DNA from: Azolla caroliniana | Taxonomy: Eukaryota > Plantae > Polypodiophyta | Length of the DNA: 64,000 nucleotides | Direction of reading: 5' to 3' | Assembly (NCBI GenBank): GCA_043228905.1 | Contig: JBHGNT010000011.1 | Span: 7,440,001-7,504,000 of the forward strand | In this document: positions 1-64,000 of the stretch, piece by piece | Layout of the letters: every line of letters begins with the position of its first letter | Position numbering within the stretch: the first letter of the stretch is position 1 | The notes under the pieces: model-generated | What the model saw: only the letters and a program-made list of their open reading frames with translations | What the model was told of the DNA's origin: nothing | Databases searched by the model: none | Program-made: the position numbers and the translations under genes

Positions 1-1290
1 CGCAGTTCTCGTAGTCTCTTCCATGCAAGGGCGCAATCCCTACTTATGAGCATATGGTAGAGTTCCCAATATTGGGATGCTTCCCAAGCTCGTCTTTTAC
101 AACGTGTCATCTTGCACATCTCTTTCCAAGCATGTACTGAGGAAATAGTACCACTAAGTCGTGACACTTTAAGTTGTCTATACAACTCTCTACAATCCTT
201 GTCATACCACTTGTTCTGTGGCATAGACCCTATTCTACTATGATTGGAGTGTTTCGTGTATGGGAAGGTACTAATTGCTACTGAGTGAAGGGTGTGTGTG
301 AGTTCTATAGTGAGGTTCTCTAAAGGCAAGGAAGAATCAAAAGAGGAGAGATGGGCTTGAACATGTCAAGAGTAGATGTTAGCGAGCTCATGCGTGAAAT
401 GTATAATGGTGTGATGGTTTGGTTGACTAGAGTTGGTGGCGTGGGAGGTGTCACATTTTAGCTGAAAGTATAGGAAGTTATGGTCTACACCAATGGGGCA
501 TGGGGTCACCTGGAAGGAGTTAACCATGTGGGTAGCTTTAGGGCGTCCTATTAGGTAATCAACTGTGTTTTCCCCTCCTCCATATGGGAAACAAGTGAGC
601 GCTTCCAAGCCCGACCACTTGGCTAAGCCATTATATATGATCATCTGGTGCCGGCTTCCAAGTTCAAGCAGATGATGGCCAGAGCTTGTGGCGTCCGCAC
701 CTTGATCGTTTGATGTACGCATTATGTCTAAGTCTAAAGGGTTGACATTCACCATTTTGAGGTTTCTATCCATCTAAAATATTGTGGATTGTCGGGATTT
801 GGTTCTCGCATTGAAATCTCCTACAAGGAAGACTTCCCCTTGAGACGAATATCGGATTATGTCATCCGATAAAGGTTCGTATGGAGAAGGCCCATGCGGC
901 GTTCCTTCATCAACTATACTCACCTCTCCAACCATATTATACTGGGATCCTTTCGGGGGGAAGTAACACACGACGATAAATATCGTTTGATCCTTGCTAG
1001 TGAGGACTTTCACCCACATAAAACGGGCTTCTAGGTCTTTCTTTAGTATTTCTATCCTGTTATGTATCTCTCTCCGAAATAGTATTGCAACCCCTCCAGA
1101 CCCTCTAGTAGTATGTCAACGTGAGGTTTGTCTAAAGACAAATTCCCAACAAAAACCGTCAACTCGTGGCAGTCCTCGATTTGGGCTCTGATGTGTTTCT
1201 ACTAAAAAAAGTATGGTAGATACCTTCAAAATCTCCTCTAGAAGGCCAGGGTGTGTCCACACCGTTACAGTTCCATAAAGTCATCCTAAG
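1..1290 (-). pseudogene. LINE ORF2 AP-endonuclease domain, disrupted
   Basis: ORFs 774-1019 and 366-773 carry GDFNAR, VDYLIG and VDHN motifs. Confidence 0.8.
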
Positions 1291-1320
1291 TTTATTGTCT
1301 GTCACAAGGACCACACGCCG

Positions 1321-2125
1321 TCAATTGGCGACACGATCATTTATTATCACACGTCCGCCTCCGTAAAAAGCATGATGCCCCTCTTTACGAGCTTGTATGA
1401 CTTGCGACATACAAGTTTTACGATGCTCAATTTGCATCTTGGTTAGGTCTTCAACAAGGTAGATAGGGTCCCCCACCCAATCCTTGAAGAATTGGTCTCT
1501 TTTTAAAAAATGCGATTCTAGATTCTGAGTCCTTAAACTGAAGGACCAAAGCTCTTTTCCTAGTGGTGTCACGTCCTACCCTCCAAGTTTTCATGATTGG
1601 TAGGGCTTCGTACCCCAACATTTTCCCTAATGTTTGTGCATCTTCGTCAGGAGATGCCCCTTCCTCGAGCCCAATAACTCGTACATTTAGGCGTCGAGCT
1701 TGACGCATTTTTTCCTCCTCAAGGATAGTGTTTATAATATTTTCATCCTTTAGTTCCTTTTTAATATTACTTTTTACTACATCAACCCACCTAGTTTTTG
1801 CTAATTCCATATCGCTTTTAACCTCTTCCTTAAACTTTTTTATCGCATCCTTAATATCCTCTAGGGAAGATATTTCACCATCTTCCGTAGATGGTGAAAG
1901 GTCCTTAACTTGTTTATAAAGGTTCGTGTTGTCTACTTTAAGTTTCGTTATTTCAACAATAAGCACTTCTTTTTCTTCCTTATCTTTTTGTTTTTCAGCC
2001 TCAATCTCTTTCGCCCATTTCTCTATTTTAACTAAACGGTTAAGGCCATCTAAAAATTCTTCCTTACTTATAGTTTCTTCGTGTGTTTCCTTATGGTTTC
2101 GTCTAGAAGTCATGTTGTAAATCAA
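1321..2125 (-). pseudogene. LINE ORF1 (coiled coil + RRM-like), frameshifted near 1470
   Basis: ORF 1451-2125 (RRLNVRVIGL...RVGR...LVLQF) continues in ORF 1321-1572 (IYLVEDLT). Confidence 0.75.
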
Positions 2126-2419
2126 AAGATAAAATAAAGAAAAGACAAAGAGGACAGAAAAAACTTAGTTGAGCATCGATGCCTTGCACGCTAGGTTCGA
2201 GTGTGGAAGCACATGTATGCTCTCTCGTTTACTCAGCCGATGACATTGTCAGAAGCGTAAGTGATAGCGGCGATGGACAACGACGACAACGGCAACGACT
2301 ACACATGACAACGGTGACAACCAAGAATTGACGACGGCGATAACGACAGTCGGTAGACGATGATGATGGTGACAACAGACAATGGCAACAGGCGACGGTA
2401 GCAGATGGTGATGGCAACA

Positions 2420-2421
<2 letters not shown>

Positions 2422-2502
<81 letters not shown>
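2422..2502. repeat. (GA)n microsatellite, about 40 units
   Basis: Perfect AG run seen directly. Confidence 0.98.
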
Positions 2503-2506
<4 letters not shown>

Positions 2507-2517
2507 GTTGGCCTGGA

Positions 2518-3300
2518 ATGGAACGATTGTGCTCTCAATTCAATCATTTGTTTCGTTTGGGAGTCAAAGAAGTGGTAGATATATCTGAAGCTCCATCTCA
2601 AAGAATTTTCAAGTTTGTTGAAGCACACGAATTATTATGCATCCCGCCCAATTGTGGGTTTATCCGGCAACAACTACAAAATATTGCACTAATGCAAGGT
2701 CCTTTACCTTTACAAATAGAAGAGCAATTGTGGATTGATTGGTGTTTAGGGGGTCAGATTCCGTTTTTACAAGTGACTACTAATATTTTGTATCAATACT
2801 TTGTTGAGTCTCTTCCATGACTCATCTAACACTGAAGAAGAATAGAAAATACATAATTTTGACTATGGATGGTGGTAGATCTTAAAACATAGTTAGCATT
2901 CTAAATTGCCACTTATAGCAAATGTCTTCATTTGGAGAGTTTTGATTGGGAGTTTGCATTTGGAATTAGCTCTAAAATGATGTAGTCTAGCAACAAGCAA
3001 TTACTTCTTTTGCATTGTTCAAATGGACGATAATACCGATCGTTTCATACAATGTCCGATTGCTTGTCAGATTTGGAGTTACATTTATAAAATTTGGCAA
3101 GTTTTATTACGATGTTATTTCACACCTAGGCAGTGGCTGTTTGCACAATTCACACAACTTGACCCAAAATCAGAGATGGAGATTGTTTTCCCATTTCTGA
3201 GGTATTGGGGATTGTGTCATAATTGGGATATGTGCAATGCTTTTATATTTGATGCTAGGCATGAAGTCAAAGCATAAGGGAGACTTACTAATGTGGCAAC
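2518..3300 (+). pseudogene. Highly degraded L1-type LINE 3' end (zf-RVT-like)
   Basis: RFIQCPIACQIW and W-rich downstream segment resemble the L1 ORF2 C-terminal zinc finger; many stops. Confidence 0.45.
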
Positions 3301-3336
3301 TTTCTTAATTGGAGCAAGTGGAAATTCTTTCCTTAG

Positions 3337-3617
3337 TGTTGGACTAAAAGTACTACTCCACCCATTTGTATCCTCTTAGTGTGAACACTCCCTAAGGGAG
3401 TTAGGGCTTTGTTACCCTAAGTATAAATATGGGGGACTAAGTCTTGTAATATAGTTTGGTGGGTTTGATTTGAATCTTGACAGTCTCATTCTTGTGCTCT
3501 AATTGTGTAACTGTCTTTCTCCACCCTTCTTGTATATCTTTGTTGAGATTAAACAATGCACCTTCGATTCTACTTGCCTATATGCTTGCCCATTCCCATT
3601 AACAAGATCCATTAACA
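3337..3617 (+). repeat. Possible short solo-LTR remnant
   Basis: Starts TGTTGG, has TATAAATA, ends TTAACA; no TSD found. Confidence 0.3.
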
Positions 3618-3645
3618 TTCCACATAAGTCGACCCAAGGCACATA

Positions 3646-4096
3646 TGTTATAGGTTTTAGGGTTAGGGTAAAGGATGATAATGATAAAGATGGAAATAGA
3701 GTTAATGATGATGATGATAATGAATGTTGATGGTGATGGAGATGATGAGGATTCTGGGATTGATGGGCGAAGATGTTGATGTGCATTGAGAAGCATTGCG
3801 GGGTGGGGGGTGGTGCCTAGAATGGCTCCACCCCCCTCCCAAGGGGGTTCAATGTAAGGGAAGAGAGAGATAAAGTGAGATAAAGAGAGAGATTGAGAGA
3901 GAAATCTTCATTGTTCATTCATTCCCCATAAGGGGTTAAATAGTTACAAAAGGGTAGATACACAAGGGTGCAAGCCCCCTTGTCCATTTACACTAATCAC
4001 TCACTCACACCTCTTCGTATATGTCAACATGCAAACACACGTGTGCATGTGTTCACATACATATTGACACACACTCACAATTACACTTGTGCACAT
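3646..4096 (-). repeat. Truncated LTR of family X
   Basis: Homologous to 11625-11840 and 23122-23356 (shared GGTGGTGCCTAGAATGGCTCCACCCCCCTCCCAAGGGGG and ATAAGGGGTTAAATAG); fused to Gypsy integrase at about 4097. Confidence 0.7.
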
Positions 4097-7000
4097 TTAT
4101 CCGTTGACCCATTTACCTAGCACCTCGCCGGCAAGTATCCCTAACTGGTAAGACCCATTGAACCCGCGTGTGATCCAGTACGGTCCGGTCCATCTAAACC
4201 GTAGTTTGCCTGGCATTTTACCCATCCGGGTCTGGAACACTAGTACTGGCTTGCCGATTTCAAACATCTTTTCGTTTCCCTTCCGGTGCCGATCTACAAA
4301 CGCTTTCCGTCGCCGTTGTTCCAATTCTAGGTGCATGATGCTCGCCAGTCAGTGTTCTTCTAGTTCACATAGAGCCTTTAACCGAATTGCCTATGATTCC
4401 TATTCATTGAATCGTTCCCGAATCTGAATCCATAAGCTCGGTACCTGGAATTCGACTGGCATGACAGCCTCTAATCCGAATGCTAACCGGAACGGCGTTG
4501 TTTGGATGCTTGTTTTGTACGCTGTCCGGTAAGCCCATCGCTGGTTTCGCCGGAATCTAACCGACTTAAGTAATCTGCTACCGCATGCTGTATGCTGGGT
4601 TGGTGGAATATCTCGAATTCGAATTCCTGTAATAGCAAAGTCCACCGGGCCAACTTACCGGTAAGTGACGCTTTGGACACTAGGTAGAGGAGTGCCGAGT
4701 GATCTACATGGAAGGAAAACTTTCTTCCCAATAAATAGTGCCTGAATTTTGTTACGATGTAGATCATGCCTAAAGCTTCCCTTTCCGTGGTGGAATAATT
4801 TCGTTCGGCTTGGGATAACTTCCGGCTTGCGTAATATACAGGCCGGTACCATCTTGGCTCCGTAAGTTGCATCAACGCACTCCCGATTGCAATGTCGGAT
4901 GCATCCACGAACACATGGAATTCCTTTGCCCAATCCGGGGGTTGCACTACCGGCGCTTGCGACAATAGAACTTTGAGTGCCCGGTATGCCTTGTCTTCGG
5001 TGTCGGTCCACTGGAACGGTGTTCGGTATACCGCAGCATGCAGTGGTGTAGCTAGGTCCGCCAAATACCGGAGCATTCAGCTATGCCAACGGATTTGGCC
5101 TAAGAAACGGCTCAATGCCTTTGCCGTTTTTGGTGCTGGTGCCTCCAGGATTGCTTTTACTTTTTCCGGATCCACGGCGATGCCTTCCTTGCTCACAATG
5201 TGCCCCAGTAGCGTTCCGCTGGACACGCCGGATACGCACTTCGTCGGATTCAGGCTTAGCCGGTAAGCCCTACACTTTTCTAGACATAGTCGGAGGTGCT
5301 GAAGGTGGTCTCCTTCCCGGCTGTAAACGGCGAAGTTGTCGAGGAACACCTGCATGAACGCCGGTATGAATTCTCTGAATATTTCCATGATGATCCTTTG
5401 GAACGTTGCCGACGCCATTTTTAGTCCGAACATCATCACTATGGCAACAAACACTCCCCATTTTGTGACGAAAGCGGTTTTCTCCTGGTCATCGGGGTGC
5501 ATCCGGATCTGGTTGTATCCGCTGAATCCGTCTAAAAAACTGTATACCTCATGGCCGGTGATTGCGTCCAAAACTCCATCCGTAAATGGAAGTGGAAATG
5601 CATCAGTTACCGTCGCCGCATTAAGCTTCCGGTAGTCGACACATACTCTAATTTTGCCGTTTTTCTTTGGTACGACTACTATCGGACTCAACCATGTAGA
5701 TTTCTTTACGGGACGGATAAAGCCAACCCTCAGTAACTTGTCGATTTCCTCCTTGACTTTGGCGGCGTAGTTCGGATTCATCCGGTACCGTCGTTGTGCT
5801 ACCGGTTTGGCGTCTTTGCTCAAATGTATCTGATGTAGATATAGCTGAGGATCGAGCCCTCTCATATTCTCATAGGACCAGGCAAAGACATCCCGAAACT
5901 CTTTGAGAAGTGTAACCATCGCCGTTCTGTCCTCCGTAGTCATTTCCTTGGTTATTTGCACTGGTCTCGCCTCTTCCGTAGTTCCTAGATTTACCTCCTC
6001 TAGTTGGGATGATTTGACCCTTTGTGATACGGCCATTTCTTTCTCCAGGGCTTCTTGTGCTTGCCGTAGCTCTCGGATTGCTTCTTTATTTGGTTCTTCG
6101 TCCGCTCCGTCCGGTGGCAGTATGTATGGTGATACGACTTCAGCTACGTCAATTTCGAACAGGGGTACTATCTTCGGATTATCTCACAAGTATTGATCCA
6201 CCTCTTCATCTGCTAATCCGTCCAACATATTGACACATTCGGCATATAGGGGTGTTAATTCCTTCCCGGTACCCATCCGTGGTTGTGTCGGTACCCGTAC
6301 TTTTGCTTTTCCCCGCCGGAAGGTGATTATATTCTTTCTCCAGTTTTGTTTAATGTGCGCCGTTTTTAGCCACGGCCGCCCCAACAATAGCGGGTAAGCT
6401 CCTTGTGCTTGTAATTGTAGCACTACTATCGAGATGTGAAATGTGTGGCCGCCGATTGTTACTTCCAAATCTCGTATCAAGCCGGTCGGTCGTACTGAGC
6501 TTGTATCCGCCATCCGTAGCCAGAACGGGCATGGTTCCCACTCTTGGATTCCCAAGGTGGTGCATGTCGGAGGCTAATCACATTGACGCCGGATCCTCCA
6601 TCTATTATTGTTTTGGGTAACTCCTTTCCCTTCACGATGGCTGTGATCGTTGGACTGTTTGTGTCTACCACCGTCGGTCCCTCCTCCGGATTTGAGAAGA
6701 ATGTTGGTGCCGGTGGTGTTTCTCCTGCCGTCATGCCTGTCTTGAGTCCTTCTGTGAATCTGGGCACTAGTTGCAGGAGCCGTCCTAATGGCAGAGTGAT
6801 TTGGCACTCCTGCAATGCCTACCATGTCGCATTTTCGGTCTGACTGTCGCTGGCGAGCTCTTCGGTGTTCTCCTTTTGCTGCGCAAGTTCTGCTACATTT
6901 CGCTCATTTGCCTTTTTCACCCATTCCGTTGCCTGCTTCCGAATGGCCTCTTGTGTCTCCCATTCCGTCGTCTTGCCCTTCGACCGTGTGGTAACCTGTT

Positions 7001-8820
7001 GTAAGTCTGCGACTTTGGCGACTACCATGTTTACTGCCGGTCGCTTGTCATAGCTCTTTGCCGGACATTGATTACTATAATGTCCTTCTTGCCGGCAATA
7101 GTAGCAATATGCTTTCCGGGTATTGATGGATTCGGCATTGTTTCCTGTACCCGGTGGAGGACCTGTGGTAACCACGGGGCTTTGGTCCAGTTGGCTACTT
7201 GAGGCGCCTTTTTCCGGTTCACGTGGGTGGCTCCCTTTTTTGAAATGCCGTTTTTTATTAAAGTTCTTTTTGTTGCGGTACCCTTGACGGGGTTGGTCGT
7301 CATATCTCCCGTAATCTTCCCGTCGTTGGTGATACCCGGGGGAGTGATCCCGGTTGTGATTCTCGTACCGTCCATTGTAATCTCGGTACCTGTCATATCT
7401 CTTGTACCGGTCATAGTTGTCTCGCCGATTGTCGTACCGGACATCTTGTGCCGGTCGATATCGCTCCTCTCGCCGCCAACGTTCGTCTTCTTCGTCTCGG
7501 TTGCTACGTGGCTCAATTTGCCGGACTGGTGGAGCTTGCCGATTCAATAAGTTATATTCGCACCGGTTCATCGTGTGGCTCGTAAATTGGCAGAGTAAGC
7601 ATTGCGTCCGCATGGTGCACTCCAGTGACGAGTGTCCGGAATTCAAGCAGGTCGTGCATTGGATTGCTTGCTGGAACCGGAGATCCTCATCGGTTGGTAA
7701 CGCTCGTTGGAGGGCTCCCATTGTTAGCCAAGAGCTCGTTTTCTCCATTTCTCTAACCCGGTCGATGACCTAGTTGACGGTGCTTGTGCGAAAGTCGATG
7801 ACCGTGCATACCGTTCGTAGAGGTTCTCGGAGCGCGGCTAAGAATATAGCCCGTGTTTCTTCCTCCGGAGGTACGCGGGTAAGCTGACTGTGCATCCGTT
7901 GAAATTGGATGATAAACTGCGGAATGCTCTCCCCAGGGTCCTACCGAATGGTATAAAATAGGCCCACGATTTCTCTCTGGTCCACCTCCTTCTGAAAGAA
8001 GTGCAAGAATTTATCTTTCAGGTCCGCAAAAGTGGTGATGGTGCTGGGGTCCTGCGTCAGGTGCCATCTAGCGGCCGGTCCTTCCAATGTCACGCCGAAT
8101 TCGGCTATCTTAGATCATTCCTCTTCTGCCGCGGTTAACCGTTGTGACACATGGTTCCCCTCCCATGTTTGTTGAAACGCGTGAACATGAGCCTCCGCGT
8201 CCAGATCATCCCTATACTTGGAGTACTGGAACGACATGTCGTTGTCCGGTGTCGGTACACGGGCTGGCGGTGTCGGTGGTTTTTCCTGCTGTTCCGTCGG
8301 CGTCGGAGGTCTTTGCCGGTCTTCCTTTGGTGTTGCCGGCTCGACTTCCGGTGTTAGAGGTATTTCTTTGTGTTCTTCCGTCTCCGGAGGTTGCTCCACG
8401 TCTAGTGCCGGAGGTTCCCGGTCTGCCAACTCTGGTTCCAGTGTCGGTAATGTATCCGACTCCTAGTCCTCCGGTTCTCCTAGGGTGTCGTTACTGCTGC
8501 GATAGTTCGTGTGCGCGCTGTAACCCCCTTCCGAATCCGATTCCAGCATTGAAAATGCTTCGGATTCGCCCTCTCTTCTGGCCAAGGCCTGGAGAAGGGA
8601 TTCCGCTTCCCGGAGGCTACTTAAGCTGCTTCCTGTGTCCGGGTAGTCGTTTTGTTGCAGACGGAGCGACTCCTCCGCCACTTTCCGGATCACTTTGGAA
8701 AATGATCGATCCGATCGGATTTCTTCCGCTGCTTGCTAGAAAGCCTCTCGCCGCCTTCACCGTTGAACAAGTCTTCGTGCTCTCTCCGTAACCGGGTCGT
8801 CTGTTGGCCTAGTCATCCAT
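4097..8820 (-). pseudogene. Gypsy gag-pol with stops, frameshifts and an internal deletion of most of the integrase at about 4540
   Basis: ORFs 6819-7748, 6184-6815, 5077-6036, 4483-5076, 4097-4336; RH end (LSRLDSGETSDG) joins directly to INT WAYRT. Confidence 0.9.
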
Positions 8821-8853
8821 TCCCGCCGCTGTTCATTGCGATTGTGCAGGAAT

Positions 8854-8864
8854 TGTGGTCGCCA
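8854..8864 (-). promoter_or_regulatory. Primer binding site TGGCGACCACA (tRNA-Arg-like)
   Basis: TGG-starting motif 7 nt inside the 5' LTR, conserved at 22666-22675; tRNA identity recalled, not searched. Confidence 0.7.
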
Positions 8865-8871
8865 AAAACTG

Positions 8872-9330
8872 TGTTAATCCTAGGGCCGGACAACAGCCTA
8901 ACACAGGGTGTCCACTTAAGACACTTCACCAAAGGGTGTTACGGTAGAATGACTTACGACACAACGCTTAATTAGACCTTAATTGATTACTTAGCAATAC
9001 ATCATTAACACGCATAAGATATACAATAAGCACAAAACGGTAATCAATACTCAAGGATTAAGGCAATAAGTTCTATTAATTATCCGTTGTCGATTACATT
9101 GTCACCGGGCCTTTATATAGGTCTCCGGTGCGAAGTACAAAACGGTGCCAGCCGACACCTTTTCGGGATCGGGCCGGATCTGGATCAACATACCGATTCC
9201 AGTCCGTCCGTCCACATCTTCTCATATATTAATATATATTAAGACTACTAATTACAACAGTTCCCGAATAAACTATTCCTTTCACACTATGGTCTGGACC
9301 TTCTTAAGCCTTCTTGCCGGCCGGGTAACA
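8872..9330 (-). repeat. 5' LTR of Gypsy-1
   Basis: TGTTA...TAACA termini, CCTATATAAAGG TATA on the minus strand, homology to Gypsy-2 LTRs. Confidence 0.88.
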
Positions 9331-9591
9331 ACTACCAAATGGAAATTTAATCGACTTGCACCAAGTCCGGATCATACCCGATTTAAAGAGGAGTCTCATA
9401 TCCATTGGCATGCTAGCCGAAGAATGGTACAAGAACACACTAAGTGAGTCGTCATGGCAGATTGCAAAAGGAAATCTACATATCCGCCATGGCGTGAGAT
9501 ACAACAACTTGTATCCACTCACAGTGATCAGTCGGGAGGGATAACTAAACGTAACCGAATTGCTGACACCTTCACTATGTCATAACTGACT
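9331..9591 (+). pseudogene. Old Copia pol fragment (protease to pre-integrase region)
   Basis: IPDLKRSLISIGMLAEE...NLYPL...SLCHN motif. Confidence 0.7.
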
Positions 9592-11624
9592 TGTTGAGTT
9601 GGCAAGCTCAATCGGATCGGAATCGGCTGAATAAGCCAGAGCTAGATCGGTATCCAGAACGGGGAACTGGATAGGTGTCTGGATATATCGGTATCCGGAA
9701 CCTAGAGCCAAATTGGAGAACCGGATCATACTCCCGAATAGTGAGAACCGGTAGGCCGTTGGAGCCTATGGTCTGAACCTAGTATGTAGGCATATTCCTT
9801 GGAGTTAGTGTCAGTCGCTCATATGAGCATTGAAGTACTTGTCAATACTTCTATCAATCCTTTTAAGCACTTGTATAAAAGTGCTCACAGAGCACATTGT
9901 ATGTACAGAGTGTTATTTTTTAATTGAGTTTTTTATTGTTCTGCTCTCTATCTGTCTCATGTGTGTATTTAAGTTTTCCATTAAACCCCCGTTCTGTGTT
10001 CTACTGTTATCCGGGCTAGCCGGTTTTTTCTTAGCTACCGCACATTATCTTTTACATGGTATCTGAGCTCGAGGGTTGAGAATCCTCTACTGCCGATGAG
10101 TGATGCTCATAGACAAACCCTAACACCTAGTAAAGAACAGGAAGGTGAGAATGGACCGAGGAATGGCTAGCTTGCTCCCGACGGAGAAGCTCGATAGATC
10201 CAACTATGCATCTTGGTCATACAAGATGCACCAGTACCTGCTCGGGCATGGTTACTGGAGTTATGTCGATAGAGCCAACGATACAACACTTGATGCGGCA
10301 CATAGGGACTTCCCGGCTTGGGAACAAGTGGCAAGCAGGGTAATGTATTGCATCGCATCTAGTGTCGGTGATCAGTTGCTCAACCATATACGGGAGGCAA
10401 GACGCCAAAGAAAGCTTGGGGAAACCTGAAGAAAGTCTTCGCCGCAAGCACCATGGCCCAGAAGCTGCAACTCCGACAAGGGTTGAGCAATGTCCTGACA
10501 AAAAGGACATGTGGGTGGCCGACTACACGACCCCGATCAAAGACATAATATGTGACTCACTTGCCTCCATTAACATGACCGTCGAGGAAGATGAGATGGT
10601 GCAGGTCTGTCTTGGGGGCCTAGTATCGAAGTTCAAAGCATTCTCGACTACGGTTTGTACAAGGGAGAATACGCCCTCGATTTTCGACTTACAGTGGATG
10701 CTCCTTGTAGAGGAGAACCACGCGGGTGTGTCAAAAAGCATGCACACTGACAACAAGATGATGTACACGGAGGTGGATTGGCCCCATGGTCGTGGTGGAC
10801 GAGGCGGATTGGCACGTGGTGGAAGTGGCCGACAAGAGCAAAATCGAAGGCACAAGGATGGTGTCGACAATTGTTCCGGAGCAGGGGGAGTCAAAGCAGC
10901 ATCGGTAACCGGCAAGAGAAGACCGCAATGGAATGTTGGTATTGTGGCCGAAAGGGCCACAAAGAGAGCGAGTGCTGGAAAAAGTGCTTCGATTCGGACA
11001 AATCCGGATCTGGCAAGGCAGGACGGGGAAGTTAGCAAAGCTTGTAGTATGTGGAAGGACCAGAAGGATCCGGTTCCGGAGATGGATTGGGCCCAAACTT
11101 TGTGATGAAAGACAAGGCCAATTCGATGAAGACAAGCACCTCGAAACCGAATGAGGTATGGTGCGTTGATTCCAGAGCGTCAAAGCACATGACAATCCAC
11201 GAGGAGTGGTTTGCTTATCTAGAAAAACCGGAACAACCGGGGGTGGTCGAAACCGGGGACGGCACCCCGCATACCATCAAGCACATCGGTGAGGTTCCAC
11301 TCAACCATGTTGGGCAAAAAGGAAAGTTGATGAACGTCCTGCACATCCCGACAATCACGAAGAATATCGTGTCAATCGGACAGATTGTGGATCAAGGGAT
11401 GTAGGTTCGGTTCACACACCTCGGGTGTTTCATCGAAGAAGAGGACAAAGTCATCATGCAAGGGCGCCGCGATGGGAGGATATTTATCCTTGAAACAAAT
11501 GATGTCGGCAATGGCTATGTTTGCGAAAGGGCAGAACGTCGAGTCGAACATCAACCTGTGGCATAAGCGGATCGGCCACATCAACTTCCAGAAGCTTCAC
11601 ATGCTACAGTGGAAACACGTGGTT
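9592..11624 (+). mobile_element. Copia A1, 5' part (LTR 9592-10056, PBS 10057-10068, degenerate gag-PR), interrupted at 11624
   Basis: TG..CA LTR, TGGTATCTGAGC, LPTEKLDRSNYASW gag, CWYCGRKGH, LWHKRIGH; same family as 32741-38374. Confidence 0.88.
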
Positions 11625-11840
11625 TGTTGTACGTTTTAGGGTTAGGGTTAATGGTAATGATGGTTATCGATGAAGAAGATAGACATGATGTAATAGTGAA
11701 GCTGATGGAGAGTAGGATGGTGAGAGAGATCATGAAAATGTTGACAAGCTTTGAGAAGCATTGTTGGGTGGGGGGTGGTGCCTAGAATGGCTCCACCCCC
11801 CTCCCAAGGGGGTTCAATGTTAAGGAGAGGGAAGAGAGAT
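11625..11840 (-). repeat. Family X LTR, left half (split by LINE and Gypsy-2)
   Basis: Starts TGTTGTA exactly where the Copia ORF breaks; homologous to 3646-3870. Confidence 0.75.
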
Positions 11841-13420
11841 AGATAGATAGATAGATTATATTATCGTCTTCGGAGGTCAAATATGACCTATGAGACCAAA
11901 AATATTACATTTCACGTGATACGTGTGAAAGTGAGTAGTGACTCTCGATGTTCAAGAACTTTACCAATGAATGTTGCAATCGAGAGTGTACATTGTGGTT
12001 GTGAGAAATTCATGCAAAGATTGGGCTCGATCGAAGAGATGTGGAAAGCATGGTCGAATATGATCAAAGGCAGAGCATTGTATCAAAGTGTGATACTTAG
12101 ACTCACGAACTTGTTTAGGGCAAAGTGTGCATAGCCGACCACTCTCATCACTTGTACCCCAACGCCCTGTTTCACATCGCAATGCATGTGAGCTAAGTTG
12201 CATGGAAGCAATAGTTCGAATGGCAAATAACGGTATGGGCTCTAACATGTATGGATGTGTACGATTTCCCCGTTCCGCAAAGAATATGGTTTTGTAGTTA
12301 GGTGCAACATGTGTAGTATAATGTGTGAACCGTGAGCCTCCACATTTCTCCCATGTCATGATTCATTGGCATTGCAAAAATGCCTCATTTACAGAGGAAT
12401 GTAATGATGCATCATGAAACAAGTGTCTCGCATCCCATCTACCAAACCATTTTTCTATATCTTGCATCCAACCGGAACACAAAATTTTGCTTTTATGTGT
12501 CTTTTGGATCTTTTTTCTTGCTTCCCACGCAATTCTAGGAAGTCGATGTGAGGTACTTTTTTGAACGTTAAGCATGTATTCAACAACCCTTTCCATGGCC
12601 ATGATCTCAATGGGAAGCGATCCCGTCTCAAGGAGGAGGAGGTTGTAGGGCGTTTGTTTCTTAACTTGTAGAAACTTGGTAAGAAAATGCTTTTGGACAT
12701 TTTCAAACTCTTTCCACATAGACTTAGGGATACCACCCCATACTTCCACCCCATAAAGAAGAACCGGTGTCACCAAAGTGTCGAAAAGATATTTCTTGAG
12801 GACCCAACACTTAATATCTCCAAGATTGCATGTGTTCTCAAATGCATAGTATGCTCACTTGCCTGCCTCTAAGCGGCGTGTAGCACATTCATTCCATCTA
12901 TGATTTGAAGGAACTTCAAGGCCAAGATATTTGAAGCTTTCCACACATTCAAGTGGCTCATTGTTGTACATAAAGCATGGTTTATCTCTTTTTTGGCTCT
13001 TCACAAGCATAATCTTTGTTTTAGAGCTATTGACACTTAATTTAGTATGCATGCAAATTTTTTCCAATGCCTTCATAAGCTTTTGTGCATCTCCTAAAGT
13101 ATTTGCAAAAAGCACTACATCATCTGCATATAGCAAAAGCATAATCACAACATTCCCAATGGCAACTTCTTCAACACATTCTTCCTTTGCAAACTTGGTA
13201 ACCATTTCTTCTAATTCATCAATGCATAGACCAAATAGTGTTGGTGAGAGTGGGCATCCTTGCTTAACACCAATAGTGCTTTTGAAAAAATCTAAAAGTT
13301 TATCTCTCATGCGCACACAACATATAACCTTCTCATAAATTCGGGAAATTGCAAGCATATATTCACTTGGCACCTCAAGTTCTTCCATTCGCCTCCAAAG
13401 ATGCTCACGAGGTACCATAT
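11837..13420 (-). mobile_element. 5'-truncated LINE (RTE/L2-like RT plus C-terminal Cys/His domain) with (TCTA)n tail
   Basis: GVKQGCPLSP, LLYADD, FKYLG, CTLC...H...C; AGAT repeats at 11837-11856. Confidence 0.9.
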
Positions 13421-13854
13421 TGTTAACTCTTCGGGCCGGACAATGGCCTAACACAGGGTGTCTATGGGAGACACTTCACCAAAGGGTGTTACGGCAACCG
13501 GATTAGACTTCAACGCTTAATCCGACTTAGTTAAGTTACTTATTAGGATTGTCTTTCATAACACGCGTAAGATATAACAATTAAGACAGAACGACAATTA
13601 ACACAGAGAGATAACAACGCTTAAGCTTTCATTAATTAACCGCTCACTATTACATTGTATCCGGGCCTTTAAATAGGTTTCCGGTCTGTATTACAAAACG
13701 GTGCCATCTGCACCTGTTCGGGATCGGTCCGGATCCGGAACGGCATACCGTTTCCTGTCAGTCCGTCCACACTCATAGCTTAATTACAACCACATTCCTA
13801 CTACTTAATTAGCTCTCCGTTTCCCACTCTGGACTCCTTTGCCGGCCGGTAATA
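13421..13854 (-). repeat. 3' LTR of Gypsy-2
   Basis: Direct repeat of 22683-23116. Confidence 0.95.
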
Positions 13855-13856
13855 CA

Positions 13857-13873
13857 TGGCACGCCCGTGGGAC
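13857..13873 (-). promoter_or_regulatory. tRNA-3'-end-like sequence (GTCCCACGGGCGTGCCA) occupying the PPT position
   Basis: Ends in CCA 2 nt before the 3' LTR; no purine tract present; near-identical motif at 23357-23372. Confidence 0.65.
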
Positions 13874-13908
13874 AGTACCTTGTACGTCGAATCCACAACT
13901 GACCCTTG

Positions 13909-16629
13909 CTATTCTTCGTCCAAAATGTCCAGAATGCTTTGTTCGAGAGGCTCCAATGGTTCATCTGGAAGTGGTTGTTGTTGTTGTTGCTGTTGCTGCT
14001 CTGTTGCTGCTCTACTGCGGCGGGTCCATTGGTGGTTGCTGCGGTTGCTCCTCCGTTTATGGCTCTGACACCGGCGTCTCCGTTGTTGCTCCCTACGTCG
14101 TAGTGGTCTCCGGTTGACTGGTTCTCGGCAGGCCCTCAGCCGGTGACGGTTCCTCATCACTAAGGTTAACCGTTGTCGCTTCCCGTACCCGGGACCGCTC
14201 GTAGCTTTCAAACTGGATTTGAGCGTCCAACCTATCATCGTCCACCTGAGCTACGAACTGCCTGACCTGCGCCAGCTGTTCATCTGCCAGGACTTGGAAG
14301 TCGTCGGCCAGCTCGTCCCGTATGGCGGTGAAGTCCTCGGAAGTCAACGTATAACAGTCATCTCCTTCCTTCCGCCGGTTTGCCACATCCGCCCGTAGCA
14401 ACTGGAGTTCCGCCGCGTTTTGTGCCCACTTTGTCCACCATTTTACGGAGCTTTCATCAATCAAGTGTTTCGTCTGATTCAGCCATGCCCGGAGGATGGA
14501 CTGAATCCGGCTCGTTCCCAATTGCGATTTGGTTTCCGCCGCATGCCGTTCCTCGTTCAGTTGTTTGATGATTTTGACGTTGTCCTCCGCCTGCGCCTTG
14601 TAATGCGTCAATTGCCTTTGATATGTACTTTGTAATTTCTGCAATACTGTTGACGCTCTCTCTTTGTCTTCCGGCTGCTGCCTCTGGAGCTCCATCCGGA
14701 CCTTCTCCGCCTTTTCCAAGCGTCTTGTATTTTCCGCCCGTTCGTCGGCGATCGCCGTCGTGGCCCGATCAACTGCTTGCTGGAGCTTGGCCATCCGTTC
14801 TTTATGCTCAGTTTCCAGCCGTTTGTAGTCCCGGGGTAGGTGCTCAAAATCATCCGTCTTTTGCTTGAGTCATGCGTTGATCTGACGACGGGCCCGGTCC
14901 TCGCGGTCCTTCTGCTGGCGGAGCTCTTCCTTTAGTCGTTCAATCTTTGTTTCCGCCGTTTTCCGCAGCTTGTCCTTTTCCTACAACACTTTGTCTTTCT
15001 CCTCCTTTAGCAGGTCGTACGCTTGATGGCCTTTCCGGAGGCTCTCCTCTGCCCGGCGAAGGTTCTCAGCAGTCTTCTTTAATTCGGCTTCGGCCGCCGT
15101 CTTCAATTCTCGTTCACGGCTCCTTAGCGCTTCTTGTGCGGCAAGTTCCTCTCTCTATTCCGCAAGCTCCCGAGCTTGCGCCGCATCTCTTGCCGGAACG
15201 GTTTCCGTTGCCGGGGTCTTATTGCTATATACAGGTCGTTCCGTTTCTTTATTCTGTACACTTACCGGAATCACCGGTGATTGGATCCGTATTTTGGCCA
15301 TCTCTGTCGTGACCTGATCCAAATCTTTTTCAAGGCACCGGATTCTGGACCGGGCCATCTCTAGTTGTTCGGTTGTGACGAGCAACCGTTCGCTTTGCGC
15401 TCTTTCTTCCGCCTCTATATACCCCACTGCTCCGGCTATCTGTTCGCCTATCCACCGGAGCCACAGGCTACCGGTGCCTTGTTGTGCTTGCACGGAGGTT
15501 TGATAGATGGGCTCACTTGTAGAGGGGTGGTCCCGCCTGGTCGCGCCGAGTTGCAGTTCCGTTTCTGCCCGTGGACCATCCTGCTGTCCTGGTTCCCCTT
15601 GCGCTTCTTCTTGGCTGACCGAGGGAGGCTGCAGTGACCTTTCCGGCTCTGGCGGGATGGGGCTTGCCGGTGTTGCTAGTGGTGCCGGGGCTTCTGTTTC
15701 CGGTGCCATCTGCACTGGTTCCGGTTCCTTCCTTGGCGTGGGAGTCTCAGTATGGGGAGCCGGTGTTCCCTCCGTCTGAGGGTCCGAACGTTTCCCGGTT
15801 GTCTCAACGGTCCTTGCCGACGACCGTCGCTGGAGGTGCTCCGTAGGCTCCTCCTCTATTTCCTCCTCCTGAGCTCCGGCATTGAGTTTTGCCGCCAAGG
15901 GGTCCACTTCTCGATTCACCGGTCGGCGGAGTGTGACCTTTACGGGCCGTGCCAGTGGTTCCTCCTGCGCCTCCGTTGGGCGCTTCCGGCTTCCGCTTCT
16001 TGTTGCCGCCTGTTCTGCATCCATCGCCTTTCCCTTACTGGCCTTAGAAGCCAACAACTGTTGCCGTTTGGAAGCCGTCCTTGGGGTGCCGTCCGACACT
16101 CTTCCTCGCTTCTTGGGCTGGACGGTCTGAACGGGTGGCACCAGCAAGGTGAGCCACTGCGTTACGGCGTGCCATATCCTTCGTCCGTCTCGGCCTTCTT
16201 TGCCGTCTTTGCCTCTGACGATCTCAATGGCCGCACACAACCCGTCTGCAATCAATACCGGCCAATCCACCTTGATCCCTTCATAGGTGGCAATGATCAT
16301 CCCTGCCCGGTTCTGCGGCAAGACAGGGGGTCTAGGGTACACGTGGCCGTATTCATGGAGCACACGAGCAATTTCGCGGAACAACATATCTCCGCCGCCC
16401 TGTGTCCGGTAGCCCTTGCTGGCTAGAGAGTACTCACCAAAATACCTGATGAGTTGCTCCGGGGTTGGATTGTCGATCGTGAGTATGCCTCCCTCCGGGG
16501 TCCATCTCTGTGTCGGGGTCGGATTGCGGTGGCGAGGATGGATGGTGATGAGAGTGGGGTTGAGAAAGAGAGAGTTAAGAAGGCGGGGGTTCTCTGTGCG
16601 CAGGTTCTCGTCTGATGATCTTGTAGCAT
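13909..16629 (-). pseudogene. Extra 3' ORF region of Gypsy-2 (N-terminal domain, Pro/Glu linker, long coiled coil), fragmented
   Basis: ORFs 15155-16387, 14093-14794 and 13909-14238 lie between INT and the 3' LTR, in sense orientation. Confidence 0.7.
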
Positions 16630-16767
16630 TTCGGTGCTTCTGTGCTCCTGGGTTCGCGAAAGTAGAGGGTCTCTACGCGCAATGGTTTTTGTTTGTGCAT
16701 TCTGGCGCCTTTTTCAAGTTTGTGCATGTCGCGTACTTAAAATAGCATTATGTCCTGTGGTGGCGCT

Positions 16768-19700
16768 TTAAATGCCCACTACGTACCTTTTCGCTCCACG
16801 CTCTTTCCTCCATTCATTCCTCGCTTTTGCATGATTGTTTTTTTTTTTTTCAGTTATTATTATTCTTAGTGTGACGTCACATGGCCGTTGGTCCTCCCGG
16901 ACCCTTACGGCCTCATTCTCTCCGGTTCCCGACTTGCCGTCTCTGCCGTCTTGGTGGTTGCCGTCGGTCCTTTGCTCAAATGGGTTCTTAGGCATCGGTC
17001 CTCTATATGCCTTTAACCGGAATCCGTTGACCCATTTGCCCAACACTTCGCCAGCAAGTGTCCCCAACTGGTAAGACCCATTATACTCCCGTGTTAGCCA
17101 ATATGGTCCGGTCCATCTAAACCTTAGTTTAACCGGCATCTTGCCCATCCGGGTTTGGAATACTAACACTGGTTTGCCGATTGCGAACATTTTTTCGTTA
17201 CCTTTCCTGTGCCGGTCGACGAATGCTTTCCATCGCCGTTGCTCCAATTCTAAATGTAGGATGCTGGCCAACCGTTGTTCCTCCAGCTCACACAACGCTG
17301 TCAACCTTATTGTCTCCGACTCCTTCTCGTTCAGCCGTTCTCGTAGCTGGATCCGTAAGCTAGGTACTTGAAATTCTACCGGCATGACCGCCTCGAGTCC
17401 GAACGCCAACTGGAACAGTGTTGTTCGGATGCTCATTTTGTATGTCGTCCGGTATGCCCAAAGCGCGCTATGTAGCTTTGTGTCCCAATCCGTCCGGTTC
17501 TCGTTGACGATCTTCCGAAGGATGTTCTGGAGCGTCTTGTTTGTTGATTCCGCTAATCCGTTCGCCTGTGGATAGTAAGGTGTGCTTCGTTTGTGGACCA
17601 CGGCATAGAAGGTCGTTAGGCTTTCCACTACTTGTCCGAGAAAGTGCCCCCCTTGGTCACTTATCAATTCAATGGGGCATCCATAATGGCACCAGATGTA
17701 CTCATATAGGAACTTTGCCATTGACGCAACGGTGTTATCCCGTAAAGCTTCGTGCAGTAATCCGTAGCGACGATAACGTACCGATTACCCGTTCTCATTG
17801 CCGGTGGCTTGAACGGTTCTACAAAGTCCAGCCCCCACTTTTGGAATGGCTCGAGTGGTAGTACCGGCTGGTGTGGCATACGAGCCTGCTCCGTTGGCTG
17901 GCCCATTCTCTGGCATAGGTCACATTCTTTTGCGTACCGTACCGCATCTCTTAATGTCGTTGGCCACCATAGGCCACTTTGCCATATTTTTCTGGCCGTC
18001 GCATCTCCGGCATAGTGACCTCCGGCAACTCCGCAGTGGGCTTCTCTCAGTATCAGTTCCTTTTCATCGCTGTGCACCGCCCGTCTCCATATGCCGTCAG
18101 CGCCCTTGTGGTACAGTGTGTCTTGCAGTAAGCAGAAATGTCGGCTTTGTACCGCCAGGCGTTTCCGTTCGTCCCGGTTCAGCTCTTCTGGAGGCAGTCC
18201 TGTGCTCAGAAACTGGTGCATATTTGTGAGCCACTTGTCTTCCTGGGCCATTGTCTCATCTGCTGCCGTCTCCATAGTGACTCGAAACAGCTCCGCATCC
18301 GGAAACTCATCCACTACTCCGTCACCCGTCTCTCCGGACTCCAATCGGCTTAAGTAATCCGCTACGACATGCTGTATACCGGGTCGGTGGAATATTTCAA
18401 ACTCGAACTCCTGTAACAATAAGGTCCACCGGGCCAATTTGCTGGTGAGTGACGCCTTGGACACCAGGTAAAGGAGTGTCGAATGATCTACATGGAAGGA
18501 AAACTTCCTTCCCGATAAATAGTGCCGAAACTTTGTCACACTGTAGATCATTCCTAGAGCTTCCCGTTCCGTAGTAGAGTAGTTCCGTTCTGCTTGGGAT
18601 AGCTTCCGGCTAGCATAGTACACTGGCCGGTACCACTTTGGTTCCATAAGCTGCATCAGTACGCTTCCGATTGCGATGTCGGAGGCGTCCACGAACACGT
18701 GAAATTCTTTACTCCAATCTGGAGGTTGTACTACCAGTGCCTGCGACAATAGTACCTTGAGGGCCTTATACGTCCTATCCTCAGTATCGGTCCACTGGAA
18801 TGGTGTCCGATGTACGGCGGCATGCAACGGTGTAGCCAGGTCGGGCAAGTATCGGAGCATCTGGCTGTGCCACCGGATCTGGCCTAAGAACCGGCTTAAT
18901 GCCTTTGCCGTTGCCGGCGCCGGTGCTTCTAATATGGCTTTCACTTTGTCCGGGTCGACTACAATACCTTCCTGGCTCACGATATGTCCTAATAAAGTTC
19001 CAATGGACACGCCAAATACACACTTTGCCGGATTCAAGCTTAGCCAGTACGCTCTACACTTTTCTAGATAAAGACGGAGGTGCTGAAAATGGTCCTCCTC
19101 CCGGCTATAGACGGCGAAATCGTCAAGGAAAACCTGCATAAAAGCCGGTATATATTCACCAAAGATTTCCATGATGATTCGTTGAAACGTTGCCGGTGCC
19201 GTTTTGAGTCCGAACATCATCACCACGGCCACAAACCCCATTCGGTGACGAATGCCGTTTTCTCTTGGTCATCGGGGTGCATCCGGATCTGATTATACCT
19301 GCTGAATCCGTCTAGGAAGCTATAGACCTCGTGGCCGGCGACGGCATCCAACACTCCATCTATGAACGGAAGTGGAAACGCATCCGTTACCGTAGCCGCA
19401 TTGAGTTTCCGGTAGTCCACGCAAACTCGAATTTTTCCGTTCTTCTTCGGTACGACTACGATCGGGCTCAGCCATGTCGCTTTCTTTACCGAACGGATAA
19501 AGCCAACTCTTAGCAGTTTGTCGATTTCTTCCTTGACCTTGGCAGCATAATTGGGATTCATCCGGTACCGTCTTTGTGCCACTGGTTTTGCGTCCTTGCT
19601 CAAGTGCACTTGATGCTGGTATAACTGAGGGTCGAGTCCTCGCATGTCTTCGTATGACCAGGCGAATACGTCGCGAAATTCCGTGAGAAGTGTTATCATC

Positions 19701-22629
19701 GCCGTTTTGTCTCCGGACTTAATCTCCTTGGCGATGTGCACCGGTTTTGCTTTGTCCGTGGTGCCTAAATTCACCTCTTCCAGTTGCGATGCTTTTACGC
19801 GCTGTGAAACGGCCATTTCCCGTTCCAACGCTTCCTGCGCTTGCCGTAACTCCCGGATTGCGTCTTTATCCGATTCTGCTTCCGCCTCTTCCGGTTGCGG
19901 TAAGTACGGTGCTATGGCTTCGGCAATGTCAATTTCGAAGAGGGGTATGATCTTCGGGTTTTCCTGCAGGTATTGAGCTTCTTCTTCGTCCGCTAACCCT
20001 TCGAGCATGTTGATGCATTCCGCATACCCGGTGTACATTCCTTGCCAGTGCTCGTTCTTGGCTGTGTTGGTACCCGTACCTTGGCTTTTCCTCGCCGGAA
20101 GGTAATTATATTTTTTCGCCAATTCTGTTTGATATGTGCCATTTTCAACCATGGCCGCCCCAGCAATAGCGGGTATGCGCCTTGTGCCTGTAATTGTAGC
20201 ACTACGGCCGAGATGTGAAATGTTTTCCCGCCAACGGTGACTTCTAATTTCCGTATGAATCCTGTCGGCCGCACTGAGCTTGTATTGGCCATCCGCAACT
20301 AGAATGGACATGGCTCCCACTCGTGGATTCCTAGGTCGTCACACGTTCGGAGGCTTATTACATTTACCCCAGAGCCTCCGTCTATAACTGTGCCGGGGAG
20401 TTCTTTCCCTTTTACAATGGCAGTGATTACCGGACTGTTGGTGTCTACCACTGTTGGTCCCTCCTCCGGATTCGAGAAGAGTACTGGTGCTGGTGATGGT
20501 TCTCCTGCCGTCATGGCCGTCTTCAGTCCTTCCGTGAATCTAGGCACGAGTTGTAGGAGTCTTCCTAGTGGTAACGTAATCTGGCATTCTTGCAACGCCT
20601 GCCATGTCTCGTTCTCGGAGTGACTACCGCCGGCAAGCCCTGCGGTGTTCTCCTTTTGCTGCTGTAAGTCTGTGACATTCTGCTTGTTTGCTTTCTTTAC
20701 CCATTCCGTTGCTTGTTTGCAGATGGTCTCCTGTGTCTCCCATTCTTTGGCCATGCCCTTCGACCTTGTGGTCACCTGCTGCAGGTCTGCCACCTCAGGG
20801 ACTACCATATTTACCGCCGGTCGTTTTTCATAGCTCTTCACCGGGCATTGGTTACTATAATGGCCTTCCTGTCGGCAGTAGTAGCAGTAGGCTTTCCGGG
20901 CATTGCTAGATTCGGCATTGTCTGTTGTACCTGGGGCCGGTCCTACGGTACGCGCGGGGTTTTGTACCGGTTGGTTACTTGGAGCGCCTTGTTCCGGATC
21001 CCGGGGGTAGCCGCCTTTTTTAAAATGCCGTTTTTTGTTAAAGCTCTTCTTATTATGGTACTCTTGACGGGGTTGCCCATTATATCTGCCGTATTCCTCC
21101 CGTTGCTGACGATACCCGGGGGAGTGCTCCCGGTCGTATTGTTCGTATCGTTTATTGTAATCCTGGTACCGATCTTGCTGGTCATAGTTATCTCGCCGAT
21201 CACCGTACCGGACATCATTTTCCCGTCGCTCGCCATACCGAACATCCTGTGCCGGTCGGTCACGGTCCATTCGCCGCCAACGTTCGTCTTCTTCATCCCG
21301 GTTGCTGCGTGGCTCAATTTGTCGGACGGGCGGTGCTTGCCGAGTCAACAGATTATACTTGCACCTGTCCGTCGTATGGCTCTTGGATTGACAGATTACA
21401 CATTGCGTCCTCATAGTGCATTCTAGAGCCGAGTGTCCGGAATTCAAGCAGGTTGTGCACTGTATTATTTGCCGAAACTGGAGGTCTTCATCGGACGGTA
21501 ACGCCCGTTGAAGTGCGCCCAGTGTGAGCCAGGAGCTTGTCTTTTCCATCTCTTTCACCCGGTCAATGACCTGGTCGATGGTACTTGTGCGGAAATCGAT
21601 TACCGTGCAAACCGTGCGTAGGGGTTCCCGGAGCGCGTTTAGGAATATCGTCCGTAATTCCTCCTCCGGGGGTGCACCGGCAAGCTGACTATGCATCCGT
21701 TGAAACCGGATGACAAATTGGGGAATGCTCTCCCCTGCCTCTTGCCGGATGGTATAAAATAAGCCTACCATTACGGTCTGGTCCACCTCCTTTTGAAAAA
21801 AATGCATGAATTTAGCTTTTAAATCTGCAAAGGTGTTGATGGTAGACGGGTCCTGCGTCCGACGCCATCTTGCTGCCGGTCCCTCCAATGTGACGCCAAA
21901 CTCTGCTATCTTAGAGCGTTCTTCTTCCTCCGGTGTCAGTCGCTGGGACACATGGTTGGCTTCCCATGTCTGTTCAAAGGCGTGCACATGAGCTTCCGCG
22001 TCCGGATCATCTCTATACTTGGAGTACTGGAACGGCATGTCGTCGTTCCGTATCGGTGCGCGCGCTGGTAGTGTTGGTGCCCGTTCCGGAATTTTCTCCG
22101 GTGTCGGTGGTCTTTCCCGATTTGATTCCGGTGTTGGTTGTTTCTCTTCCTTTGGTGACGGAGGCCTCTCCTCTTCGACTTCCGGTGTCGGAGGTCGTTC
22201 TTCTTCTGCTGGTTCCGGGGGTTCCAGTGTTAGCACTTCCGGTTCCGGTTCTGGTGTCGGTAAGGTATCCGATCCTTCGTTCTCCGGTCCGCCCGGGGTT
22301 TCGTTACTGCTACGGTAGTTCGTGTGCACGTTGTATTCCCCTTCGGAGTCCGATTCATATGCTGAAAAGGCCTCTGCTTCGCCTTCTCCGTTTGCCAACG
22401 CGTGGAGAAGGGATTCGGTTTCCCGGAGGCTGCTTAGGCTGCTGCCATCGTCCGGGTGCGATGTTTGCTGTAACCAAAGGGAGTCCTCCGCTACTCTCCG
22501 GATTACGTTGGAAAACGAGCGATCCGCTCTAATTTCCTGCGCCGCTTGCTGGAAAGCCTCGCGTCTCCTTTGCCTTTCGGCAAGGTGTCGAGTTCGATCT
22601 GTAACCAGGTCGTGCATTGATCTAGACAT
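16768..22629 (-). pseudogene. Gypsy-2 gag-pol with a few stops and frameshifts
   Basis: ORFs 20299-22716 (gag, CCHC knuckles, VIDGGSG), 19220-20320, 17664-19241 (FLDDF, VDASD, zinc finger), 16768-17721 (SDQG, NGLAE, GPY). Confidence 0.93.
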
Positions 22630-22665
22630 CCATCCGTGCCGTCGTTCGCTGCAAAAACAGGAATC

Positions 22666-22675
22666 GTGGTCGCCA
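22666..22675 (-). promoter_or_regulatory. Primer binding site TGGCGACCAC
   Basis: Just inside the 5' LTR; shared with Gypsy-1. Confidence 0.7.
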
Positions 22676-22682
22676 AAAACTG

Positions 22683-23116
22683 TGTTAACTCTTCGGGCCG
22701 GACAATGGCCTAACACAGGGTGTCCACGGGAGACACTTCACCAAAGGGTGTTACGGCAACCGGATTAGACTTCAACGCTTAATCCGACTTAGTTAAGTTA
22801 CTTATTAGGATCGTCTTTCATAACACGCGTAAGATATAACAATTAAGACAGAACGGCAATTAACACAGAGAGATAACAACGCTTAAGCTTTCATTAATTA
22901 ACCGCTCACTATTACATTGTATCCGAGCCTTTAAATAGGTTTCCGGTCTGTATTACAAAACGGTGCCATCCGCACCTGTTCGGGATTGGTCCGGATCCGG
23001 AACTGCATACCGTCTCCTGTCCGTCCGTCCACACTCATAGCTTAATTACAACCACATTCCTACTACTTAATTAGCTCTCCGTTTCCCACTCTGGACTCCT
23101 TTGCCGGCCGGTAACA
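22683..23116 (-). repeat. 5' LTR of Gypsy-2
   Basis: TGTTA...TAACA, direct repeat of 13421-13854. Confidence 0.95.
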
Positions 23117-23121
23117 CATAT

Positions 23122-23388
23122 CATTCATTCCTCATAAGGGGTTAAATAGGTACAAAGGGTTAGATACACAAGGGTGCAAGCCCCTTGGGCATTCACACCT
23201 AACCACTCACTCACACCTCTTTGTATCCACCACACTCACACTTACATTCACACTCATAATCGTATAACATTACACATACATATCAACACATTACATCTTT
23301 CACCCTCACTTATCACAGTTATCAATCACTCGTACATCTCATACGGTAACACAATATGGCACGCCCGTGGGAGAGTGCCTTGCACGTT
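23122..23388 (-). repeat. Family X LTR, right half (to about 23356), plus about 32 bp of adjacent internal sequence with the tRNA-like site
   Basis: Homologous to 3915-4090; followed by TGGCACGCCCGTGGGAGAGTGCCTTGCACGT. Confidence 0.72.
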
Positions 23389-23523
23389 AAACAAGTCCAA
23401 TATTCAGTCATCTTCATTCGAAAACATCTCCACAAGGCGCATCATTAAACGTTGGGGCTTTTGGTAGGGATTCACAAACCCGTGCTCAGTCGTGGTCACA
23501 TGTCGAAGCTTCCATGTCACGGC
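23389..23523 (-). pseudogene. C-terminal piece of DNA methyltransferase gene (motif X to start of motif I)
   Basis: Translates VTWKLRHVTTTEHGFVNPYQKPQRLMMRLVEMFSNEDD*ILDLF, in frame with 29035-29187 once the Copia and one TSD are removed. Confidence 0.8.
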
Positions 23524-26500
23524 TGTTGAGAAGCAAGCTCAACATGGTATGTGATGCTTATGAGAAATAAGCTATAGTAGCTATTTAGCTACTAGTGAAC
23601 AAAAAGGTAAAACAGCTATTTAGCTATGGACAGCTAATTAGCGACTGAACAACTATTTAGCTAGTGACAGCTAATTAGCTAGTGAACAACTATTTAGCGA
23701 CTGACAGCTAATTAGCTACTGGCAGCTAATTAGCTGCATGTGTAATAACTTATGACTTAGGTAAAAGTAAGTGAGAGTGAATAGGAAGTAAGTAGTAAGG
23801 AAAAACAGAGAATAGTGAGTAGAGAACTCTGAGAGAGAGTGAGAGACCAGAAGACTGACGAGAGCAAGTTGAGCTCTACATGTAATAGAAGAAAACCATT
23901 TTGCTACTACAGAGGTAAGTCCCCTTTCCTTTCTCTGTCTGTTTAGAGCACGCTAACGATCCAGCACACTACGATCCGCCGCGCACATAAGAAGAGCCCG
24001 AGTGCCTTCTTCACGTTTTCTTAACATGGTATCAGAGCAGAGTTGCTCATAAAGAAGAGTACAAAAGTGCATAGATCTGAGAAAGGTATTTCTCTGTTTG
24101 CTGATCTGAATCAGAAAGTTACTTGTTGAAGTAATTGTAACAGAAAACCTAGTTTGGAAGAGATAATGGCTGCAGAGAATGCGGGCCAAATAGTTACAGA
24201 GAAACTAGATAAAAACAATTTCCCGGCGTGGAAATTTAGAATGACAAATTTCCTAATGGGGAAAGGATACTGGGATTACATTGAAGGAGACCTAGAAGAG
24301 GCTCCGGAGATCCTAGAAGAAAATGCCACAGCAGCACAGATTAAAGCATTGAAAGATTGGAATCAAGGGGCAAGGAAGGTAATGCATTGGCTCTCACTTA
24401 GCATCTCAGATTCGATGCTTGGGCACATACAGGATGCTATGCTCCCAAAAGAAGCTTGGGACAGTTTGGTAAAACTGTTTGCAGTAAACACAAAAGCTAG
24501 AAAGCTACAGTTGAAGACTGAGCTAAATACCTTAGAAAAAGGTAAGATGTCAATAAATGAGTATGCCCTAAAAATCAAGAGTATATGTGAATCACTTGCT
24601 TCTATCAATGTGAAGATAGAAGATGATGACAAAGTGGAAATATGCTTAAGAGGCTTAGGACCTCAATACAAGAGTTTTAAAACTTCTATGCTCACAAGGG
24701 ATAGTATCCCAAGTTTTTCAGATCTGGTCTCAATGCTTGTGGTAGAGGAAAGGAATCAGATGGATGATGCAAATAAAGGAAACTCAGAGAACGAGGGGCA
24801 AGCCCTCTATAATAATGCCGGAAGAGGCCGAGGAAGAGGCCATGGAAGATTTGGCTCAGGAAGAACCAATAATAATGGCTTTCAAGGAAGAGGACAACAA
24901 GCTCATAGAGGAGGAAACAACAACAGAGGCAGGGGGAGCAACCGAGGTAGAGGTAAGCAAACTTATGTAAATGATGATGGCTGCTGGTATTGTGGTAAAC
25001 CAGGCCATACACAGGCTGAATGTTACAAGAAACAAAATGATGAGAAAAGAGGAAAAGGACAACAGAGTAACTATGCCTCTACTAGTGAAGATTGTGAAAA
25101 GGAAGGTGTTTTTGTAGTGCAACATGAGATAGCAGCAGTGGCTGAAAGCTCACAGAAATGTAATGAAGAGTTTACGTGGTATGTAGACTCGGGGGCATCT
25201 AACCATATGACTGGACATGCAAATTGGTTTGAGAGTTTAAGAGAACCAGAGGTTCCTGGTTATGTACAAACAGGTGATGACACAACTCACCAAATAAAAC
25301 ATGTTGGAGATATCCCATTGTGGGAAGAAAGAGGAAAAACCAAGTATATGTTGGATGTGATGCATGTTCCAAATCTTGCTAAGAATCTGATTTCTGTTGG
25401 ACAGATAGTAGAGCAAGGTATGCAAGTAAAGTTTAAGCCAAGTGGATGCTATATAGAAAAGAATGGGAAGCTCATTGCAAAAGGGAAGAGACAAGGAAGA
25501 ATGTTTATCTTGGATGTAGAAATGCCCAAACAGATTTCAGCCATGTTTGCAAATGGAACGAGTGTAATCTCAGATGTGGAAATGTGGCATAAAAGGATTG
25601 GCCATATAAGTATGCAAACATTAAAGAATATGTTGAGAAAAGATGCAGTGGCTGGACTGCCAAACTTGAAAAAGTGTGAAATGGGAAAAGTATGTGAAGC
25701 ATGTCAATATGGTAAGCAAAACAGGTTGCCATTCCCTCATGAGAGACATGTAAGCAAAAATCTGTTGGATTTGGTACATACAGATGTATGGGGACCAACA
25801 AAGAATGCATCTATTGGTGGATGCAGATTTTATGTTACATTTATTGATGATTGTTCACGGAAGACATGGGTGTACTTCATGAAGGAGAAAAGTGAAGTAT
25901 TTGACTGTTTTCGTAAGTTTAAATGCATGGTAGAAAAGCAGGCTGGTACTAGGATAAAATGTTTGAGATCTGATGGAGGAGGAGAGTATTTCTCCAATGA
26001 ATTTTCTGATTTTTTGTGTAATCAGGGAATAAGAAGACAGTTCACATGCCGATATACTCCACAGCAAAATGGAGTTGCTGAGAGGAAAAACAGAACTTTG
26101 GTGAACATAGCAAGGGCAATGATGACTGAGAAGAACATGCCATTATACTATTGGGCAGAAGCTGTAAATACAGCAAATTACATTTTAAATAGATGTATTA
26201 CATCAGGAGTACATGAGGCAACTCCTGAAGAGTGTTTTTATGGCAGGAAGCCTAGCTTACAACACTTGAAAGTGTTTGGATGCCTTGCATATGTACATGT
26301 GCCTGCAGAAGTAAGAAGTAAGTTGGATCCAAAGGCAGAAAAATGTATCCTTGTTGGATATTCAGAAGAACAAAAAGGGTACAGATGTTATAACCCTGTG
26401 ACTAAAAAGATTGTGACAAGTAGAGATGTGATATTTGATGAGTTGGCTAGTTGGTACAACCCAAAACAGAATCTAGAGACTGATGAAGACTGTCAAAATG

Positions 26501-29034
26501 AAGACAAAGACAGATCAGAAAATGTAGAAGACTGTCACAGAGATGGAGACAAGGTTGGACAGCAAAGTCCAACATCAACAGAATGTTCTGGACCATCAAA
26601 AAGCTCAGATGGTAAATCTGATTCAAATTCATGGAGTGGAAAGACTGGACAGAAAAAATCTGATGACAAAAAAGGAAAACAGAAAATGCCAGAGTATGAA
26701 ATCCCGGATGACCTATCAAAAAACATGGAAGATGAAGATTCAGATATGTCTTTGGATGATTTCCTTGGAATACAGGAAATGAAAATCCCTGGTATGGAAA
26801 AGGCAATAAAGAATGCAAATCAGAAACTGAGAAGATCAGATAGAGAGAAAAAGACTGTGGAAAGATTTGGGTATGATACATATATGGCTATGCACTATGC
26901 ATATATGTCTAAGGTGGTACAGATCCCTGACCCAAACAGCTTTGAAGAAGCAAAATCTGAGAAGAAATGGATGGATGCAATGCAAGAAGAGATTGATGCA
27001 TTGGCTGAGAACAAAACGTGGGATTTAGTGAAGTTACCAAAAGAGAAAAATGTGGTAGGCTGCAAATGGGTCTACAAGACAAAGCATGACTCCAATGGGA
27101 ATGTAAGTAGACATAAAGCAAGATTGGTTGCAAAAGGATATGCTCAGATGCAAGGGATTGATTATGATGGGACTTTTGCACCGGTTGCAAAGATGGCAAC
27201 CTTGAGAACACTACTTGCTGTAGGAGCAGCCAGAAAATGGATTTTGCATCACATGGATGTAAAAAATGCTTTTTTACATGGTAACTTGGAAGAAGAAGTG
27301 TATATGAGTCAACCACCAGGTTTTGAAGATAAGAAACATCCTGATTATGTATGTAAGCTGAAAAAAGCTCTCTATGGACTGAAACAGGCACCAAGAGCAT
27401 GGCACAGAGAACTTTCAGATTCTTTGAAAAATCTTGGTTTCAAAATGTCAAAAGCTGATCCTTCTTTGTATGTAAAAAGTGAAAATGATTGCATTGTTAT
27501 TATTCTGATTTATGTAGATGATTTGATTATTGGAGGAGATTCCGTGGATGAAATAAGAAAGTTGAAAAAAAATCTGGAAATGCAGTTTCATATGAAAGAT
27601 TTGGGAGATCTGAGATATTTTCTTGGTATTGAAATCATCAGATCTGAAAGTGGTATATGTATGTTGCAAAAACAGTATGCAACAACTATGTTGAAAAAGT
27701 ATGGTATGCTTGGATGCAAACCTATTGCTGTACCACTTGATAAAAACTGCAAGTTGAGGGCTGATTTGGGAGCCAAGATAGAAGATGTAAACATGTACAG
27801 GTCTATGGTGGGCAGCCTTATTTATTTGACTATAACAAGACCTGATTTGAGCTATGCTGTTGGATTAGTCAGCCAGTTTATGCAACAGCCAACAAAGCCA
27901 CATTTGGACTGCATTAGAAGAATTCTGAGGTATGTAAAAGCTACTCAGAACTATGGATTGTTTTACAGGGCTGATTTGGACATAAATCTGGAAGGATATA
28001 CAGATGCTGATTGGGCTGGAAGCCAAACAGACAGGAGATCCACAAGTGGATATATCTTTACATTGGGAAGTGCAGGTATTTCATGGAGTAGCAAGAAACA
28101 GGCTACTGTTGCATTGTCTAGTACTGAAGCTGAGTACAAAGGAGCTGCCATAGCCACTTGTGAAGAGGTATGGATTAGAAGATTGCTTGCTGATTTGGGA
28201 GAGTATATAGACGGTACTGTCACAATCTGGTGTGACAACATGAGCAACATTCAACTTGCAAAGAACCCTGTGTTCCATGCAAGAACAAAGCACATTGAAG
28301 TGCATTATCACTTTGTTCGAGAAAAAGTGATTGAAGGAGAAGTTGATCTGGTGTATGTGAATACAAATCAGCAGGTTGCTGATATTCTCACAAAGGGATT
28401 GAGTGTGGAAAAGCATACACAGTTTCGGAACATGATGGGAGTTGTAAACATTGATGAGATGGCTAAAAAGCAAAATGGAAAAGAAGATTGAAGAGAACCT
28501 CAAGCAAGAATAAGTTGAGCTTGAGGGGGAGTGTTGAGAAGCAAGCTCAACATGGTATGTGATGCTTATGAGAAATAAGCTATAGTAGCTATTTAGCTAC
28601 TAGTGAACAAAAAGGTAAAACAGCTATTTAGCTATGGACAGCTAATTAGCGACTGAACAGCTATTTAGCTAGTGACAGCTAATTAGCTAGTGAACAGCTA
28701 TTTAGCGACTGACAGCTAATTAGCTACTGGCAGCTAATTAGCTGCATGTGTAATAACTTATGACTTAGGTAAAAGTAAGTGAGAGTGAATAGGAAGTAAG
28801 TAGTAAGGAAAAACAGAGAATAGTGAGTAGAGAACTCTGAGAGAGAGTGAGAGACCAGAAGACTGACGAGAGCAAGTTGAGCTCTACATGTAATAGAAGA
28901 AAACCATTTTGCTACTACAGAGGTAAGTCCCCTTTCCTTTCTTTGTCTGTTTAGAGCACGCTAACGATCCAGCACACTACGATCCGCTGCGCACATAAGA
29001 AGAGCCCGAGTGCCTTCTTCACGTTTTCTTAACA
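23524..29034 (+). mobile_element. Intact young Copia element; TSD ACGGC
   Basis: 503-bp LTRs 23524-24026 and 28532-29034 (about 4 differences), PBS TGGTATCAGAGC 24027-24038, PPT 28523-28531, TSD at 23519-23523 and 29035-29039. Confidence 0.98.
24166..28491 (+). CDS. Copia gag-pol polyprotein, uninterrupted
   Basis: CWYCGKPGH, WYVDSGAS, WHKRIGH, SDGGGE, LIYVDD, YTDADWA, TKHI in a single ORF. Confidence 0.96.
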   Translation: MAAENAGQIVTEKLDKNNFPAWKFRMTNFLMGKGYWDYIEGDLEEAPEILEENATAAQIKALKDWNQGARKVMHWLSLSISDSMLGHIQDAMLPKEAWDSLVKLFAVNTKARKLQLKTELNTLEKGKMSINEYALKIKSICESLASINVKIEDDDKVEICLRGLGPQYKSFKTSMLTRDSIPSFSDLVSMLVVEERNQMDDANKGNSENEGQALYNNAGRGRGRGHGRFGSGRTNNNGFQGRGQQAHRGGNNNRGRGSNRGRGKQTYVNDDGCWYCGKPGHTQAECYKKQNDEKRGKGQQSNYASTSEDCEKEGVFVVQHEIAAVAESSQKCNEEFTWYVDSGASNHMTGHANWFESLREPEVPGYVQTGDDTTHQIKHVGDIPLWEERGKTKYMLDVMHVPNLAKNLISVGQIVEQGMQVKFKPSGCYIEKNGKLIAKGKRQGRMFILDVEMPKQISAMFANGTSVISDVEMWHKRIGHISMQTLKNMLRKDAVAGLPNLKKCEMGKVCEACQYGKQNRLPFPHERHVSKNLLDLVHTDVWGPTKNASIGGCRFYVTFIDDCSRKTWVYFMKEKSEVFDCFRKFKCMVEKQAGTRIKCLRSDGGGEYFSNEFSDFLCNQGIRRQFTCRYTPQQNGVAERKNRTLVNIARAMMTEKNMPLYYWAEAVNTANYILNRCITSGVHEATPEECFYGRKPSLQHLKVFGCLAYVHVPAEVRSKLDPKAEKCILVGYSEEQKGYRCYNPVTKKIVTSRDVIFDELASWYNPKQNLETDEDCQNEDKDRSENVEDCHRDGDKVGQQSPTSTECSGPSKSSDGKSDSNSWSGKTGQKKSDDKKGKQKMPEYEIPDDLSKNMEDEDSDMSLDDFLGIQEMKIPGMEKAIKNANQKLRRSDREKKTVERFGYDTYMAMHYAYMSKVVQIPDPNSFEEAKSEKKWMDAMQEEIDALAENKTWDLVKLPKEKNVVGCKWVYKTKHDSNGNVSRHKARLVAKGYAQMQGIDYDGTFAPVAKMATLRTLLAVGAARKWILHHMDVKNAFLHGNLEEEVYMSQPPGFEDKKHPDYVCKLKKALYGLKQAPRAWHRELSDSLKNLGFKMSKADPSLYVKSENDCIVIILIYVDDLIIGGDSVDEIRKLKKNLEMQFHMKDLGDLRYFLGIEIIRSESGICMLQKQYATTMLKKYGMLGCKPIAVPLDKNCKLRADLGAKIEDVNMYRSMVGSLIYLTITRPDLSYAVGLVSQFMQQPTKPHLDCIRRILRYVKATQNYGLFYRADLDINLEGYTDADWAGSQTDRRSTSGYIFTLGSAGISWSSKKQATVALSSTEAEYKGAAIATCEEVWIRRLLADLGEYIDGTVTIWCDNMSNIQLAKNPVFHARTKHIEVHYHFVREKVIEGEVDLVYVNTNQQVADILTKGLSVEKHTQFRNMMGVVNIDEMAKKQNGKED

Positions 29035-31091
29035 ACGGCTGGATATACGAGCAGGTTTGAGCATCCCACCTCATTCGAATGCTCTTTGATTTTTTGCTTC
29101 TTGATCTCGTCATAATAACCAAATGTTATATATTCCATTGCGTTGACGAACCGAAAAGTCGGTCCCCTATTTACGTTGGTTTTAATCCTGATCATTGAGA
29201 AAAAAGTTATAAGCAATTTAAATTATAATATATAATTCCTATTGAAATACAGTGTTTTTGATAAAATCCTTACCAAGTAAGGTTCTTAATTCCATGGCAA
29301 CAAGATCTCAACGCTTGAGCCACGGAATATCCCTGATCCATGCTATGAAATATTACAATTCTCCACAAGGAAGTGGTGGTCAAGTCGGCGAAATCTTTTA
29401 CCATTTTTTCCAACTACTTGAACCTAAAAGGTTTGTCATCGTAGATTGAACCAACCATACGAAAACCGTATGGAATATCAACCACCATTAACGTATAGTC
29501 TTTCTTTGGCAACTTCTGAATCATGTCAGCCACATCACCACAATAAACATTGTAGTATAGATATCTGGTGATGTCATTTTTGTGGCTGAACTTCTTGAAG
29601 GTGCCGTCATCTTCCACCTCAAACGCCCTTACCAAGCGTTGATCCTTCTCTTTTCTGGCCCTTTCAAGATGCGCAAGAAAGGATGTTGGAAAGTCATGTA
29701 TACCCTTTATTTCACTAGCCTCTTACTCCGACATGGTTTTAAAAAAAAATAAGACATCAACAAAGTTATAGTGATACACGGGATGGACCACCACAAATTG
29801 ATCAAACAAAGAGTTATACTCACCCAATCCTTAAATGCAATGAAATATTCCGATAATGCCTTGTACGAAGACATTATCAGATATTCTTCAGTCACTTGTT
29901 CCCTCGATAAGCAACCTAGTTGCTTCATCATCACTTGTATTTTCATATAGACTTTGTGGCTGAAAATTTCTAAACCAACATTAAAAATTCATTTCTTAAA
30001 ACAAGATAAACCATAAAAAAATTAGTAAGACCTTGTTGAACTCCGTAACCATTTCCTCTAGGCTCAACTCCTTTGCTACAACTCTTGAAAGCACAGATAT
30101 AAGAAGTTGCTCATCTTTGATCCCTTGCATTGCCCTCCATAAAGACAACTTCATATCATCTGTCGCTTCCTCAATGGTAAGCTCAATCTTCGTCGCAATT
30201 GAGCTCTTCAATTCTAATTGATGGTCAACTTTCGACTTCTTTTGTCTTTGACCCTTCACTTCCTTATTCTCCCACATCATGAATATTTGATCTTGAAGAT
30301 CCCAGACTCCTCCATCCCTAAATGCGAGTTGAAACCACGGCTCATACTTTCTGATTCCATCAGACTTCACCGCATCGTCCACCACAATTCCCACTTCGTG
30401 GAGACATTGACGTCGTAGAGCTGGATATAATTTCGCTCCAAATTTGGTTTTCCCGTCAAGGTACTCGTGGTGAAAAAATCTAATGCGTTTGATGGAGGAC
30501 ATCTTTGGCCAGTAGTCATTGTCGTTATTGTGGTCCCATGCTAACAACTTCGCCTCCTCAGTTGTTAACCCCACATAAATTTTGCATTCCGCATATTTGA
30601 AGAAGAACGTTGTTGGATGCTCGCGGACTAATTGTCGTCTGGCCTCCGCCGAGTGAGATCCTCCAATCACAAAATAATTGTATTGTTCATGCTTCTTAAT
30701 ATCAAAATCCTTTAGCTTAGATCACTCAAGAGGATCCACCATTACAATAAAAGGCACGACCGTTGCATGAGGGTTGATTTTCATCTTCTTCTTTAAATTT
30801 TGGACGTGCCGCTTATGTGGTTCCCTGATCTCCAAAGGGCGACGTCCTGTATTCTCATCTAGAGGGGGGCGATGAATATGGGTTATCGGAAGGTTAAAAA
30901 CTTGCCCTTTCCGCACAAGTTTTCTATGTATTAAGTCCCTTCTAATTTTATTTTGTTCTGATGAGAACACACCAGATGCCAGCTCTACTCCTGGTGTAGC
31001 TTGAGCCTCTTCATCCTCTATTGAACTCGATGACTCAGAATCTAACATTCTCGTCATCTTCTTTTTTGGAGGCCTGGACTGCACTTAATAA
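29035..31091 (-). pseudogene. Intron-containing ParB-like + N4/N6 DNA methyltransferase (beta-class order) pseudogene
   Basis: YFVIGGSHSAEA (ParB/Srx-like); YCGDVADMIQKLPKKDYTLMVVDIPYG; phase-consistent GT..AG intron at 29273-29188; further probable introns at about 30031-29960 and from 29823; in-frame stops at 30722 and 29414. Confidence 0.75.
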
Positions 31092-32263
31092 TGTCGTGAA
31101 GATCCATCACTACGCGCGGATCGTGAGGCGGAACCGCCGGGGTTCTGGACCGGAAGGATTCAACGTTGGCACAAGCTTTAGCGAGAAAGGAATTAAGATA
31201 GATTGAAAGAGAGAGAGATTGAGAAAAGATAAAACGCTTGATTTTAGATTAAGAGAGAGATTAAGAACTCTTGACTTTAGATTTCAAAAACAAGTTACAC
31301 GATCCATTTGATAACGAATTTTCTTCTTCTTAATTTATAACCAAAAGAGCCTAACCCTTCTTCTTTTTCATCCCTCCTTTTATAGATGTTCTCATGCATA
31401 TGATGTATGAGAGGGTACAAGACATGCATAAAATGCATGTTTGCCATTTGGCGCTCATGTATTACATGTGGTGCATGATAACCATGTCACTCATTTTAAC
31501 TCTCATGTATGTGAATTTCCATGTAAAAGTAGAATGATAGAAATATAAATTCAACTAAATGTCATGGCTTAGTAGTAAGCCTACTGACTCTTAACTAGGA
31601 GGTGCAAGCTTCGAATCCTTACTTGCCCTCCTTGTATATATATATGTGATATATATTAATTTATTTATTAATTTGGTCGCCGGATGCCGGATGCCGGATG
31701 CTGCCGGTTTCCATCGATTGCCGCTGCTGCCGCCAGATGTCGAATACCGCCTCGTAGGCCCGTCGGATGCCGATACCGCCGGATCACCGGCTACGTCGCC
31801 ATCGCCTCGCCGGTTCTGTCAGATGCCGATTCCGCCGCCATCGGCGCATGGCGATCGCCGGTTATCGTCAAGTTCCATTTTGGTTGGCCAAAACCTTTAC
31901 GAGTGGCTAGGCAACCTCCACTCTTAGTTCAAGTTACCTTGACCTCTCTATGCTCCACAAATAGACACAATAATAATAACTTTTGCTCTACCTTATATAT
32001 AGTGAGAGCCTTATTCGTCCTATCTATGTGGGATATCTCACAATTTTCTCTTTTTCTTTCGCAACTTCTTACCCACACAAGTTGACACTTAGATGTTCGT
32101 TTCTTATGTAGTAAAGTCCATCTCTTTAAGATCTTCGTCTTTTGTACTAAGATATTAAACTTACTTGCAATTAGTATATTCACTATTATTGTTTTATATG
32201 ATTGAAACTTAATTTCGTACGTCTTATGTGATTTTTACACCATTGCCAAAAATCTTCACGACA
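31092..32263 (-). repeat. 3' LTR of Gypsy-3 (1172 bp) with 12-bp terminal inverted repeats
   Basis: TGTCGTGAAGAT...ATCTTCACGACA; preceded on the minus strand by PPT-like GGTGGGGGTGGA and the INT C-terminus. Confidence 0.75.
31561..31628 (+). other. tRNA-derived/SINE-head-like segment inside the LTR
   Basis: A-box-like TGGCTTAGTAGTAA, CT-CTT-AA loop, B-box-like GCTTCGAATCC; acceptor stem poor. Confidence 0.45.
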
Positions 32264-32740
32264 TCCACCCCCACCAAACCGCACATCCTCCGGTACGTGC
32301 CAAGAAGAGAGAAAGTGAGATTTCGGCTACGGTGATCAATCAGATTCCTCCGTGTCTTCATTTACATCCGCCCTATTATGTTCATCGTCGAGGTGATCGA
32401 GGTAAGGATCCTCATCTTGTCTTTTCTTGAAAATGTTTACTCTTTTTCCCACAATGGGTACGACCAACCTTGATCCATCTAGCTCCGCAAGGTGGTATGT
32501 GGCATTATCGTTGGCACTTGTCACCACGTACGGCCCGAACCATCTTCTTGCGAATTTTCTTATTGTACTGTGTTGATTGTCAAGGCTGCTGTCGTAAACC
32601 AAAACCCAATCTCCTTCTTCAATCTTCTTTGGACGAAGTCGATGCGTGTTGTCGAACCGAACTTTGTTCTTTACTCGGGCTGCCTCCATCATCTTTCGCG
32701 CTTTTTCTAGATCTTCAGGTCTTCTTTCAAGTTGCCTTAT

Positions 32741-35700
32741 TGTAGAAAGTAGCGTGCAGAAGCAGGTATGAAGACAGAACAGAGGAAGGAAACACGGGTT
32801 TAATGGAGAGCTTGAGCTTACACGGTATACACAGGAGAGTTAGAGAGAGAGAACACAAAAAACTATATTTTACAATAATACTCAATCTCTGTACATAAGA
32901 CGTGCTCAGTGAGCATTTTGATACAAGTCCTAAAAGGACTGATCGAAGTACTGACAGTACTTCAATGCTCATCAAGAGCCCTTACACTAACTCCCAAATA
33001 TATTCCTCACGGAATATCTTTCCTAACGACCTCCCGGTTTACGCACTCGGCCTAACCGATCGGTCCCAACCGATCCGGTCCTCGGCTTCTTCAGCCAATC
33101 CGGCTGATATTGAGCTTGTCTCCCAACACTCCCCCTCAAGCTCAACTTGAGGCTCTTCGGGATCTTCACAGCACCGGTTCCTCCTGGCTTCACGCCTCGC
33201 TCGCGCTCCTCGACCTGTTCGACTCCGCGCGCTTCAACCCTTCCGGTCGGCTTGTCTGCTCATGCGGCCCTTAGCTCTTCTGCTGTTGCGGTGTTGACGC
33301 CTCTCCTGCTGCCTTTTCTTCCGCTTGGGCCTCTGTTGATTCAGCGTGTCTGAATCAAACATCCGAACCGACTCGACTACCTCCGATCGGTCTTCACTCT
33401 CGTCCGAGTTGGCTGTCTCCAACTCGTCTTCGGTCTTCTCGCCCTCGATGGCGTCATCCTCCTCATGCGTGGTTGGCTTCGGCTCTCTCCTTCGGTTGCT
33501 CCCCTTCTGTCTGCTTCCAAACTTTTCCGCGGGTCCGCCCTCGGCTTCTTCAGCCGATCCGTCTTCAACCGAGTCAACAAGCGAGTCAACCGACTCAATG
33601 TCGCGGTCTCCGCTCCTTTCCTACTGCCTTGCTTGGTCGTTCGGGACTGTTCTCCCCCTCAAGTTCGGCACATCGAGGTGATGTAATCCGAGCGCACTTG
33701 AGAATTGCCGCAACTTGTCCAGACCAAGAGGCTTGGTGAAGATGTCGGCAGCCTGCCGATCCGTCAGAACGTACTGAAGTTTGACTTCACTGGAAAGGAC
33801 ACGCTCATGGACAAAATGGTAGTGCACCTCAATGTGCTTGGTCCGTGCGTGAAAAACAGGGTTTTTCGCGAGCTGGATGTTGTTGAGGTTGTCGCAGTAG
33901 ATCGTCGTCGGATCGGACACCTCCTCTTGCAGGTCCTTAAGTAGCCGCTTCAACCATATGGCTTCGCATGTCGCGACAGCCGCTCCTCGGTACTCTGCTT
34001 CGGTGCTCGACAGGGCAACTGTCGGCTGCTTCTTACTGCTCCACGCGATCGCGGCAGTCCCGAGGGAGAACGCATATCCAGACGTCGATCGGCGATCGGC
34101 GGCGTTGCCAGCCCAATCAGCATCGGTGTAGCCGACTAACTGTGCGGCCGCACCGGTCCGATATAGCAGTTCCCGGTCCTTAGTGCCGTTGACATACCGA
34201 AGTATGCGTTGCACGCACTGAAGGTGCTCCTCGGTAGGTTGCACCATGAACTGACTGATCACCCCGACCGGATAATTGAGGTCGGGTCGAGTGATGGTCA
34301 AGTATATGAGGCTTCCGACAATTTTTCGGAACCTCGTCGGGTTCTGTCCAGAGGAGTCGAGATGGACTTACAGTTGGCCATCCCGAGTTTGAAGAGCATA
34401 CTCAGCACGTAGTGACGTTGGCTGATCAATATGCCTTTGGGGGTACGGATCACTTCGATCCCGAGGAAGTAATGAAGGTCCCCCAGATCCTTCATGTCGA
34501 ACGATGCCGCAAGCTGGAGCTTCATGCGGTCGATTTCACCTAGGTCGGCGCCGGTGATGACCAAGTCATCGACATATAGTAAAATACTAACCGGTCTAAG
34601 TCGACCTTTCCAGATGAACAGGGAAGAGTCCGATTTTGACGTGACGAAGCCCATCCGACACAGTTGTTGCGTGATCTTCGCGTTCCAGGCACGCGGGGCT
34701 TGCTTCAGTCCATAAAGGGACTTCTTCAGTCGGCATATTGCTGAGGAGTTTGTTCCAGAGTGAAATCCGGGGGGTTGTACCATGTACACCTGTTCCTCAA
34801 GGTCACCTTGCTGGAACGCATTCTTTACATCCATTTGATGTAAGTGCCACCCCTTGGCCGCGGCTACTGCGAGCAAAACACGGACGGTCGTCATTTTCGC
34901 GACCGGCGCAAACGTCTCATCGTAGTCGATGCCATGTTTCTGCGCGTAGCCCTTTGCCACCAACCGAGCCTTGTACCGGTTGACCGAGCCATCGGTGTTG
35001 TACTTGACCTTGTACACCCACCTACACCCGATCGGTTTTACCCCTTTTGGTGCGTCAACTAGGTCCCAGGTCTCGTTCTCCGCCAATGCGTGCATCTCTT
35101 CCTCCATTGCGGCACGCCAATTTGCGTCTTTAGCCGCTTCTGCGTAGCCCTCCGACTCACCCACTTCCGCTACACGAGTCATGTACGCATAGTGATGCGC
35201 CATGTACTCGTTGTATCCGAACCGCACAACTGGATTCTTTTGGCGGGTAGATCGGTGTAATCTTATATCAGCCGATGTCGAGGCCTTCTCGGCCGACGTG
35301 TCTTCATCTTTAAAGACCTGTCACTGGTTCCCTCGGAGTCGGACTCGCGTCGGTTTGACTCGTTCCTTTTCGTGCCGGAATCCGACACCTTCTTCTTCCC
35401 TTTCTCTTTGCGCGTAAGCCGTCTCCTCGGCTTCCTGCGCGGGGAATGTATGGCCGAGTCTTCACTACTCGCCGGCTCTTCGTCGGACTGGTCGTACCGA
35501 CCCAGTCGTCCAATCGGTCCACTTAACCGGAGTGAAATCGGACTCTCTTCGCGAGTCTCGATTTCGGGCTCATCTGGAGGCATCTCGGCCTCGCTGACCT
35601 CATCGTCAGAGCTCGGATTGGGGGCAGGGTTCAGAGTCGGGGGCAAGTACCAGGACACGGACTCGTCAAACACAACATCGCGGCTGACACGCGCTTGTTT

Positions 35701-38374
35701 GGTGCGAGGGTTATGGCACTTATAACCCTTCTGCTCGTCCGAGTAACCGACCAAGATGCATTTCTCGGCCTTTGCGTCCAGCTTCCTCCTTTTCTCCTTC
35801 GGTATATGCACATACGCAATGCTACCGAACACCCTCAAGTGTCGCAAGTTCGGCTTCGTTCCGAAATATAGCTCGTGCATTGACACTTTGTCTCCGATCC
35901 GGTTCTGGATGTATATCGCGGTCCTTACCGCCTTGGCCCAGTAGAACTTGGGCAAGCTCTTCTCCTCCAGCATTGCCCGTGCCGCTTCCACAATCGACCG
36001 ATTCTTCCTCTCGGCCACGCCGTTCTGCTCTAGCGTGTATCTACAACTGAATTCGTGGCGAATTCCCAGTTGTTGTAGATAACCATTGAATTGACCGGAA
36101 AAGTACTCTTTCCCGCCATCCGACCGCAGGCACTTGATCTTTCGTCCCGTTTCGGTTTCCACGAACTCCTTGAGGTCCCGGAAACAGTCGAAGACTTCGC
36201 TCTTCCTCTCAATGAGGTAGATCCACGTGTGCCGCGTGTGGTCGTCGATGAAGGAGACGAAATATCGGCTCCCGCCAAGACTAACATTTTGTGCCGGCCC
36301 CCACACATCCGAGTGTATAAGGTTGAGCTTGTTCCGGCTACGGTTTTGCTCGTTGGGGAAAGGAAGTCGGTGTTGCTTCCCGAGCTGGCAGGCTTCACAA
36401 ATTTGTGCCTTTCGGCCACTAAACTTGGGCAATCCGAACACTACCTGTTTCGATTGCAGATCTTGAAGCTGCTGGTAGTTGACGTGGCCTATCCTCTTGT
36501 GCCACAAGTCGATGTCCGACTCGGTCTTTTGTCCCTTCACGAACATTGCGGTGCCATCGTCAGTGGAGTCAAGGATGAACATCCTCCCGTCTCTGCGCCC
36601 TTGCGCAATCACACAGCCTTCTTCCTCAATGAAGCACCTGAGGTGTGTAAACCAAACCTCCATTCCTTGGTCAACGATCTGTCCGACCGAGACCAAGTTT
36701 TTTGTGATTGTCGGGACGTGCAACACGTTCATGAGTTTCCCTTTCTGCCCGACATGGCTAAGGGGAACTTCTCCGACATTCGCGATCGGATGCGGAGTGT
36801 CGTCTCCTGTTGCGACTACTCCAGGTTGTATCGGTTTTTCAAGGTACGAGAACCACTCCTTATGGCTCGTCATGTGGTTTGACGCGCCGGAGTCTATGTA
36901 CCACACCTCGTCCGATCTCGGGGTGCTCTGTTTCATTGAGTTTGCTTCGTGTCTCGTCACGAAGACAGACCCTTCTCCAGCTCTCTCGGAGTCTTTGGCG
37001 TAGTGTGATGGCTGCCGATTTCCCTTGTCGGTATGTCTGGAGCCGTTCCCGGAACCAATTCTCTCCGAATCGGCGCGCTTCTTCCAGCACTCGCTTTCCC
37101 TGTGGCCTTTCTTGCCACAGTACCAGCACTCCACGATGGCCTTCCCTTGCCGGTTCTCATCGCTTCGACTCCCCCTGTTTCCGGAGGGTCCAGAGTTGCT
37201 GTCGGCACGTTCATAGTGCCTCCGTTCCTGATCTCGTCGGCCGCTTCCATTGCGTACCGACTCGCCTCGTCCGCCACGACCACGGGGCCTTTCTCCCTCC
37301 GTGTACAACATCTTGTTGTCGGTGTGCGTGCTCGTCGAAGCACCCGCGTGGTTCTCCTCTACCAGAAGCATCGACTGTAAGTCGAAAAAGGACGGCGTAT
37401 TCTCTCGGGTACACACAGCCGTTCGGAACGCTCCGAACTTCGACACCAAACCTCCGAGACAGATCTGGACCATCTCGCTCTACTCGATGTTCACCTCTAT
37501 GGAGGCGAGGGAGTCGCAGATATCCTTGATCTTCGGGGTATAGTCCGCCACCGACAAGTCGCGTTGTCGTAGGTTGCTCAACTCCTGTCGGAGCTGAAGC
37601 TTCCTGGCTGTGGTGCTTGCGGCGAAAACCTTCTTCAAATTTTCCCACGCACCCTTCGGCGTCTTTGCATCCCGAACATAGCTCAATAGCTGTTCGCCCA
37701 CACATGACGCGAAGCAGTATAGTACCCTGCTCGCTGATTGCTCCCACGACGGGAAGTCTCTGTGTGTTGATTCGGGTGCCGCGTCATTAACTTCTTCGAC
37801 ATAACTCCAGTAGCCATGCCTGAGCAGGTACTGGTGCATCTTGTAGGACCAAGACGCGTAGTTGGTTCTGTCGAGCTTCTCTGTTGGAAGCGAGCTTGCC
37901 ATGCCTCTATCCATCGTTCTTTTTGTTCTTCTTCGTCAAGCTGTGTCGGCTGCAGAGAGGTTCTCAACCCTCGCGCTCTAATACCATGTAGAAAGTAGCG
38001 TGTGGAAGCGGGTATGAAGACAGAACAGAGGAAGGAAACACAGGTTTAATGGAGAGCTTGAGCTTACACAGTATACGCAGGAGAGATAGAGAGAGAGAAC
38101 ACAAAAAACTATATTTTACAATAATACTCAATCTCTGTACATAAGACGTGCTCAGTGAGCACTTTTATACAAGTCCTAGAAGGACTGACCGAAGTACTGA
38201 CAGTACTTCAATGCTCATCAAGAGCCCCTACACTAACTCCCAAATATATTCCTCACGGAATATCTTTCCTAACGACCTCCCGGTTTATGCACTCGGCCTA
38301 ACCGATCGGTCCCAACCAATCTGGTCCTCGACTTCTTCAGCCGATCCGGCCGATGTTGAGCTTGTCTCTCAACA
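32741..38374 (-). mobile_element. Copia A2, full-length but degenerate; TSD CTTAT
   Basis: 388-bp LTRs 32741-33128 and 37987-38374 (about 20 differences), PBS TGGTATTAGAGC 37975-37986, PPT next to 33129, TSD at 32736-32740 and 38375-38379. Confidence 0.96.
33621..37914 (-). pseudogene. Copia A2 gag-pol (stop, frameshift and small deletion)
   Basis: ORFs 37480-37914, 35263-37473, 34298-35227, 33621-34301. Confidence 0.92.
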
Positions 38375-41320
38375 CTTATCCACGCCGCTAATAACTCTTC
38401 TCGGCCCATCTCGTTCTCCCACGGTATGGCTACCCATTAGGCGATCGTCCTTTCGATGGGCATTACCAGCTTTTGTCCATACATAAGCTCCGTCGGCATA
38501 TACCCTATCACCGAGCTATGTGTCGTTCTGTCGGCCCACAAGGCATAGGGTAATAGTCGTGGCCAATTCCCGACTCGACCATTGCATGCCCGTACGATGG
38601 CTTTGACGATAGGTCCATGCCCTCGCTCGATCTTCCCATTCGCTTCTGGATTGTAGGCAGTCATGAGGGAGAGCTTCACGCCTAGTCATTCGAAGAGCTT
38701 CGTCGCTTCGTGCGCATCGAACTCCCCCTGATCGACCACTATCTTCCCCACACATCTGTATCGGCAAACAACCTCTTCAAGTAGAAATTTGCAAATGGCT
38801 GAAGTCGTCTTATTTGTCAAGGCTTGTCCTTCCACTTGATTTGTCAAGTCTTCCCTTGCCAGCACTAAGTACTTCATTTGTCCCACTCCCATTGGCATCG
38901 AGACCAAATCCACCATCCATTTGAAGTGTATGGTGAGTGGGTATGTCGGCCGTAACTCATCACAATGACGTATATTTGAATATATTTGGCAAGTTTTGCA
39001 TGTGGACACGAAATGGAGTACATCTTTGTACATGCTTGGCCACCAGTACTTCTCCTTCAACTTTTTGAACGTCGCCCATGTTCCTCTATGACCTGCCCAA
39101 GCACTCTCGTGGAATTCAGTCATCAGCGTCTCTTGCTCTTCTTTCTTCACCACCACTCGACGTGGTATTCCTGTCCTTCTTTTTGATGTCACCAAAGGAA
39201 TCCTCCCTTCAAGAAGTATTGGTAAGCTTTCTTCTGGATTCGTAGGGTCTCCTCCTTTGTCAACGAAGCATCTGCCGTCAATGTTCTTAGGAATCTACCG
39301 ATCAGTAACCACTCTCCTTCGTACTCGTTCTCATTGAAGGTGTGGAGAGTTTGCGTGTCCTGGTCTTCCGCCGATAATCGAGCCATCTTGAAGAAGTCAA
39401 GGGTGACATCTTCATCTTCCGAAACCATGTCACTTCCATTTTCAAATCTTTCCCTCGACAGCATGTCAGCCATGGCGTTCTTCTTCCCTGCAATGTGACG
39501 GATCTTTGGGTTTAAAGACTTGATGTCGGCGATCCACCTTAGCATAGCAAGATCTAGGGTCGCACATCTCGAGACCATTCCGAGAATTGGGAGAGAATCT
39601 GTCTCTATTATCATTTCCGACCCGATTAGGTAATCTTTGTCTGTCTTCACTGCGGACACAATACCCCAAAGTTCCCACTTGACTTGGGCATATCTTTGTT
39701 GCCGTTCGCTGAGAATCTTTGCTCCGAACCGGACGACATATCGCGCATTATCTTCTCCTTCTTGATTGATGACCCACCCGATTCCGGTTGGGCTCGTATC
39801 TATGGTCATGTAAATCGGCTTCCCTTCGGCATAGTCAGCCTTCCTTAGTGCCGGAGCTTCAAGAAGTAGTTTCTTCAATCTTCGCATCGCATTTGTGTGC
39901 TCATCTCGCCATTCGAACTTCATTCTTTTCTTTAGTAGTCCATATAACGGTTTGGCGATATGAGCGTAGTGCGGAATCCAGATATGATAAAATGCGCATG
40001 CTCCAAGGAACCTTCTAACCTCCGTTTGGTTTTCGCATTCTTCTTTCATGTCTTGGATCGCGTTCACTTTGTATGGCGATGGCTTCTGGCTGTATGCCCC
40101 ACACAAGTGACCTACCACCAAGATCTCCGGTTGCCCGAATGCAGATTTTTCTCCCGAAAATTTCAAATTTGCATCTTCAAGCCTTTGAAGCACCTTCTCG
40201 CAATCTTTCATATGATCTGCAATGAACTTTCTACAACCTTCCTTATCTTTCGATTCATCTTTCTCCTCATTCGAACATCCTTTTATCAGAATATCATCCA
40301 AGAATGGCATCGTGATGTCCGGGATGCAATCCTTCAAGACTTTATTCATGGCATTCACCATATGATCCATCGAGTTCGTTGCGCCTTGGGGTAAGGTACA
40401 CATCCGCACAAGCCCGATCGGAGTCCTCATGGTTGTAATGTCCCGACTGTCAATCGCCAATTGGAATTGGTCATATCCGAAGTAGAGATCGCCAATGGAG
40501 TAGATGGACCAGCCCGCAAACGCTTCGGCAAATTCATCCACGCTTGGATCGATTCCGGCATTTCGAATTGTCACCTTGTTAACGGGTTGATCCATTCTTC
40601 TTCAGCACCGTGAACCACCTATTGGAATAAGGAGCATTCAACGGTTCTAGAATTCCCATACTCACCTTCTCCTTTAAGAGCTCGATCAGCTTCGGAAGGT
40701 GTGCTCTCGGAACCGGTATCGGTTTCAAATTCCAAGGCACATGAGGCACCGTGAAGATCACCATCGGCTCTATCACCATGAGGCACATCCGATTTCTCGT
40801 GGGAAGAATGCGAAAGCCTTCCCATGTCTCTCAAGCATATCGTGAAACATTCGCTCCTCTTCAGGGAGAAGGAAATCCTCCTTTCCAACTCGTAGCTTCC
40901 CCTTCGTCTCTTTGGTGAAGACATGACCTATCGTCTTCGGATCTCTTAAGCTTGGATCGTTAGCGACTTCCTTCATCTTTTGCCAGCTATCTTCCGGTAG
41001 CGGAACCGCAACTGGCTTGATCTTCTTATCCACCATTTTATATTTCGTGTTGATGTCAGCTTCCTGCATTGAGATGCCACGATGGTTTTCATCGATGATA
41101 GCATACATGTTGACAGAGTTAACCGAAATCATGTAATGATCGTGAAGATAGCTCAAGTCCACGACTTCCTCGATTTCACCGATGGTGTCGTTAAATGAGG
41201 TTTCTTCCATAATATGAGTCACGAACTCTCCTTCTTCTATTATGTTTTCTTCTTTTAGCATCTTCTCGAATTCTTGTCCTTCTTGTCGGGTAGTACTACT
41301 CTACAAGAGCCACTAGGTGT

Positions 41321-41695
41321 TGTAAACGATTACTTGCGGAAGCGTTAGAAAACAGAGAAAGTAGGGAATACATAGAGTACACAGGAGAGACAGAGACAAC
41401 AGAACGTAAAAGCTATATTCAAAATGATATAATCAATCTGTCACTTACAACTGTGCTTAGTAGCACTATTTATACAAGTCCTCATGGGATTGACAGAAGT
41501 ATCGCGTACTTCAATGCTCACACGAGCTTCTAACACTTACTACGAGACTATAATTGCCTAGTAGTCTAAACTAATACTAGGCTTCCGGTTACCGATTGGA
41601 TCCAGCTAACCGGCTCCCCAGCTCACTGGCTCTGTTGCTTGCCGGCTCGGTTGCTCACGGCTTACCGATCCGTCTCGCTTGCCGGGTCAGGCTTA
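41321..41695 (-). repeat. Partial LTR of a Copia A-family element (A3)
   Basis: Homologous to A1/A2 LTRs (TATACAAGTCCT, TACTTCAATGCTCA); interrupted by Copia B. Confidence 0.75.
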
Positions 41696-44600
41696 TGTTG
41701 GGAGACAGGTCCCTCCAGATGGGAAGGGAGAAGAACAATGCTGACGAACAAACTCGGCCGAGGCCGATAGGCCCGGTATGAACCGGATGAGGAGTACCCG
41801 GCTACGGAGAGCCGGATGGTGCAGGCCCGGTATGAACCGGATGAGGAGTACCCGGCTACGGAGAGCCGGATGGTGCAGGCCCGGTATGAACCGGATGAGG
41901 AGGTACCCGACTACGGAGAGTCGGATGGTACAGACCCGGTGAGAACCGGATGAAGAGACATATTCGTAAATATGTTTCTGAAAGCCCATCGAGGCTACAT
42001 TTGTAAATAGCCGAAAAGTCATATTAGTATAAATATGACTTAGGGAAAACTTTTAGTTATGGCTGTTGTCATTTTTCTTTTGTTGGTGCAAGAAGAAGAG
42101 AGAGCATGTAATAGTGTACAGAGAGAGTGAGAGAGAGAAAGAGGTCGTTGCCTCTGTTGTAACCGCCGCCTGTGGCGAAGATTGTGAGCACGAGGTCGTT
42201 GCCTCCGTGGACTCACTGTTTTTGTACATTCTTACATAGTGACAGTTTGCAGCCTGTGGACTGCCGTGGTTTTTCCCCTAGTTTGGGGTTTTCCACGTAA
42301 ACCTCCTGTGTAGTGTGTGTGTATCTCCTCTCACTTCGTGTCGTGCATTTGTTTCCCGTTTTCTGCGTATAAAAAGAAGCTCGGTTGTGGCCGAGCCTTG
42401 CGCATAAGGAACGTTGGGTTCTTGTCAAGTGGTATCAGAGCGAAATCGACACAGAAAATGGACGAATCGTTTGGCGGCATGTTCAAGCTCACCGGCTCCA
42501 ACTATTCAGTGTGGAAGTCGAAGATGAGGGACATGCTCGTTGTTAAAGACCTCTGGTTGCCGGTTCAATTCGGGGACAAGAGACCGGACAAAATCAACGC
42601 CGCGATATGGGAGGTGATGCACATGAAGACAACGGCGTACATACGGTGCTTCATCGACATGAGCCTGTACAACAACTTCAATGAAGAGAGCAAGGCTCAT
42701 GAGCTCTGGGAGAAGATCGGCATAATGTTCCAAAACAAAAATGTTGTTAATCAGGTTTCGGTATTCCGGAAGCTAGTAAGACTCCGGTACCAAGATGGCT
42801 CCAGCATGGCGGAGCATATGAATGCCTTCTAGGGGTTGATACACCAGGCAACTTCACTGGAAGTACCTCTCGTGGATGAGGTACTAGCGCTGCTCCTGCT
42901 CGGTTTCCTCCCGGATAGCTGGGAGACGTTGGTTGTCACATTGGGCAACGCCGGGCCGGAAGGAAAACGGTTATCCCTAGCAAGAGTAAAGTCGAGCTTG
43001 CTAGCTGACGAGGCGCGTCGGAAAGACAAAGATACGAGCTCCGACTCCAAAGCGCTTCTTACCGAATCGGAATGTGGAAGACATAGAAACCGTAGTCCCC
43101 AGAACTGGGAGAAGTCGGGGACACGGTCAAAGTCAAGGGGGAGGCCTACTTGCTTCTATTGTGGCAAGCCGGGACACTTCCAAAAGAACTGTCGGCATTT
43201 CCGTAAAGACAAGGAAACCGATGGTACCGATTCGAAGCAAACCCCGGACCGAACGGTAAAGACCGGAATGGTAAAGACCGGAAGGGGACGGACTGGAAGG
43301 GAACGACGGCAATCACGGCAAGCGAAGAAGAGTTGATGCTCATCACCGAGGAGAGTGAAATAAACCTTGCCGGGTAGACTCCGGAGCGTCGTTCCACCTT
43401 ACCCCGGACCGGAAATGCTTCTCATCCTATTGAACCGGTGATCACGGCTGTGTCCGGATGGGGAATGAAGGAACATGCCGAATTGTCGGCATAGGAGACG
43501 TGTGGCTGACAACACCAACCGGATGCAAGTTGCTGCTGAAGGATGTCCGACACGTTCCGGAAGTTCGTCTGAACCTGATATCAGCCGGTCGGCTAGATGA
43601 TGAAGGCTACACAGGTAGCATCCGAAATGGTGTCATGAAGTTCAGGAAAGGGAGCCTGATTGTGGCTCGGGCCCGGAAGGTAAACACGTTGTACCTCATG
43701 AATGCCCGATTATGCCCGGAAGAAGTGAACGTGGCATCCGACACTGCCGGTGAGCTGTGGCACAAGAGGCTGTGTCACATGAGTGAGAACGGGATGAAGA
43801 AGCTTGCAAACGACAACCTCATTCCAGTGAAGAACGTGCACTTAGAGAAGTGCACTGATTGTCTGGCCGGTAAGCAAAACCGGACCTCCTTCCGACCAAG
43901 GCCACCGATGAGACGTAATGCACCACTGGAGTTGGTGCATACGGATGTGTGTCAAGTAGACACGAACTCACATGCCGTTCATAGATGACCACAGCCGGAA
44001 GCTGTGGGCCACACCGTTCATAGATGACCACAGCCGGAAGCTGTGGGCCACACCGTTGAAGACAAAGGATCAGGTGTTATCCATCTTCAAAGAGCTCCAC
44101 GCGAGAGTGGAAAGAGAAACCGGCCGGAAGCTGAAGGCAATTCGAACAGATAACGGAGGAGAGTACCGGGGGCAGTTCGAGGAGTACTGCCGCTCGAAGG
44201 GAATCCGGCTCGAATTTACCATGCCGAAGAGGCCGGAACTAAACGGATTGGCCGAGAGGATGAACCGGACCATAATGGAGAGGGTCCGGAGTATGCTAGC
44301 GCATGCAAAAACTACCCAAGAAGTTTTGGGCTGAGGCACTATCGACGGCAACATATGTGATAAACAGATCACCCTCAGTACCCTTGGACGGAGACACGCC
44401 ACGGAGAGTATGGACCGGTAAGGAAGTGTGCTACCGGCATCTGAGGGTGTTCGGGTGTCTCGCGTACGTGCATGTAGCAAAGGACCGGAGAGGAAAGTTA
44501 GATCCAAAGACCCGGCCATGCATACTCCTCGGTTACGGTGACGATGAGTTCGGCTACCGAGTGTGGGACCCGGTCGACAAGAAGGTATTCCGGAGTCGAG

Positions 44601-46550
44601 ATATTATCTTCATGGAGGACAAGACGCTCGCCGACTGGGAGTCGGAGAAGAAGATAATGAACTCCGAGTCGACCGGTAAGGATAGACTCTACGATGAGCA
44701 GACCCAACCGGCAAGAGACCGGTTAGCACTCGAGGAACTAGCCGGTTACGGTGAGGATACCGAACCGGCAGAAGAAGAAGTAGAGGAAGCTGAGACCGGA
44801 ACCGGTCAAGACCCCGAATCGGATTCGGATGAAGAGCAAATGGAGGAGCCGGTTACCGAAGCCCGAAGACGTAGATATCCTCTCAGAGAGAGAAGGGCGC
44901 CCCGGAGATTTCCGGATGCAGAGCATGTTCTGCTGACCGATGAGGGGGAGCCGGAAAGCTTCAAAGAAGCGAAGGAAGACACCCACAACCGAAAATGGTG
45001 AAGTGCCATGCAGGATGAGATGGATTCCCTGTATGAGAACCATACATACGAATTGGTGGAGCTGCCGAAAGGAAAGCGGGCACTCCGAAACAAGTGGGTG
45101 TACAAGTTGAAACCGGGATATGCCGGCAACCCCCCGAGATACAAAGCCAGGATCGTGGTGAAGGGGTTCCAGTAGACGAAGGGCGTGGACTTCGACGAGA
45201 TATTTGCCCCGGTAGTAAAGATGACCTCCATCCGGACGGTGCTGAGTATAACAGTAAGCATGGACCTCGAGGTAGAGCAGCTGGACGTGAAGACGACATT
45301 CCTTCACGGCGACCTCAAAGAGAAGATCTACATGGAGCAACCGGAAGGATTCGTGGAGAAAGGGAAGGAGCACCTGGTATGCCGGTTGAAGAAGAGCCTG
45401 TACGGACTAAAGCAGGCTCCCCGACAATGGTACCGGAAGTTCGACTCCTTCATGACCGATCAAGGGTACCACAAGACGCAGGCCGATCACTGCGTGTTTG
45501 TGAAGAAGTTCGAAGGAGGGGACTTCCTGATACTCCTCCTGTACGTGGATGACATGTTGATCATCGGACGGGACCAAGTCAAAATACGGATGCTGAAGAA
45601 GGCTCTCAACCGGACCTTCTCAATGAAAGACTTGGGTCCGGCAAGACAGATGTTGGGGATGCACATCATTCGGGACCGGTCAGTGAAGCAATTATGGTTG
45701 TCACAGGAGAAGTATGTGACAAAGGTGCTTCACCGGTTCAACATGTCAGAAGCGAAACCGGTCGGATCGACACTTCCGGCGAACTGTAGGCTATCCGGCA
45801 AGCAAAGCCCGAAGACGAAAGCAGAAAAGGCGGATATAATGAAGATTCCATATGCCTCTGCCGTCGGGAGCTTGATGTACGCAATGGTGTGTACCTGACC
45901 GGATATAGGATACGCAGTCGGAGTGGTGAGCCGGTTCATGAGTAATCCCGGCAAGGAGCACTGGAACGCGGTCAAATGGATACTCCGGTATTTGAAGGGC
46001 ACTTCAAATATGTGTCTCCGATTCGGCTCCAGAAAACCTCAACTGGACGGTTTCACCGATTCGGACATGTCGGCTGATGTGGATACCAGCCGGTCTACAT
46101 CCGGGTATGTAATGACATATGCAGGGGGAGCTGTTTCGTGGCAATCGAGGCTGCAGAAGACGGTTGCATTGTCAACCACGGAGGCGGAGTACATGGCGGC
46201 TGTGGAAGCCGGCAAGGAAATTTTATGGATGAAGGACTTCATCGGAGAGCTCGGTATACGGCAAGAGGAATACCGACTCTATTGCGACAGTCAAAGTGCC
46301 ATCCACCTTGCTAAAAATGCGGCCTACCATTCCCGGACGAAGCATATCCAGCGGAGGTATAACTGGATCCGGGAAAGAGTAGATGACCAGGAGTTCACAC
46401 TGACGAAGATCCACACGGCCGAGAACGGGTCAGATATGCTGACCAAAGTGCTGACACCCGACAAGCTGGATGCATGCCGGAAGAGAATCGGACTGGTAAG
46501 ACACCCCATGTCGGAGTGAAGGGGGAGTTTGTTGGGAGACAGGTCCCTCC
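41696..46550 (+). mobile_element. Copia B, degenerate; 5' LTR 41696-42427, 3' LTR starts 46530 and is interrupted after 21 bp
   Basis: PBS 42430-42441, gag-pol 42458-46519 with stops, PPT GAAGGGGGAG; LTR resumes at 63125-63152. Confidence 0.93.
42458..46519 (+). pseudogene. Copia B gag-pol, multiple stops and frameshifts
   Basis: ORFs 42317-42832, 42836-43336, 43458-43988, 43972-44334, 44303-45001, 45185-45898, 45923-46519. Confidence 0.92.
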
Positions 46551-49500
46551 TGTTGGGATTACGGTCCCTTCGGATGGGATGGTCGGATGTCGGAGATGAA
46601 TGCCGACAAGCCCGGTTTCGGTTCGGAACCGGATGATGAAGACCCCGACTTCGGAGCCGGATGACGAATGTACCCGGAGAGAGATCCGGATGCGGGGACA
46701 TATCTGTGAATATGTTTGCCAAGGGCCTTTAAGGCTATAGTTGTAAATAGCCCTAAAGTCATATGTGTATAAATATGACTTAGGGCAAACAGTTTTGTTG
46801 TTGCTACTTATTTTTCTGTTTTTCCACTCAAGAGGAGTGAAGGGAGAGAGAGCAGCCGTGAGAGAGATAGAGCGTGAGAAAGGAAGAGGTCGACGCCTCT
46901 GTGTAATCCTGCCGCCTGTGGCGAGGACAACGAGCTCAAGGTCGTCGCCTTGCAGCTCGCCGTTGTACATTTCTCTGTGCATAGTTTTGGTTTGGAGTCT
47001 TGTACTCCCGTGGTTTTTTCCCGTACAAGGTTTTCCACGTTAAATCGTGTGTCCACTCTATTTTTCGCATTTCCCCTTTTTTCTGCAACAACGATTCGTG
47101 CGTTCCCTTGGTTGTGGCCGAGAGGTGAAGTTTGGAAAGTGTGATTAATTTCCATCAATTTGGTATCAGAGCGAGTTGCTGCAGAAAATGGAAGGCGGCG
47201 GCAGCGGGCAGCCGGGGATGATGGTGCTGAATGCGCAGAATTACGCCGACTGGAAGATCAAGATGGAGGATCTTCTGATTGTTCGGGACCTGTACGAAGC
47301 ATATCCAGCGGAGGTATAACTGGATCCGGGAAAGAGTAGATGACCAGGAGTTCACACTGACGAAGATCCACACGGCCGAGAACGGGTCAGATATGCTGAC
47401 CAAAGTGCTGACACCCGACAAGCTGGATGCATGCCGGAAGAGAATCGGACTGGTAAGACACCCCATGTCGGAGTGAAGGGGGAGTTTGTTGGGAGACAGG
47501 TCCCTCCTGTTGGGATTACGGTCCCTTCGGATGGGATGGTCAGATGTCGGAGATGAATGCCGACAAGCCCGGTTTCGGTTCGGAACCGGATGATGAAGAC
47601 CCCGACTTCGGAGCCGGATGACGAATGTACCCGGAGAGAGATCCGGATGCGGGGACATATCTGTGAATATGTTTGCCAAGGGCCTTTAAGGCTATAGTTG
47701 TAAATAGCCCTAAAGTCATATGTGTATAAATATGACTTAGGGCAAACAGTTTTGTTGTTGCTACTTATTTTTCTGTTTTTCCACTCAAGAGGAGTGAAGG
47801 GAGAGAGAGCAGCCGTGAGAGAGATAGAGCGTGAGAAAGGAAGAGGTCGACGCCTCTGTGTAATCCTGCCGCCTGTGGCGAGGACAACGAGCTCAAGGTC
47901 ATCGCCTTGCAGCTCGCCGTTGTACATTTCTCTGTGCATAGTTTTGGTTTGGAGTCTTGTACTCCCGTGGTTTTTTCCCGTACAAGGTTTTCCACGTTAA
48001 ATCGTGTGTCCACTCTATTTTTCGCATTTCCCCTTTTTTCTGCAACAACGATTCGTGCGTTCCCTTGGTTGTGGCCGAGAGGTGAAGTTTGGAAAGTGTG
48101 ATTAATTTCCATCAATTTGGTATCAGAGCGAGTTGCTGCAGAAAATGGAAGGCGGCGGCAGCGGGCAGCCGAGGATGATGGTGCTGAATGCGCAGAATTA
48201 CGCCGACTGGAAGATCAAGATGGAGGATCTTCTGATTGTTCGGGACCTGTACGAAGCATATCCAGCGGAGGTATAACTGGATCCGGGAAAGAGTAGATGA
48301 CCAGGAGTTCACACTGACGAAGATCCACACGGCCGAGAACGGGTCAGATATGCTGACCAAAGTGCTGACACCCGACAAGCTGGATGCATGCCGGAAGAGA
48401 ATCGGACTGGTAAGACACCCCATGTCGGAGTGAAGGGGGAGTTTGTTGGGAGACAGGTCCCTCCTGTTGGGATTACGGTCCCTTCGGATGGGATGGTCGG
48501 ATGTCGGAGATGAATGCCGACAAGCCCGGTTTCGGTTCGGAACCGGATGATGAAGACCCCGACTTCGGAGCCGGATGACGAATGTACCCGGAGAGAGATC
48601 CGGATGCGGGGACATATCTGTGAATATGTTTGCCAAGGGCCTTTAAGGCTATAGTTGTAAATAGCCCTAAAGTCATATGTGTATAAATATGACTTAGGGC
48701 AAACAGTTTTGTTGTTGCTACTTATTTTTCTGTTTTTCCACTCAAGAGGAGTGAAGGGAGAGAGAGCAGCCGTGAGAGAGATAGAGCGTGAGAAAGGAAG
48801 AGGTCGACGCCTCTGTGTAATCCTGCCGCCTGTGGCGAGGACAACGAGCTCAAGGTCGTCGCCTTGCAGCTCGCCGTTGTACATTTCTCTGTGCATAGTT
48901 TTGGTTTGGAGTCTTGTACTCCCGTGGTTTTTTCCCGTACAAGGTTTTCCACGTTAAATCGTGTGTCCACTCTATTTTTCGCATTTCCCCTTTTTTCTGC
49001 AACAACGATTCGTGCGTTCCCTTGGTTGTGGCCGAGAGGTGAAGTTTGGAAAGTGTGATTAATTTCCATCAATTTGGTATCAGAGCGAGTTGCTGCAGAA
49101 AATGGAAGGCGGCGGCAGCGGGCAGCCGGGGATGATGGTGCTGAATGCGCAGAATTACGCCGACTGGAAGATCAAGATGGAGGATCTTCTGATTGTTCGG
49201 GACCTGTACGAAGCATATCCAGCGGAGGTATAACTGGATCCGGGAAAGAGTAGATGACCAGGAGTTCACACTGACGAAGATCCACACGGCCGAGAACGGG
49301 TCAGATATGCTGACCAAAGTGCTGACACCCGACAAGCTGGATGCATGCCGGAAGAGAATCGGACTGGTAAGACACCCCATGTCGGAGTGAAGGGGGAGTT
49401 TGTTGGGAGACAGGTCCCTCCTGTTGGGATTACGGTCCCTTCGGATGGGATGGTCAGATGTCGGAGATGAATGCCGACAAGCCCGGTTTCGGTTCGGAAC

Positions 49501-52500
49501 CGGATGATGAAGACCCCGACTTCGGAGCCGGATGACGAATGTACCCGGAGAGAGATCCGGATGCGGGGACATATCTGTGAATATGTTTGCCAAGGGCCTT
49601 TAAGGCTATAGTTGTAAATAGCCCTAAAGTCATATGTGTATAAATATGACTTAGGGCAAACAGTTTTGTTGTTGCTACTTATTTTTCTGTTTTTCCACTC
49701 AAGAGGAGTGAAGGGAGAGAGAGCAGCCGTGAGAGAGATAGAGCGTGAGAAAGGAAGAGGTCGACGCCTCTGTGTAATCCTGCCGCCTGTGGCGAGGACA
49801 ACGAGCTCAAGGTCATCGCCTTGCAGCTCGCCGTTGTACATTTCTCTGTGCATAGTTTTGGTTTGGAGTCTTGTACTCCCGTGGTTTTTTCCCGTACAAG
49901 GTTTTCCACGTTAAATCGTGTGTCCACTCTATTTTTCGCATTTCCCCTTTTTTCTGCAACAACGATTCGTGCGTTCCCTTGGTTGTGGCCGAGAGGTGAA
50001 GTTTGGAAAGTGTGATTAATTTCCATCAATTTGGTATCAGAGCGAGTTGCTGCAGAAAATGGAAGGCGGCGGCAGCGGGCAGCCGAGGATGATGGTGCTG
50101 AATGCGCAGAATTACGCCGACTGGAAGATCAAGATGGAGGATCTTCTGATTGTTCGGGACCTGTACGAAGCATATCCAGCGGAGGTATAACTGGATCCGG
50201 GAAAGAGTAGATGACCAGGAGTTCACACTGACGAAGATCCACACGGCCGAGAACGGGTCAGATATGCTGACCAAAGTGCTGACACCCGACAAGCTGGATG
50301 CATGCCGGAAGAGAATCGGACTGGTAAGACACCCCATGTCGGAGTGAAGGGGGAGTTTGTTGGGAGACAGGTCCCTCCTGTTGGGATTACGGTCCCTTCG
50401 GATGGGATGGTCGGATGTCGGAGATGAATGCCGACAAGCCCGGTTTCGGTTCGGAACCGGATGATGAAGACCCCGACTTCGGAGCCGGATGACGAATGTA
50501 CCCGGAGAGAGATCCGGATGCGGGGACATATCTGTGAATATGTTTGCCAAGGGCCTTTAAGGCTATAGTTGTAAATAGCCCTAAAGTCATATGTGTATAA
50601 ATATGACTTAGGGCAAACAGTTTTGTTGTTGCTACTTATTTTTCTGTTTTTCCACTCAAGAGGAGTGAAGGGAGAGAGAGCAGCCGTGAGAGAGATAGAG
50701 CGTGAGAAAGGAAGAGGTCGACGCCTCTGTGTAATCCTGCCGCCTGTGGCGAGGACAACGAGCTCAAGGTCGTCGCCTTGCAGCTCGCCGTTGTACATTT
50801 CTCTGTGCATAGTTTTGGTTTGGAGTCTTGTACTCCCGTGGTTTTTTCCCGTACAAGGTTTTCCACGTTAAATCGTGTGTCCACTCTATTTTTCGCATTT
50901 CCCCTTTTTTCTGCAACAACGATTCGTGCGTTCCCTTGGTTGTGGCCGAGAGGTGAAGTTTGGAAAGTGTGATTAATTTCCATCAATTTGGTATCAGAGC
51001 GAGTTGCTGCAGAAAATGGAAGGCGGCGGCAGCGGGCAGCCGGGGATGATGGTGCTGAATGCGCAGAATTACGCCGACTGGAAGATCAAGATGGAGGATC
51101 TTCTGATTGTTCGGGACCTGTACGAAGCATATCCAGCGGAGGTATAACTGGATCCGGGAAAGAGTAGATGACCAGGAGTTCACACTGACGAAGATCCACA
51201 CGGCCGAGAACGGGTCAGATATGCTGACCAAAGTGCTGACACCCGACAAGCTGGATGCATGCCGGAAGAGAATCGGACTGGTAAGACACCCCATGTCGGA
51301 GTGAAGGGGGAGTTTGTTGGGAGACAGGTCCCTCCTGTTGGGATTACGGTCCCTTCGGATGGGATGGTCAGATGTCGGAGATGAATGCCGACAAGCCCGG
51401 TTTCGGTTCGGAACCGGATGATGAAGACCCCGACTTCGGAGCCGGATGACGAATGTACCCGGAGAGAGATCCGGATGCGGGGACATATCTGTGAATATGT
51501 TTGCCAAGGGCCTTTAAGGCTATAGTTGTAAATAGCCCTAAAGTCATATGTGTATAAATATGACTTAGGGCAAACAGTTTTGTTGTTGCTACTTATTTTT
51601 CTGTTTTTCCACTCAAGAGGAGTGAAGGGAGAGAGAGCAGCCGTGAGAGAGATAGAGCGTGAGAAAGGAAGAGGTCGACGCCTCTGTGTAATCCTGCCGC
51701 CTGTGGCGAGGACAACGAGCTCAAGGTCGTCGCCTTGCAGCTCGCCGTTGTACATTTCTCTGTGCATAGTTTTGGTTTGGAGTCTTGTACTCCCGTGGTT
51801 TTTTCCCGTACAAGGTTTTCCACGTTAAATCGTGTGTCCACTCTATTTTTCGCATTTCCCCTTTTTTCTGCAACAACGATTCGTGCGTTCCCTTGGTTGT
51901 GGCCGAGAGGTGAAGTTTGGAAAGTGTGATTAATTTCCATCAATTTGGTATCAGAGCGAGTTGCTGCAGAAAATGGAAGGCGGCGGCAGCGGGCAGCCGA
52001 GGATGATGGTGCTGAATGCGCAGAATTACGCCGACTGGAAGATCAAGATGGAGGATCTTCTGATTGTTCGGGACCTGTACGAAGCATATCCAGCGGAGGT
52101 ATAACTGGATCCGGGAAAGAGTAGATGACCAGGAGTTCACACTGACGAAGATCCACACGGCCGAGAACGGGTCAGATATGCTGACCAAAGTGCTGACACC
52201 CGACAAGCTGGATGCATGCCGGAAGAGAATCGGACTGGTAAGACACCCCATGTCGGAGTGAAGGGGGAGTTTGTTGGGAGACAGGTCCCTCCTGTTGGGA
52301 TTACGGTCCCTTCGGATGGGATGGTCGGATGTCGGAGATGAATGCCGACAAGCCCGGTTTCGGTTCGGAACCGGATGATGAAGACCCCGACTTCGGAGCC
52401 GGATGACGAATGTACCCGGAGAGAGATCCGGATGCGGGGACATATCTGTGAATATGTTTGCCAAGGGCCTTTAAGGCTATAGTTGTAAATAGCCCTAAAG

Positions 52501-53040
52501 TCATATGTGTATAAATATGACTTAGGGCAAACAGTTTTGTTGTTGCTACTTATTTTTCTGTTTTTCCACTCAAGAGGAGTGAAGGGAGAGAGAGCAGCCG
52601 TGAGAGAGATAGAGCGTGAGAAAGGAAGAGGTCGACGCCTCTGTGTAATCCTGCCGCCTGTGGCGAGGACAACGAGCTCAAGGTCGTCGCCTTGCAGCTC
52701 GCCGTTGTACATTTCTCTGTGCATAGTTTTGGTTTGGAGTCTTGTACTCCCGTGGTTTTTTCCCGTACAAGGTTTTCCACGTTAAATCGTGTGTCCACTC
52801 TATTTTTCGCATTTCCCCTTTTTTCTGCAACAACGATTCGTGCGTTCCCTTGGTTGTGGCCGAGAGGTGAAGTTTGGAAAGTGTGATTAATTTCCATCAA
52901 TTTGGTATCAGAGCGAGTTGCTGCAGAAAATGGAAGGCGGCGGCAGCGGGCAGCCGAGGATGATGGTGTTGAATGCGCAGAATTACGCCGACTGGAAGAT
53001 CAAGATGGAGGATCTTCTGATTGTTCGGGACCTGTACGAA
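46337..53040 (+). repeat. Tandem array, 7 x 957 bp (B pol end + PPT + 21 bp B LTR + 607-bp C LTR + PBS + C gag start)
   Basis: ORF track repeats every 957 bp; C LTRs start at 46551, 47508, 48465, 49422, 50379, 51336, 52293; junction microhomology ACGAA. Confidence 0.97.
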
Positions 53041-56000
53041 CCGATTGACAGGTCGGAAATACCGAAGGGAGTACTTGAGTCGGAATGGAGGCTTCTGAAC
53101 CGGAAAGCCGTTGCAACCATTCGGCAATACGTAGACGTGAGCGTTCTACAACATGTGGCGAACGACATCAACGCATATGAGATGTGGCGGAAGCTGTCGG
53201 GCCTCTACGAGAGGAAGAATGCGTTGAACCGGACCTCCCTGATGAGGAAGATAGTGAACCTCAAGTACCGGGACGGCGAGAGTATGGTGGAACACGTAAG
53301 CACGTTCATGGGATTCGTGAACCAGCTTGCGGCGATCAAGTTCCCGCTGGAGGATGCAATGCAAGCCATCATTCTGATGTGTACATTGCCGGAAAGCTTG
53401 GAGAACTTGGTGGTGACTCTCAGCACCTCCTGCACCGAAGATAACTTGTCCCTACAAACGGTAAAGACAAGTATTTTAAACGAAGAAGCGCGTCGGAGAG
53501 ATAAAGAACCGGCCTCCGACTCGAAGGCGCTGCTTACCGAATCGGAACGGGGAAGACAATGGAACCGGAGTCCGCAAAGACGGGAGAAGTCGGGGACCCG
53601 GTCGCAGTCAAGAGGAAGACCCACATGCTTCCACTGTGGGAAGCCGGGGCACTTCCAGAAGAATTGTCGGCATTACCGAAAGGACAACGGAGCCGACGAC
53701 ACCGATTCGAAGAGGTCACCGGAGAGAAACGGTGCATACCGGGGAGCCACGGACCGGAGAGGTCCGGATCGGCGAGGGCAGGACCGGAAAGGAACGACGG
53801 CACTCGCGGCAAGTGAGGAAGAAATCATGCTCATCACCGAAGAAGGTGAACTAAACATTGCCGGCGATGAGACGACCTGGGTGGTCGATTCCGGAGCATC
53901 GTTCCACCTGACCCCGGAGAGAAGATACTTCTCATCCTACACATCCGGTGAGCATGGCTGTGTTCGGATGGGAAATGAAGGTACGTGCCGGATTGCCGGC
54001 ATAGGAGACGTGTGGTTGACAACCCCGACCGGATGCAAAATGCTGTTGAAGGATGTCCGACACGTTCCGGAGGTTCGATTGAACCTGATTTCGGCCGGGA
54101 GGCTAGACGATGAAGGCTACACAGGCAGCATCCGGAACAGCGTAATGAAGTTCAGCAAGGGGAGCCTGATAGTGGCTCGGGCCCGGAAAGTCAACACACT
54201 GTACCTGATGAATGCCCGGTTATGTCCGGAAGAGCTGAATGTGGCAGCCTACACTACCGGTGAGCTGTGGCACAAAAGACTGTGCCACATGAGTGAGAAG
54301 GGGATGAAGAGGCTTGCAGAAGACAACCTTATTCCAGTGAAGCATGTGCACCTGGAGAAGTGCACCGACTGCCTGGCCGGTAAGCAGAACCGAACCTCCT
54401 TCCACTCAAGGCCACCGACGAGACGTAGCGCACCATTGGAGTTGGTGCACACTGATGTGTGTCAGGTAGAAACCAAGTCACATGGCGGAGCCCAATACTT
54501 CGTAACATTCATAGATGATCATAGCCGAAAACTGTGGACGGCACCGCTGAAGACAAAGGACCAAGTGTTGTGCGTCTTCAAAGAACTCCACGCGAGAGTG
54601 GAAAGGGAATCCGGCAAGAAGCTGAAAGCGATACGAGCGGATAACGGAGGGGAATACCGGGGGCAGTTCGCGGAGTACTGTCGCTCGAAGGGAATCCGGC
54701 TCGAGTTTACTGTGCCGAAGACGCCGGAACTGAACGGGCTGGCCGAGAGGATGAACCGGACCATAATGGAGAGGGTCTGGAGTATGCTGGCGCATGCGAA
54801 ATTACCCAAGGGGTTTTGGGCTGAGGCGATGTCGACGGCGACATACGTGATAAACAGATCACCCTCAGTACCTTTGGACGGAGACACGCCGCAGAGAGTG
54901 TGGACCGGTAGGGAAGTATCCTACCGGCATCTGAAGGTGTTCGGGTGTCTCGCATATGTGCATGTGGCTAAGGACCGGAGAGGAAAGCTAGATCCAAAGA
55001 CCCGGCCATGCATATTCCTCGGTTACGGCGATGACGAGTTCGGCTACCGAGTATGGGACCCGGTCGACAAGAAGATATTCCGGAGTCGTGATATCATCTT
55101 CATGGAGAACAAGACACTCGCCGACTGGGAGTCAGAGAAGAAGATGAAGAGCTCCAAGTCGACCGGTGAGGATAAACTCTACGAGGAGCAGTCTCGACCG
55201 GCAAGGGACCGGTTAACACTCGAAGATCCGGCCGAAGACAGTGAAGAAACAGAACCGGCCGAAGAAGATGAAAATGACACCGGAACCGGCCCCGATCCCG
55301 AAATGGATTCGGATGAAGAAGAATCGGAAGAACCGGTTACCGAAGCTCCGGAACGGAGATATCCTCTAAGAGAGAGAAGGGCTCCCCGGAGATTTCCGGA
55401 ACCAGAGCACGTGCTGCTAACCGACGAGGGGGAGCCGGAGAGCTTTGAAGAAGCGAAGCATGACACCCATAGCCGCAGGTGGTTAAGTGCCATGCAGGAG
55501 GAGATGGATTCCCTGCATGAGAACCACACATATGAACTTGTGGAGCTGCCGAAAGGAAAACGGGCACTCCGTAACAAGTGGGTGTTCAAGCTGAAACCGG
55601 GAGATGCCGGAAACCCTCCGAGATACAAAGCCAGGATCGTGGTGAAGGGGTTTCAGCAGAAGAAGGGCGTCGACTTCGACGAGATATTTGCCCCGGTAGT
55701 GAAGATGACCTCCATCCGGACGGTGCTGAGCATAGCGGCAAGCATGGACCTCGAGGTAGAACAGATGGACGTGAAGACGGCATTCCTTCACGGTGACCTC
55801 GAAGAAGAGATCTACATGCAGCAACCGGAAGGATTCGAGAAGAAAGGGAAGGAGCACCTGGTATGCCGGTTGAAGAAGAGCCTTTACGGTCTGAAGCAGG
55901 CTCCCCAGCAATGGTACCGGAAGTTCGACTCCTTCATGACAGATGAAGGGTACCACAAAACGCAGTCCGATCACTGCGTGTTTGTGAAGAAGTTCGAAGG

Positions 56001-56157
56001 AGGAGACTTTCTAATACTCCTCCTGTACGTGGACGACATGTTGATCGTCGGACGGGACCAGGTCAAGATACGGATGCTGAAGAAGGCTCTGTTGGGATTT
56101 CGGTCCCTCCGGATGGGATGTCCGGAGATGAATGACGGCAAGCCCGGTTGCGGTTAC

Positions 56158-56285
56158 GGAGCCGGATGATGAAGACCCCGGCTACGGAGCCGGATGATGA
56201 AGACCCCGGTTACGGAGCCGGATGATGAAGACCCCGGCTACGGAGCCGGATGATGAAGACCCCGGTTACGGAGCCGGATGATGAA
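56158..56285 (+). repeat. 28-bp tandem repeat in the D LTR U3 (4+ copies; also in the 3' LTR)
   Basis: GGAGCCGGATGATGAAGACCCCGG(C/T)TAC. Confidence 0.9.
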
Positions 56286-56810
56286 TGTACCCGGAGAGAG
56301 ATCCGGATGCGGAGACATATTTGTGAATATGTTTGCCAAGAGCCCTTGAGGCTATATTTGTAAATAGCCCGAAAGTCATATGTGTATAAATATGACTTAG
56401 GGCAAACAGTTTTACAGTTGCTTCTTATTTTTTCTGTTTTCCCACTCAAGAGGAGTGAAGTGTGAGCAGCCGTGAGAGAGAGAGAGAGAGATAGAGCGCG
56501 AGCGACGAAGAGGTAGACGCCTCTGTGTATTTCCGCCGCCTGTGGCGAGGACAGCGAGCTCAAGGTCGTCGCCTTGTAGCTCGCCATTGTATACTTCTCT
56601 GTATAGTGTTGATTTGGAGTCTTATACTCCCGTGGTTTTTCCCGTCTAGGGTTTTCCACGTTAATCCCTGTGTACCCGCGCTTTGTTTCTCTTTGTGGTT
56701 CCTATTTTCTGCTCCATCGATTCGCGCTTACTCGGTTGTGGCCGAGTGGTGGAGGTGAATAGAAGCGTCTATTCTCAACAAACTGGTATCAGAGCGAACT
56801 GCTGCAGAAA

Positions 56811-59800
56811 ATGGAAGGCGGCGGCAGCGGGCAGCCGGGGATGATGGTGCTGAATGCACAGAATTACGCCGACTGGAAGATCAAGATGGAGGATCTTCTG
56901 ATTGTTCGGGACCTGTACGAACCGATTGACAGGTCGGAAATACCGAAGGGGGTACTTGAGTCGGAGTGGAAGCTCCTGAACCGGAAAGCCGTAGCGACGA
57001 TCCGACAATATGTCGATGTAAGCGTCCTACAACATGTGGCGAACGACACCAACGCATATGAGATGTGGAAGAAGCTGTCGGGCCTCTACGAGAGGAAGAA
57101 TGCGCTGAACCGGACCTCCCTGATGAGGAAGATTGTGAATCTCAAGTACCGGGACGGCGAGAGTATGGTGGAACACGTAAGCACGTTCATGGGATTCGTG
57201 AACCAGCTTGCGGCGATCAAGTTCCCACTGGAGGATGCAATGCAAGCCATCATTCTGATGTGTACATTGCCGGAAAGCTGGGAAAACTTGGTGGTAACTC
57301 TCAGCACCTCCTGCACCGAAGATAACTTGTCCCTACAAACGGTAAAGAAAAGTATTTTGAACGAAGAAGCGCGTCGGAGAGATAAGGAACCGGCCTCCGA
57401 CCCGAAGATGCTGTTTACCGAATCGGATCGGGGAAGACAATGGAACCGGAGTCCGCAAAGACGGGAGAAGTCGGGGACCCGGTCGCAGTCAAGAGGAAGG
57501 CCCACATGCTTCCACTGTGGGAAGCCGGGGCACTTCCGAAAGAATTGTCGGCATTACCGAAAAGACAATGGAACCGACAACACCGATTCGAAGAAGTCAC
57601 CGGAGAGAAACGGTGCATACCGGGGAGCCACGGACCGGAATGGTTCGGACAGGCGAGGACAGGACCGGAAAGGAACAACGGCACTCGCGGCAAGTGAAGA
57701 GGAGATCATGCTCATCACCGAAGAAGGTGAACTAAACATTGCCGGCGATGAGACGACCTGGGTGGTCGATTCCGGAGCATCGTTCCACCTGACCCCGGAG
57801 AGAAGATACTTCTCATCCTACACAGCCGGCGAGCATGGCTGTGTTCGGATGGGAAACGAAGGTACGTGCCGGATTGCCGGCATAGGAGACGTGTGGTTGA
57901 CAACCCCGACCGGATGCAAAATGCTGCTGAAGAATGTCCGACACGTTCCGGAGGTCCGACTGAACCTGATTTCGGCCGGGAGGCTAGATGATGAAGGCTA
58001 CACGGGTAGCATCCGGAACGGTGCCATGAAGTTCAGCAAGGGGAGCTTGATAGTGGCTCGGGCCCGGAAGGTCAACACACTGTACCTGATGAATGCCTGG
58101 TTATGTCCGGAAGAGCTGAATGTGGCAGCCGACACTGCCGGTGAGCTGTGGCACAAAAGACTGTGCCACATGAGTGAGAAGGGGATGAAGAGGCTTGCAG
58201 AAGACAACCTTATTCCAGTGAAGCATGTGCACCTGGAGAAGTGCACCGATTGCCTGGCCGGTAAGCAGAACCGAACCTCCTTCCACTCAAGGCCACCGAC
58301 GAGACGTAGCGCACCATTGGAGTTGGTGCACACTGATGTGTGTCAGGTAGAAACGAAGTCACATGGCGGAGCCCAGTACTTCGTAACATTCATTGATGAT
58401 CACAGCCGGAAGCTGTGGACGTCACCGTTGAAGACAAAGGACCAAGTATTGTCCGTCTTCAAAGAACTCCACGCGAGAGTGGAAAGGGAATCCGGCAAGA
58501 AGCTGAAAGCGATACGAGCGGATAACGGAGGGGAATACCGGGGGCAGTTCGCGGAGTACTGTCGCTCGAAGGGAATCCGGCTCGAGTTTACTGTGCCGAA
58601 GACGCCGGAACTGAACGGGCTGGCCGAGAGGATGAACCGGACCATAATGGAGAGGGTCCGGAGTATGCTGGCACATGCGAAATTACCCAAGGGATTTTGG
58701 GCTGAGGCAATGTCGACGGCGACATATGTGATAAACAGATCACCCTCAGTACCTTTGGACGGAGACACGCCGCAGAGAGTGTGGACCGGTAGGGAAGTAT
58801 CCTACCGGCATCTGAAGGTGTTCGGGTGTCTCGCATACGTGCATGTGGCAAAGGACCGGAGAGGAAAGCTAGATCCAAAGACCCGGCCATGCATATTCCT
58901 CGGTTACGGCGACGACGAGTTTGGCTACCGAGTATGGGACCCGGTCGACAAGAAGATATTCAGGAGTCGAGACATCATCTTCATGGAGGACAAGACACTC
59001 GCCGACTGGGAGTCGGAGAAGAAGATGAAGAGCTCCAAGTCGACCGGTGAGGATCAACTCTACGAGGAGCAGTCCCGACCGGCAAGGGACCGGTTAGCAC
59101 TCGAGGATCCGGCCGAAGACGGTGAAGAAACAGAACCGGCCGAAGAAGATGAAAATGATACCGGAACCGGCCCCGATCCCGAAATGGATTCGGATGAAGA
59201 AGAAGAATCGGAAGAACCGGTTACCGAAGCTCCGGAACGGAGATATCCTCTAAGAGAGAGAAGGGCCCCCCGGAGATTTCCGGAACCAGAGCACGTGCTG
59301 CTAACCGACGAGGGGGAGCCGGACAGCTTTGAAGAAGCAAAGCATGACACCCAGAGCCGCAGGTGGTTGAGTGCCATGCAGGACGAGATGGATTCCCTGC
59401 ATGAGAACCACACATATGAACTTGTGGAGTTGCCGAAAGGAAAACGGGCACTCCGTAACAAGTGGGTGTTCAAGCTGAAACCGGGAGATGCCGGAAACCC
59501 CCCGAGATACAAAGCCAGGATCGTGGTGAAGGGGTTTCAGCAGAAGAAGGGCGTCGACTTCGACGAGATATTTGCCCCGGTAGTGAAGATGACCTCCATC
59601 CGGACGGTGCTGAGCATAGCGGCAAGTATGGACCTCGAGGTAGAACAGATGGACGTGAAGACGGCATTCCTTCACGGTGACCTCGAAGAAGAGATCTACA
59701 TGCAGCAACCGGAAGGATTCGAGAAGAAAGGGAAGGAGCACCTGGTATGCCGGTTGAAGAAGAGCCTTTACGGACTGAAGCAGGCTCCCCGGCAATGGTA

Positions 59801-60887
59801 CCGGAAGTTCGACTCCTTCATGACCGACGAAGGGTACCACAAAACGCAGTCTGATCACTGCGTGTTTGTGAAGAAGTTCGAAGGAGGAGACTCTCTAATA
59901 CTCCTCCTGTACGTGGACGACATGTTGATCGTCGGACGGGACCAGGTCAAGATACGGATGCTGAAGAAGGCACTTCACCGAACCTTCTCAATGAAGGACC
60001 TGGGTCCGGCGAGGCAAATACTAGGGATGCACATCATCCGGGACCGGAAGAAGAAGCAGTTGTGGCTGTCACAGGAGAAGTACGTGACGAAGATGCTTCA
60101 CCGGTTCAACATGTCGGAAGCAAGACCGGTCGGGTCAACCCTACCGGCAAACTGCAGGTTGTCCAGCAAGCAAAGCCCCAAGACAAAGGCTGAGAAGGAG
60201 GACATGATGAAAGTACCATATGCCTCTGCCGTCGGAAGCTTGATGTACGCAATGGTGTGTACAAGACCGGACATAGGATATGCAGTTGGAGTGGTGAGCC
60301 GGTACATGAGCAATCCCGGCAAAGAGCACTGGAAGGCGGTCAAGTGGATACTCCGATACCTGAAGGGCACGGCAAACGTGTGCCTCCGATTCGGCTCCGG
60401 TAAACCCGAATTCGACGGCTTTACCGATTCGGATATGTCGGCTGATGCAGATACCAGCCGGTCCACATCAGGGTATGTGATGACGTATGCAGGTGGAGCT
60501 GTTTCGTGGCAGTCGAGGCTGCAGAAGACGGTTGCGTTGTCAACCACGGAGGCGGAGTACATGGCGGCTGTTGAAGCCGGCAAGGAAATAATATGGATGA
60601 AGGACTTCATTAGAGAGCTCGGTATCCAGCAGGAGGAGTACCGACTCTACTGCGACAGTCAGAGTGCCATCCACCTTGCGAAGAACGCGGCCTACCATTC
60701 CCGGACGAAACACATCCAGCGTAGATACCACTGGATCCGGGAGAGGATAGAAGACGAGGAGTTCGTGCTGACGAAGATCCACACGGACGAGAACGGGTCG
60801 GATATGCTGACCAAGGTGCTCACACCCGACAAGCTGGAAGCATGCCGGAAGAGGATCGGGTTGGAGAGACATCCCATGCCGAAGTGA
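56811..60887 (+). CDS. Copia D gag-pol polyprotein, 1358 aa
   Basis: CFHCGKPGH, WVVDSGAS, WHKRLCH, DNGGE, LLYVDD, FTDSD, TKHI in a single ORF. Confidence 0.97.
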   Translation: MEGGGSGQPGMMVLNAQNYADWKIKMEDLLIVRDLYEPIDRSEIPKGVLESEWKLLNRKAVATIRQYVDVSVLQHVANDTNAYEMWKKLSGLYERKNALNRTSLMRKIVNLKYRDGESMVEHVSTFMGFVNQLAAIKFPLEDAMQAIILMCTLPESWENLVVTLSTSCTEDNLSLQTVKKSILNEEARRRDKEPASDPKMLFTESDRGRQWNRSPQRREKSGTRSQSRGRPTCFHCGKPGHFRKNCRHYRKDNGTDNTDSKKSPERNGAYRGATDRNGSDRRGQDRKGTTALAASEEEIMLITEEGELNIAGDETTWVVDSGASFHLTPERRYFSSYTAGEHGCVRMGNEGTCRIAGIGDVWLTTPTGCKMLLKNVRHVPEVRLNLISAGRLDDEGYTGSIRNGAMKFSKGSLIVARARKVNTLYLMNAWLCPEELNVAADTAGELWHKRLCHMSEKGMKRLAEDNLIPVKHVHLEKCTDCLAGKQNRTSFHSRPPTRRSAPLELVHTDVCQVETKSHGGAQYFVTFIDDHSRKLWTSPLKTKDQVLSVFKELHARVERESGKKLKAIRADNGGEYRGQFAEYCRSKGIRLEFTVPKTPELNGLAERMNRTIMERVRSMLAHAKLPKGFWAEAMSTATYVINRSPSVPLDGDTPQRVWTGREVSYRHLKVFGCLAYVHVAKDRRGKLDPKTRPCIFLGYGDDEFGYRVWDPVDKKIFRSRDIIFMEDKTLADWESEKKMKSSKSTGEDQLYEEQSRPARDRLALEDPAEDGEETEPAEEDENDTGTGPDPEMDSDEEEESEEPVTEAPERRYPLRERRAPRRFPEPEHVLLTDEGEPDSFEEAKHDTQSRRWLSAMQDEMDSLHENHTYELVELPKGKRALRNKWVFKLKPGDAGNPPRYKARIVVKGFQQKKGVDFDEIFAPVVKMTSIRTVLSIAASMDLEVEQMDVKTAFLHGDLEEEIYMQQPEGFEKKGKEHLVCRLKKSLYGLKQAPRQWYRKFDSFMTDEGYHKTQSDHCVFVKKFEGGDSLILLLYVDDMLIVGRDQVKIRMLKKALHRTFSMKDLGPARQILGMHIIRDRKKKQLWLSQEKYVTKMLHRFNMSEARPVGSTLPANCRLSSKQSPKTKAEKEDMMKVPYASAVGSLMYAMVCTRPDIGYAVGVVSRYMSNPGKEHWKAVKWILRYLKGTANVCLRFGSGKPEFDGFTDSDMSADADTSRSTSGYVMTYAGGAVSWQSRLQKTVALSTTEAEYMAAVEAGKEIIWMKDFIRELGIQQEEYRLYCDSQSAIHLAKNAAYHSRTKHIQRRYHWIRERIEDEEFVLTKIHTDENGSDMLTKVLTPDKLEACRKRIGLERHPMPK

Positions 60888-63152
60888 AGGGGGAGTTTGT
60901 TGGGATTTCGGTCCCTCCGGATGGGATGTCCGGAGATGAATGACGGCAAGCCCGGTTGCGGTTACGGAGCCGGATGATGAAGACCCCGGCTACGGAGCCG
61001 GATGATGAAGACCCCGGTTACGGAGCCGGATGATGAAGACCCCGGCTACGGAGCCGGATGATGAAGACCCTGGTTACGGAGCCGGATGATGAATGTACCC
61101 GGAGAGAGATCCGGATGCGGAGACATATTTGTGAATATGTTTGCCAAGAGCCCTTGAGGCTATATTTGTAAATAGCCCGAAAGTCATATGTGTATAAATA
61201 TGACTTAGGGCAAACAGTTTTACAGTTGCTTCTTATTTTTTCTGTTTTCCCACTCAAGAGGAGTGAAGTGTGAGCAGCCGTGAGAGAGAGAGAGAGAGAT
61301 AGAGCGCGAGCGACGAAGAGGTAGACGCCTCTGTGTATTTCCGCCGCCTGTGGCGAGGACAGCGAGCTCAAGGTCGTCGCCTTGTAGCTCGCCATTGTAT
61401 ACTTCTCTGTATAGTGTTGATTTGGAGTCTTATACTCCCGTGGTTTTTCCCGTCTAGGGTTTTCCACGTTAATCCCTGTGTACCCGCGCTTTGTTTCTCT
61501 TTGTGGTTCCTATTTTCTGCTCCATCGATTCGCGCTTACTCGGTTGTGGCCGAGTGGTGGAGGTGAATAGAAGCGTCTATTCTCAACAGGCTCTTCACCG
61601 AACCTTCTCAATGAAGGACCTGGGTCCGGCGAGGCAAATACTAGGGATGCACATCATCCGGGACCGGAAGAAGAAGCAGTTGTGGCTGTCACAGGAGAAG
61701 TACGTGACAAAGGTGCTTCATCGGTTCAACATGTCGGAAGCAAGACCGGTCGGATCAACACTCCCGACAAACTGCAAGCTGTCTAGCAAGCAAAGCCCCA
61801 AGACAAAGGCTGAGAAGGAGGACATGATGAAAGTACCATATGCCTCTGCCATCGGGAGCTTGATGTACGCAATGGTGTGTACCCGACCGGACATAGGATA
61901 TGCAGTCGGAGTGGTGAGCCGGTACATGAGCAATCCCAGCAAAGAGCATTGGAACGCGGCCAAGTGGATACTCCGATACCTGAAGGGCACAGCAAACGTG
62001 TGCCTCCGTTTCGGCTCCGGTAAACCCGAACTGGACGGCTTCACCGATTCGGATATGTCGGCTGATGCAGATACCAGCCGGTCCACATCAGGGTATGTGA
62101 TGACGTATGCAGGGGGAGCTGTTTCATGGCAGTCGAGGCTGCAGAAGACGGTTGCGTTGTCAACCACGGAGGCGGAGTACATGGTGGCTGTTGAAGCCAG
62201 CAAGGAAATAATATGGATGAAGGACTTCATTAGAGAGCTCGGTATCCGGCAAGAGGAGTACCGACTCTACTGCGACAGTCAGAGTGCAATCCACCTTGCG
62301 AAGAACGCGGCCTATCACACACGGACGAAGCACATCCAGCGAAGATATCACTGGATCCGGGAAAGGATAGAAGACAAGGAGTTCGTGCTGACGAAGATCC
62401 ACACGGACGAGAACGGGTCGGATATGCTGACCAAGGTGCTCACACCCGACAAGCTGGAAGCATGCCGGAAGAGGATCGGATTGGAGAGACATCCCATGCC
62501 GAAGTGAAGGGGGAGTTTGTTGGGATTACGGTCCCTTCGGATGGGATGGTCGGATGTCGGAGATGAATGCCGACAAGCCCGGTTTCGGTTCGGAACCGGA
62601 TGATGAAGACCCCGATTTCGGAGCCGGATGACGAATGTACCCGGAGAGAGATCCGGATGCGGGGACATATCTGTGAATATGTTTGCCAAGGGCCTTTAAG
62701 GCTATAGTTGTAAATAGCCCTAAAGTCATATGTGTATAAATATGACTTAGGGCAAACAGTTTTGTTGTTGCTACTTATTTTTCTGTTTTTCCACTCAAGA
62801 GGAGTGAAGGGAGAGAGAGCAGCCGTGAGAGAGATAGAGCGTGAGAAAGGAAGAGGTCGACGCCTCTGTGTAATCCCGCCGCCTGTGGCGAGGACAGCGA
62901 GCTCAAGGTCGTCGCCTTGCAGCTCGCCGTTGTACATTTCTCTGTGCATAGTTTTGGTTTGGAGTCTTGTACTCCCGTGGGTTTTTCCCGTACAGGGTTT
63001 TCCACGTTAAATCGTGTGTCCACTCTATTTTTCGCATTTCCCCTTTTTTCTGCAACAACGATTCGTGCGTTCCCTTGGTTGTGGCCAAGAGGTGAAGTTT
63101 GGAAAGTGTGATTAATTTCCATCACCTCCAGATGGGAAGGGAGAAGAACAAT

Positions 63153-64000
63153 TCTTCCTCCATAGCGGCGCGCCAATTTGCGTCCTTGGCCGCTTCTACG
63201 TAGCTCTCCGGCTCACGCACTTCCGCAACCTTAGTCATGTACGCATAGTGATGCGCCATGTACTCATTGTACCCATACCGCTTGACGGGATTCTTCTAGC
63301 GGGTGGAACGACGTAACTCACCGTGACCCGGTTTGAGGCCCTTCTTGGCCGGTTCGGTCTTCGTTGCCGAAGATCCGCCATTCTCCTTGTCGGAGTTGGA
63401 TATACACCAATCCGACTCATCGTTGCCAGTTTCGAATTCCGGCATCTTCTTCTTCCCCTTCTCTTTGGGCGTGAACCGTCTCCTCGGTTCCTTGCGCAGG
63501 GAGTGCACGACAGAGTCTCCACTACTCGCCGGTTCCTCATCGGACTGGTCAGATTGACTCAGCCTCTCGTTCAGTCCACTCAACCGGAACGATTCCGGAC
63601 TCTCATCCCGAGTCCACGCTTCATCATCTTCTACCTGGGCCGGTTCAGGCTCACTAGCCTCATCCTCCGGCATCGGGTCAGATTTGGAAGCCGGAATCAG
63701 TAAGGAGTACCATGATGCCGATTCATCAAACTCGACATCTTGACTAACTCGGACCTACCTTGTCCAGGGGTTATAACACTTATAGCCGACTAGGAGGCAT
63801 TTTTCCGATTTTGCATCCAGCTTCCTCCGCTTCTCATCCAGTACATGCACATATGCAATGCTACCGAGGATCTTGAGGTGTCTCAAATTCGGCTTCCGCC
63901 CAAAATACAGCTCGTGAGCTGACAGCTTGTCACCGATCTAGTTCTGGATGTAGACAATCATTCAGACTACCTTCGCCTAGTAGAATTTGGGCATGCTCTT
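63153..64000 (-). pseudogene. Copia A-family internal fragment (INT C-terminus to RT start), probably element A3
   Basis: Homologous to about 35095-35960 (GYNEYMAHHYAYM, KIL/GSIAYVHV, KLDAK); contains stops. Confidence 0.85.

Follow-up and report, generated by a model that had tools for sequence, protein, structure and literature searches.

A clade of plant Ty3/gypsy elements that we could not place in a known lineage has probably given up the PPT, and both of its DNA strands are probably primed by host arginine tRNAs. The plus strand uses a purpose-built second tRNA site, composed of a 17-bp anchor, a bulge, a hairpin looped out at position 58 and a 12-bp T-arm clasp, which is kept in non-coding partner families too. 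We regard it as a real feature and as a variant of Ty3/gypsy replication that appears, from genomic sequence, well supported by footprints. The idea of priming by two tRNAs had been raised in the initial annotation of this DNA; the footprints, which consist of true tRNA sequence at LTR starts, support it, and from them we infer the mechanism.

Structure of the element

The element of interest lies on the minus strand of the window (the whole stretch of 64,000 nucleotides of Azolla caroliniana DNA that was analysed) and is about 9.7 kb long. Its parts are the following:

23117..23121, minus strand: TSD ATATG, 5' copy
22683..23116, minus strand: 5' LTR, 434 nt, TGTTA...TAACA
22676..22682, minus strand: spacer of 7 nt between LTR and PBS, CAGTTTT
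22663..22675, minus strand: PBS TGGCGACCACGAT, complementary to 12-13 nt of tRNA-Arg(UCG), the minus-strand primer
20302..22737, minus strand: gag (Retrotrans_gag, CCHC knuckle) running into protease, stop-to-stop frame
16771..20338, minus strand: pol in three frames, with RT, RNase H and integrase
14096..16672, minus strand: two extra ORFs in sense downstream of pol, of 505 and 258 aa
13421..13854, minus strand: 3' LTR, 434 nt
13416..13420, minus strand: TSD ATATG, 3' copy

The element had been described as complete, with both LTRs and a TSD, and it is so: both LTRs measure 434 nt, with 97.5% identity (11 differences), and ATATG stands at both ends. The 3' LTR of the window copy starts with TA instead of TG; most sequencing-run contigs aligned to this LTR have the TG form at 13853. 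The PBS, also claimed at the outset to be a normal one for tRNA-Arg(UCG), starts 7 nt past the 5' LTR and pairs with the host tRNA over 12-13 nt; this tRNA was located with a loosened sequence pattern, and tRNA read-through copies at LTR ends are a further basis for the assignment. Each family has a long spacer of its own, 4-11 nt, separating LTR and PBS (22676-22682 in the window; L093 and L099 elsewhere), and since these spacers are missing at integrated 3' LTR ends, the integrase appears to trim long overhangs.

A second member of the lineage, about 78% identical, occupies 4099-9233 on the minus strand with the same PBS at 8855-8864, and no exact 3' site was found for it within the window. 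Non-coding partner LTRs (3600-4020 and 11560-11860 in the window; L009, L018 and L022) end in telomere-like AACCCTA repeats just before CA. Elsewhere in the window, 46300-63000 on the plus strand is a tandem array of seven 957-nt units, 99-100% identical, each with a copia-type PBS, upstream of copia ORFs.

A tRNA-like site at the position of the PPT

Ahead of the 3' LTR the sense strand reads TTGTGGATTCGA-CGTACAAGGTACT-GTCCCACGGGCGTGCCA-TG-LTR, and minus-strand positions 13873-13855 within it are GTCCCACGGGCGTGCCA-TG. The site is 42 nt long (17 nt, a 13-nt hairpin and 12 nt of T-arm), followed by the spacer:

13887..13898, minus strand: 12 nt matching the T-arm side of tRNA-Arg(UCU) up to A58, with one G-T pair
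13874..13886, minus strand: 13-nt hairpin that interrupts the tRNA match exactly between positions 58 and 59
13857..13873, minus strand: 17 nt that reproduce in sense the last 18 nt of tRNA-Arg(UCU), CCA included, less one C, at the position of a PPT
13855..13856, minus strand: 2-nt spacer TG between CCA and LTR
23352..23390, minus strand: another instance of the site, hairpin included and with a TATTG spacer, ahead of the LTR start of a non-coding family

The last of these belongs to the non-coding family inside whose LTR the studied element is inserted.

The 17 nt had been recognised from the letters alone as the 3' end of tRNA-Arg(UCU), CCA included and one base short, and this agrees with the host genes, which end GTCCCACCGGGCGTG and do not encode CCA (ARAGORN, 5 of the 13 loci found by pattern). 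Both motifs, as a check suggested in the initial annotation, were thus matched to host tRNAs, Arg(UCG) and Arg(UCU). The match to the latter extends upstream past the hairpin (13898-13887), beyond the part noticed at first. The reported 2-nt spacing from CCA to the LTR is also correct; this TG spacer is not present at integrated 5' LTR ends. When 45 distinct tRNA 3' parts from 14 isoacceptors are compared for pairing with the minus-strand site, with RNA energies as a proxy, the best predicted duplex is formed by Arg(UCU), at -51.3, against -38.6 for the best other isoacceptor in this tRNA set, which is incomplete because an Rfam tRNA search scored only 63 of 58,716 candidates. ARAGORN finds no tRNA gene in the window, and folding of the isolated 51-nt site gives no single informative structure.

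The absence of a purine tract before the 3' LTR holds as well: the longest purine run within the 45 nt ahead of it is 4. Two copia elements in the same window carry, in contrast, GGGGGAG purine tracts.

Conservation of the site and its hairpin

Exact matches to the 15-nt core of the site number 2,143 in the genome of 523 Mb, and 0 for the reversed-pattern control. Within the first 30 loci, all 31 distinct sites have an LTR start 2-5 nt downstream, and clustering at 80% over 200 nt divides 38 motif-adjacent LTR starts into 21 groups. In 20 longer regions, gag-pol or the extra ORFs, where present, lie upstream of the site in sense, and non-coding families also bear it. Copies were moreover chosen through the integrase and not through the site, by taking every third of 119 matches, which gave 40 copies; 33 of them were informative, their retrieved sequence including an LTR start. 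The copies are closely related, with integrases 84-95% identical. The site is present in every one of the 33, counting two that were anchored 5 nt off, and its core shows 0-1 change; a PPT is present in none, so that the suggested look at other copies of the family found no normal PPT. The site is also present in six related metagenome contigs found through pol, three of which have a G-to-A change and one of which is cut by the contig end. LTR pairs in the clade are up to 99.7% identical.

The hairpin covaries. Across 20 distinct sequences four of its seven pairs change on both sides, 90.7% of cells pair as compared with 24-39% in slid controls, and the covariation score of 0.352 is reached in 0 of 500 shuffles, a test which the relatedness of the sequences inflates. 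A 3-bp extension of the hairpin competes with tRNA pairing and covaries at the tRNA's expense in 2 of the 20 sequences. In runs that bear the labels of three organisms, the summed depth of Logan contigs is highest over 13840-13899, and loose contig ends occur at 13897 in three of four runs, in a type of data that cannot show cDNA ends. Two other elements (L359 and L360), ending ...TCTCAACA, are apparently inserted in the loop of the conserved hairpin.

Copies of true tRNA at LTR starts

The tRNA genes have no CCA and the element lacks one C, so a string with CCA and the extra C marks cDNA of the mature tRNA. This string occurs at 30 exact places in the genome, and at 82 places with CpG-type variants beside TGTT; all 30 exact places and 46 of the 82 variant places were inspected by sequence, and the remainder were judged by their spacers alone. 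The 46 Arg(UCU) junction rows comprise 27 at reverse-read LTR ends, 6 at LTR starts and 13 assigned to neither. The 27 read as ordinary minus-strand primer copies in families whose PBS is of the Arg(UCU) type. LTR-start junctions total nine places (the six rows, L100 and two more) at six loci:

Locus A, C2:12742725: a non-coding element whose 5' LTR is preceded by about 50 nt of tRNA, with T in place of A58
Locus B, C16:17527334 and 17527822: three tandem 5' LTRs, element TSD AATAG
Locus C, C20:881298: 18 nt that fit a second isodecoder (or carry one CpG change), upstream of a 5' LTR with PBS and gag-pol after it
Locus D, C11:1420824: 18 nt, one of them mismatched, preceding a solo LTR
Locus E, C2:12.00-12.02 Mb: three copies, 57 nt of tRNA, chimeric
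Locus F, C3:8094146: chimeric, 18 nt, TSD CTTCA

In the last 18 nt these junctions differ from a host isodecoder by 0-1 mismatch, and at loci B, C, D and F the tRNA sequence breaks off after exactly these 18 nt, at position 58. Left-end junctions keep the exact family spacer after CCA. At loci A, B and C the tRNA precedes the 5' LTR, and the element's own 3' site retains the element form and not that of the tRNA; at locus B this site differs from the tRNA at three places, and the joints read right-end spacer, T, 18 nt of tRNA and left-end spacer. Loci A and E require a primer of at least 50-57 nt of tRNA. A TSD is present in 4 of 5 letters at locus C; locus A has an assembly gap in its 3' LTR, and locus D is a solo LTR start. 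Left-end primer remnants, the object of another proposed check, are accordingly found fixed in the genome with the tRNA's own sequence and not the element's version of it.

Three candidates (L092, L361 and C16:10614964) were rejected as LTR-start junctions: they have AG or TG spacers, yet they are attached to reverse-read LTR ends, and for this reason spacer letters alone do not tell the side of the LTR. C4:4077090 (18 nt, TG and an LTR we could not assign) was left out of the LTR-start count. The tRNA-Phe piece at C3:8094146, tried as a template jump, is actually the insertion target, since the chimeric element of C3:8087100-8094800 sits inside a tRNA-Phe gene with TSD CTTCA.

Other arrangements were met in the same search. 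At C21:4842471 (L101), outside the LTR-start count, a right LTR end and spacer are followed by 18 nt of tRNA-Arg(UCU) and then directly by gag, which may reflect mispriming by the tRNA at an internal site. At C16:10390391 (L422) a nearly full-length tRNA-Arg(UCU) copy with CCA is fused to the LTR of a family with an AAAG spacer and looks like a tRNA retrocopy made by read-through. L081, L082, L091 and C16:16199580 join motif-type internal DNA to an exact 18-nt tRNA copy and a reverse-read LTR end; they are probably inverted chimeras, formed when the tRNA copy on plus-strand strong-stop DNA annealed to the sense site of a different RNA. Tandem tRNA gene arrays (Lys/Asn, Ile-UAU and Arg-UCU) were also seen at L044, L051, L061 and L062, and the Arg-UCU arrays contain acceptor-stem variants that recur as primer copies.

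Controls

Arg(UCG), the minus-strand primer, has copies at 148 places in the genome; none of the 30 inspected is at an LTR start, 27 being assigned to LTR ends, one to an LTR end by its letters, and two being chance matches. As a positive control, the PBS-side tRNA copies also stop at 18 nt and show A58 misread as T; that m1A causes arrest and misreading has been described (PMC4787781). Two findings count against our reading. The AA/GA acceptor-stem variants are at an LTR start in none of 21 places (16 at an LTR end, 5 assigned to neither). One of 61 element-form sites (L013) precedes an LTR and then a PBS; the DNA upstream of it is another repeat, and the arrangement is probably an insertion.

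Junctions of a comparable kind are known from HIV: if the primer is not removed, remnants of the PPT or the tRNA stay in the 2-LTR junctions, and one rA of the tRNA remains on the right end (PMC5618025, PMC3185654). Locus B resembles an HIV 2-LTR junction that holds a primer remnant, with a tRNA replacing the PPT (PMC5618025).

Proposed mechanism and alternative explanations

We consider it very likely that host tRNA-Arg(UCU) anneals to the site on the minus-strand cDNA and primes the plus strand. In this scheme the minus strand would be primed by tRNA-Arg(UCG), or by Arg(UCU) in some families, and the genomic RNA would be cleared by RNase H. The tRNA, or its 3' fragment, would then pair via 17 bp with one bulged C, and 12 further bp would form once the 13-nt hairpin loops out. 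RT would extend from CCA across the spacer of 2-5 nt into U3; normally the primer would be removed, and the integrase would cut after the CA of the LTR. A primer that is not removed would be copied by the minus strand to m1A58 (18 nt) or beyond, giving the junctions. Shielding of the hybrid from RNase H, or positioning of RT, are candidate roles for bulge and hairpin. The genomic junctions have the footprint that would be expected of an unremoved tRNA plus-strand primer. The simplest account of an exact tRNA sequence that ends at the modified base and is joined to the family spacer would be a tRNA linked covalently to the plus-strand start and copied when the minus strand is completed. The rare junctions show that tRNA priming happens, not that the tRNA is the main route, and loci E and F fit template switching equally well.

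The usual plus-strand primer could instead be the element's own RNA, surviving RNase H as a tRNA-like fragment ending in CCA, with the real tRNA as an occasional primer or switch template. The compensatory changes that keep the hairpin (four of seven pairs, score 0.352, 0 of 500 shuffles) speak for such a fragment, as does L013 with the element form before an LTR and a PBS after it, and switching between tRNA copies and the site is visible in the chimeric loci E and F and in L081, L082, L091 and C16:16199580. This explanation, however, leaves 29 nt of tRNA identity across unrelated LTR families unexplained; moreover, a switch during minus-strand synthesis leaves the tRNA ahead of the 3' LTR, whereas at A, B and C it stands ahead of the 5' LTR and the 3' sites are unchanged. 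A switch from genomic RNA to free tRNA accounts for E and F; A, B and C need a further step. Against it, too, a search for either form joined to a right-end spacer gave nine matches: four places in exact tRNA form, four in element form that are not right-end joins, and one PBS-side copy. We consider an own-RNA primer improbable.

Still less probable is that tRNA-Arg(UCU) primes plus-sense DNA on an antisense transcript from the 3' LTR instead of on minus-strand cDNA. The opposite strand does read LTR, spacer and a PBS-like site, and the same tRNA-LTR-start junctions are expected, but an extra particle-packaged transcript is demanded, and by the standard scheme (PMC5371799) copying would end at the transcript's 5' end and a further transfer would be needed to reach the copy of the PBS. 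The least credit goes to the idea that the site helps to recruit tRNA, to dimerise the RNA or to package it, in the manner of the 3' part of Ty3's bipartite PBS, and that the plus strand starts elsewhere. Ty3 does have a 3' tRNA-binding segment (PMC5371799), and a purine-rich stretch exists at 13921-13903; the site on the genomic RNA is, however, identical and not complementary to the tRNA, which therefore cannot pair there, and the stretch at 13921-13903 is about 50 nt from the LTR, has a longest pure run of 6 and reads as the last codons of an ORF. The exact family spacer kept after CCA at left-end junctions also stands against a start elsewhere. Priming by tRNA-Arg(UCU) on the minus-strand cDNA is the explanation that we prefer.

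Classification

The Pfam order RVT_1, RT_RNaseH, Integrase_H2C2 is that of Ty3/gypsy; the acidic motifs D-E-D-D of RNase H are present in pol, which in the window copy is interrupted by frameshifts. Paired LTRs have TG...CA ends and a TSD, and 5-bp TSDs are also found in L133, L145 and L146 and in the elements on C16 and C3. The two extra ORFs (505 and 258 aa) have no Pfam match and recur at the equivalent place in other families of the clade. For the first, weak Atlas leads point to the Transposase_32 and ATHILA ORF families (0.82-0.83, all below 0.9, a lead only); the second resembles coiled-coil. No chromodomain was detected, there being no Pfam family on the integrase C-terminal frame and no chromodomain in the seven nearest full-length relatives. 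Nor is there a second RNase H: a single RNase H (184-288) is followed by the integrase zinc finger at 399, and PF13456 is absent from the nearest relatives.

The best protein relatives are 51-89% identical; identity is 36-46% to liverwort elements and, over full coverage, as high as about 39% to angiosperm ones. In an RT-RNase H tree of 49 rows, built without REXdb reference sequences and after L273, L136 and L151 were dropped because their segments are short, the 11 rows with the motif group in a single clade (100/100), distinct from those of the angiosperm and liverwort elements, and chromodomain-bearing rows are separate from it. In the same tree without REXdb references, the motif clade is also separate from the clade of angiosperm elements with L275 and L279, the latter two presumably Athila-like by their PBS motif. 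The trait was scored within the 11-row clade; the 3' ends of the outgroups (L241, L258, L275, L276, L279, L281-L284) are not anchorable on a 3' LTR start.

We compared these features with those of the lineages in Neumann et al. 2019 (PMC6317226, Additional file 5). The Tat elements (TatI-III, Ogre, Retand) have an additional archaeal-type RNase H, which the studied element does not, although TatIII and Ogre share with it a tRNA-Arg PBS. Athila has a PBS for tRNA-Asp, Asn or Ala, whereas that of the studied lineage is for Arg(UCG) or Arg(UCU). Phygy, with a 4-bp NCGN TSD and a tRNA-Trp PBS, and Selgy, with a 4-bp TSD, a tRNA-Ala PBS and a length of about 5 kb, both differ from the 5-bp TSD and Arg PBS found here, and Selgy also from the 9.7 kb. 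The 5-bp TSD and the length of about 9.7 kb are shared with OTA elements, and the absence of a chromodomain and the 3' extra ORFs with plant non-chromovirus lineages. By this lineage table (PMC6317226) the element fails the defining features of Tat, Athila, Phygy and Selgy; REXdb may hold members of the clade.

Relation to known systems

The element shares with yeast Ty3 and retroviruses the LTRs, the order gag-PR-RT-RH-INT, the minus-strand tRNA PBS, an RNA primer beside the 3' LTR and the RNase H motifs (PMC5371799, PMC3185654). It differs in that their plus-strand primer is an RNase H-resistant piece of the genome, which a review of Ty3 gives as the PPT (PMC5371799), whereas here it is apparently a host tRNA acting in trans, with no PPT. 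The bipartite PBS of Ty3 is complementary to the tRNA and serves the minus strand (PMC5371799), and differs in this from the studied site. Because the source gives a PPT for "most" elements, its lack marks a variant of Ty3/gypsy and not an exclusion from it. Half-tRNA priming (copia, Ty5) and self-priming (Tf1, Tcn1, TAR) also depart from the standard primer scheme, but for the first strand; self-priming elements of fission yeast keep the PPT (10.1101/2022.12.06.519325), and in the parts of PMC6317226 that concern priming, alternative primers are described for the minus strand only. The literature searched, whose coverage leaves out most subscription journals, yielded no account of a plus strand primed by a tRNA, in line with the initial annotation, which knew of no described case.

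PPT priming of the second strand is regarded as a step common to retroviruses and LTR retrotransposons. If our reading is true, more than 2,000 sites in one genome would mark a successful clade in which both strands depend on host tRNA pools, and the PPT step would be replaceable by a host tRNA. This raises the questions of how the tRNA-DNA hybrid escapes RNase H long enough for priming and how the integrase handles overhangs of 2-11 nt. Such elements may be missed, or given the wrong orientation, by annotation tools that screen for a PPT or interpret the site as a PBS in reverse.

Follow-up and report, generated by a model that had tools for sequence, protein, structure and literature searches.

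A dead ParB-like/methyltransferase gene in Azolla caroliniana is the accessory gene of a Sola-type DNA transposon with many copies

A 64,000-nucleotide stretch of the Azolla caroliniana genome (contig JBHGNT010000011.1, positions 7,440,001 to 7,504,000; hereafter the window) contains the remains of a gene that combines a ParB-like domain with a bacterial-type DNA amino-methyltransferase. This raises the question of whether such a gene belongs to the plant or to a mobile element, and what its intact relatives might do. We find that the remains are those of a dead copy of the second, accessory gene carried by a Sola-type DNA transposon present in many copies, and that the gene belongs to the transposon and not to the host.

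The layout of the window copy is given in Table 1, with its lesions as read from an alignment to the 94% identical paralogue L060. The peptides quoted in the original prediction are all present in the window, as are the three stops. The intron described there is real (GTAAGG...CAG), although two further introns, which join the ParB-like exon to the methyltransferase exons, had been missed. The Copia element that interrupts the gene is flanked on both sides by the duplication ACGGC, and its two 503-bp LTRs differ at four positions. The last exon piece, whose homology stops at 23389, matches the Pfam family N6_N4_Mtase (E 1.1e-7, 32.5 bits, cut-off 26.7). The gene had been described as cut at both ends. 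This holds for the 3′ end, which was found neither at window positions 1–23388 nor in the 150 kb to the left of the window. The 5′ half, by contrast, is likely displaced rather than lost: C11:7508841-7514367, 37.7 kb away and just beyond the window edge, contains the beginning of the gene along with 17 palindromes, a transposase interrupted by three stops and a left terminal inverted repeat (TIR) at C11:7514367.

Table 1. Layout and lesions of the accessory-gene copy in the window
Feature	Position	Strand	Remarks
LTR of a retroelement block, splitting exon 2	31092..32263	-	89% match to LTR at C11:7507735-7508841
Exon 2, 3′ part	30033..31085	-	Acidic linker, ParB/Srx-like domain, helical region
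ParB/Srx-like domain within exon 2	about 30928-30512	-	GGSHS at 30664; fold from paralogue L037
Exon 2 stop	TGA at 30724	-	
Intron 2	29960..30032	-	Donor destroyed by 4-bp deletion; acceptor TTTTCAG intact (vs L060)
Exon 3 (HKVYMKIQ...AFKDW)	29824..29959	-	3-bp deletion
Intron 3	29740..29823	-	Donor GTGAGT intact; acceptor AG lost
Exon 4, methyltransferase N-half	29274..29739	-	Motif IV DIPY at 29479-29468
Exon 4 lesions	1-bp deletion near 29717; stop TAG at 29416	-	
Intron 4 (of the original prediction)	29188..29273	-	86 bp, GT-AG
Exon 5, first part (IKTNVN...LLVYPAV)	29035..29187	-	Ends in Copia target-site duplication, 29035-29039
Young Copia LTR retrotransposon	23524..29034	.	Inserted in exon 5; not part of the gene
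Copia LTRs	23524-24026 and 28532-29034	.	499/503 identical
Exon 5, second part	23389..23523	-	NPYQKP (motif X-like, 23466), stop TGA 23406, ILDLF (motif I start)

The suggestion that the gene might be transposon cargo proved correct, and the carrier and its palindrome array, which had not been named, can now be described. The carrier is about 9.2 kb long, has TIRs of about 30 bp and carries a transposase gene head-to-head with the accessory gene. A 29-bp core is identical at both element ends; it has 635 exact matches genome-wide (336 forward, 299 reverse), compared with none for a control. Both TIRs were present in 60 of 90 retrieved regions, and 55 of these 60 two-ended copies have a 4-bp target-site duplication (TSD), with a match extending to 5 bp in only one. 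Duplications of this length are a Sola trait (PMC10741241). The transposase matches Pfam DUF7869 (E 1e-41). All four transposases examined share three conserved motifs, DGMDQ, QLDN and HTHDHIDQ, the aspartates of which we take to be the DDD triad of Sola1-type enzymes. No transposase pair fell within the usable range for dN/dS; two pairs at dS of about 1.7 gave 0.11.

Copies of the element number in the hundreds, are dispersed over all large contigs and are nested with plant retroelements. Gene annotations of Ginkgo, Adiantum and Chara include homologues of the accessory gene, as might be expected of a domesticated host gene. That the gene is the host's own, or that bacterial DNA contaminates the assembly, is nevertheless hardly credible given the hundreds of dispersed copies bounded by TIRs and TSDs, the spliceosomal-type introns, the nesting with plant retroelements and a CHG mutation signature; for this genome both readings are already refuted.

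An open six-exon frame of about 974 amino acids with predicted GT-AG introns was found in 21 of 57 full-length family-A copies, 12 of which have an open transposase frame as well; these fractions are inflated because the copies were chosen by good matches. Two presumed-RNA runs aligned to an intact element yielded three short segments without any joint between them, and are uninformative on expression. Purifying selection is strong, with a median dN/dS of 0.031 for the ParB-like domain, from 10 usable pairs out of 190, and of 0.046 for the methylase, from 9 out of 120. The motifs of the intact frame follow the order DIPY ... YQKP ... DLFSG|TGTT, in which LDLFSG|TGTT spans intron 5, and are collinear with CcrM. 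In beta-class enzymes, motif IV likewise lies N-terminal to the SAM-binding motif I (PMC10406627), and the beta-class order proposed originally is thus present, with F-S-G-T-G intact after ILDL in homologues. The FxGxG motif expected after LDLF is there, and LDLFSG|TGTT is conserved both in Azolla and in the majority of relatives from metagenomes, at identities as low as about 50%. The original prediction would have fallen if no profile or structure had matched amino-methyltransferases or ParB, or if intact homologues lacked this motif; neither is the case.

The methylase matches Pfam PF01555 above the cut-off. The DIPY exon alone had no Pfam match and no match in the longer-protein search, and no relatives were found in viral contigs. 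With regard to the Rossmann methyltransferase fold, an AF2 model of a methylase sequence that still contained two in-frame introns reached a pLDDT of only 37.5, and profile matches to solved enzymes go down to E 5.5e-14. In a tree of 29 methylase domains, from which four rows that had no anchor were dropped and which includes neither DN4MT1 and N4CMT nor the Ectocarpus protein, 19 plant-type rows split from 10 prokaryote or phage rows (100/99). The tree points to no donor. The horizontal origin put forward earlier likewise lacks a visible source, the nearest prokaryotic and phage proteins being only about 25% identical.

Motif IV reads D-I-P-Y: the aspartate, second proline and tyrosine are kept and the first proline of the canonical (D/N/S)PP(Y/F) is replaced. 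In CcrM, the backbone at this proline position contacts the target amine (PMC10406627). Among 93 readable homologues (of 206 proteins), the first residue is Asp in 86 and Ser or Thr in none, and the second is never Pro. DIPY was found in 61 and SIPY in 2 of the 68 readable metagenome loci (of 80), the contigs of which may be collapsed repeats. This non-canonical D-x-P-Y, along with the variants DLPR, DIPH and NFPY in distant homologues, is what one would expect if the methylase domain were catalytically dead or nearly so and the protein were a DNA- or SAM-binding regulator of the element; the methylases of DIRS1 retrotransposons are likely inactive (PMC4738411). We regard such a loss of activity as unlikely for the Azolla protein. 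The motif IV Asp, Pro and Tyr, YQKP and FSGTG are conserved down to about 50% identity, the methylase dN/dS is low, and DIPY also occurs in proteins P0292 and P0293, which we infer to be of prokaryote type.

A profile of 19 database homologues ranked adenine enzymes first (5hek, 5.5e-14; MboIIA, 2e-11; RsrI, 3e-9; CcrM, 9e-9), above the N4-cytosine entry 8s9m (4.5e-6). This ranking argues against an enzyme that writes N4-methylcytosine, for instance on palindrome CGs, and thereby blocks 5mC silencing by the host in the manner of Marchantia DN4MT1. The palindrome is CG-rich, PF01555 spans both chemistries, SIPY does occur, and some D-type amino-methylases make 4mC. DN4MT1 and N4CMT, however, have (T)SPPY, and we consider the cytosine mark quite unlikely. 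The kinship with these two enzymes, and the 4mC, that had been envisaged are disfavoured since Ser or Thr is missing from motif IV in all 93 readable database homologues. Methylation of RNA or of single-stranded intermediates (the element's own transcript or transposition intermediates) in place of duplex element DNA would fit the best PDB match, which is labelled DpnA-type: DpnA is specific for single-stranded DNA, and such enzymes shifted repeatedly to RNA in eukaryotes (PMC4738411). A search for an RNA-binding domain in the protein detected none, and the fusion to a ParB fold and the conserved duplex palindrome point to double-stranded DNA, making this substrate very unlikely.

The ParB-like nature of the upstream domain, part of the original prediction, is borne out at the level of predicted fold. 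The ParB region of paralogue L037 was modelled by AF2 with a pLDDT of 71. Foldseek matched the model to Myxococcus ParB (7bnk, E 6.4e-7), and VIA matched it to PadC (Z 10.0, rmsd 3.0, 99 aligned) and sulfiredoxin (Z 8.1, rmsd 3.0, 85 aligned), which together predict a ParB/Srx-type fold. ParB clamps also have an HTH domain for binding their palindromic parS site; the match of the helical region here to KorB is loose (Z 8.7, rmsd 7.0, 133 aligned). The ParB-like exon had no match in Pfam, and its best PHROGs match was a ParB-like family at only E 0.028. In the ESM Atlas, the region lies nearest DUF3723 (score 0.95, 174 features). CTP-dependent ParB clamps carry the arginine motif GxxRxxA. Read by eye, the corresponding motif is GGSHSAEA here and GGGHTREA, GGTHSLVA or GGNHTAAA in homologues. 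The arginine is missing from GGSHS, and CTP-driven clamping is therefore doubtful; the loss also counts in favour of an inactive protein.

A candidate binding site lies within predicted intron 1 of the accessory gene, in the interval that separates it from the divergent transposase gene. The exact core of the palindrome CGATRC-N3-GYATCG occurs upstream of the gene in 19 of 21 related loci. The 15.8 kb of upstream sequence holds 58 such cores. Gene bodies and 3′ flanks, 85.8 kb in total, hold 7, all on a single contig, and 310 kb of non-Sola flanking sequence holds none. At the variable pair, 45 have A-T, 12 have G-C and 1 has a mismatch. Genome-wide, the two variants have 2460 and 641 sites. 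The palindrome travels with the accessory gene and co-varies across families. Alternatively, the protein that recognizes it could be the transposase or a host factor rather than the accessory protein.

To judge from the mutation spectrum, any mark would not shield the element durably. Mutations acquired after insertion bear the usual damage of 5mC: singleton transitions amount to 6.1 per 1000 at CG and 5.8 at CHG, compared with 0.78 at A/T, and the CG/CHG excess is not below that of 29 pairs of other repeats. Palindrome CGs, counted unit by unit because the multiple alignment is unreliable in the array, mutate as often as other CGs (86/3584 = 0.024 vs 627/25777 = 0.024), which argues against N4-methylcytosine on these sites. 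Lasting anti-silencing was thus looked for in the mutation spectrum and not found, as an inactive enzyme would also have it; a brief or tissue-limited effect would escape this analysis.

From sequence, we give an even chance to a reading in which the accessory protein binds the palindromes of its own element and would write N6-methyladenine on element DNA. A dimer would bind CGATRC-N3-GYATCG in the predicted first intron as ParB binds parS, and this binding would tether the methylase to the element. The mark would be methyl-adenine rather than methyl-cytosine, and may aid expression or movement of the element during a short window without lasting protection from 5mC. The broader proposal, that thousands of parS-like palindromes receive a bacterial-type mark (6mA or, with lower probability, 4mC) written by the young land-plant transposon family itself, which has many intact copies, is possible, and we hold it tentatively. 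If true, it would constitute a self-contained reader–writer system that extends from Chara through the ferns to Ginkgo, and would give land plants a form of DNA methylation other than 5mC whose source is defined by its enzyme. The published accounts of transposon-borne ParB/amino-methylases propose self-modification from sequence only, and in algae (PMC12477816; 10.1101/2025.02.11.637652). In a single plant, the Azolla family combines intact genes with a candidate binding site and with genomic target sites in the thousands, so the proposal becomes directly testable. An active enzyme would provide a defined writer of 6mA (or a second one of 4mC) for land plants and possibly a programmable ParB-guided methylase; an inactive one would be a strongly conserved transposon protein with a role still to be found.

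The layout has already been published for the brown alga Ectocarpus; our literature search found no report of a ParB/amino-methylase transposon layout from a land plant. Sola1-1_Ec32 is a Sola element that has a 4-bp TSD and whose termini begin with AAC. Its accessory gene runs on the other strand from the transposase and encodes ParB-like and N4/N6 methyltransferase domains (1104 amino acids there), for which its authors propose self-binding and self-modification (PMC12477816). It differs in being 21.5 kb long, with 282-bp imperfect TIRs and two intact copies, whereas the Azolla family, likened to it by layout, has elements of about 9.2 kb with TIRs of about 30 bp, exists in hundreds of young copies, carries a palindrome array and resides in a plant; the word 'palindrom' is absent from the main text of that paper. 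The Plavaka accessory genes PAG2 and PAG3 of Bostrychia also pair a transposon-borne PF01555 methylase with a ParB-like protein, beside the gene of which tandem inverted repeats are proposed as its binding sites (10.1101/2025.02.11.637652). There, however, ParB and methylase are encoded by separate genes of an EnSpm/Plavaka element, and their fusion partners are a 2OG oxygenase and a SET domain. The PF01555 enzymes CcrM, M.RsrI and M.MboIIA share motif IV before motif I, (H/N)P.QKP and D.F.G.GTT, and phage ParB–methylase fusions (Javan69, IMGVR 517045, WO) share the domain order. The Azolla gene differs from these bacterial and phage enzymes in its identity of about 25%, its DIPY in place of DPPY and its five predicted introns; the phage ParB parts had no sequence match to the Azolla-family ParB profile. 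Marchantia DN4MT1 and rotifer N4CMT are likewise eukaryotic beta-class amino-methyltransferases of bacterial type. They are host genes with (T)SPPY, shown 4mC activity and no ParB domain, unlike the transposon-borne Azolla gene with its D-x-P-Y. The VANDAL transposons of Arabidopsis provide a parallel in the anti-silencing factor VANC, an accessory protein that is reported to act on motifs in its own element and to induce hypomethylation (PMC5735166), whereas in the Azolla family no lasting 5mC loss is visible in the mutation spectrum.

The feature is real, and its gene is almost certainly a transposon accessory gene. The DIPY exon, used as a query against the 523-Mb genome, returned 1149 candidates, and all 150 that were scored matched. 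The flanks of ten matches delimit an element of ~9.2 kb with sharp ends, whose copies are 95–99% identical. Both TIRs are present in 60 of 90 fetched regions, 55 of these 60 with a 4-bp TSD. The strand opposite the methylase gene encodes a DUF7869 transposase (Pfam, E 1e-41) in which three Asp motifs are conserved. The methylase gene is the cargo of a TIR- and TSD-bounded DNA transposon, as originally considered possible. Its motifs suggest that the element belongs to the Sola1 subgroup. The genome contains 635 matches to the 29-bp TIR core (control, 0), which suggests roughly 300 family-A copies. Sola elements are defined by terminal inverted repeats, a TSD of 4 bp and a DDD transposase (PMC10741241). 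The genome holds three or more families: A (young), B (the family of the window copy, with related TIRs) and C (~53% identical). Among the metagenome contigs, four (L102, L103, L140 and L143) extend far enough to include the transposase position, and each of them carries it head-to-head. Named homologues and a CHG mutation signature point to a plant host.

The predicted gene model has six exons, five GT–AG introns and ~974 residues, with splicing predicted from sequence. Of 57 full-length family-A copies, 21 keep this frame open, and in 12 of the 57 the transposase frame is open as well; both shares are upper estimates because copies were sampled by good matches. The C-terminal region has the beta-class motif order proposed for it, running from DIPY (motif IV) through NPYQKP (motif X-like) to LDLFSG-TGTTSACALKLFRNTVALEKD (motif I, across intron 5). 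FxGxG after LDLF, whose lack was named beforehand as a refutation, is intact in unbroken copies. In line with the ParB-like domain also proposed, the middle region, when modelled with AF2 (pLDDT 71), resembles ParB, Noc and sulfiredoxin, with a Foldseek E of 6.4e-7 and, against PadC, a VIA Z of 10.0 (rmsd 3.0, 99 aligned). Comparisons between families give dN/dS values of 0.031 in the ParB region, 0.034 in the helical region and 0.046 in the methylase, based on the unsaturated pairs (10 of 190, 12 of 153 and 9 of 120, respectively); the ratio is higher at the N-terminus (0.107) and in two transposase pairs (0.11). Annotated methylase homologues, most also with a ParB part, occur in Ginkgo biloba, Adiantum nelumboides and Chara braunii; the Chara protein P0095 (CBR_g41648) holds a tandem pair of ParB–methylase units in a single gene model.

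Among 206 homologues examined, motif IV is readable in 93 and begins with Asp in 86, Asn in 6, Tyr in 1 and Ser or Thr in none. Its second residue is never Pro in the readable homologues, so methylase activity is putative only. In 80 metagenome loci, 68 of them readable, DIPY occurs 61 times and SIPY twice. A 19-homologue profile ranked adenine enzymes above the N4-cytosine entry. Some D-type enzymes produce 4mC. Given the Asp-first motif, the lack of Ser/Thr and the profile ranking, adenine is the more likely target base.

Between the two genes, in the predicted first intron, lie AACTCGATACGNCGTATCGAGTT units, 2–16 in each copy and 448 in total across 57 copies, usually spaced 51 bp apart in family A. 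The core CGATRC-N3-GYATCG is kept upstream in 19 of 21 loci whose DIPY exon identity ranges from 95% to 52%, whereas 310 kb of non-Sola flanks contain none. Its R–Y pair co-varies on both arms (A–T 45, G–C 12, mismatch 1). The palindrome looks like a site for a dimeric protein, and we infer that the ParB-like protein may bind it, a reading prompted by a Bostrychia preprint. Guided by the palindromes, the protein would mark its own element with 6mA, in our judgement the best mechanism, held with evenly balanced confidence.

Singleton transitions counted over the 57 copies amount to 6.09 per 1000 sites at CG, 5.84 at CHG, 1.86 at CHH and 0.78 at A/T, with no dip seen around the palindrome array; palindrome CGs deviate from the consensus unit at 0.024 changes per site, the rate at CGs elsewhere. 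The excess over transversions is 12x (CG) and 15x (CHG) in 28 Sola pairs, not below the 8.5x and 6.4x measured for other repeats (29 pairs). The CHH excess is lower in Sola (2.3x versus 4.8x), which base composition could explain. Most copies therefore seem to have carried 5mC in the lineage that transmits them. This pattern disfavours stable 4mC and VANC-like hypomethylation as lasting protection. The test says nothing on 6mA or on brief activity.

The anticipated Copia insertion, GT–AG intron and three stops are all present in the window copy, and every quoted peptide was located as given. Its last exon piece matches Pfam N6_N4_Mtase over the cut-off (E 1.1e-7). Comparison with a paralogue of 94% identity shows that the intron-2 donor and the intron-3 acceptor are missing too and that exon 4 has lost 1 bp. 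The copy is dead on several counts, as predicted. The 64-kb window contains no TIR, palindrome or transposase. Adjoining DNA holds a likely 5' half, made up of the gene's N-terminal part (interrupted by five stops), 17 palindromes, the left TIR and a transposase whose frame has three stops. Placed on paralogue coordinates, the halves meet to within a few bases. The 37.7 kb of nested repeats between them is flanked by LTRs that share 89% identity and lack a matching TSD, so that origin from one copy is likely, not certain. A search of the 150 kb to the left did not reveal the 3' end.

Coordinates of the window copy, its surroundings and related elements
Feature	Position	Details
Copia insertion	23524-29034	two 503-bp LTRs differing at 4 positions; TSD ACGGC
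Repeats in Copia LTRs	23577-23745, 28585-28745	degenerate run, short self-complementary, AGCTAA(T/A)TAGCTG-like
GT–AG intron	29273-29188	86 bp
Stops	30724, 29416, 23406	
Retroelement	13421-23119	437-bp LTR matches (97.5%); starts ~270 bp beyond end of gene homology
957-bp units	46332-53189	seven, head-to-tail, 99-100% identical, within retroelement block splitting gene
Partial 957-bp units	56168, 60976, 62518	more diverged
Likely 5' half	G000:C11:7508841-7514367	in neighbouring DNA
Family-C copy	L226:4050-7035 (G000:C11:7314050-7317035)	~125 kb left of window; aligned exons stop-free; transposase; own palindrome variant (641 sites genome-wide)
Families A and B, may be nested	L047/L048 (G000:C15:3636200-3656199)	A element end ~500 bp ahead of B gene fragment; B-type TIR beyond
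Family-B elements, internal deletions, likely non-autonomous	L054:188-6554, L059:185-5967	6.4 kb, 5.8 kb; both TIRs and 4-bp TSD kept
Acidic repeats	L037:5595-5972 (-)	~five 12-residue units (S-P/S-Y/F-S-I-E-E-Y-C-L-S), frame upstream of transposase core
Second palindrome array	L099:5156-5569	downstream of gene; no accessory-gene match adjoining on contig

We found no land-plant report of such an element in the literature searched, whose coverage excludes Repbase and most subscription journals. In their accessible parts, PMC4738411 gives no such land-plant clade and describes N6A methylases as few in land plants, and PMC12973397 calls Sola rare in plants without referring to any such gene. Identity to the closest prokaryotic and phage proteins is ~25%. 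The plant-type sequences all fall to one side of a well-supported branch, and its stem is long; an old prokaryotic or phage origin is plausible, with no donor found. Phage ParB–methylase fusions share the domain order of the Azolla protein; their ParB parts fail to match its family's ParB profile. Motif IV is DIPY in the Azolla gene, TSPPY in DN4MT1 (10.1101/2021.02.12.428880), and SPPY in N4CMT and DPPY in CcrM (both PMC10406627). The Azolla family adds a member to a kind of element already known, and is valuable because it makes the self-marking proposal testable in a land plant.

What the first reader, a model, noticed from the sequence alone, without database searches (positions are those of the whole stretch)
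46337..53040. Birth of a chimeric tandem-array TRIM or satellite at a nested-insertion junction
Seen: a 957-bp segment spanning the junction where Copia C inserted 21 bp into the Copia B 3' LTR was amplified 7 times. The breakpoint uses 5-bp microhomology ACGAA (B pol 46337, C gag 53036). Each repeat reads LTR(C)-PBS-short non-coding internal-PPT(B)-TGTTGGG..-LTR(C), the full cis architecture of a non-autonomous mini-element, with both parents still flanking it. The gag start runs out of frame into a stop after about 43 codons. Inference: read-through transcripts could be mobilised in trans by the intact relative D, yielding a TRIM with a 628-bp LTR. This route to TA-TRIMs needs no internal deletion.
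Basis: partly seen in the sequence, partly recalled or inferred. Interest (0 to 1): 0.72.

Follow-up and report, generated by a model that had tools for sequence, protein, structure and literature searches.

The report
Seven-copy array of nested retrotransposon junction
Seven near-identical 957-base copies of the joint where one plant jumping gene landed inside another lie head to tail at one spot of the genome; they likely arose by a local repair duplication and then stepwise unequal recombination, and although each copy has the layout of a mini jumping gene, none is found elsewhere in the assembly.

Summary
Observation confirmed: 7 x 957-bp head-to-tail units (46337-53035, six new junctions) span the point where Copia C inserted 21 nt into the 3' LTR of Copia B (TSD CCTCC), with a 5-bp shared word (ACGAA) at the breakpoint. 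Both parents still flank the array. Only four sites vary. All are C>T-type changes at CG/CHG, and they fit a homoplasy-free history of four successive duplications (1-2-3-5-7). That points to a young, likely methylated array grown in place by DNA recombination. A short-read contig carries the junction. The TRIM reading is not supported as a state of fact: junction, chimeric LTR start and a PBS-PPT pair of this spacing occur only here in 523 Mb, and all three published TRIM criteria fail. 'Needs no internal deletion' cannot be shown, because recombination plus deletion gives the same sequence. The kind is known (maize CRM1TR/CRM4TR, 5-nt-mediated CR duplications, composite satellites), and this scan noted similar arrays in fungal genomes. 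Its value is as a clean, datable snapshot of a composite repeat at birth.

The parts
41696..42427 (+). Copia B 5' LTR (732 bp, TG..CA), with an internal 54-bp x 3.5 repeat
42428..46529 (+). Copia B internal region: PBS 42430, decayed gag-pol with several stops, PPT about 46516-46529
46337..46341 (+). ACGAA in B RNase H: left breakpoint word
46337..53035 (+). Array of 7 x 957-bp units: B RNase H end, PPT, 21 nt of B LTR, C LTR, PBS, C gag start; 4 variable sites; dimeric (1914-bp) pattern
46530..46550 (+). First 21 nt of B 3' LTR, ending in the left TSD CCTCC of C; repeated in every unit
46551..47157 (+). C 5' LTR copy 1 (607 bp); further copies start at 47508, 48465, 49422, 50379, 51336, 52293
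47158..47486 (+). 329-bp internal part of the first mini-element-like unit: PBS 47161, gag ATG 47188 (43-aa ORF), junction, RNase H remnant, PPT
47294..47298 (+). First new gag/RNase H junction (ACGAA); five more at 957-bp steps
52930..56089 (+). Copia C gag-pol, 5' part, interrupted in RT by D; right breakpoint word ACGAA at 53036-53040
56090..61588 (+). Copia D: LTRs 691 bp (690 of 691 identical), TSD GGCTC, one 1358-aa ORF (56811-60884) with gag, protease, integrase, RT and RNase H motifs
61589..63124 (+). Copia C 3' part: rest of RT/RNase H, PPT, 3' LTR 62518-63124
63125..63152 (+). Right TSD CCTCC and 23-nt remnant of B 3' LTR, cut off by a deletion

Best explanation
This is a single-locus array of seven 957-bp copies of a nested Copia/Copia insertion junction, likely seeded by one microhomology-mediated tandem duplication and likely grown stepwise by unequal exchange between misaligned units, and its mini-element layout is likely a by-product with no sign of movement. 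Shown: C inserted into B's 3' LTR, so B's RNase H end and PPT lie directly before C's LTR, PBS and gag start; the repeated block runs between two copies of ACGAA; no copy exists elsewhere in the assembly. Inferred: a break or stalled fork was repaired by annealing ACGAA in C gag to ACGAA in B RNase H on the sister, which gave two units; 957-bp homology then let the array grow 2 to 3 to 5 to 7, the last two steps copying a dimer, with methyl-cytosine decay between steps. Any duplication that spans PPT-LTR-PBS of two same-strand nested elements yields LTR-PBS-remnant-PPT-LTR, so the layout needs no selection for mobility.
For: Period, sharp ends and exact 5-bp word; 0.8% chance of 5 or more shared bases. 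All 7 LTR copies share three variants (LTR positions 360, 380, 478) that C's 3' LTR lacks. Two of them are absent from 7 of 7 relatives checked and the third is present in 2 of 7. So all copies descend from C's own 5' LTR after it aged in place. The RNase H/PPT part is B-type, and B and C differ at 13% of this region. The four variable sites fit 4 duplications and 4 mutations without homoplasy; 85 of 2000 column shuffles allowed such a history. All four are C>T-type at CG or CHG (3e-5 against uniform substitution). The junction has 6 of 6 matches in the array at 0 and at up to 3 mismatches; the chimeric LTR start 7 of 7; PBS-PPT at 285-315 nt 6 of 6. One 79-base contig of run X1 matches 47269-47340 without a difference and starts at the first junction-specific 31-mer. 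Precedents: 5-nt-mediated tandem duplication of nested maize CR elements (PMC4806543); CRM1TR/CRM4TR (PMC3648361).
Against: The seeding step cannot be told from a two-step route (rival 1). The ordering control is weak: 111 of 420 orderings of the seven units also allow a homoplasy-free history. Given four transitions at C/G, all four at CG/CHG has p = 0.04 only. Methylation was not measured. Copy number was not checked with spanning reads; 3478 bp match perfectly at a 1914-bp shift, and this assembly holds at least one false duplication at a gap. The X1 contig has only 30 letters on the gag side, one short of the tool's bridging rule, and X1 may be the source sample.
Confidence: 0.75

Rival explanations
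1. Two-step seed. Unequal recombination between the related pol genes of C and B first made a roughly 5-kb tandem (LTR-gag-pol-PPT-LTR). A deletion between the two ACGAA words then shrank it to 957 bp, and growth went on as in the main reading. This is the internal-deletion route that the first reader says is not needed.
For: It gives the identical final sequence (reasoning). The family forms full-length three-LTR tandems (L029/L030, period 4746, no gap) and internally deleted copies (L024, L028). PMC3648361 proposes deletion, then gene conversion.
Against: It needs two rare events in place of one. B and C pol are only 87% identical. No intermediate is in the assembly.
Confidence: 0.1
2. The junction is real but the copy number is partly an assembly error, for example one dimer written twice, so that the true array has 3-5 units.
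For: Units 1/3/5 and 2/4 are identical, with 3478 bp perfect at a 1914-bp shift. Three of 14 loci L019-L032 hold 100-N gaps, and L023 shows a false 1.5-kb duplication at one.
Against: The window has no N. Units 6 and 7 carry private states, and the pattern is tree-like and methylation-typed. The junction itself is in a short-read contig.
Confidence: 0.07
3. A mobile TA-TRIM: units are transcribed LTR to LTR, packaged by the abundant C/D family, and the array is, or yields, a reverse-transcribed concatemer.
For: TG..CA ends, PBS and PPT are present in order in each unit. A C-type LTR 27-mer has 478 exact matches in the genome, and D has one long ORF and nearly identical LTRs. Template switching and concatenated transcripts are proposed for Cassandra arrays (PMC7215508).
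Against: No copy elsewhere. The array has no TSD of its own and is collinear with both parents. Variants accumulated between duplications. Only 133 nt from PBS start to the junction remain, so packaging signals may be missing (inference from recalled Ty1 biology, untested).
Confidence: 0.04
4. A 957-bp circle was excised through ACGAA, amplified by rolling circle in one event and recombined back into the locus.
For: The circle junction would be the same ACGAA joint. Rolling-circle amplification is a recognised route (PMC5932611; PMC3648361). A dimeric circle could explain the last steps.
Against: One event would give identical units. The four variants are nested and need at least four duplications separated by mutations.
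Confidence: 0.04

Closest known systems
CRM1TR and CRM4TR of maize (PMC3648361; part 1 of 6 and passages read)
   Same: Local tandem repeats made wholly of LTR-retrotransposon sequence around the LTR and its downstream region; about 1-kb-scale monomers; origin proposed by illegitimate recombination, possibly from nested related elements; growth by DNA recombination.
   Different: Those are gypsy-derived, with 39-187 full monomers, partial LTRs, no single-step microhomology found and parents not in place. Here the source is copia, there are 7 copies with a whole LTR, PBS and PPT, an exact 5-bp word, and both parents still flank the array.
5-nt-mediated duplications among nested CR elements in maize centromere 10 (PMC4806543; passages read)
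   Same: A 5-nt match joins the downstream part of one element to the upstream part of a related one; tandem duplication attributed to alternative end joining; higher-order repeats from adjacent duplication.
   Different: There a 22.7-kb single duplication and a roughly 162-nt apparent one; no multi-copy array with a mini-element layout.
TA-TRIMs and Cassandra arrays (PMC4717578 passages; PMC7215508 passages; PMC13570524 passages and section 38)
   Same: LTR-internal-LTR-internal arrangement with shared LTRs, PBS and PPT.
   Different: Those are arrays of an already mobile small family with dispersed TSD-flanked copies. Here there is no dispersed copy and no TSD around the array, coding remnants persist, and a free unit would be 1585 bp.
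Tandem LTR-retrotransposon structures (PMC11899658; parts 1 and 4 of 6 read)
   Same: Shared internal LTRs, likely copy-number-variable by recombination.
   Different: Their units are whole elements from a single insertion. Here the unit is a two-family junction fragment.
Composite satellite monomers from 'TE graveyards' (hypothesis, PMC12628747 passages); TE dimers expanding by unequal exchange (PMC5932611 passages)
   Same: A monomer joined from two nested TEs, tandemised in TE-dense DNA.
   Different: The hypothesis concerns degraded, unassignable pieces. This case is young, with breakpoints and order of growth readable.

Membership tests
TRIM (criteria of PMC4717578) | Terminal direct repeats with PBS and PPT around a short internal part | tested here: met
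   628-bp repeat, PBS 47161, PPT about 47473-47486, 329-bp internal part. That the PBS matches tRNA-iMet is recalled, not tested.
TRIM (criteria of PMC4717578) | Element under 1,500 bp | tested here: not met
   628+329+628 = 1585 bp (coordinates; criterion)
TRIM (criteria of PMC4717578) | At least two copies, each with a different TSD | tested here: not met
   Junction, chimeric LTR start and PBS-PPT spacing only in the array
TRIM (criteria of PMC4717578) | No retrotransposon protein sequence | tested here: not met
   tblastn with D's polyprotein: 58 RNase H codons at 86% and 37 gag codons at 100% (E 2e-34 and 1e-23 in a one-sequence search)
TA-TRIM | Three or more LTRs alternating with internal parts | tested here: met
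   7 LTR copies, 6 internal parts
TA-TRIM | Array of a mobile TRIM family, flanked by its own TSD | tested here: not met
   The array runs into B pol on the left and C gag on the right; the only TSD (CCTCC) belongs to C's insertion
TA-TRIM | Transcribed and mobilised in trans | not testable with these tools
   No RNA holder listed; no eccDNA data
Retrotransposon-derived tandem repeat (CRM1TR/CRM4TR type) | Head-to-tail monomers wholly derived from LTR retrotransposons at one locus | tested here: met
Retrotransposon-derived tandem repeat (CRM1TR/CRM4TR type) | Tens to hundreds of monomers (satellite scale) | tested here: not met
   7 units, 6.7 kb
Retrotransposon-derived tandem repeat (CRM1TR/CRM4TR type) | Centromeric or pericentromeric position | not tested
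   The window is a dense nest of LTR elements; the centromere position is unknown
Tandem LTR-RT (PMC11899658) | Repeat unit is a whole LTR plus internal region of one element | tested here: not met
   The unit has a 329-bp two-family internal part
Ty1/copia (parents B, C, D) | gag-protease-integrase-RT order, TG..CA LTRs, 5-bp TSD | tested here: met
   Pfam Retrotran_gag_2, Pol_BBD, rve, RVT_2 in this order for C and D; gag and RVT_2 pieces for B; TSDs of C and D. B's TSD is lost. The copia lineage was not determined.

The most novel reading that the evidence does not exclude
The locus is the birthplace of a non-autonomous family by duplication across a nested junction: each unit is transcribed from one LTR to the next, is packaged by the abundant C/D-family machinery, and has already produced 1.6-kb or multi-LTR insertions with a 628-bp chimeric LTR in other individuals or at low frequency. 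The tandem array would then come before the dispersed element, the reverse of the usual TA-TRIM order.
Probability: 0.06. Interest if true: 0.6.

Novelty: new member of a known kind. Interest (0 to 1): 0.3.

Why it matters
As it stands it is a tidy worked example of something the literature proposes but rarely sees intact: a composite repeat monomer born at a nested-insertion junction, with both parents, the exact breakpoint and the order of growth (1-2-3-5-7, ending in a dimeric higher-order pattern) readable. It makes population-level predictions (alleles with 2, 3 or 5 units). If units ever moved, it would show that arrays can precede and seed TRIM-like families; nothing here shows that.

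Tried and rejected
(1) A second case in the genome: L023 looked like a 1537-bp duplication across another nested junction, but its two copies are separated by 100 Ns, so it is an overlap artefact; rejected. L031 also has a gap. (2) Other short LTR arrays of the family: the first 100 of 478 LTR matches give 47 neighbour spacings under 12 kb, the shortest 2564 bp; the other 378 were not listed. A search for short elements over a wide range of internal lengths could not be run; only 285-315 nt was tested. (3) Expression: no RNA holder listed; no evidence either way. (4) Population spread: contigs of X2, X3 and X4 showed only parental pieces at the junction (X5 laid only, uninformative). Contigs drop rare variants, so this is not absence. 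(5) Copy number from contig depth: the junction contig has depth 75 beside others at 20 and 28 in X1; depth is not a copy number, so it was not used. (6) A splice origin of the junction: no GT..AG at any cut within ACGAA on either strand (read); rejected. (7) Internal deletion of C alone: the unit holds B-type RNase H and B's 21 nt; rejected. (8) Absolute dating was not attempted, since no rate for this organism is known. (9) Seven literature searches found no paper that describes a PBS/PPT-complete array born by duplication across a nested junction; most subscription papers are outside the library, and no supplements were read.
Full report
Setting. The window is a gap-free 64-kb nest of LTR retrotransposons in a 523-Mb assembly. 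Earlier scan notes call the genome probably a fern; I did not test this. Around the finding, three same-strand Ty1/copia elements are nested. B (5' LTR 41696-42427) is decayed. C sits 21 nt inside B's 3' LTR with TSD CCTCC. D sits in C's RT with TSD GGCTC, has LTRs identical at 690 of 691 positions and one 1358-aa ORF with gag, protease, integrase and RT domains. Over the last 930 bases of pol, C and D are 95.5% identical and B and C 86.9%. B's 3' LTR resumes after C for 23 nt beyond the TSD and is then cut off by a deletion into another copia-type sequence.

A 957-bp period runs from 46337 to 53040, with seven whole units and sharp ends. The block starts at ACGAA in B's RNase H and ends at ACGAA in C's gag. 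The shared word is exactly 5 bp, a length reached or exceeded by 0.8% of 200,000 random B/C joins. Read from an LTR, each unit is a 628-bp chimeric repeat (21 nt of B, 607 nt of C), PBS, 37 gag codons running into 6 out-of-frame codons and a stop, the last 58 codons of B's RNase H, and the PPT. The internal part is therefore coding remnant.

It formed in place, after C inserted. Array LTR copy 1 differs from C's 3' LTR at 6 of 607 sites. Against seven related LTRs, three of these are new on the 5' side and shared by all seven array copies; one of the three also occurs in 2 of 7 relatives. So the copies descend from C's own 5' LTR after it had aged. Every unit also carries B's RNase H end and the C-in-B junction with its TSD, which exist only here.

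It grew in steps. Four sites vary among the units, with patterns GAGAGAG, GAGAGGG, GAGAGAA and CCCCCCT. The shortest history without repeated mutation has four duplications (1 to 2, 2 to 3, 3 to 5, 5 to 7; the last two copy a dimer) with a mutation after each. Such a history was possible for 85 of 2000 independent column shuffles but for 111 of 420 reorderings of the units, so the support is moderate. All four changes are C>T-type, two at CG and two at CHG. This has probability 3e-5 against uniform substitution and 0.04 given four transitions at C/G. It suggests real mutations in methylated DNA (inference). By counts per lineage (C about 3 per 607 bp on the 3' side, array 0-3 per 957 bp, D 1 per 691-bp pair) the array is likely several-fold younger than C and of the same order as D; the numbers are very small.

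Is it real? One contig of run X1 (79 bases) matches 47269-47340 without a difference. It holds 25 gag-only bases, the shared word and the RNase H side, and it starts exactly at the first junction-specific 31-mer. It falls one letter short of the tool's bridging rule, and X1 may be the source sample. No such piece was listed for X2, X3 or X4. The junction is thus supported outside the assembly, but the copy number is not. 3478 bp match perfectly at a dimer shift, 3 of 14 loci L019-L032 contain 100-N gaps, and one of them carries a false duplication that at first looked like a second case.

No sign of movement. In the whole assembly the junction matches 6 times at 0 and at up to 3 mismatches, the chimeric LTR start 7 times, and PBS followed by PPT at 285-315 nt 6 times, always in the array. 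The family is large and young: 478 exact matches of a C-type LTR 27-mer. Among the 100 listed, 47 neighbour spacings are under 12 kb, mostly 4.7 kb, and none is under 2564 bp. One is a gap-free three-LTR full-length tandem. A potential helper is thus plausible, but there is no product. The unit fails the three TRIM criteria of PMC4717578 (size, dispersed TSD-flanked copies, no coding remnant), while it has the layout of one.

Mechanism. Most likely (0.75) a single microhomology-mediated duplication followed by unequal exchange. The mini-element layout follows from geometry: any duplication that spans PPT-LTR-PBS between same-strand nested elements produces it. Inflated copy number (0.07), a retrotransposed concatemer (0.04) and one rolling-circle event (0.04) are the other rivals.

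Comparison. Maize CRM1TR and CRM4TR are LTR-derived local tandem repeats whose authors suggest nested insertions and illegitimate recombination (PMC3648361). Maize centromere 10 shows 5-nt-mediated joins and a tandem duplication among nested CR elements (PMC4806543). Composite monomers from nested TEs are a stated hypothesis (PMC12628747). Shared-LTR tandems are common in plants (PMC11899658; PMC4717578; PMC13570524; PMC7215508). Polymerase-theta-type tandem duplications in plant heterochromatin are documented (PMC13031928, passages). Two earlier scan notes report related copia arrays in fungal genomes (unchecked). In seven searches I found no paper on a PBS/PPT-complete array born across a two-family junction; supplements were not read, and most subscription papers are not held.

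Verdict. Real, ordinary in kind, unusually legible. New member of a known kind; interest 0.3. The bold reading (array first, mobile family later) has probability about 0.06.

Noticed in passing
window 63125-63153; L025 2027-2401: B's 3' LTR is cut after 44 nt and joined to the internal part of a minus-strand copia. That element's other LTR lies in L025 (93.6% to window 41321-41696), so the nest is four deep and a deletion removed B's right end.
   Followed up: partly
L029/L030 (G000:C3, about 9904800-9914900): Gap-free full-length three-LTR tandem of the C family, period 4746 bp, 99.8% identity: a standard tandem LTR-RT.
   Followed up: partly
L023 493-3666: Apparent 1.5-kb tandem duplication across a nested junction is an assembly overlap at a 100-N gap. 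Other duplications reported from this assembly should be checked for this.
   Followed up: yes
window 43975-44057; 41769-41957; 56151-56285 and 60959-61093; 23612-23735: Small tandem duplications are frequent here: a perfect 39-bp duplication in B's integrase, 54-bp x 3.5 in B's LTR, 28-bp x 4.8 in D's LTRs, 18-bp x 6.7 in another copia LTR.
   Followed up: no
window 23524-29034, 13421-23119, 32741-38376: Further TSD-flanked LTR elements: a copia with a 1453-aa open frame and LTRs 99.2% alike, a gypsy with LTRs 97.5% alike that hosts another element, and a minus-strand copia with LTRs 94.9% alike.
   Followed up: partly
L025 5819-6500 (about 6 kb right of the window): Array of roughly 32-bp units with palindromic cores; it may be the palindrome array of the methyltransferase-carrying DNA transposon in earlier notes on this genome (not checked).
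   Followed up: no
L024; L028: Internally deleted relatives: a C-family copy with LTRs 3639 bp apart (about 1.1 kb missing) and a B-family copy lacking about 0.7 kb.
   Followed up: no
window 2422-2502: Perfect (AG) x 40 microsatellite.
   Followed up: no
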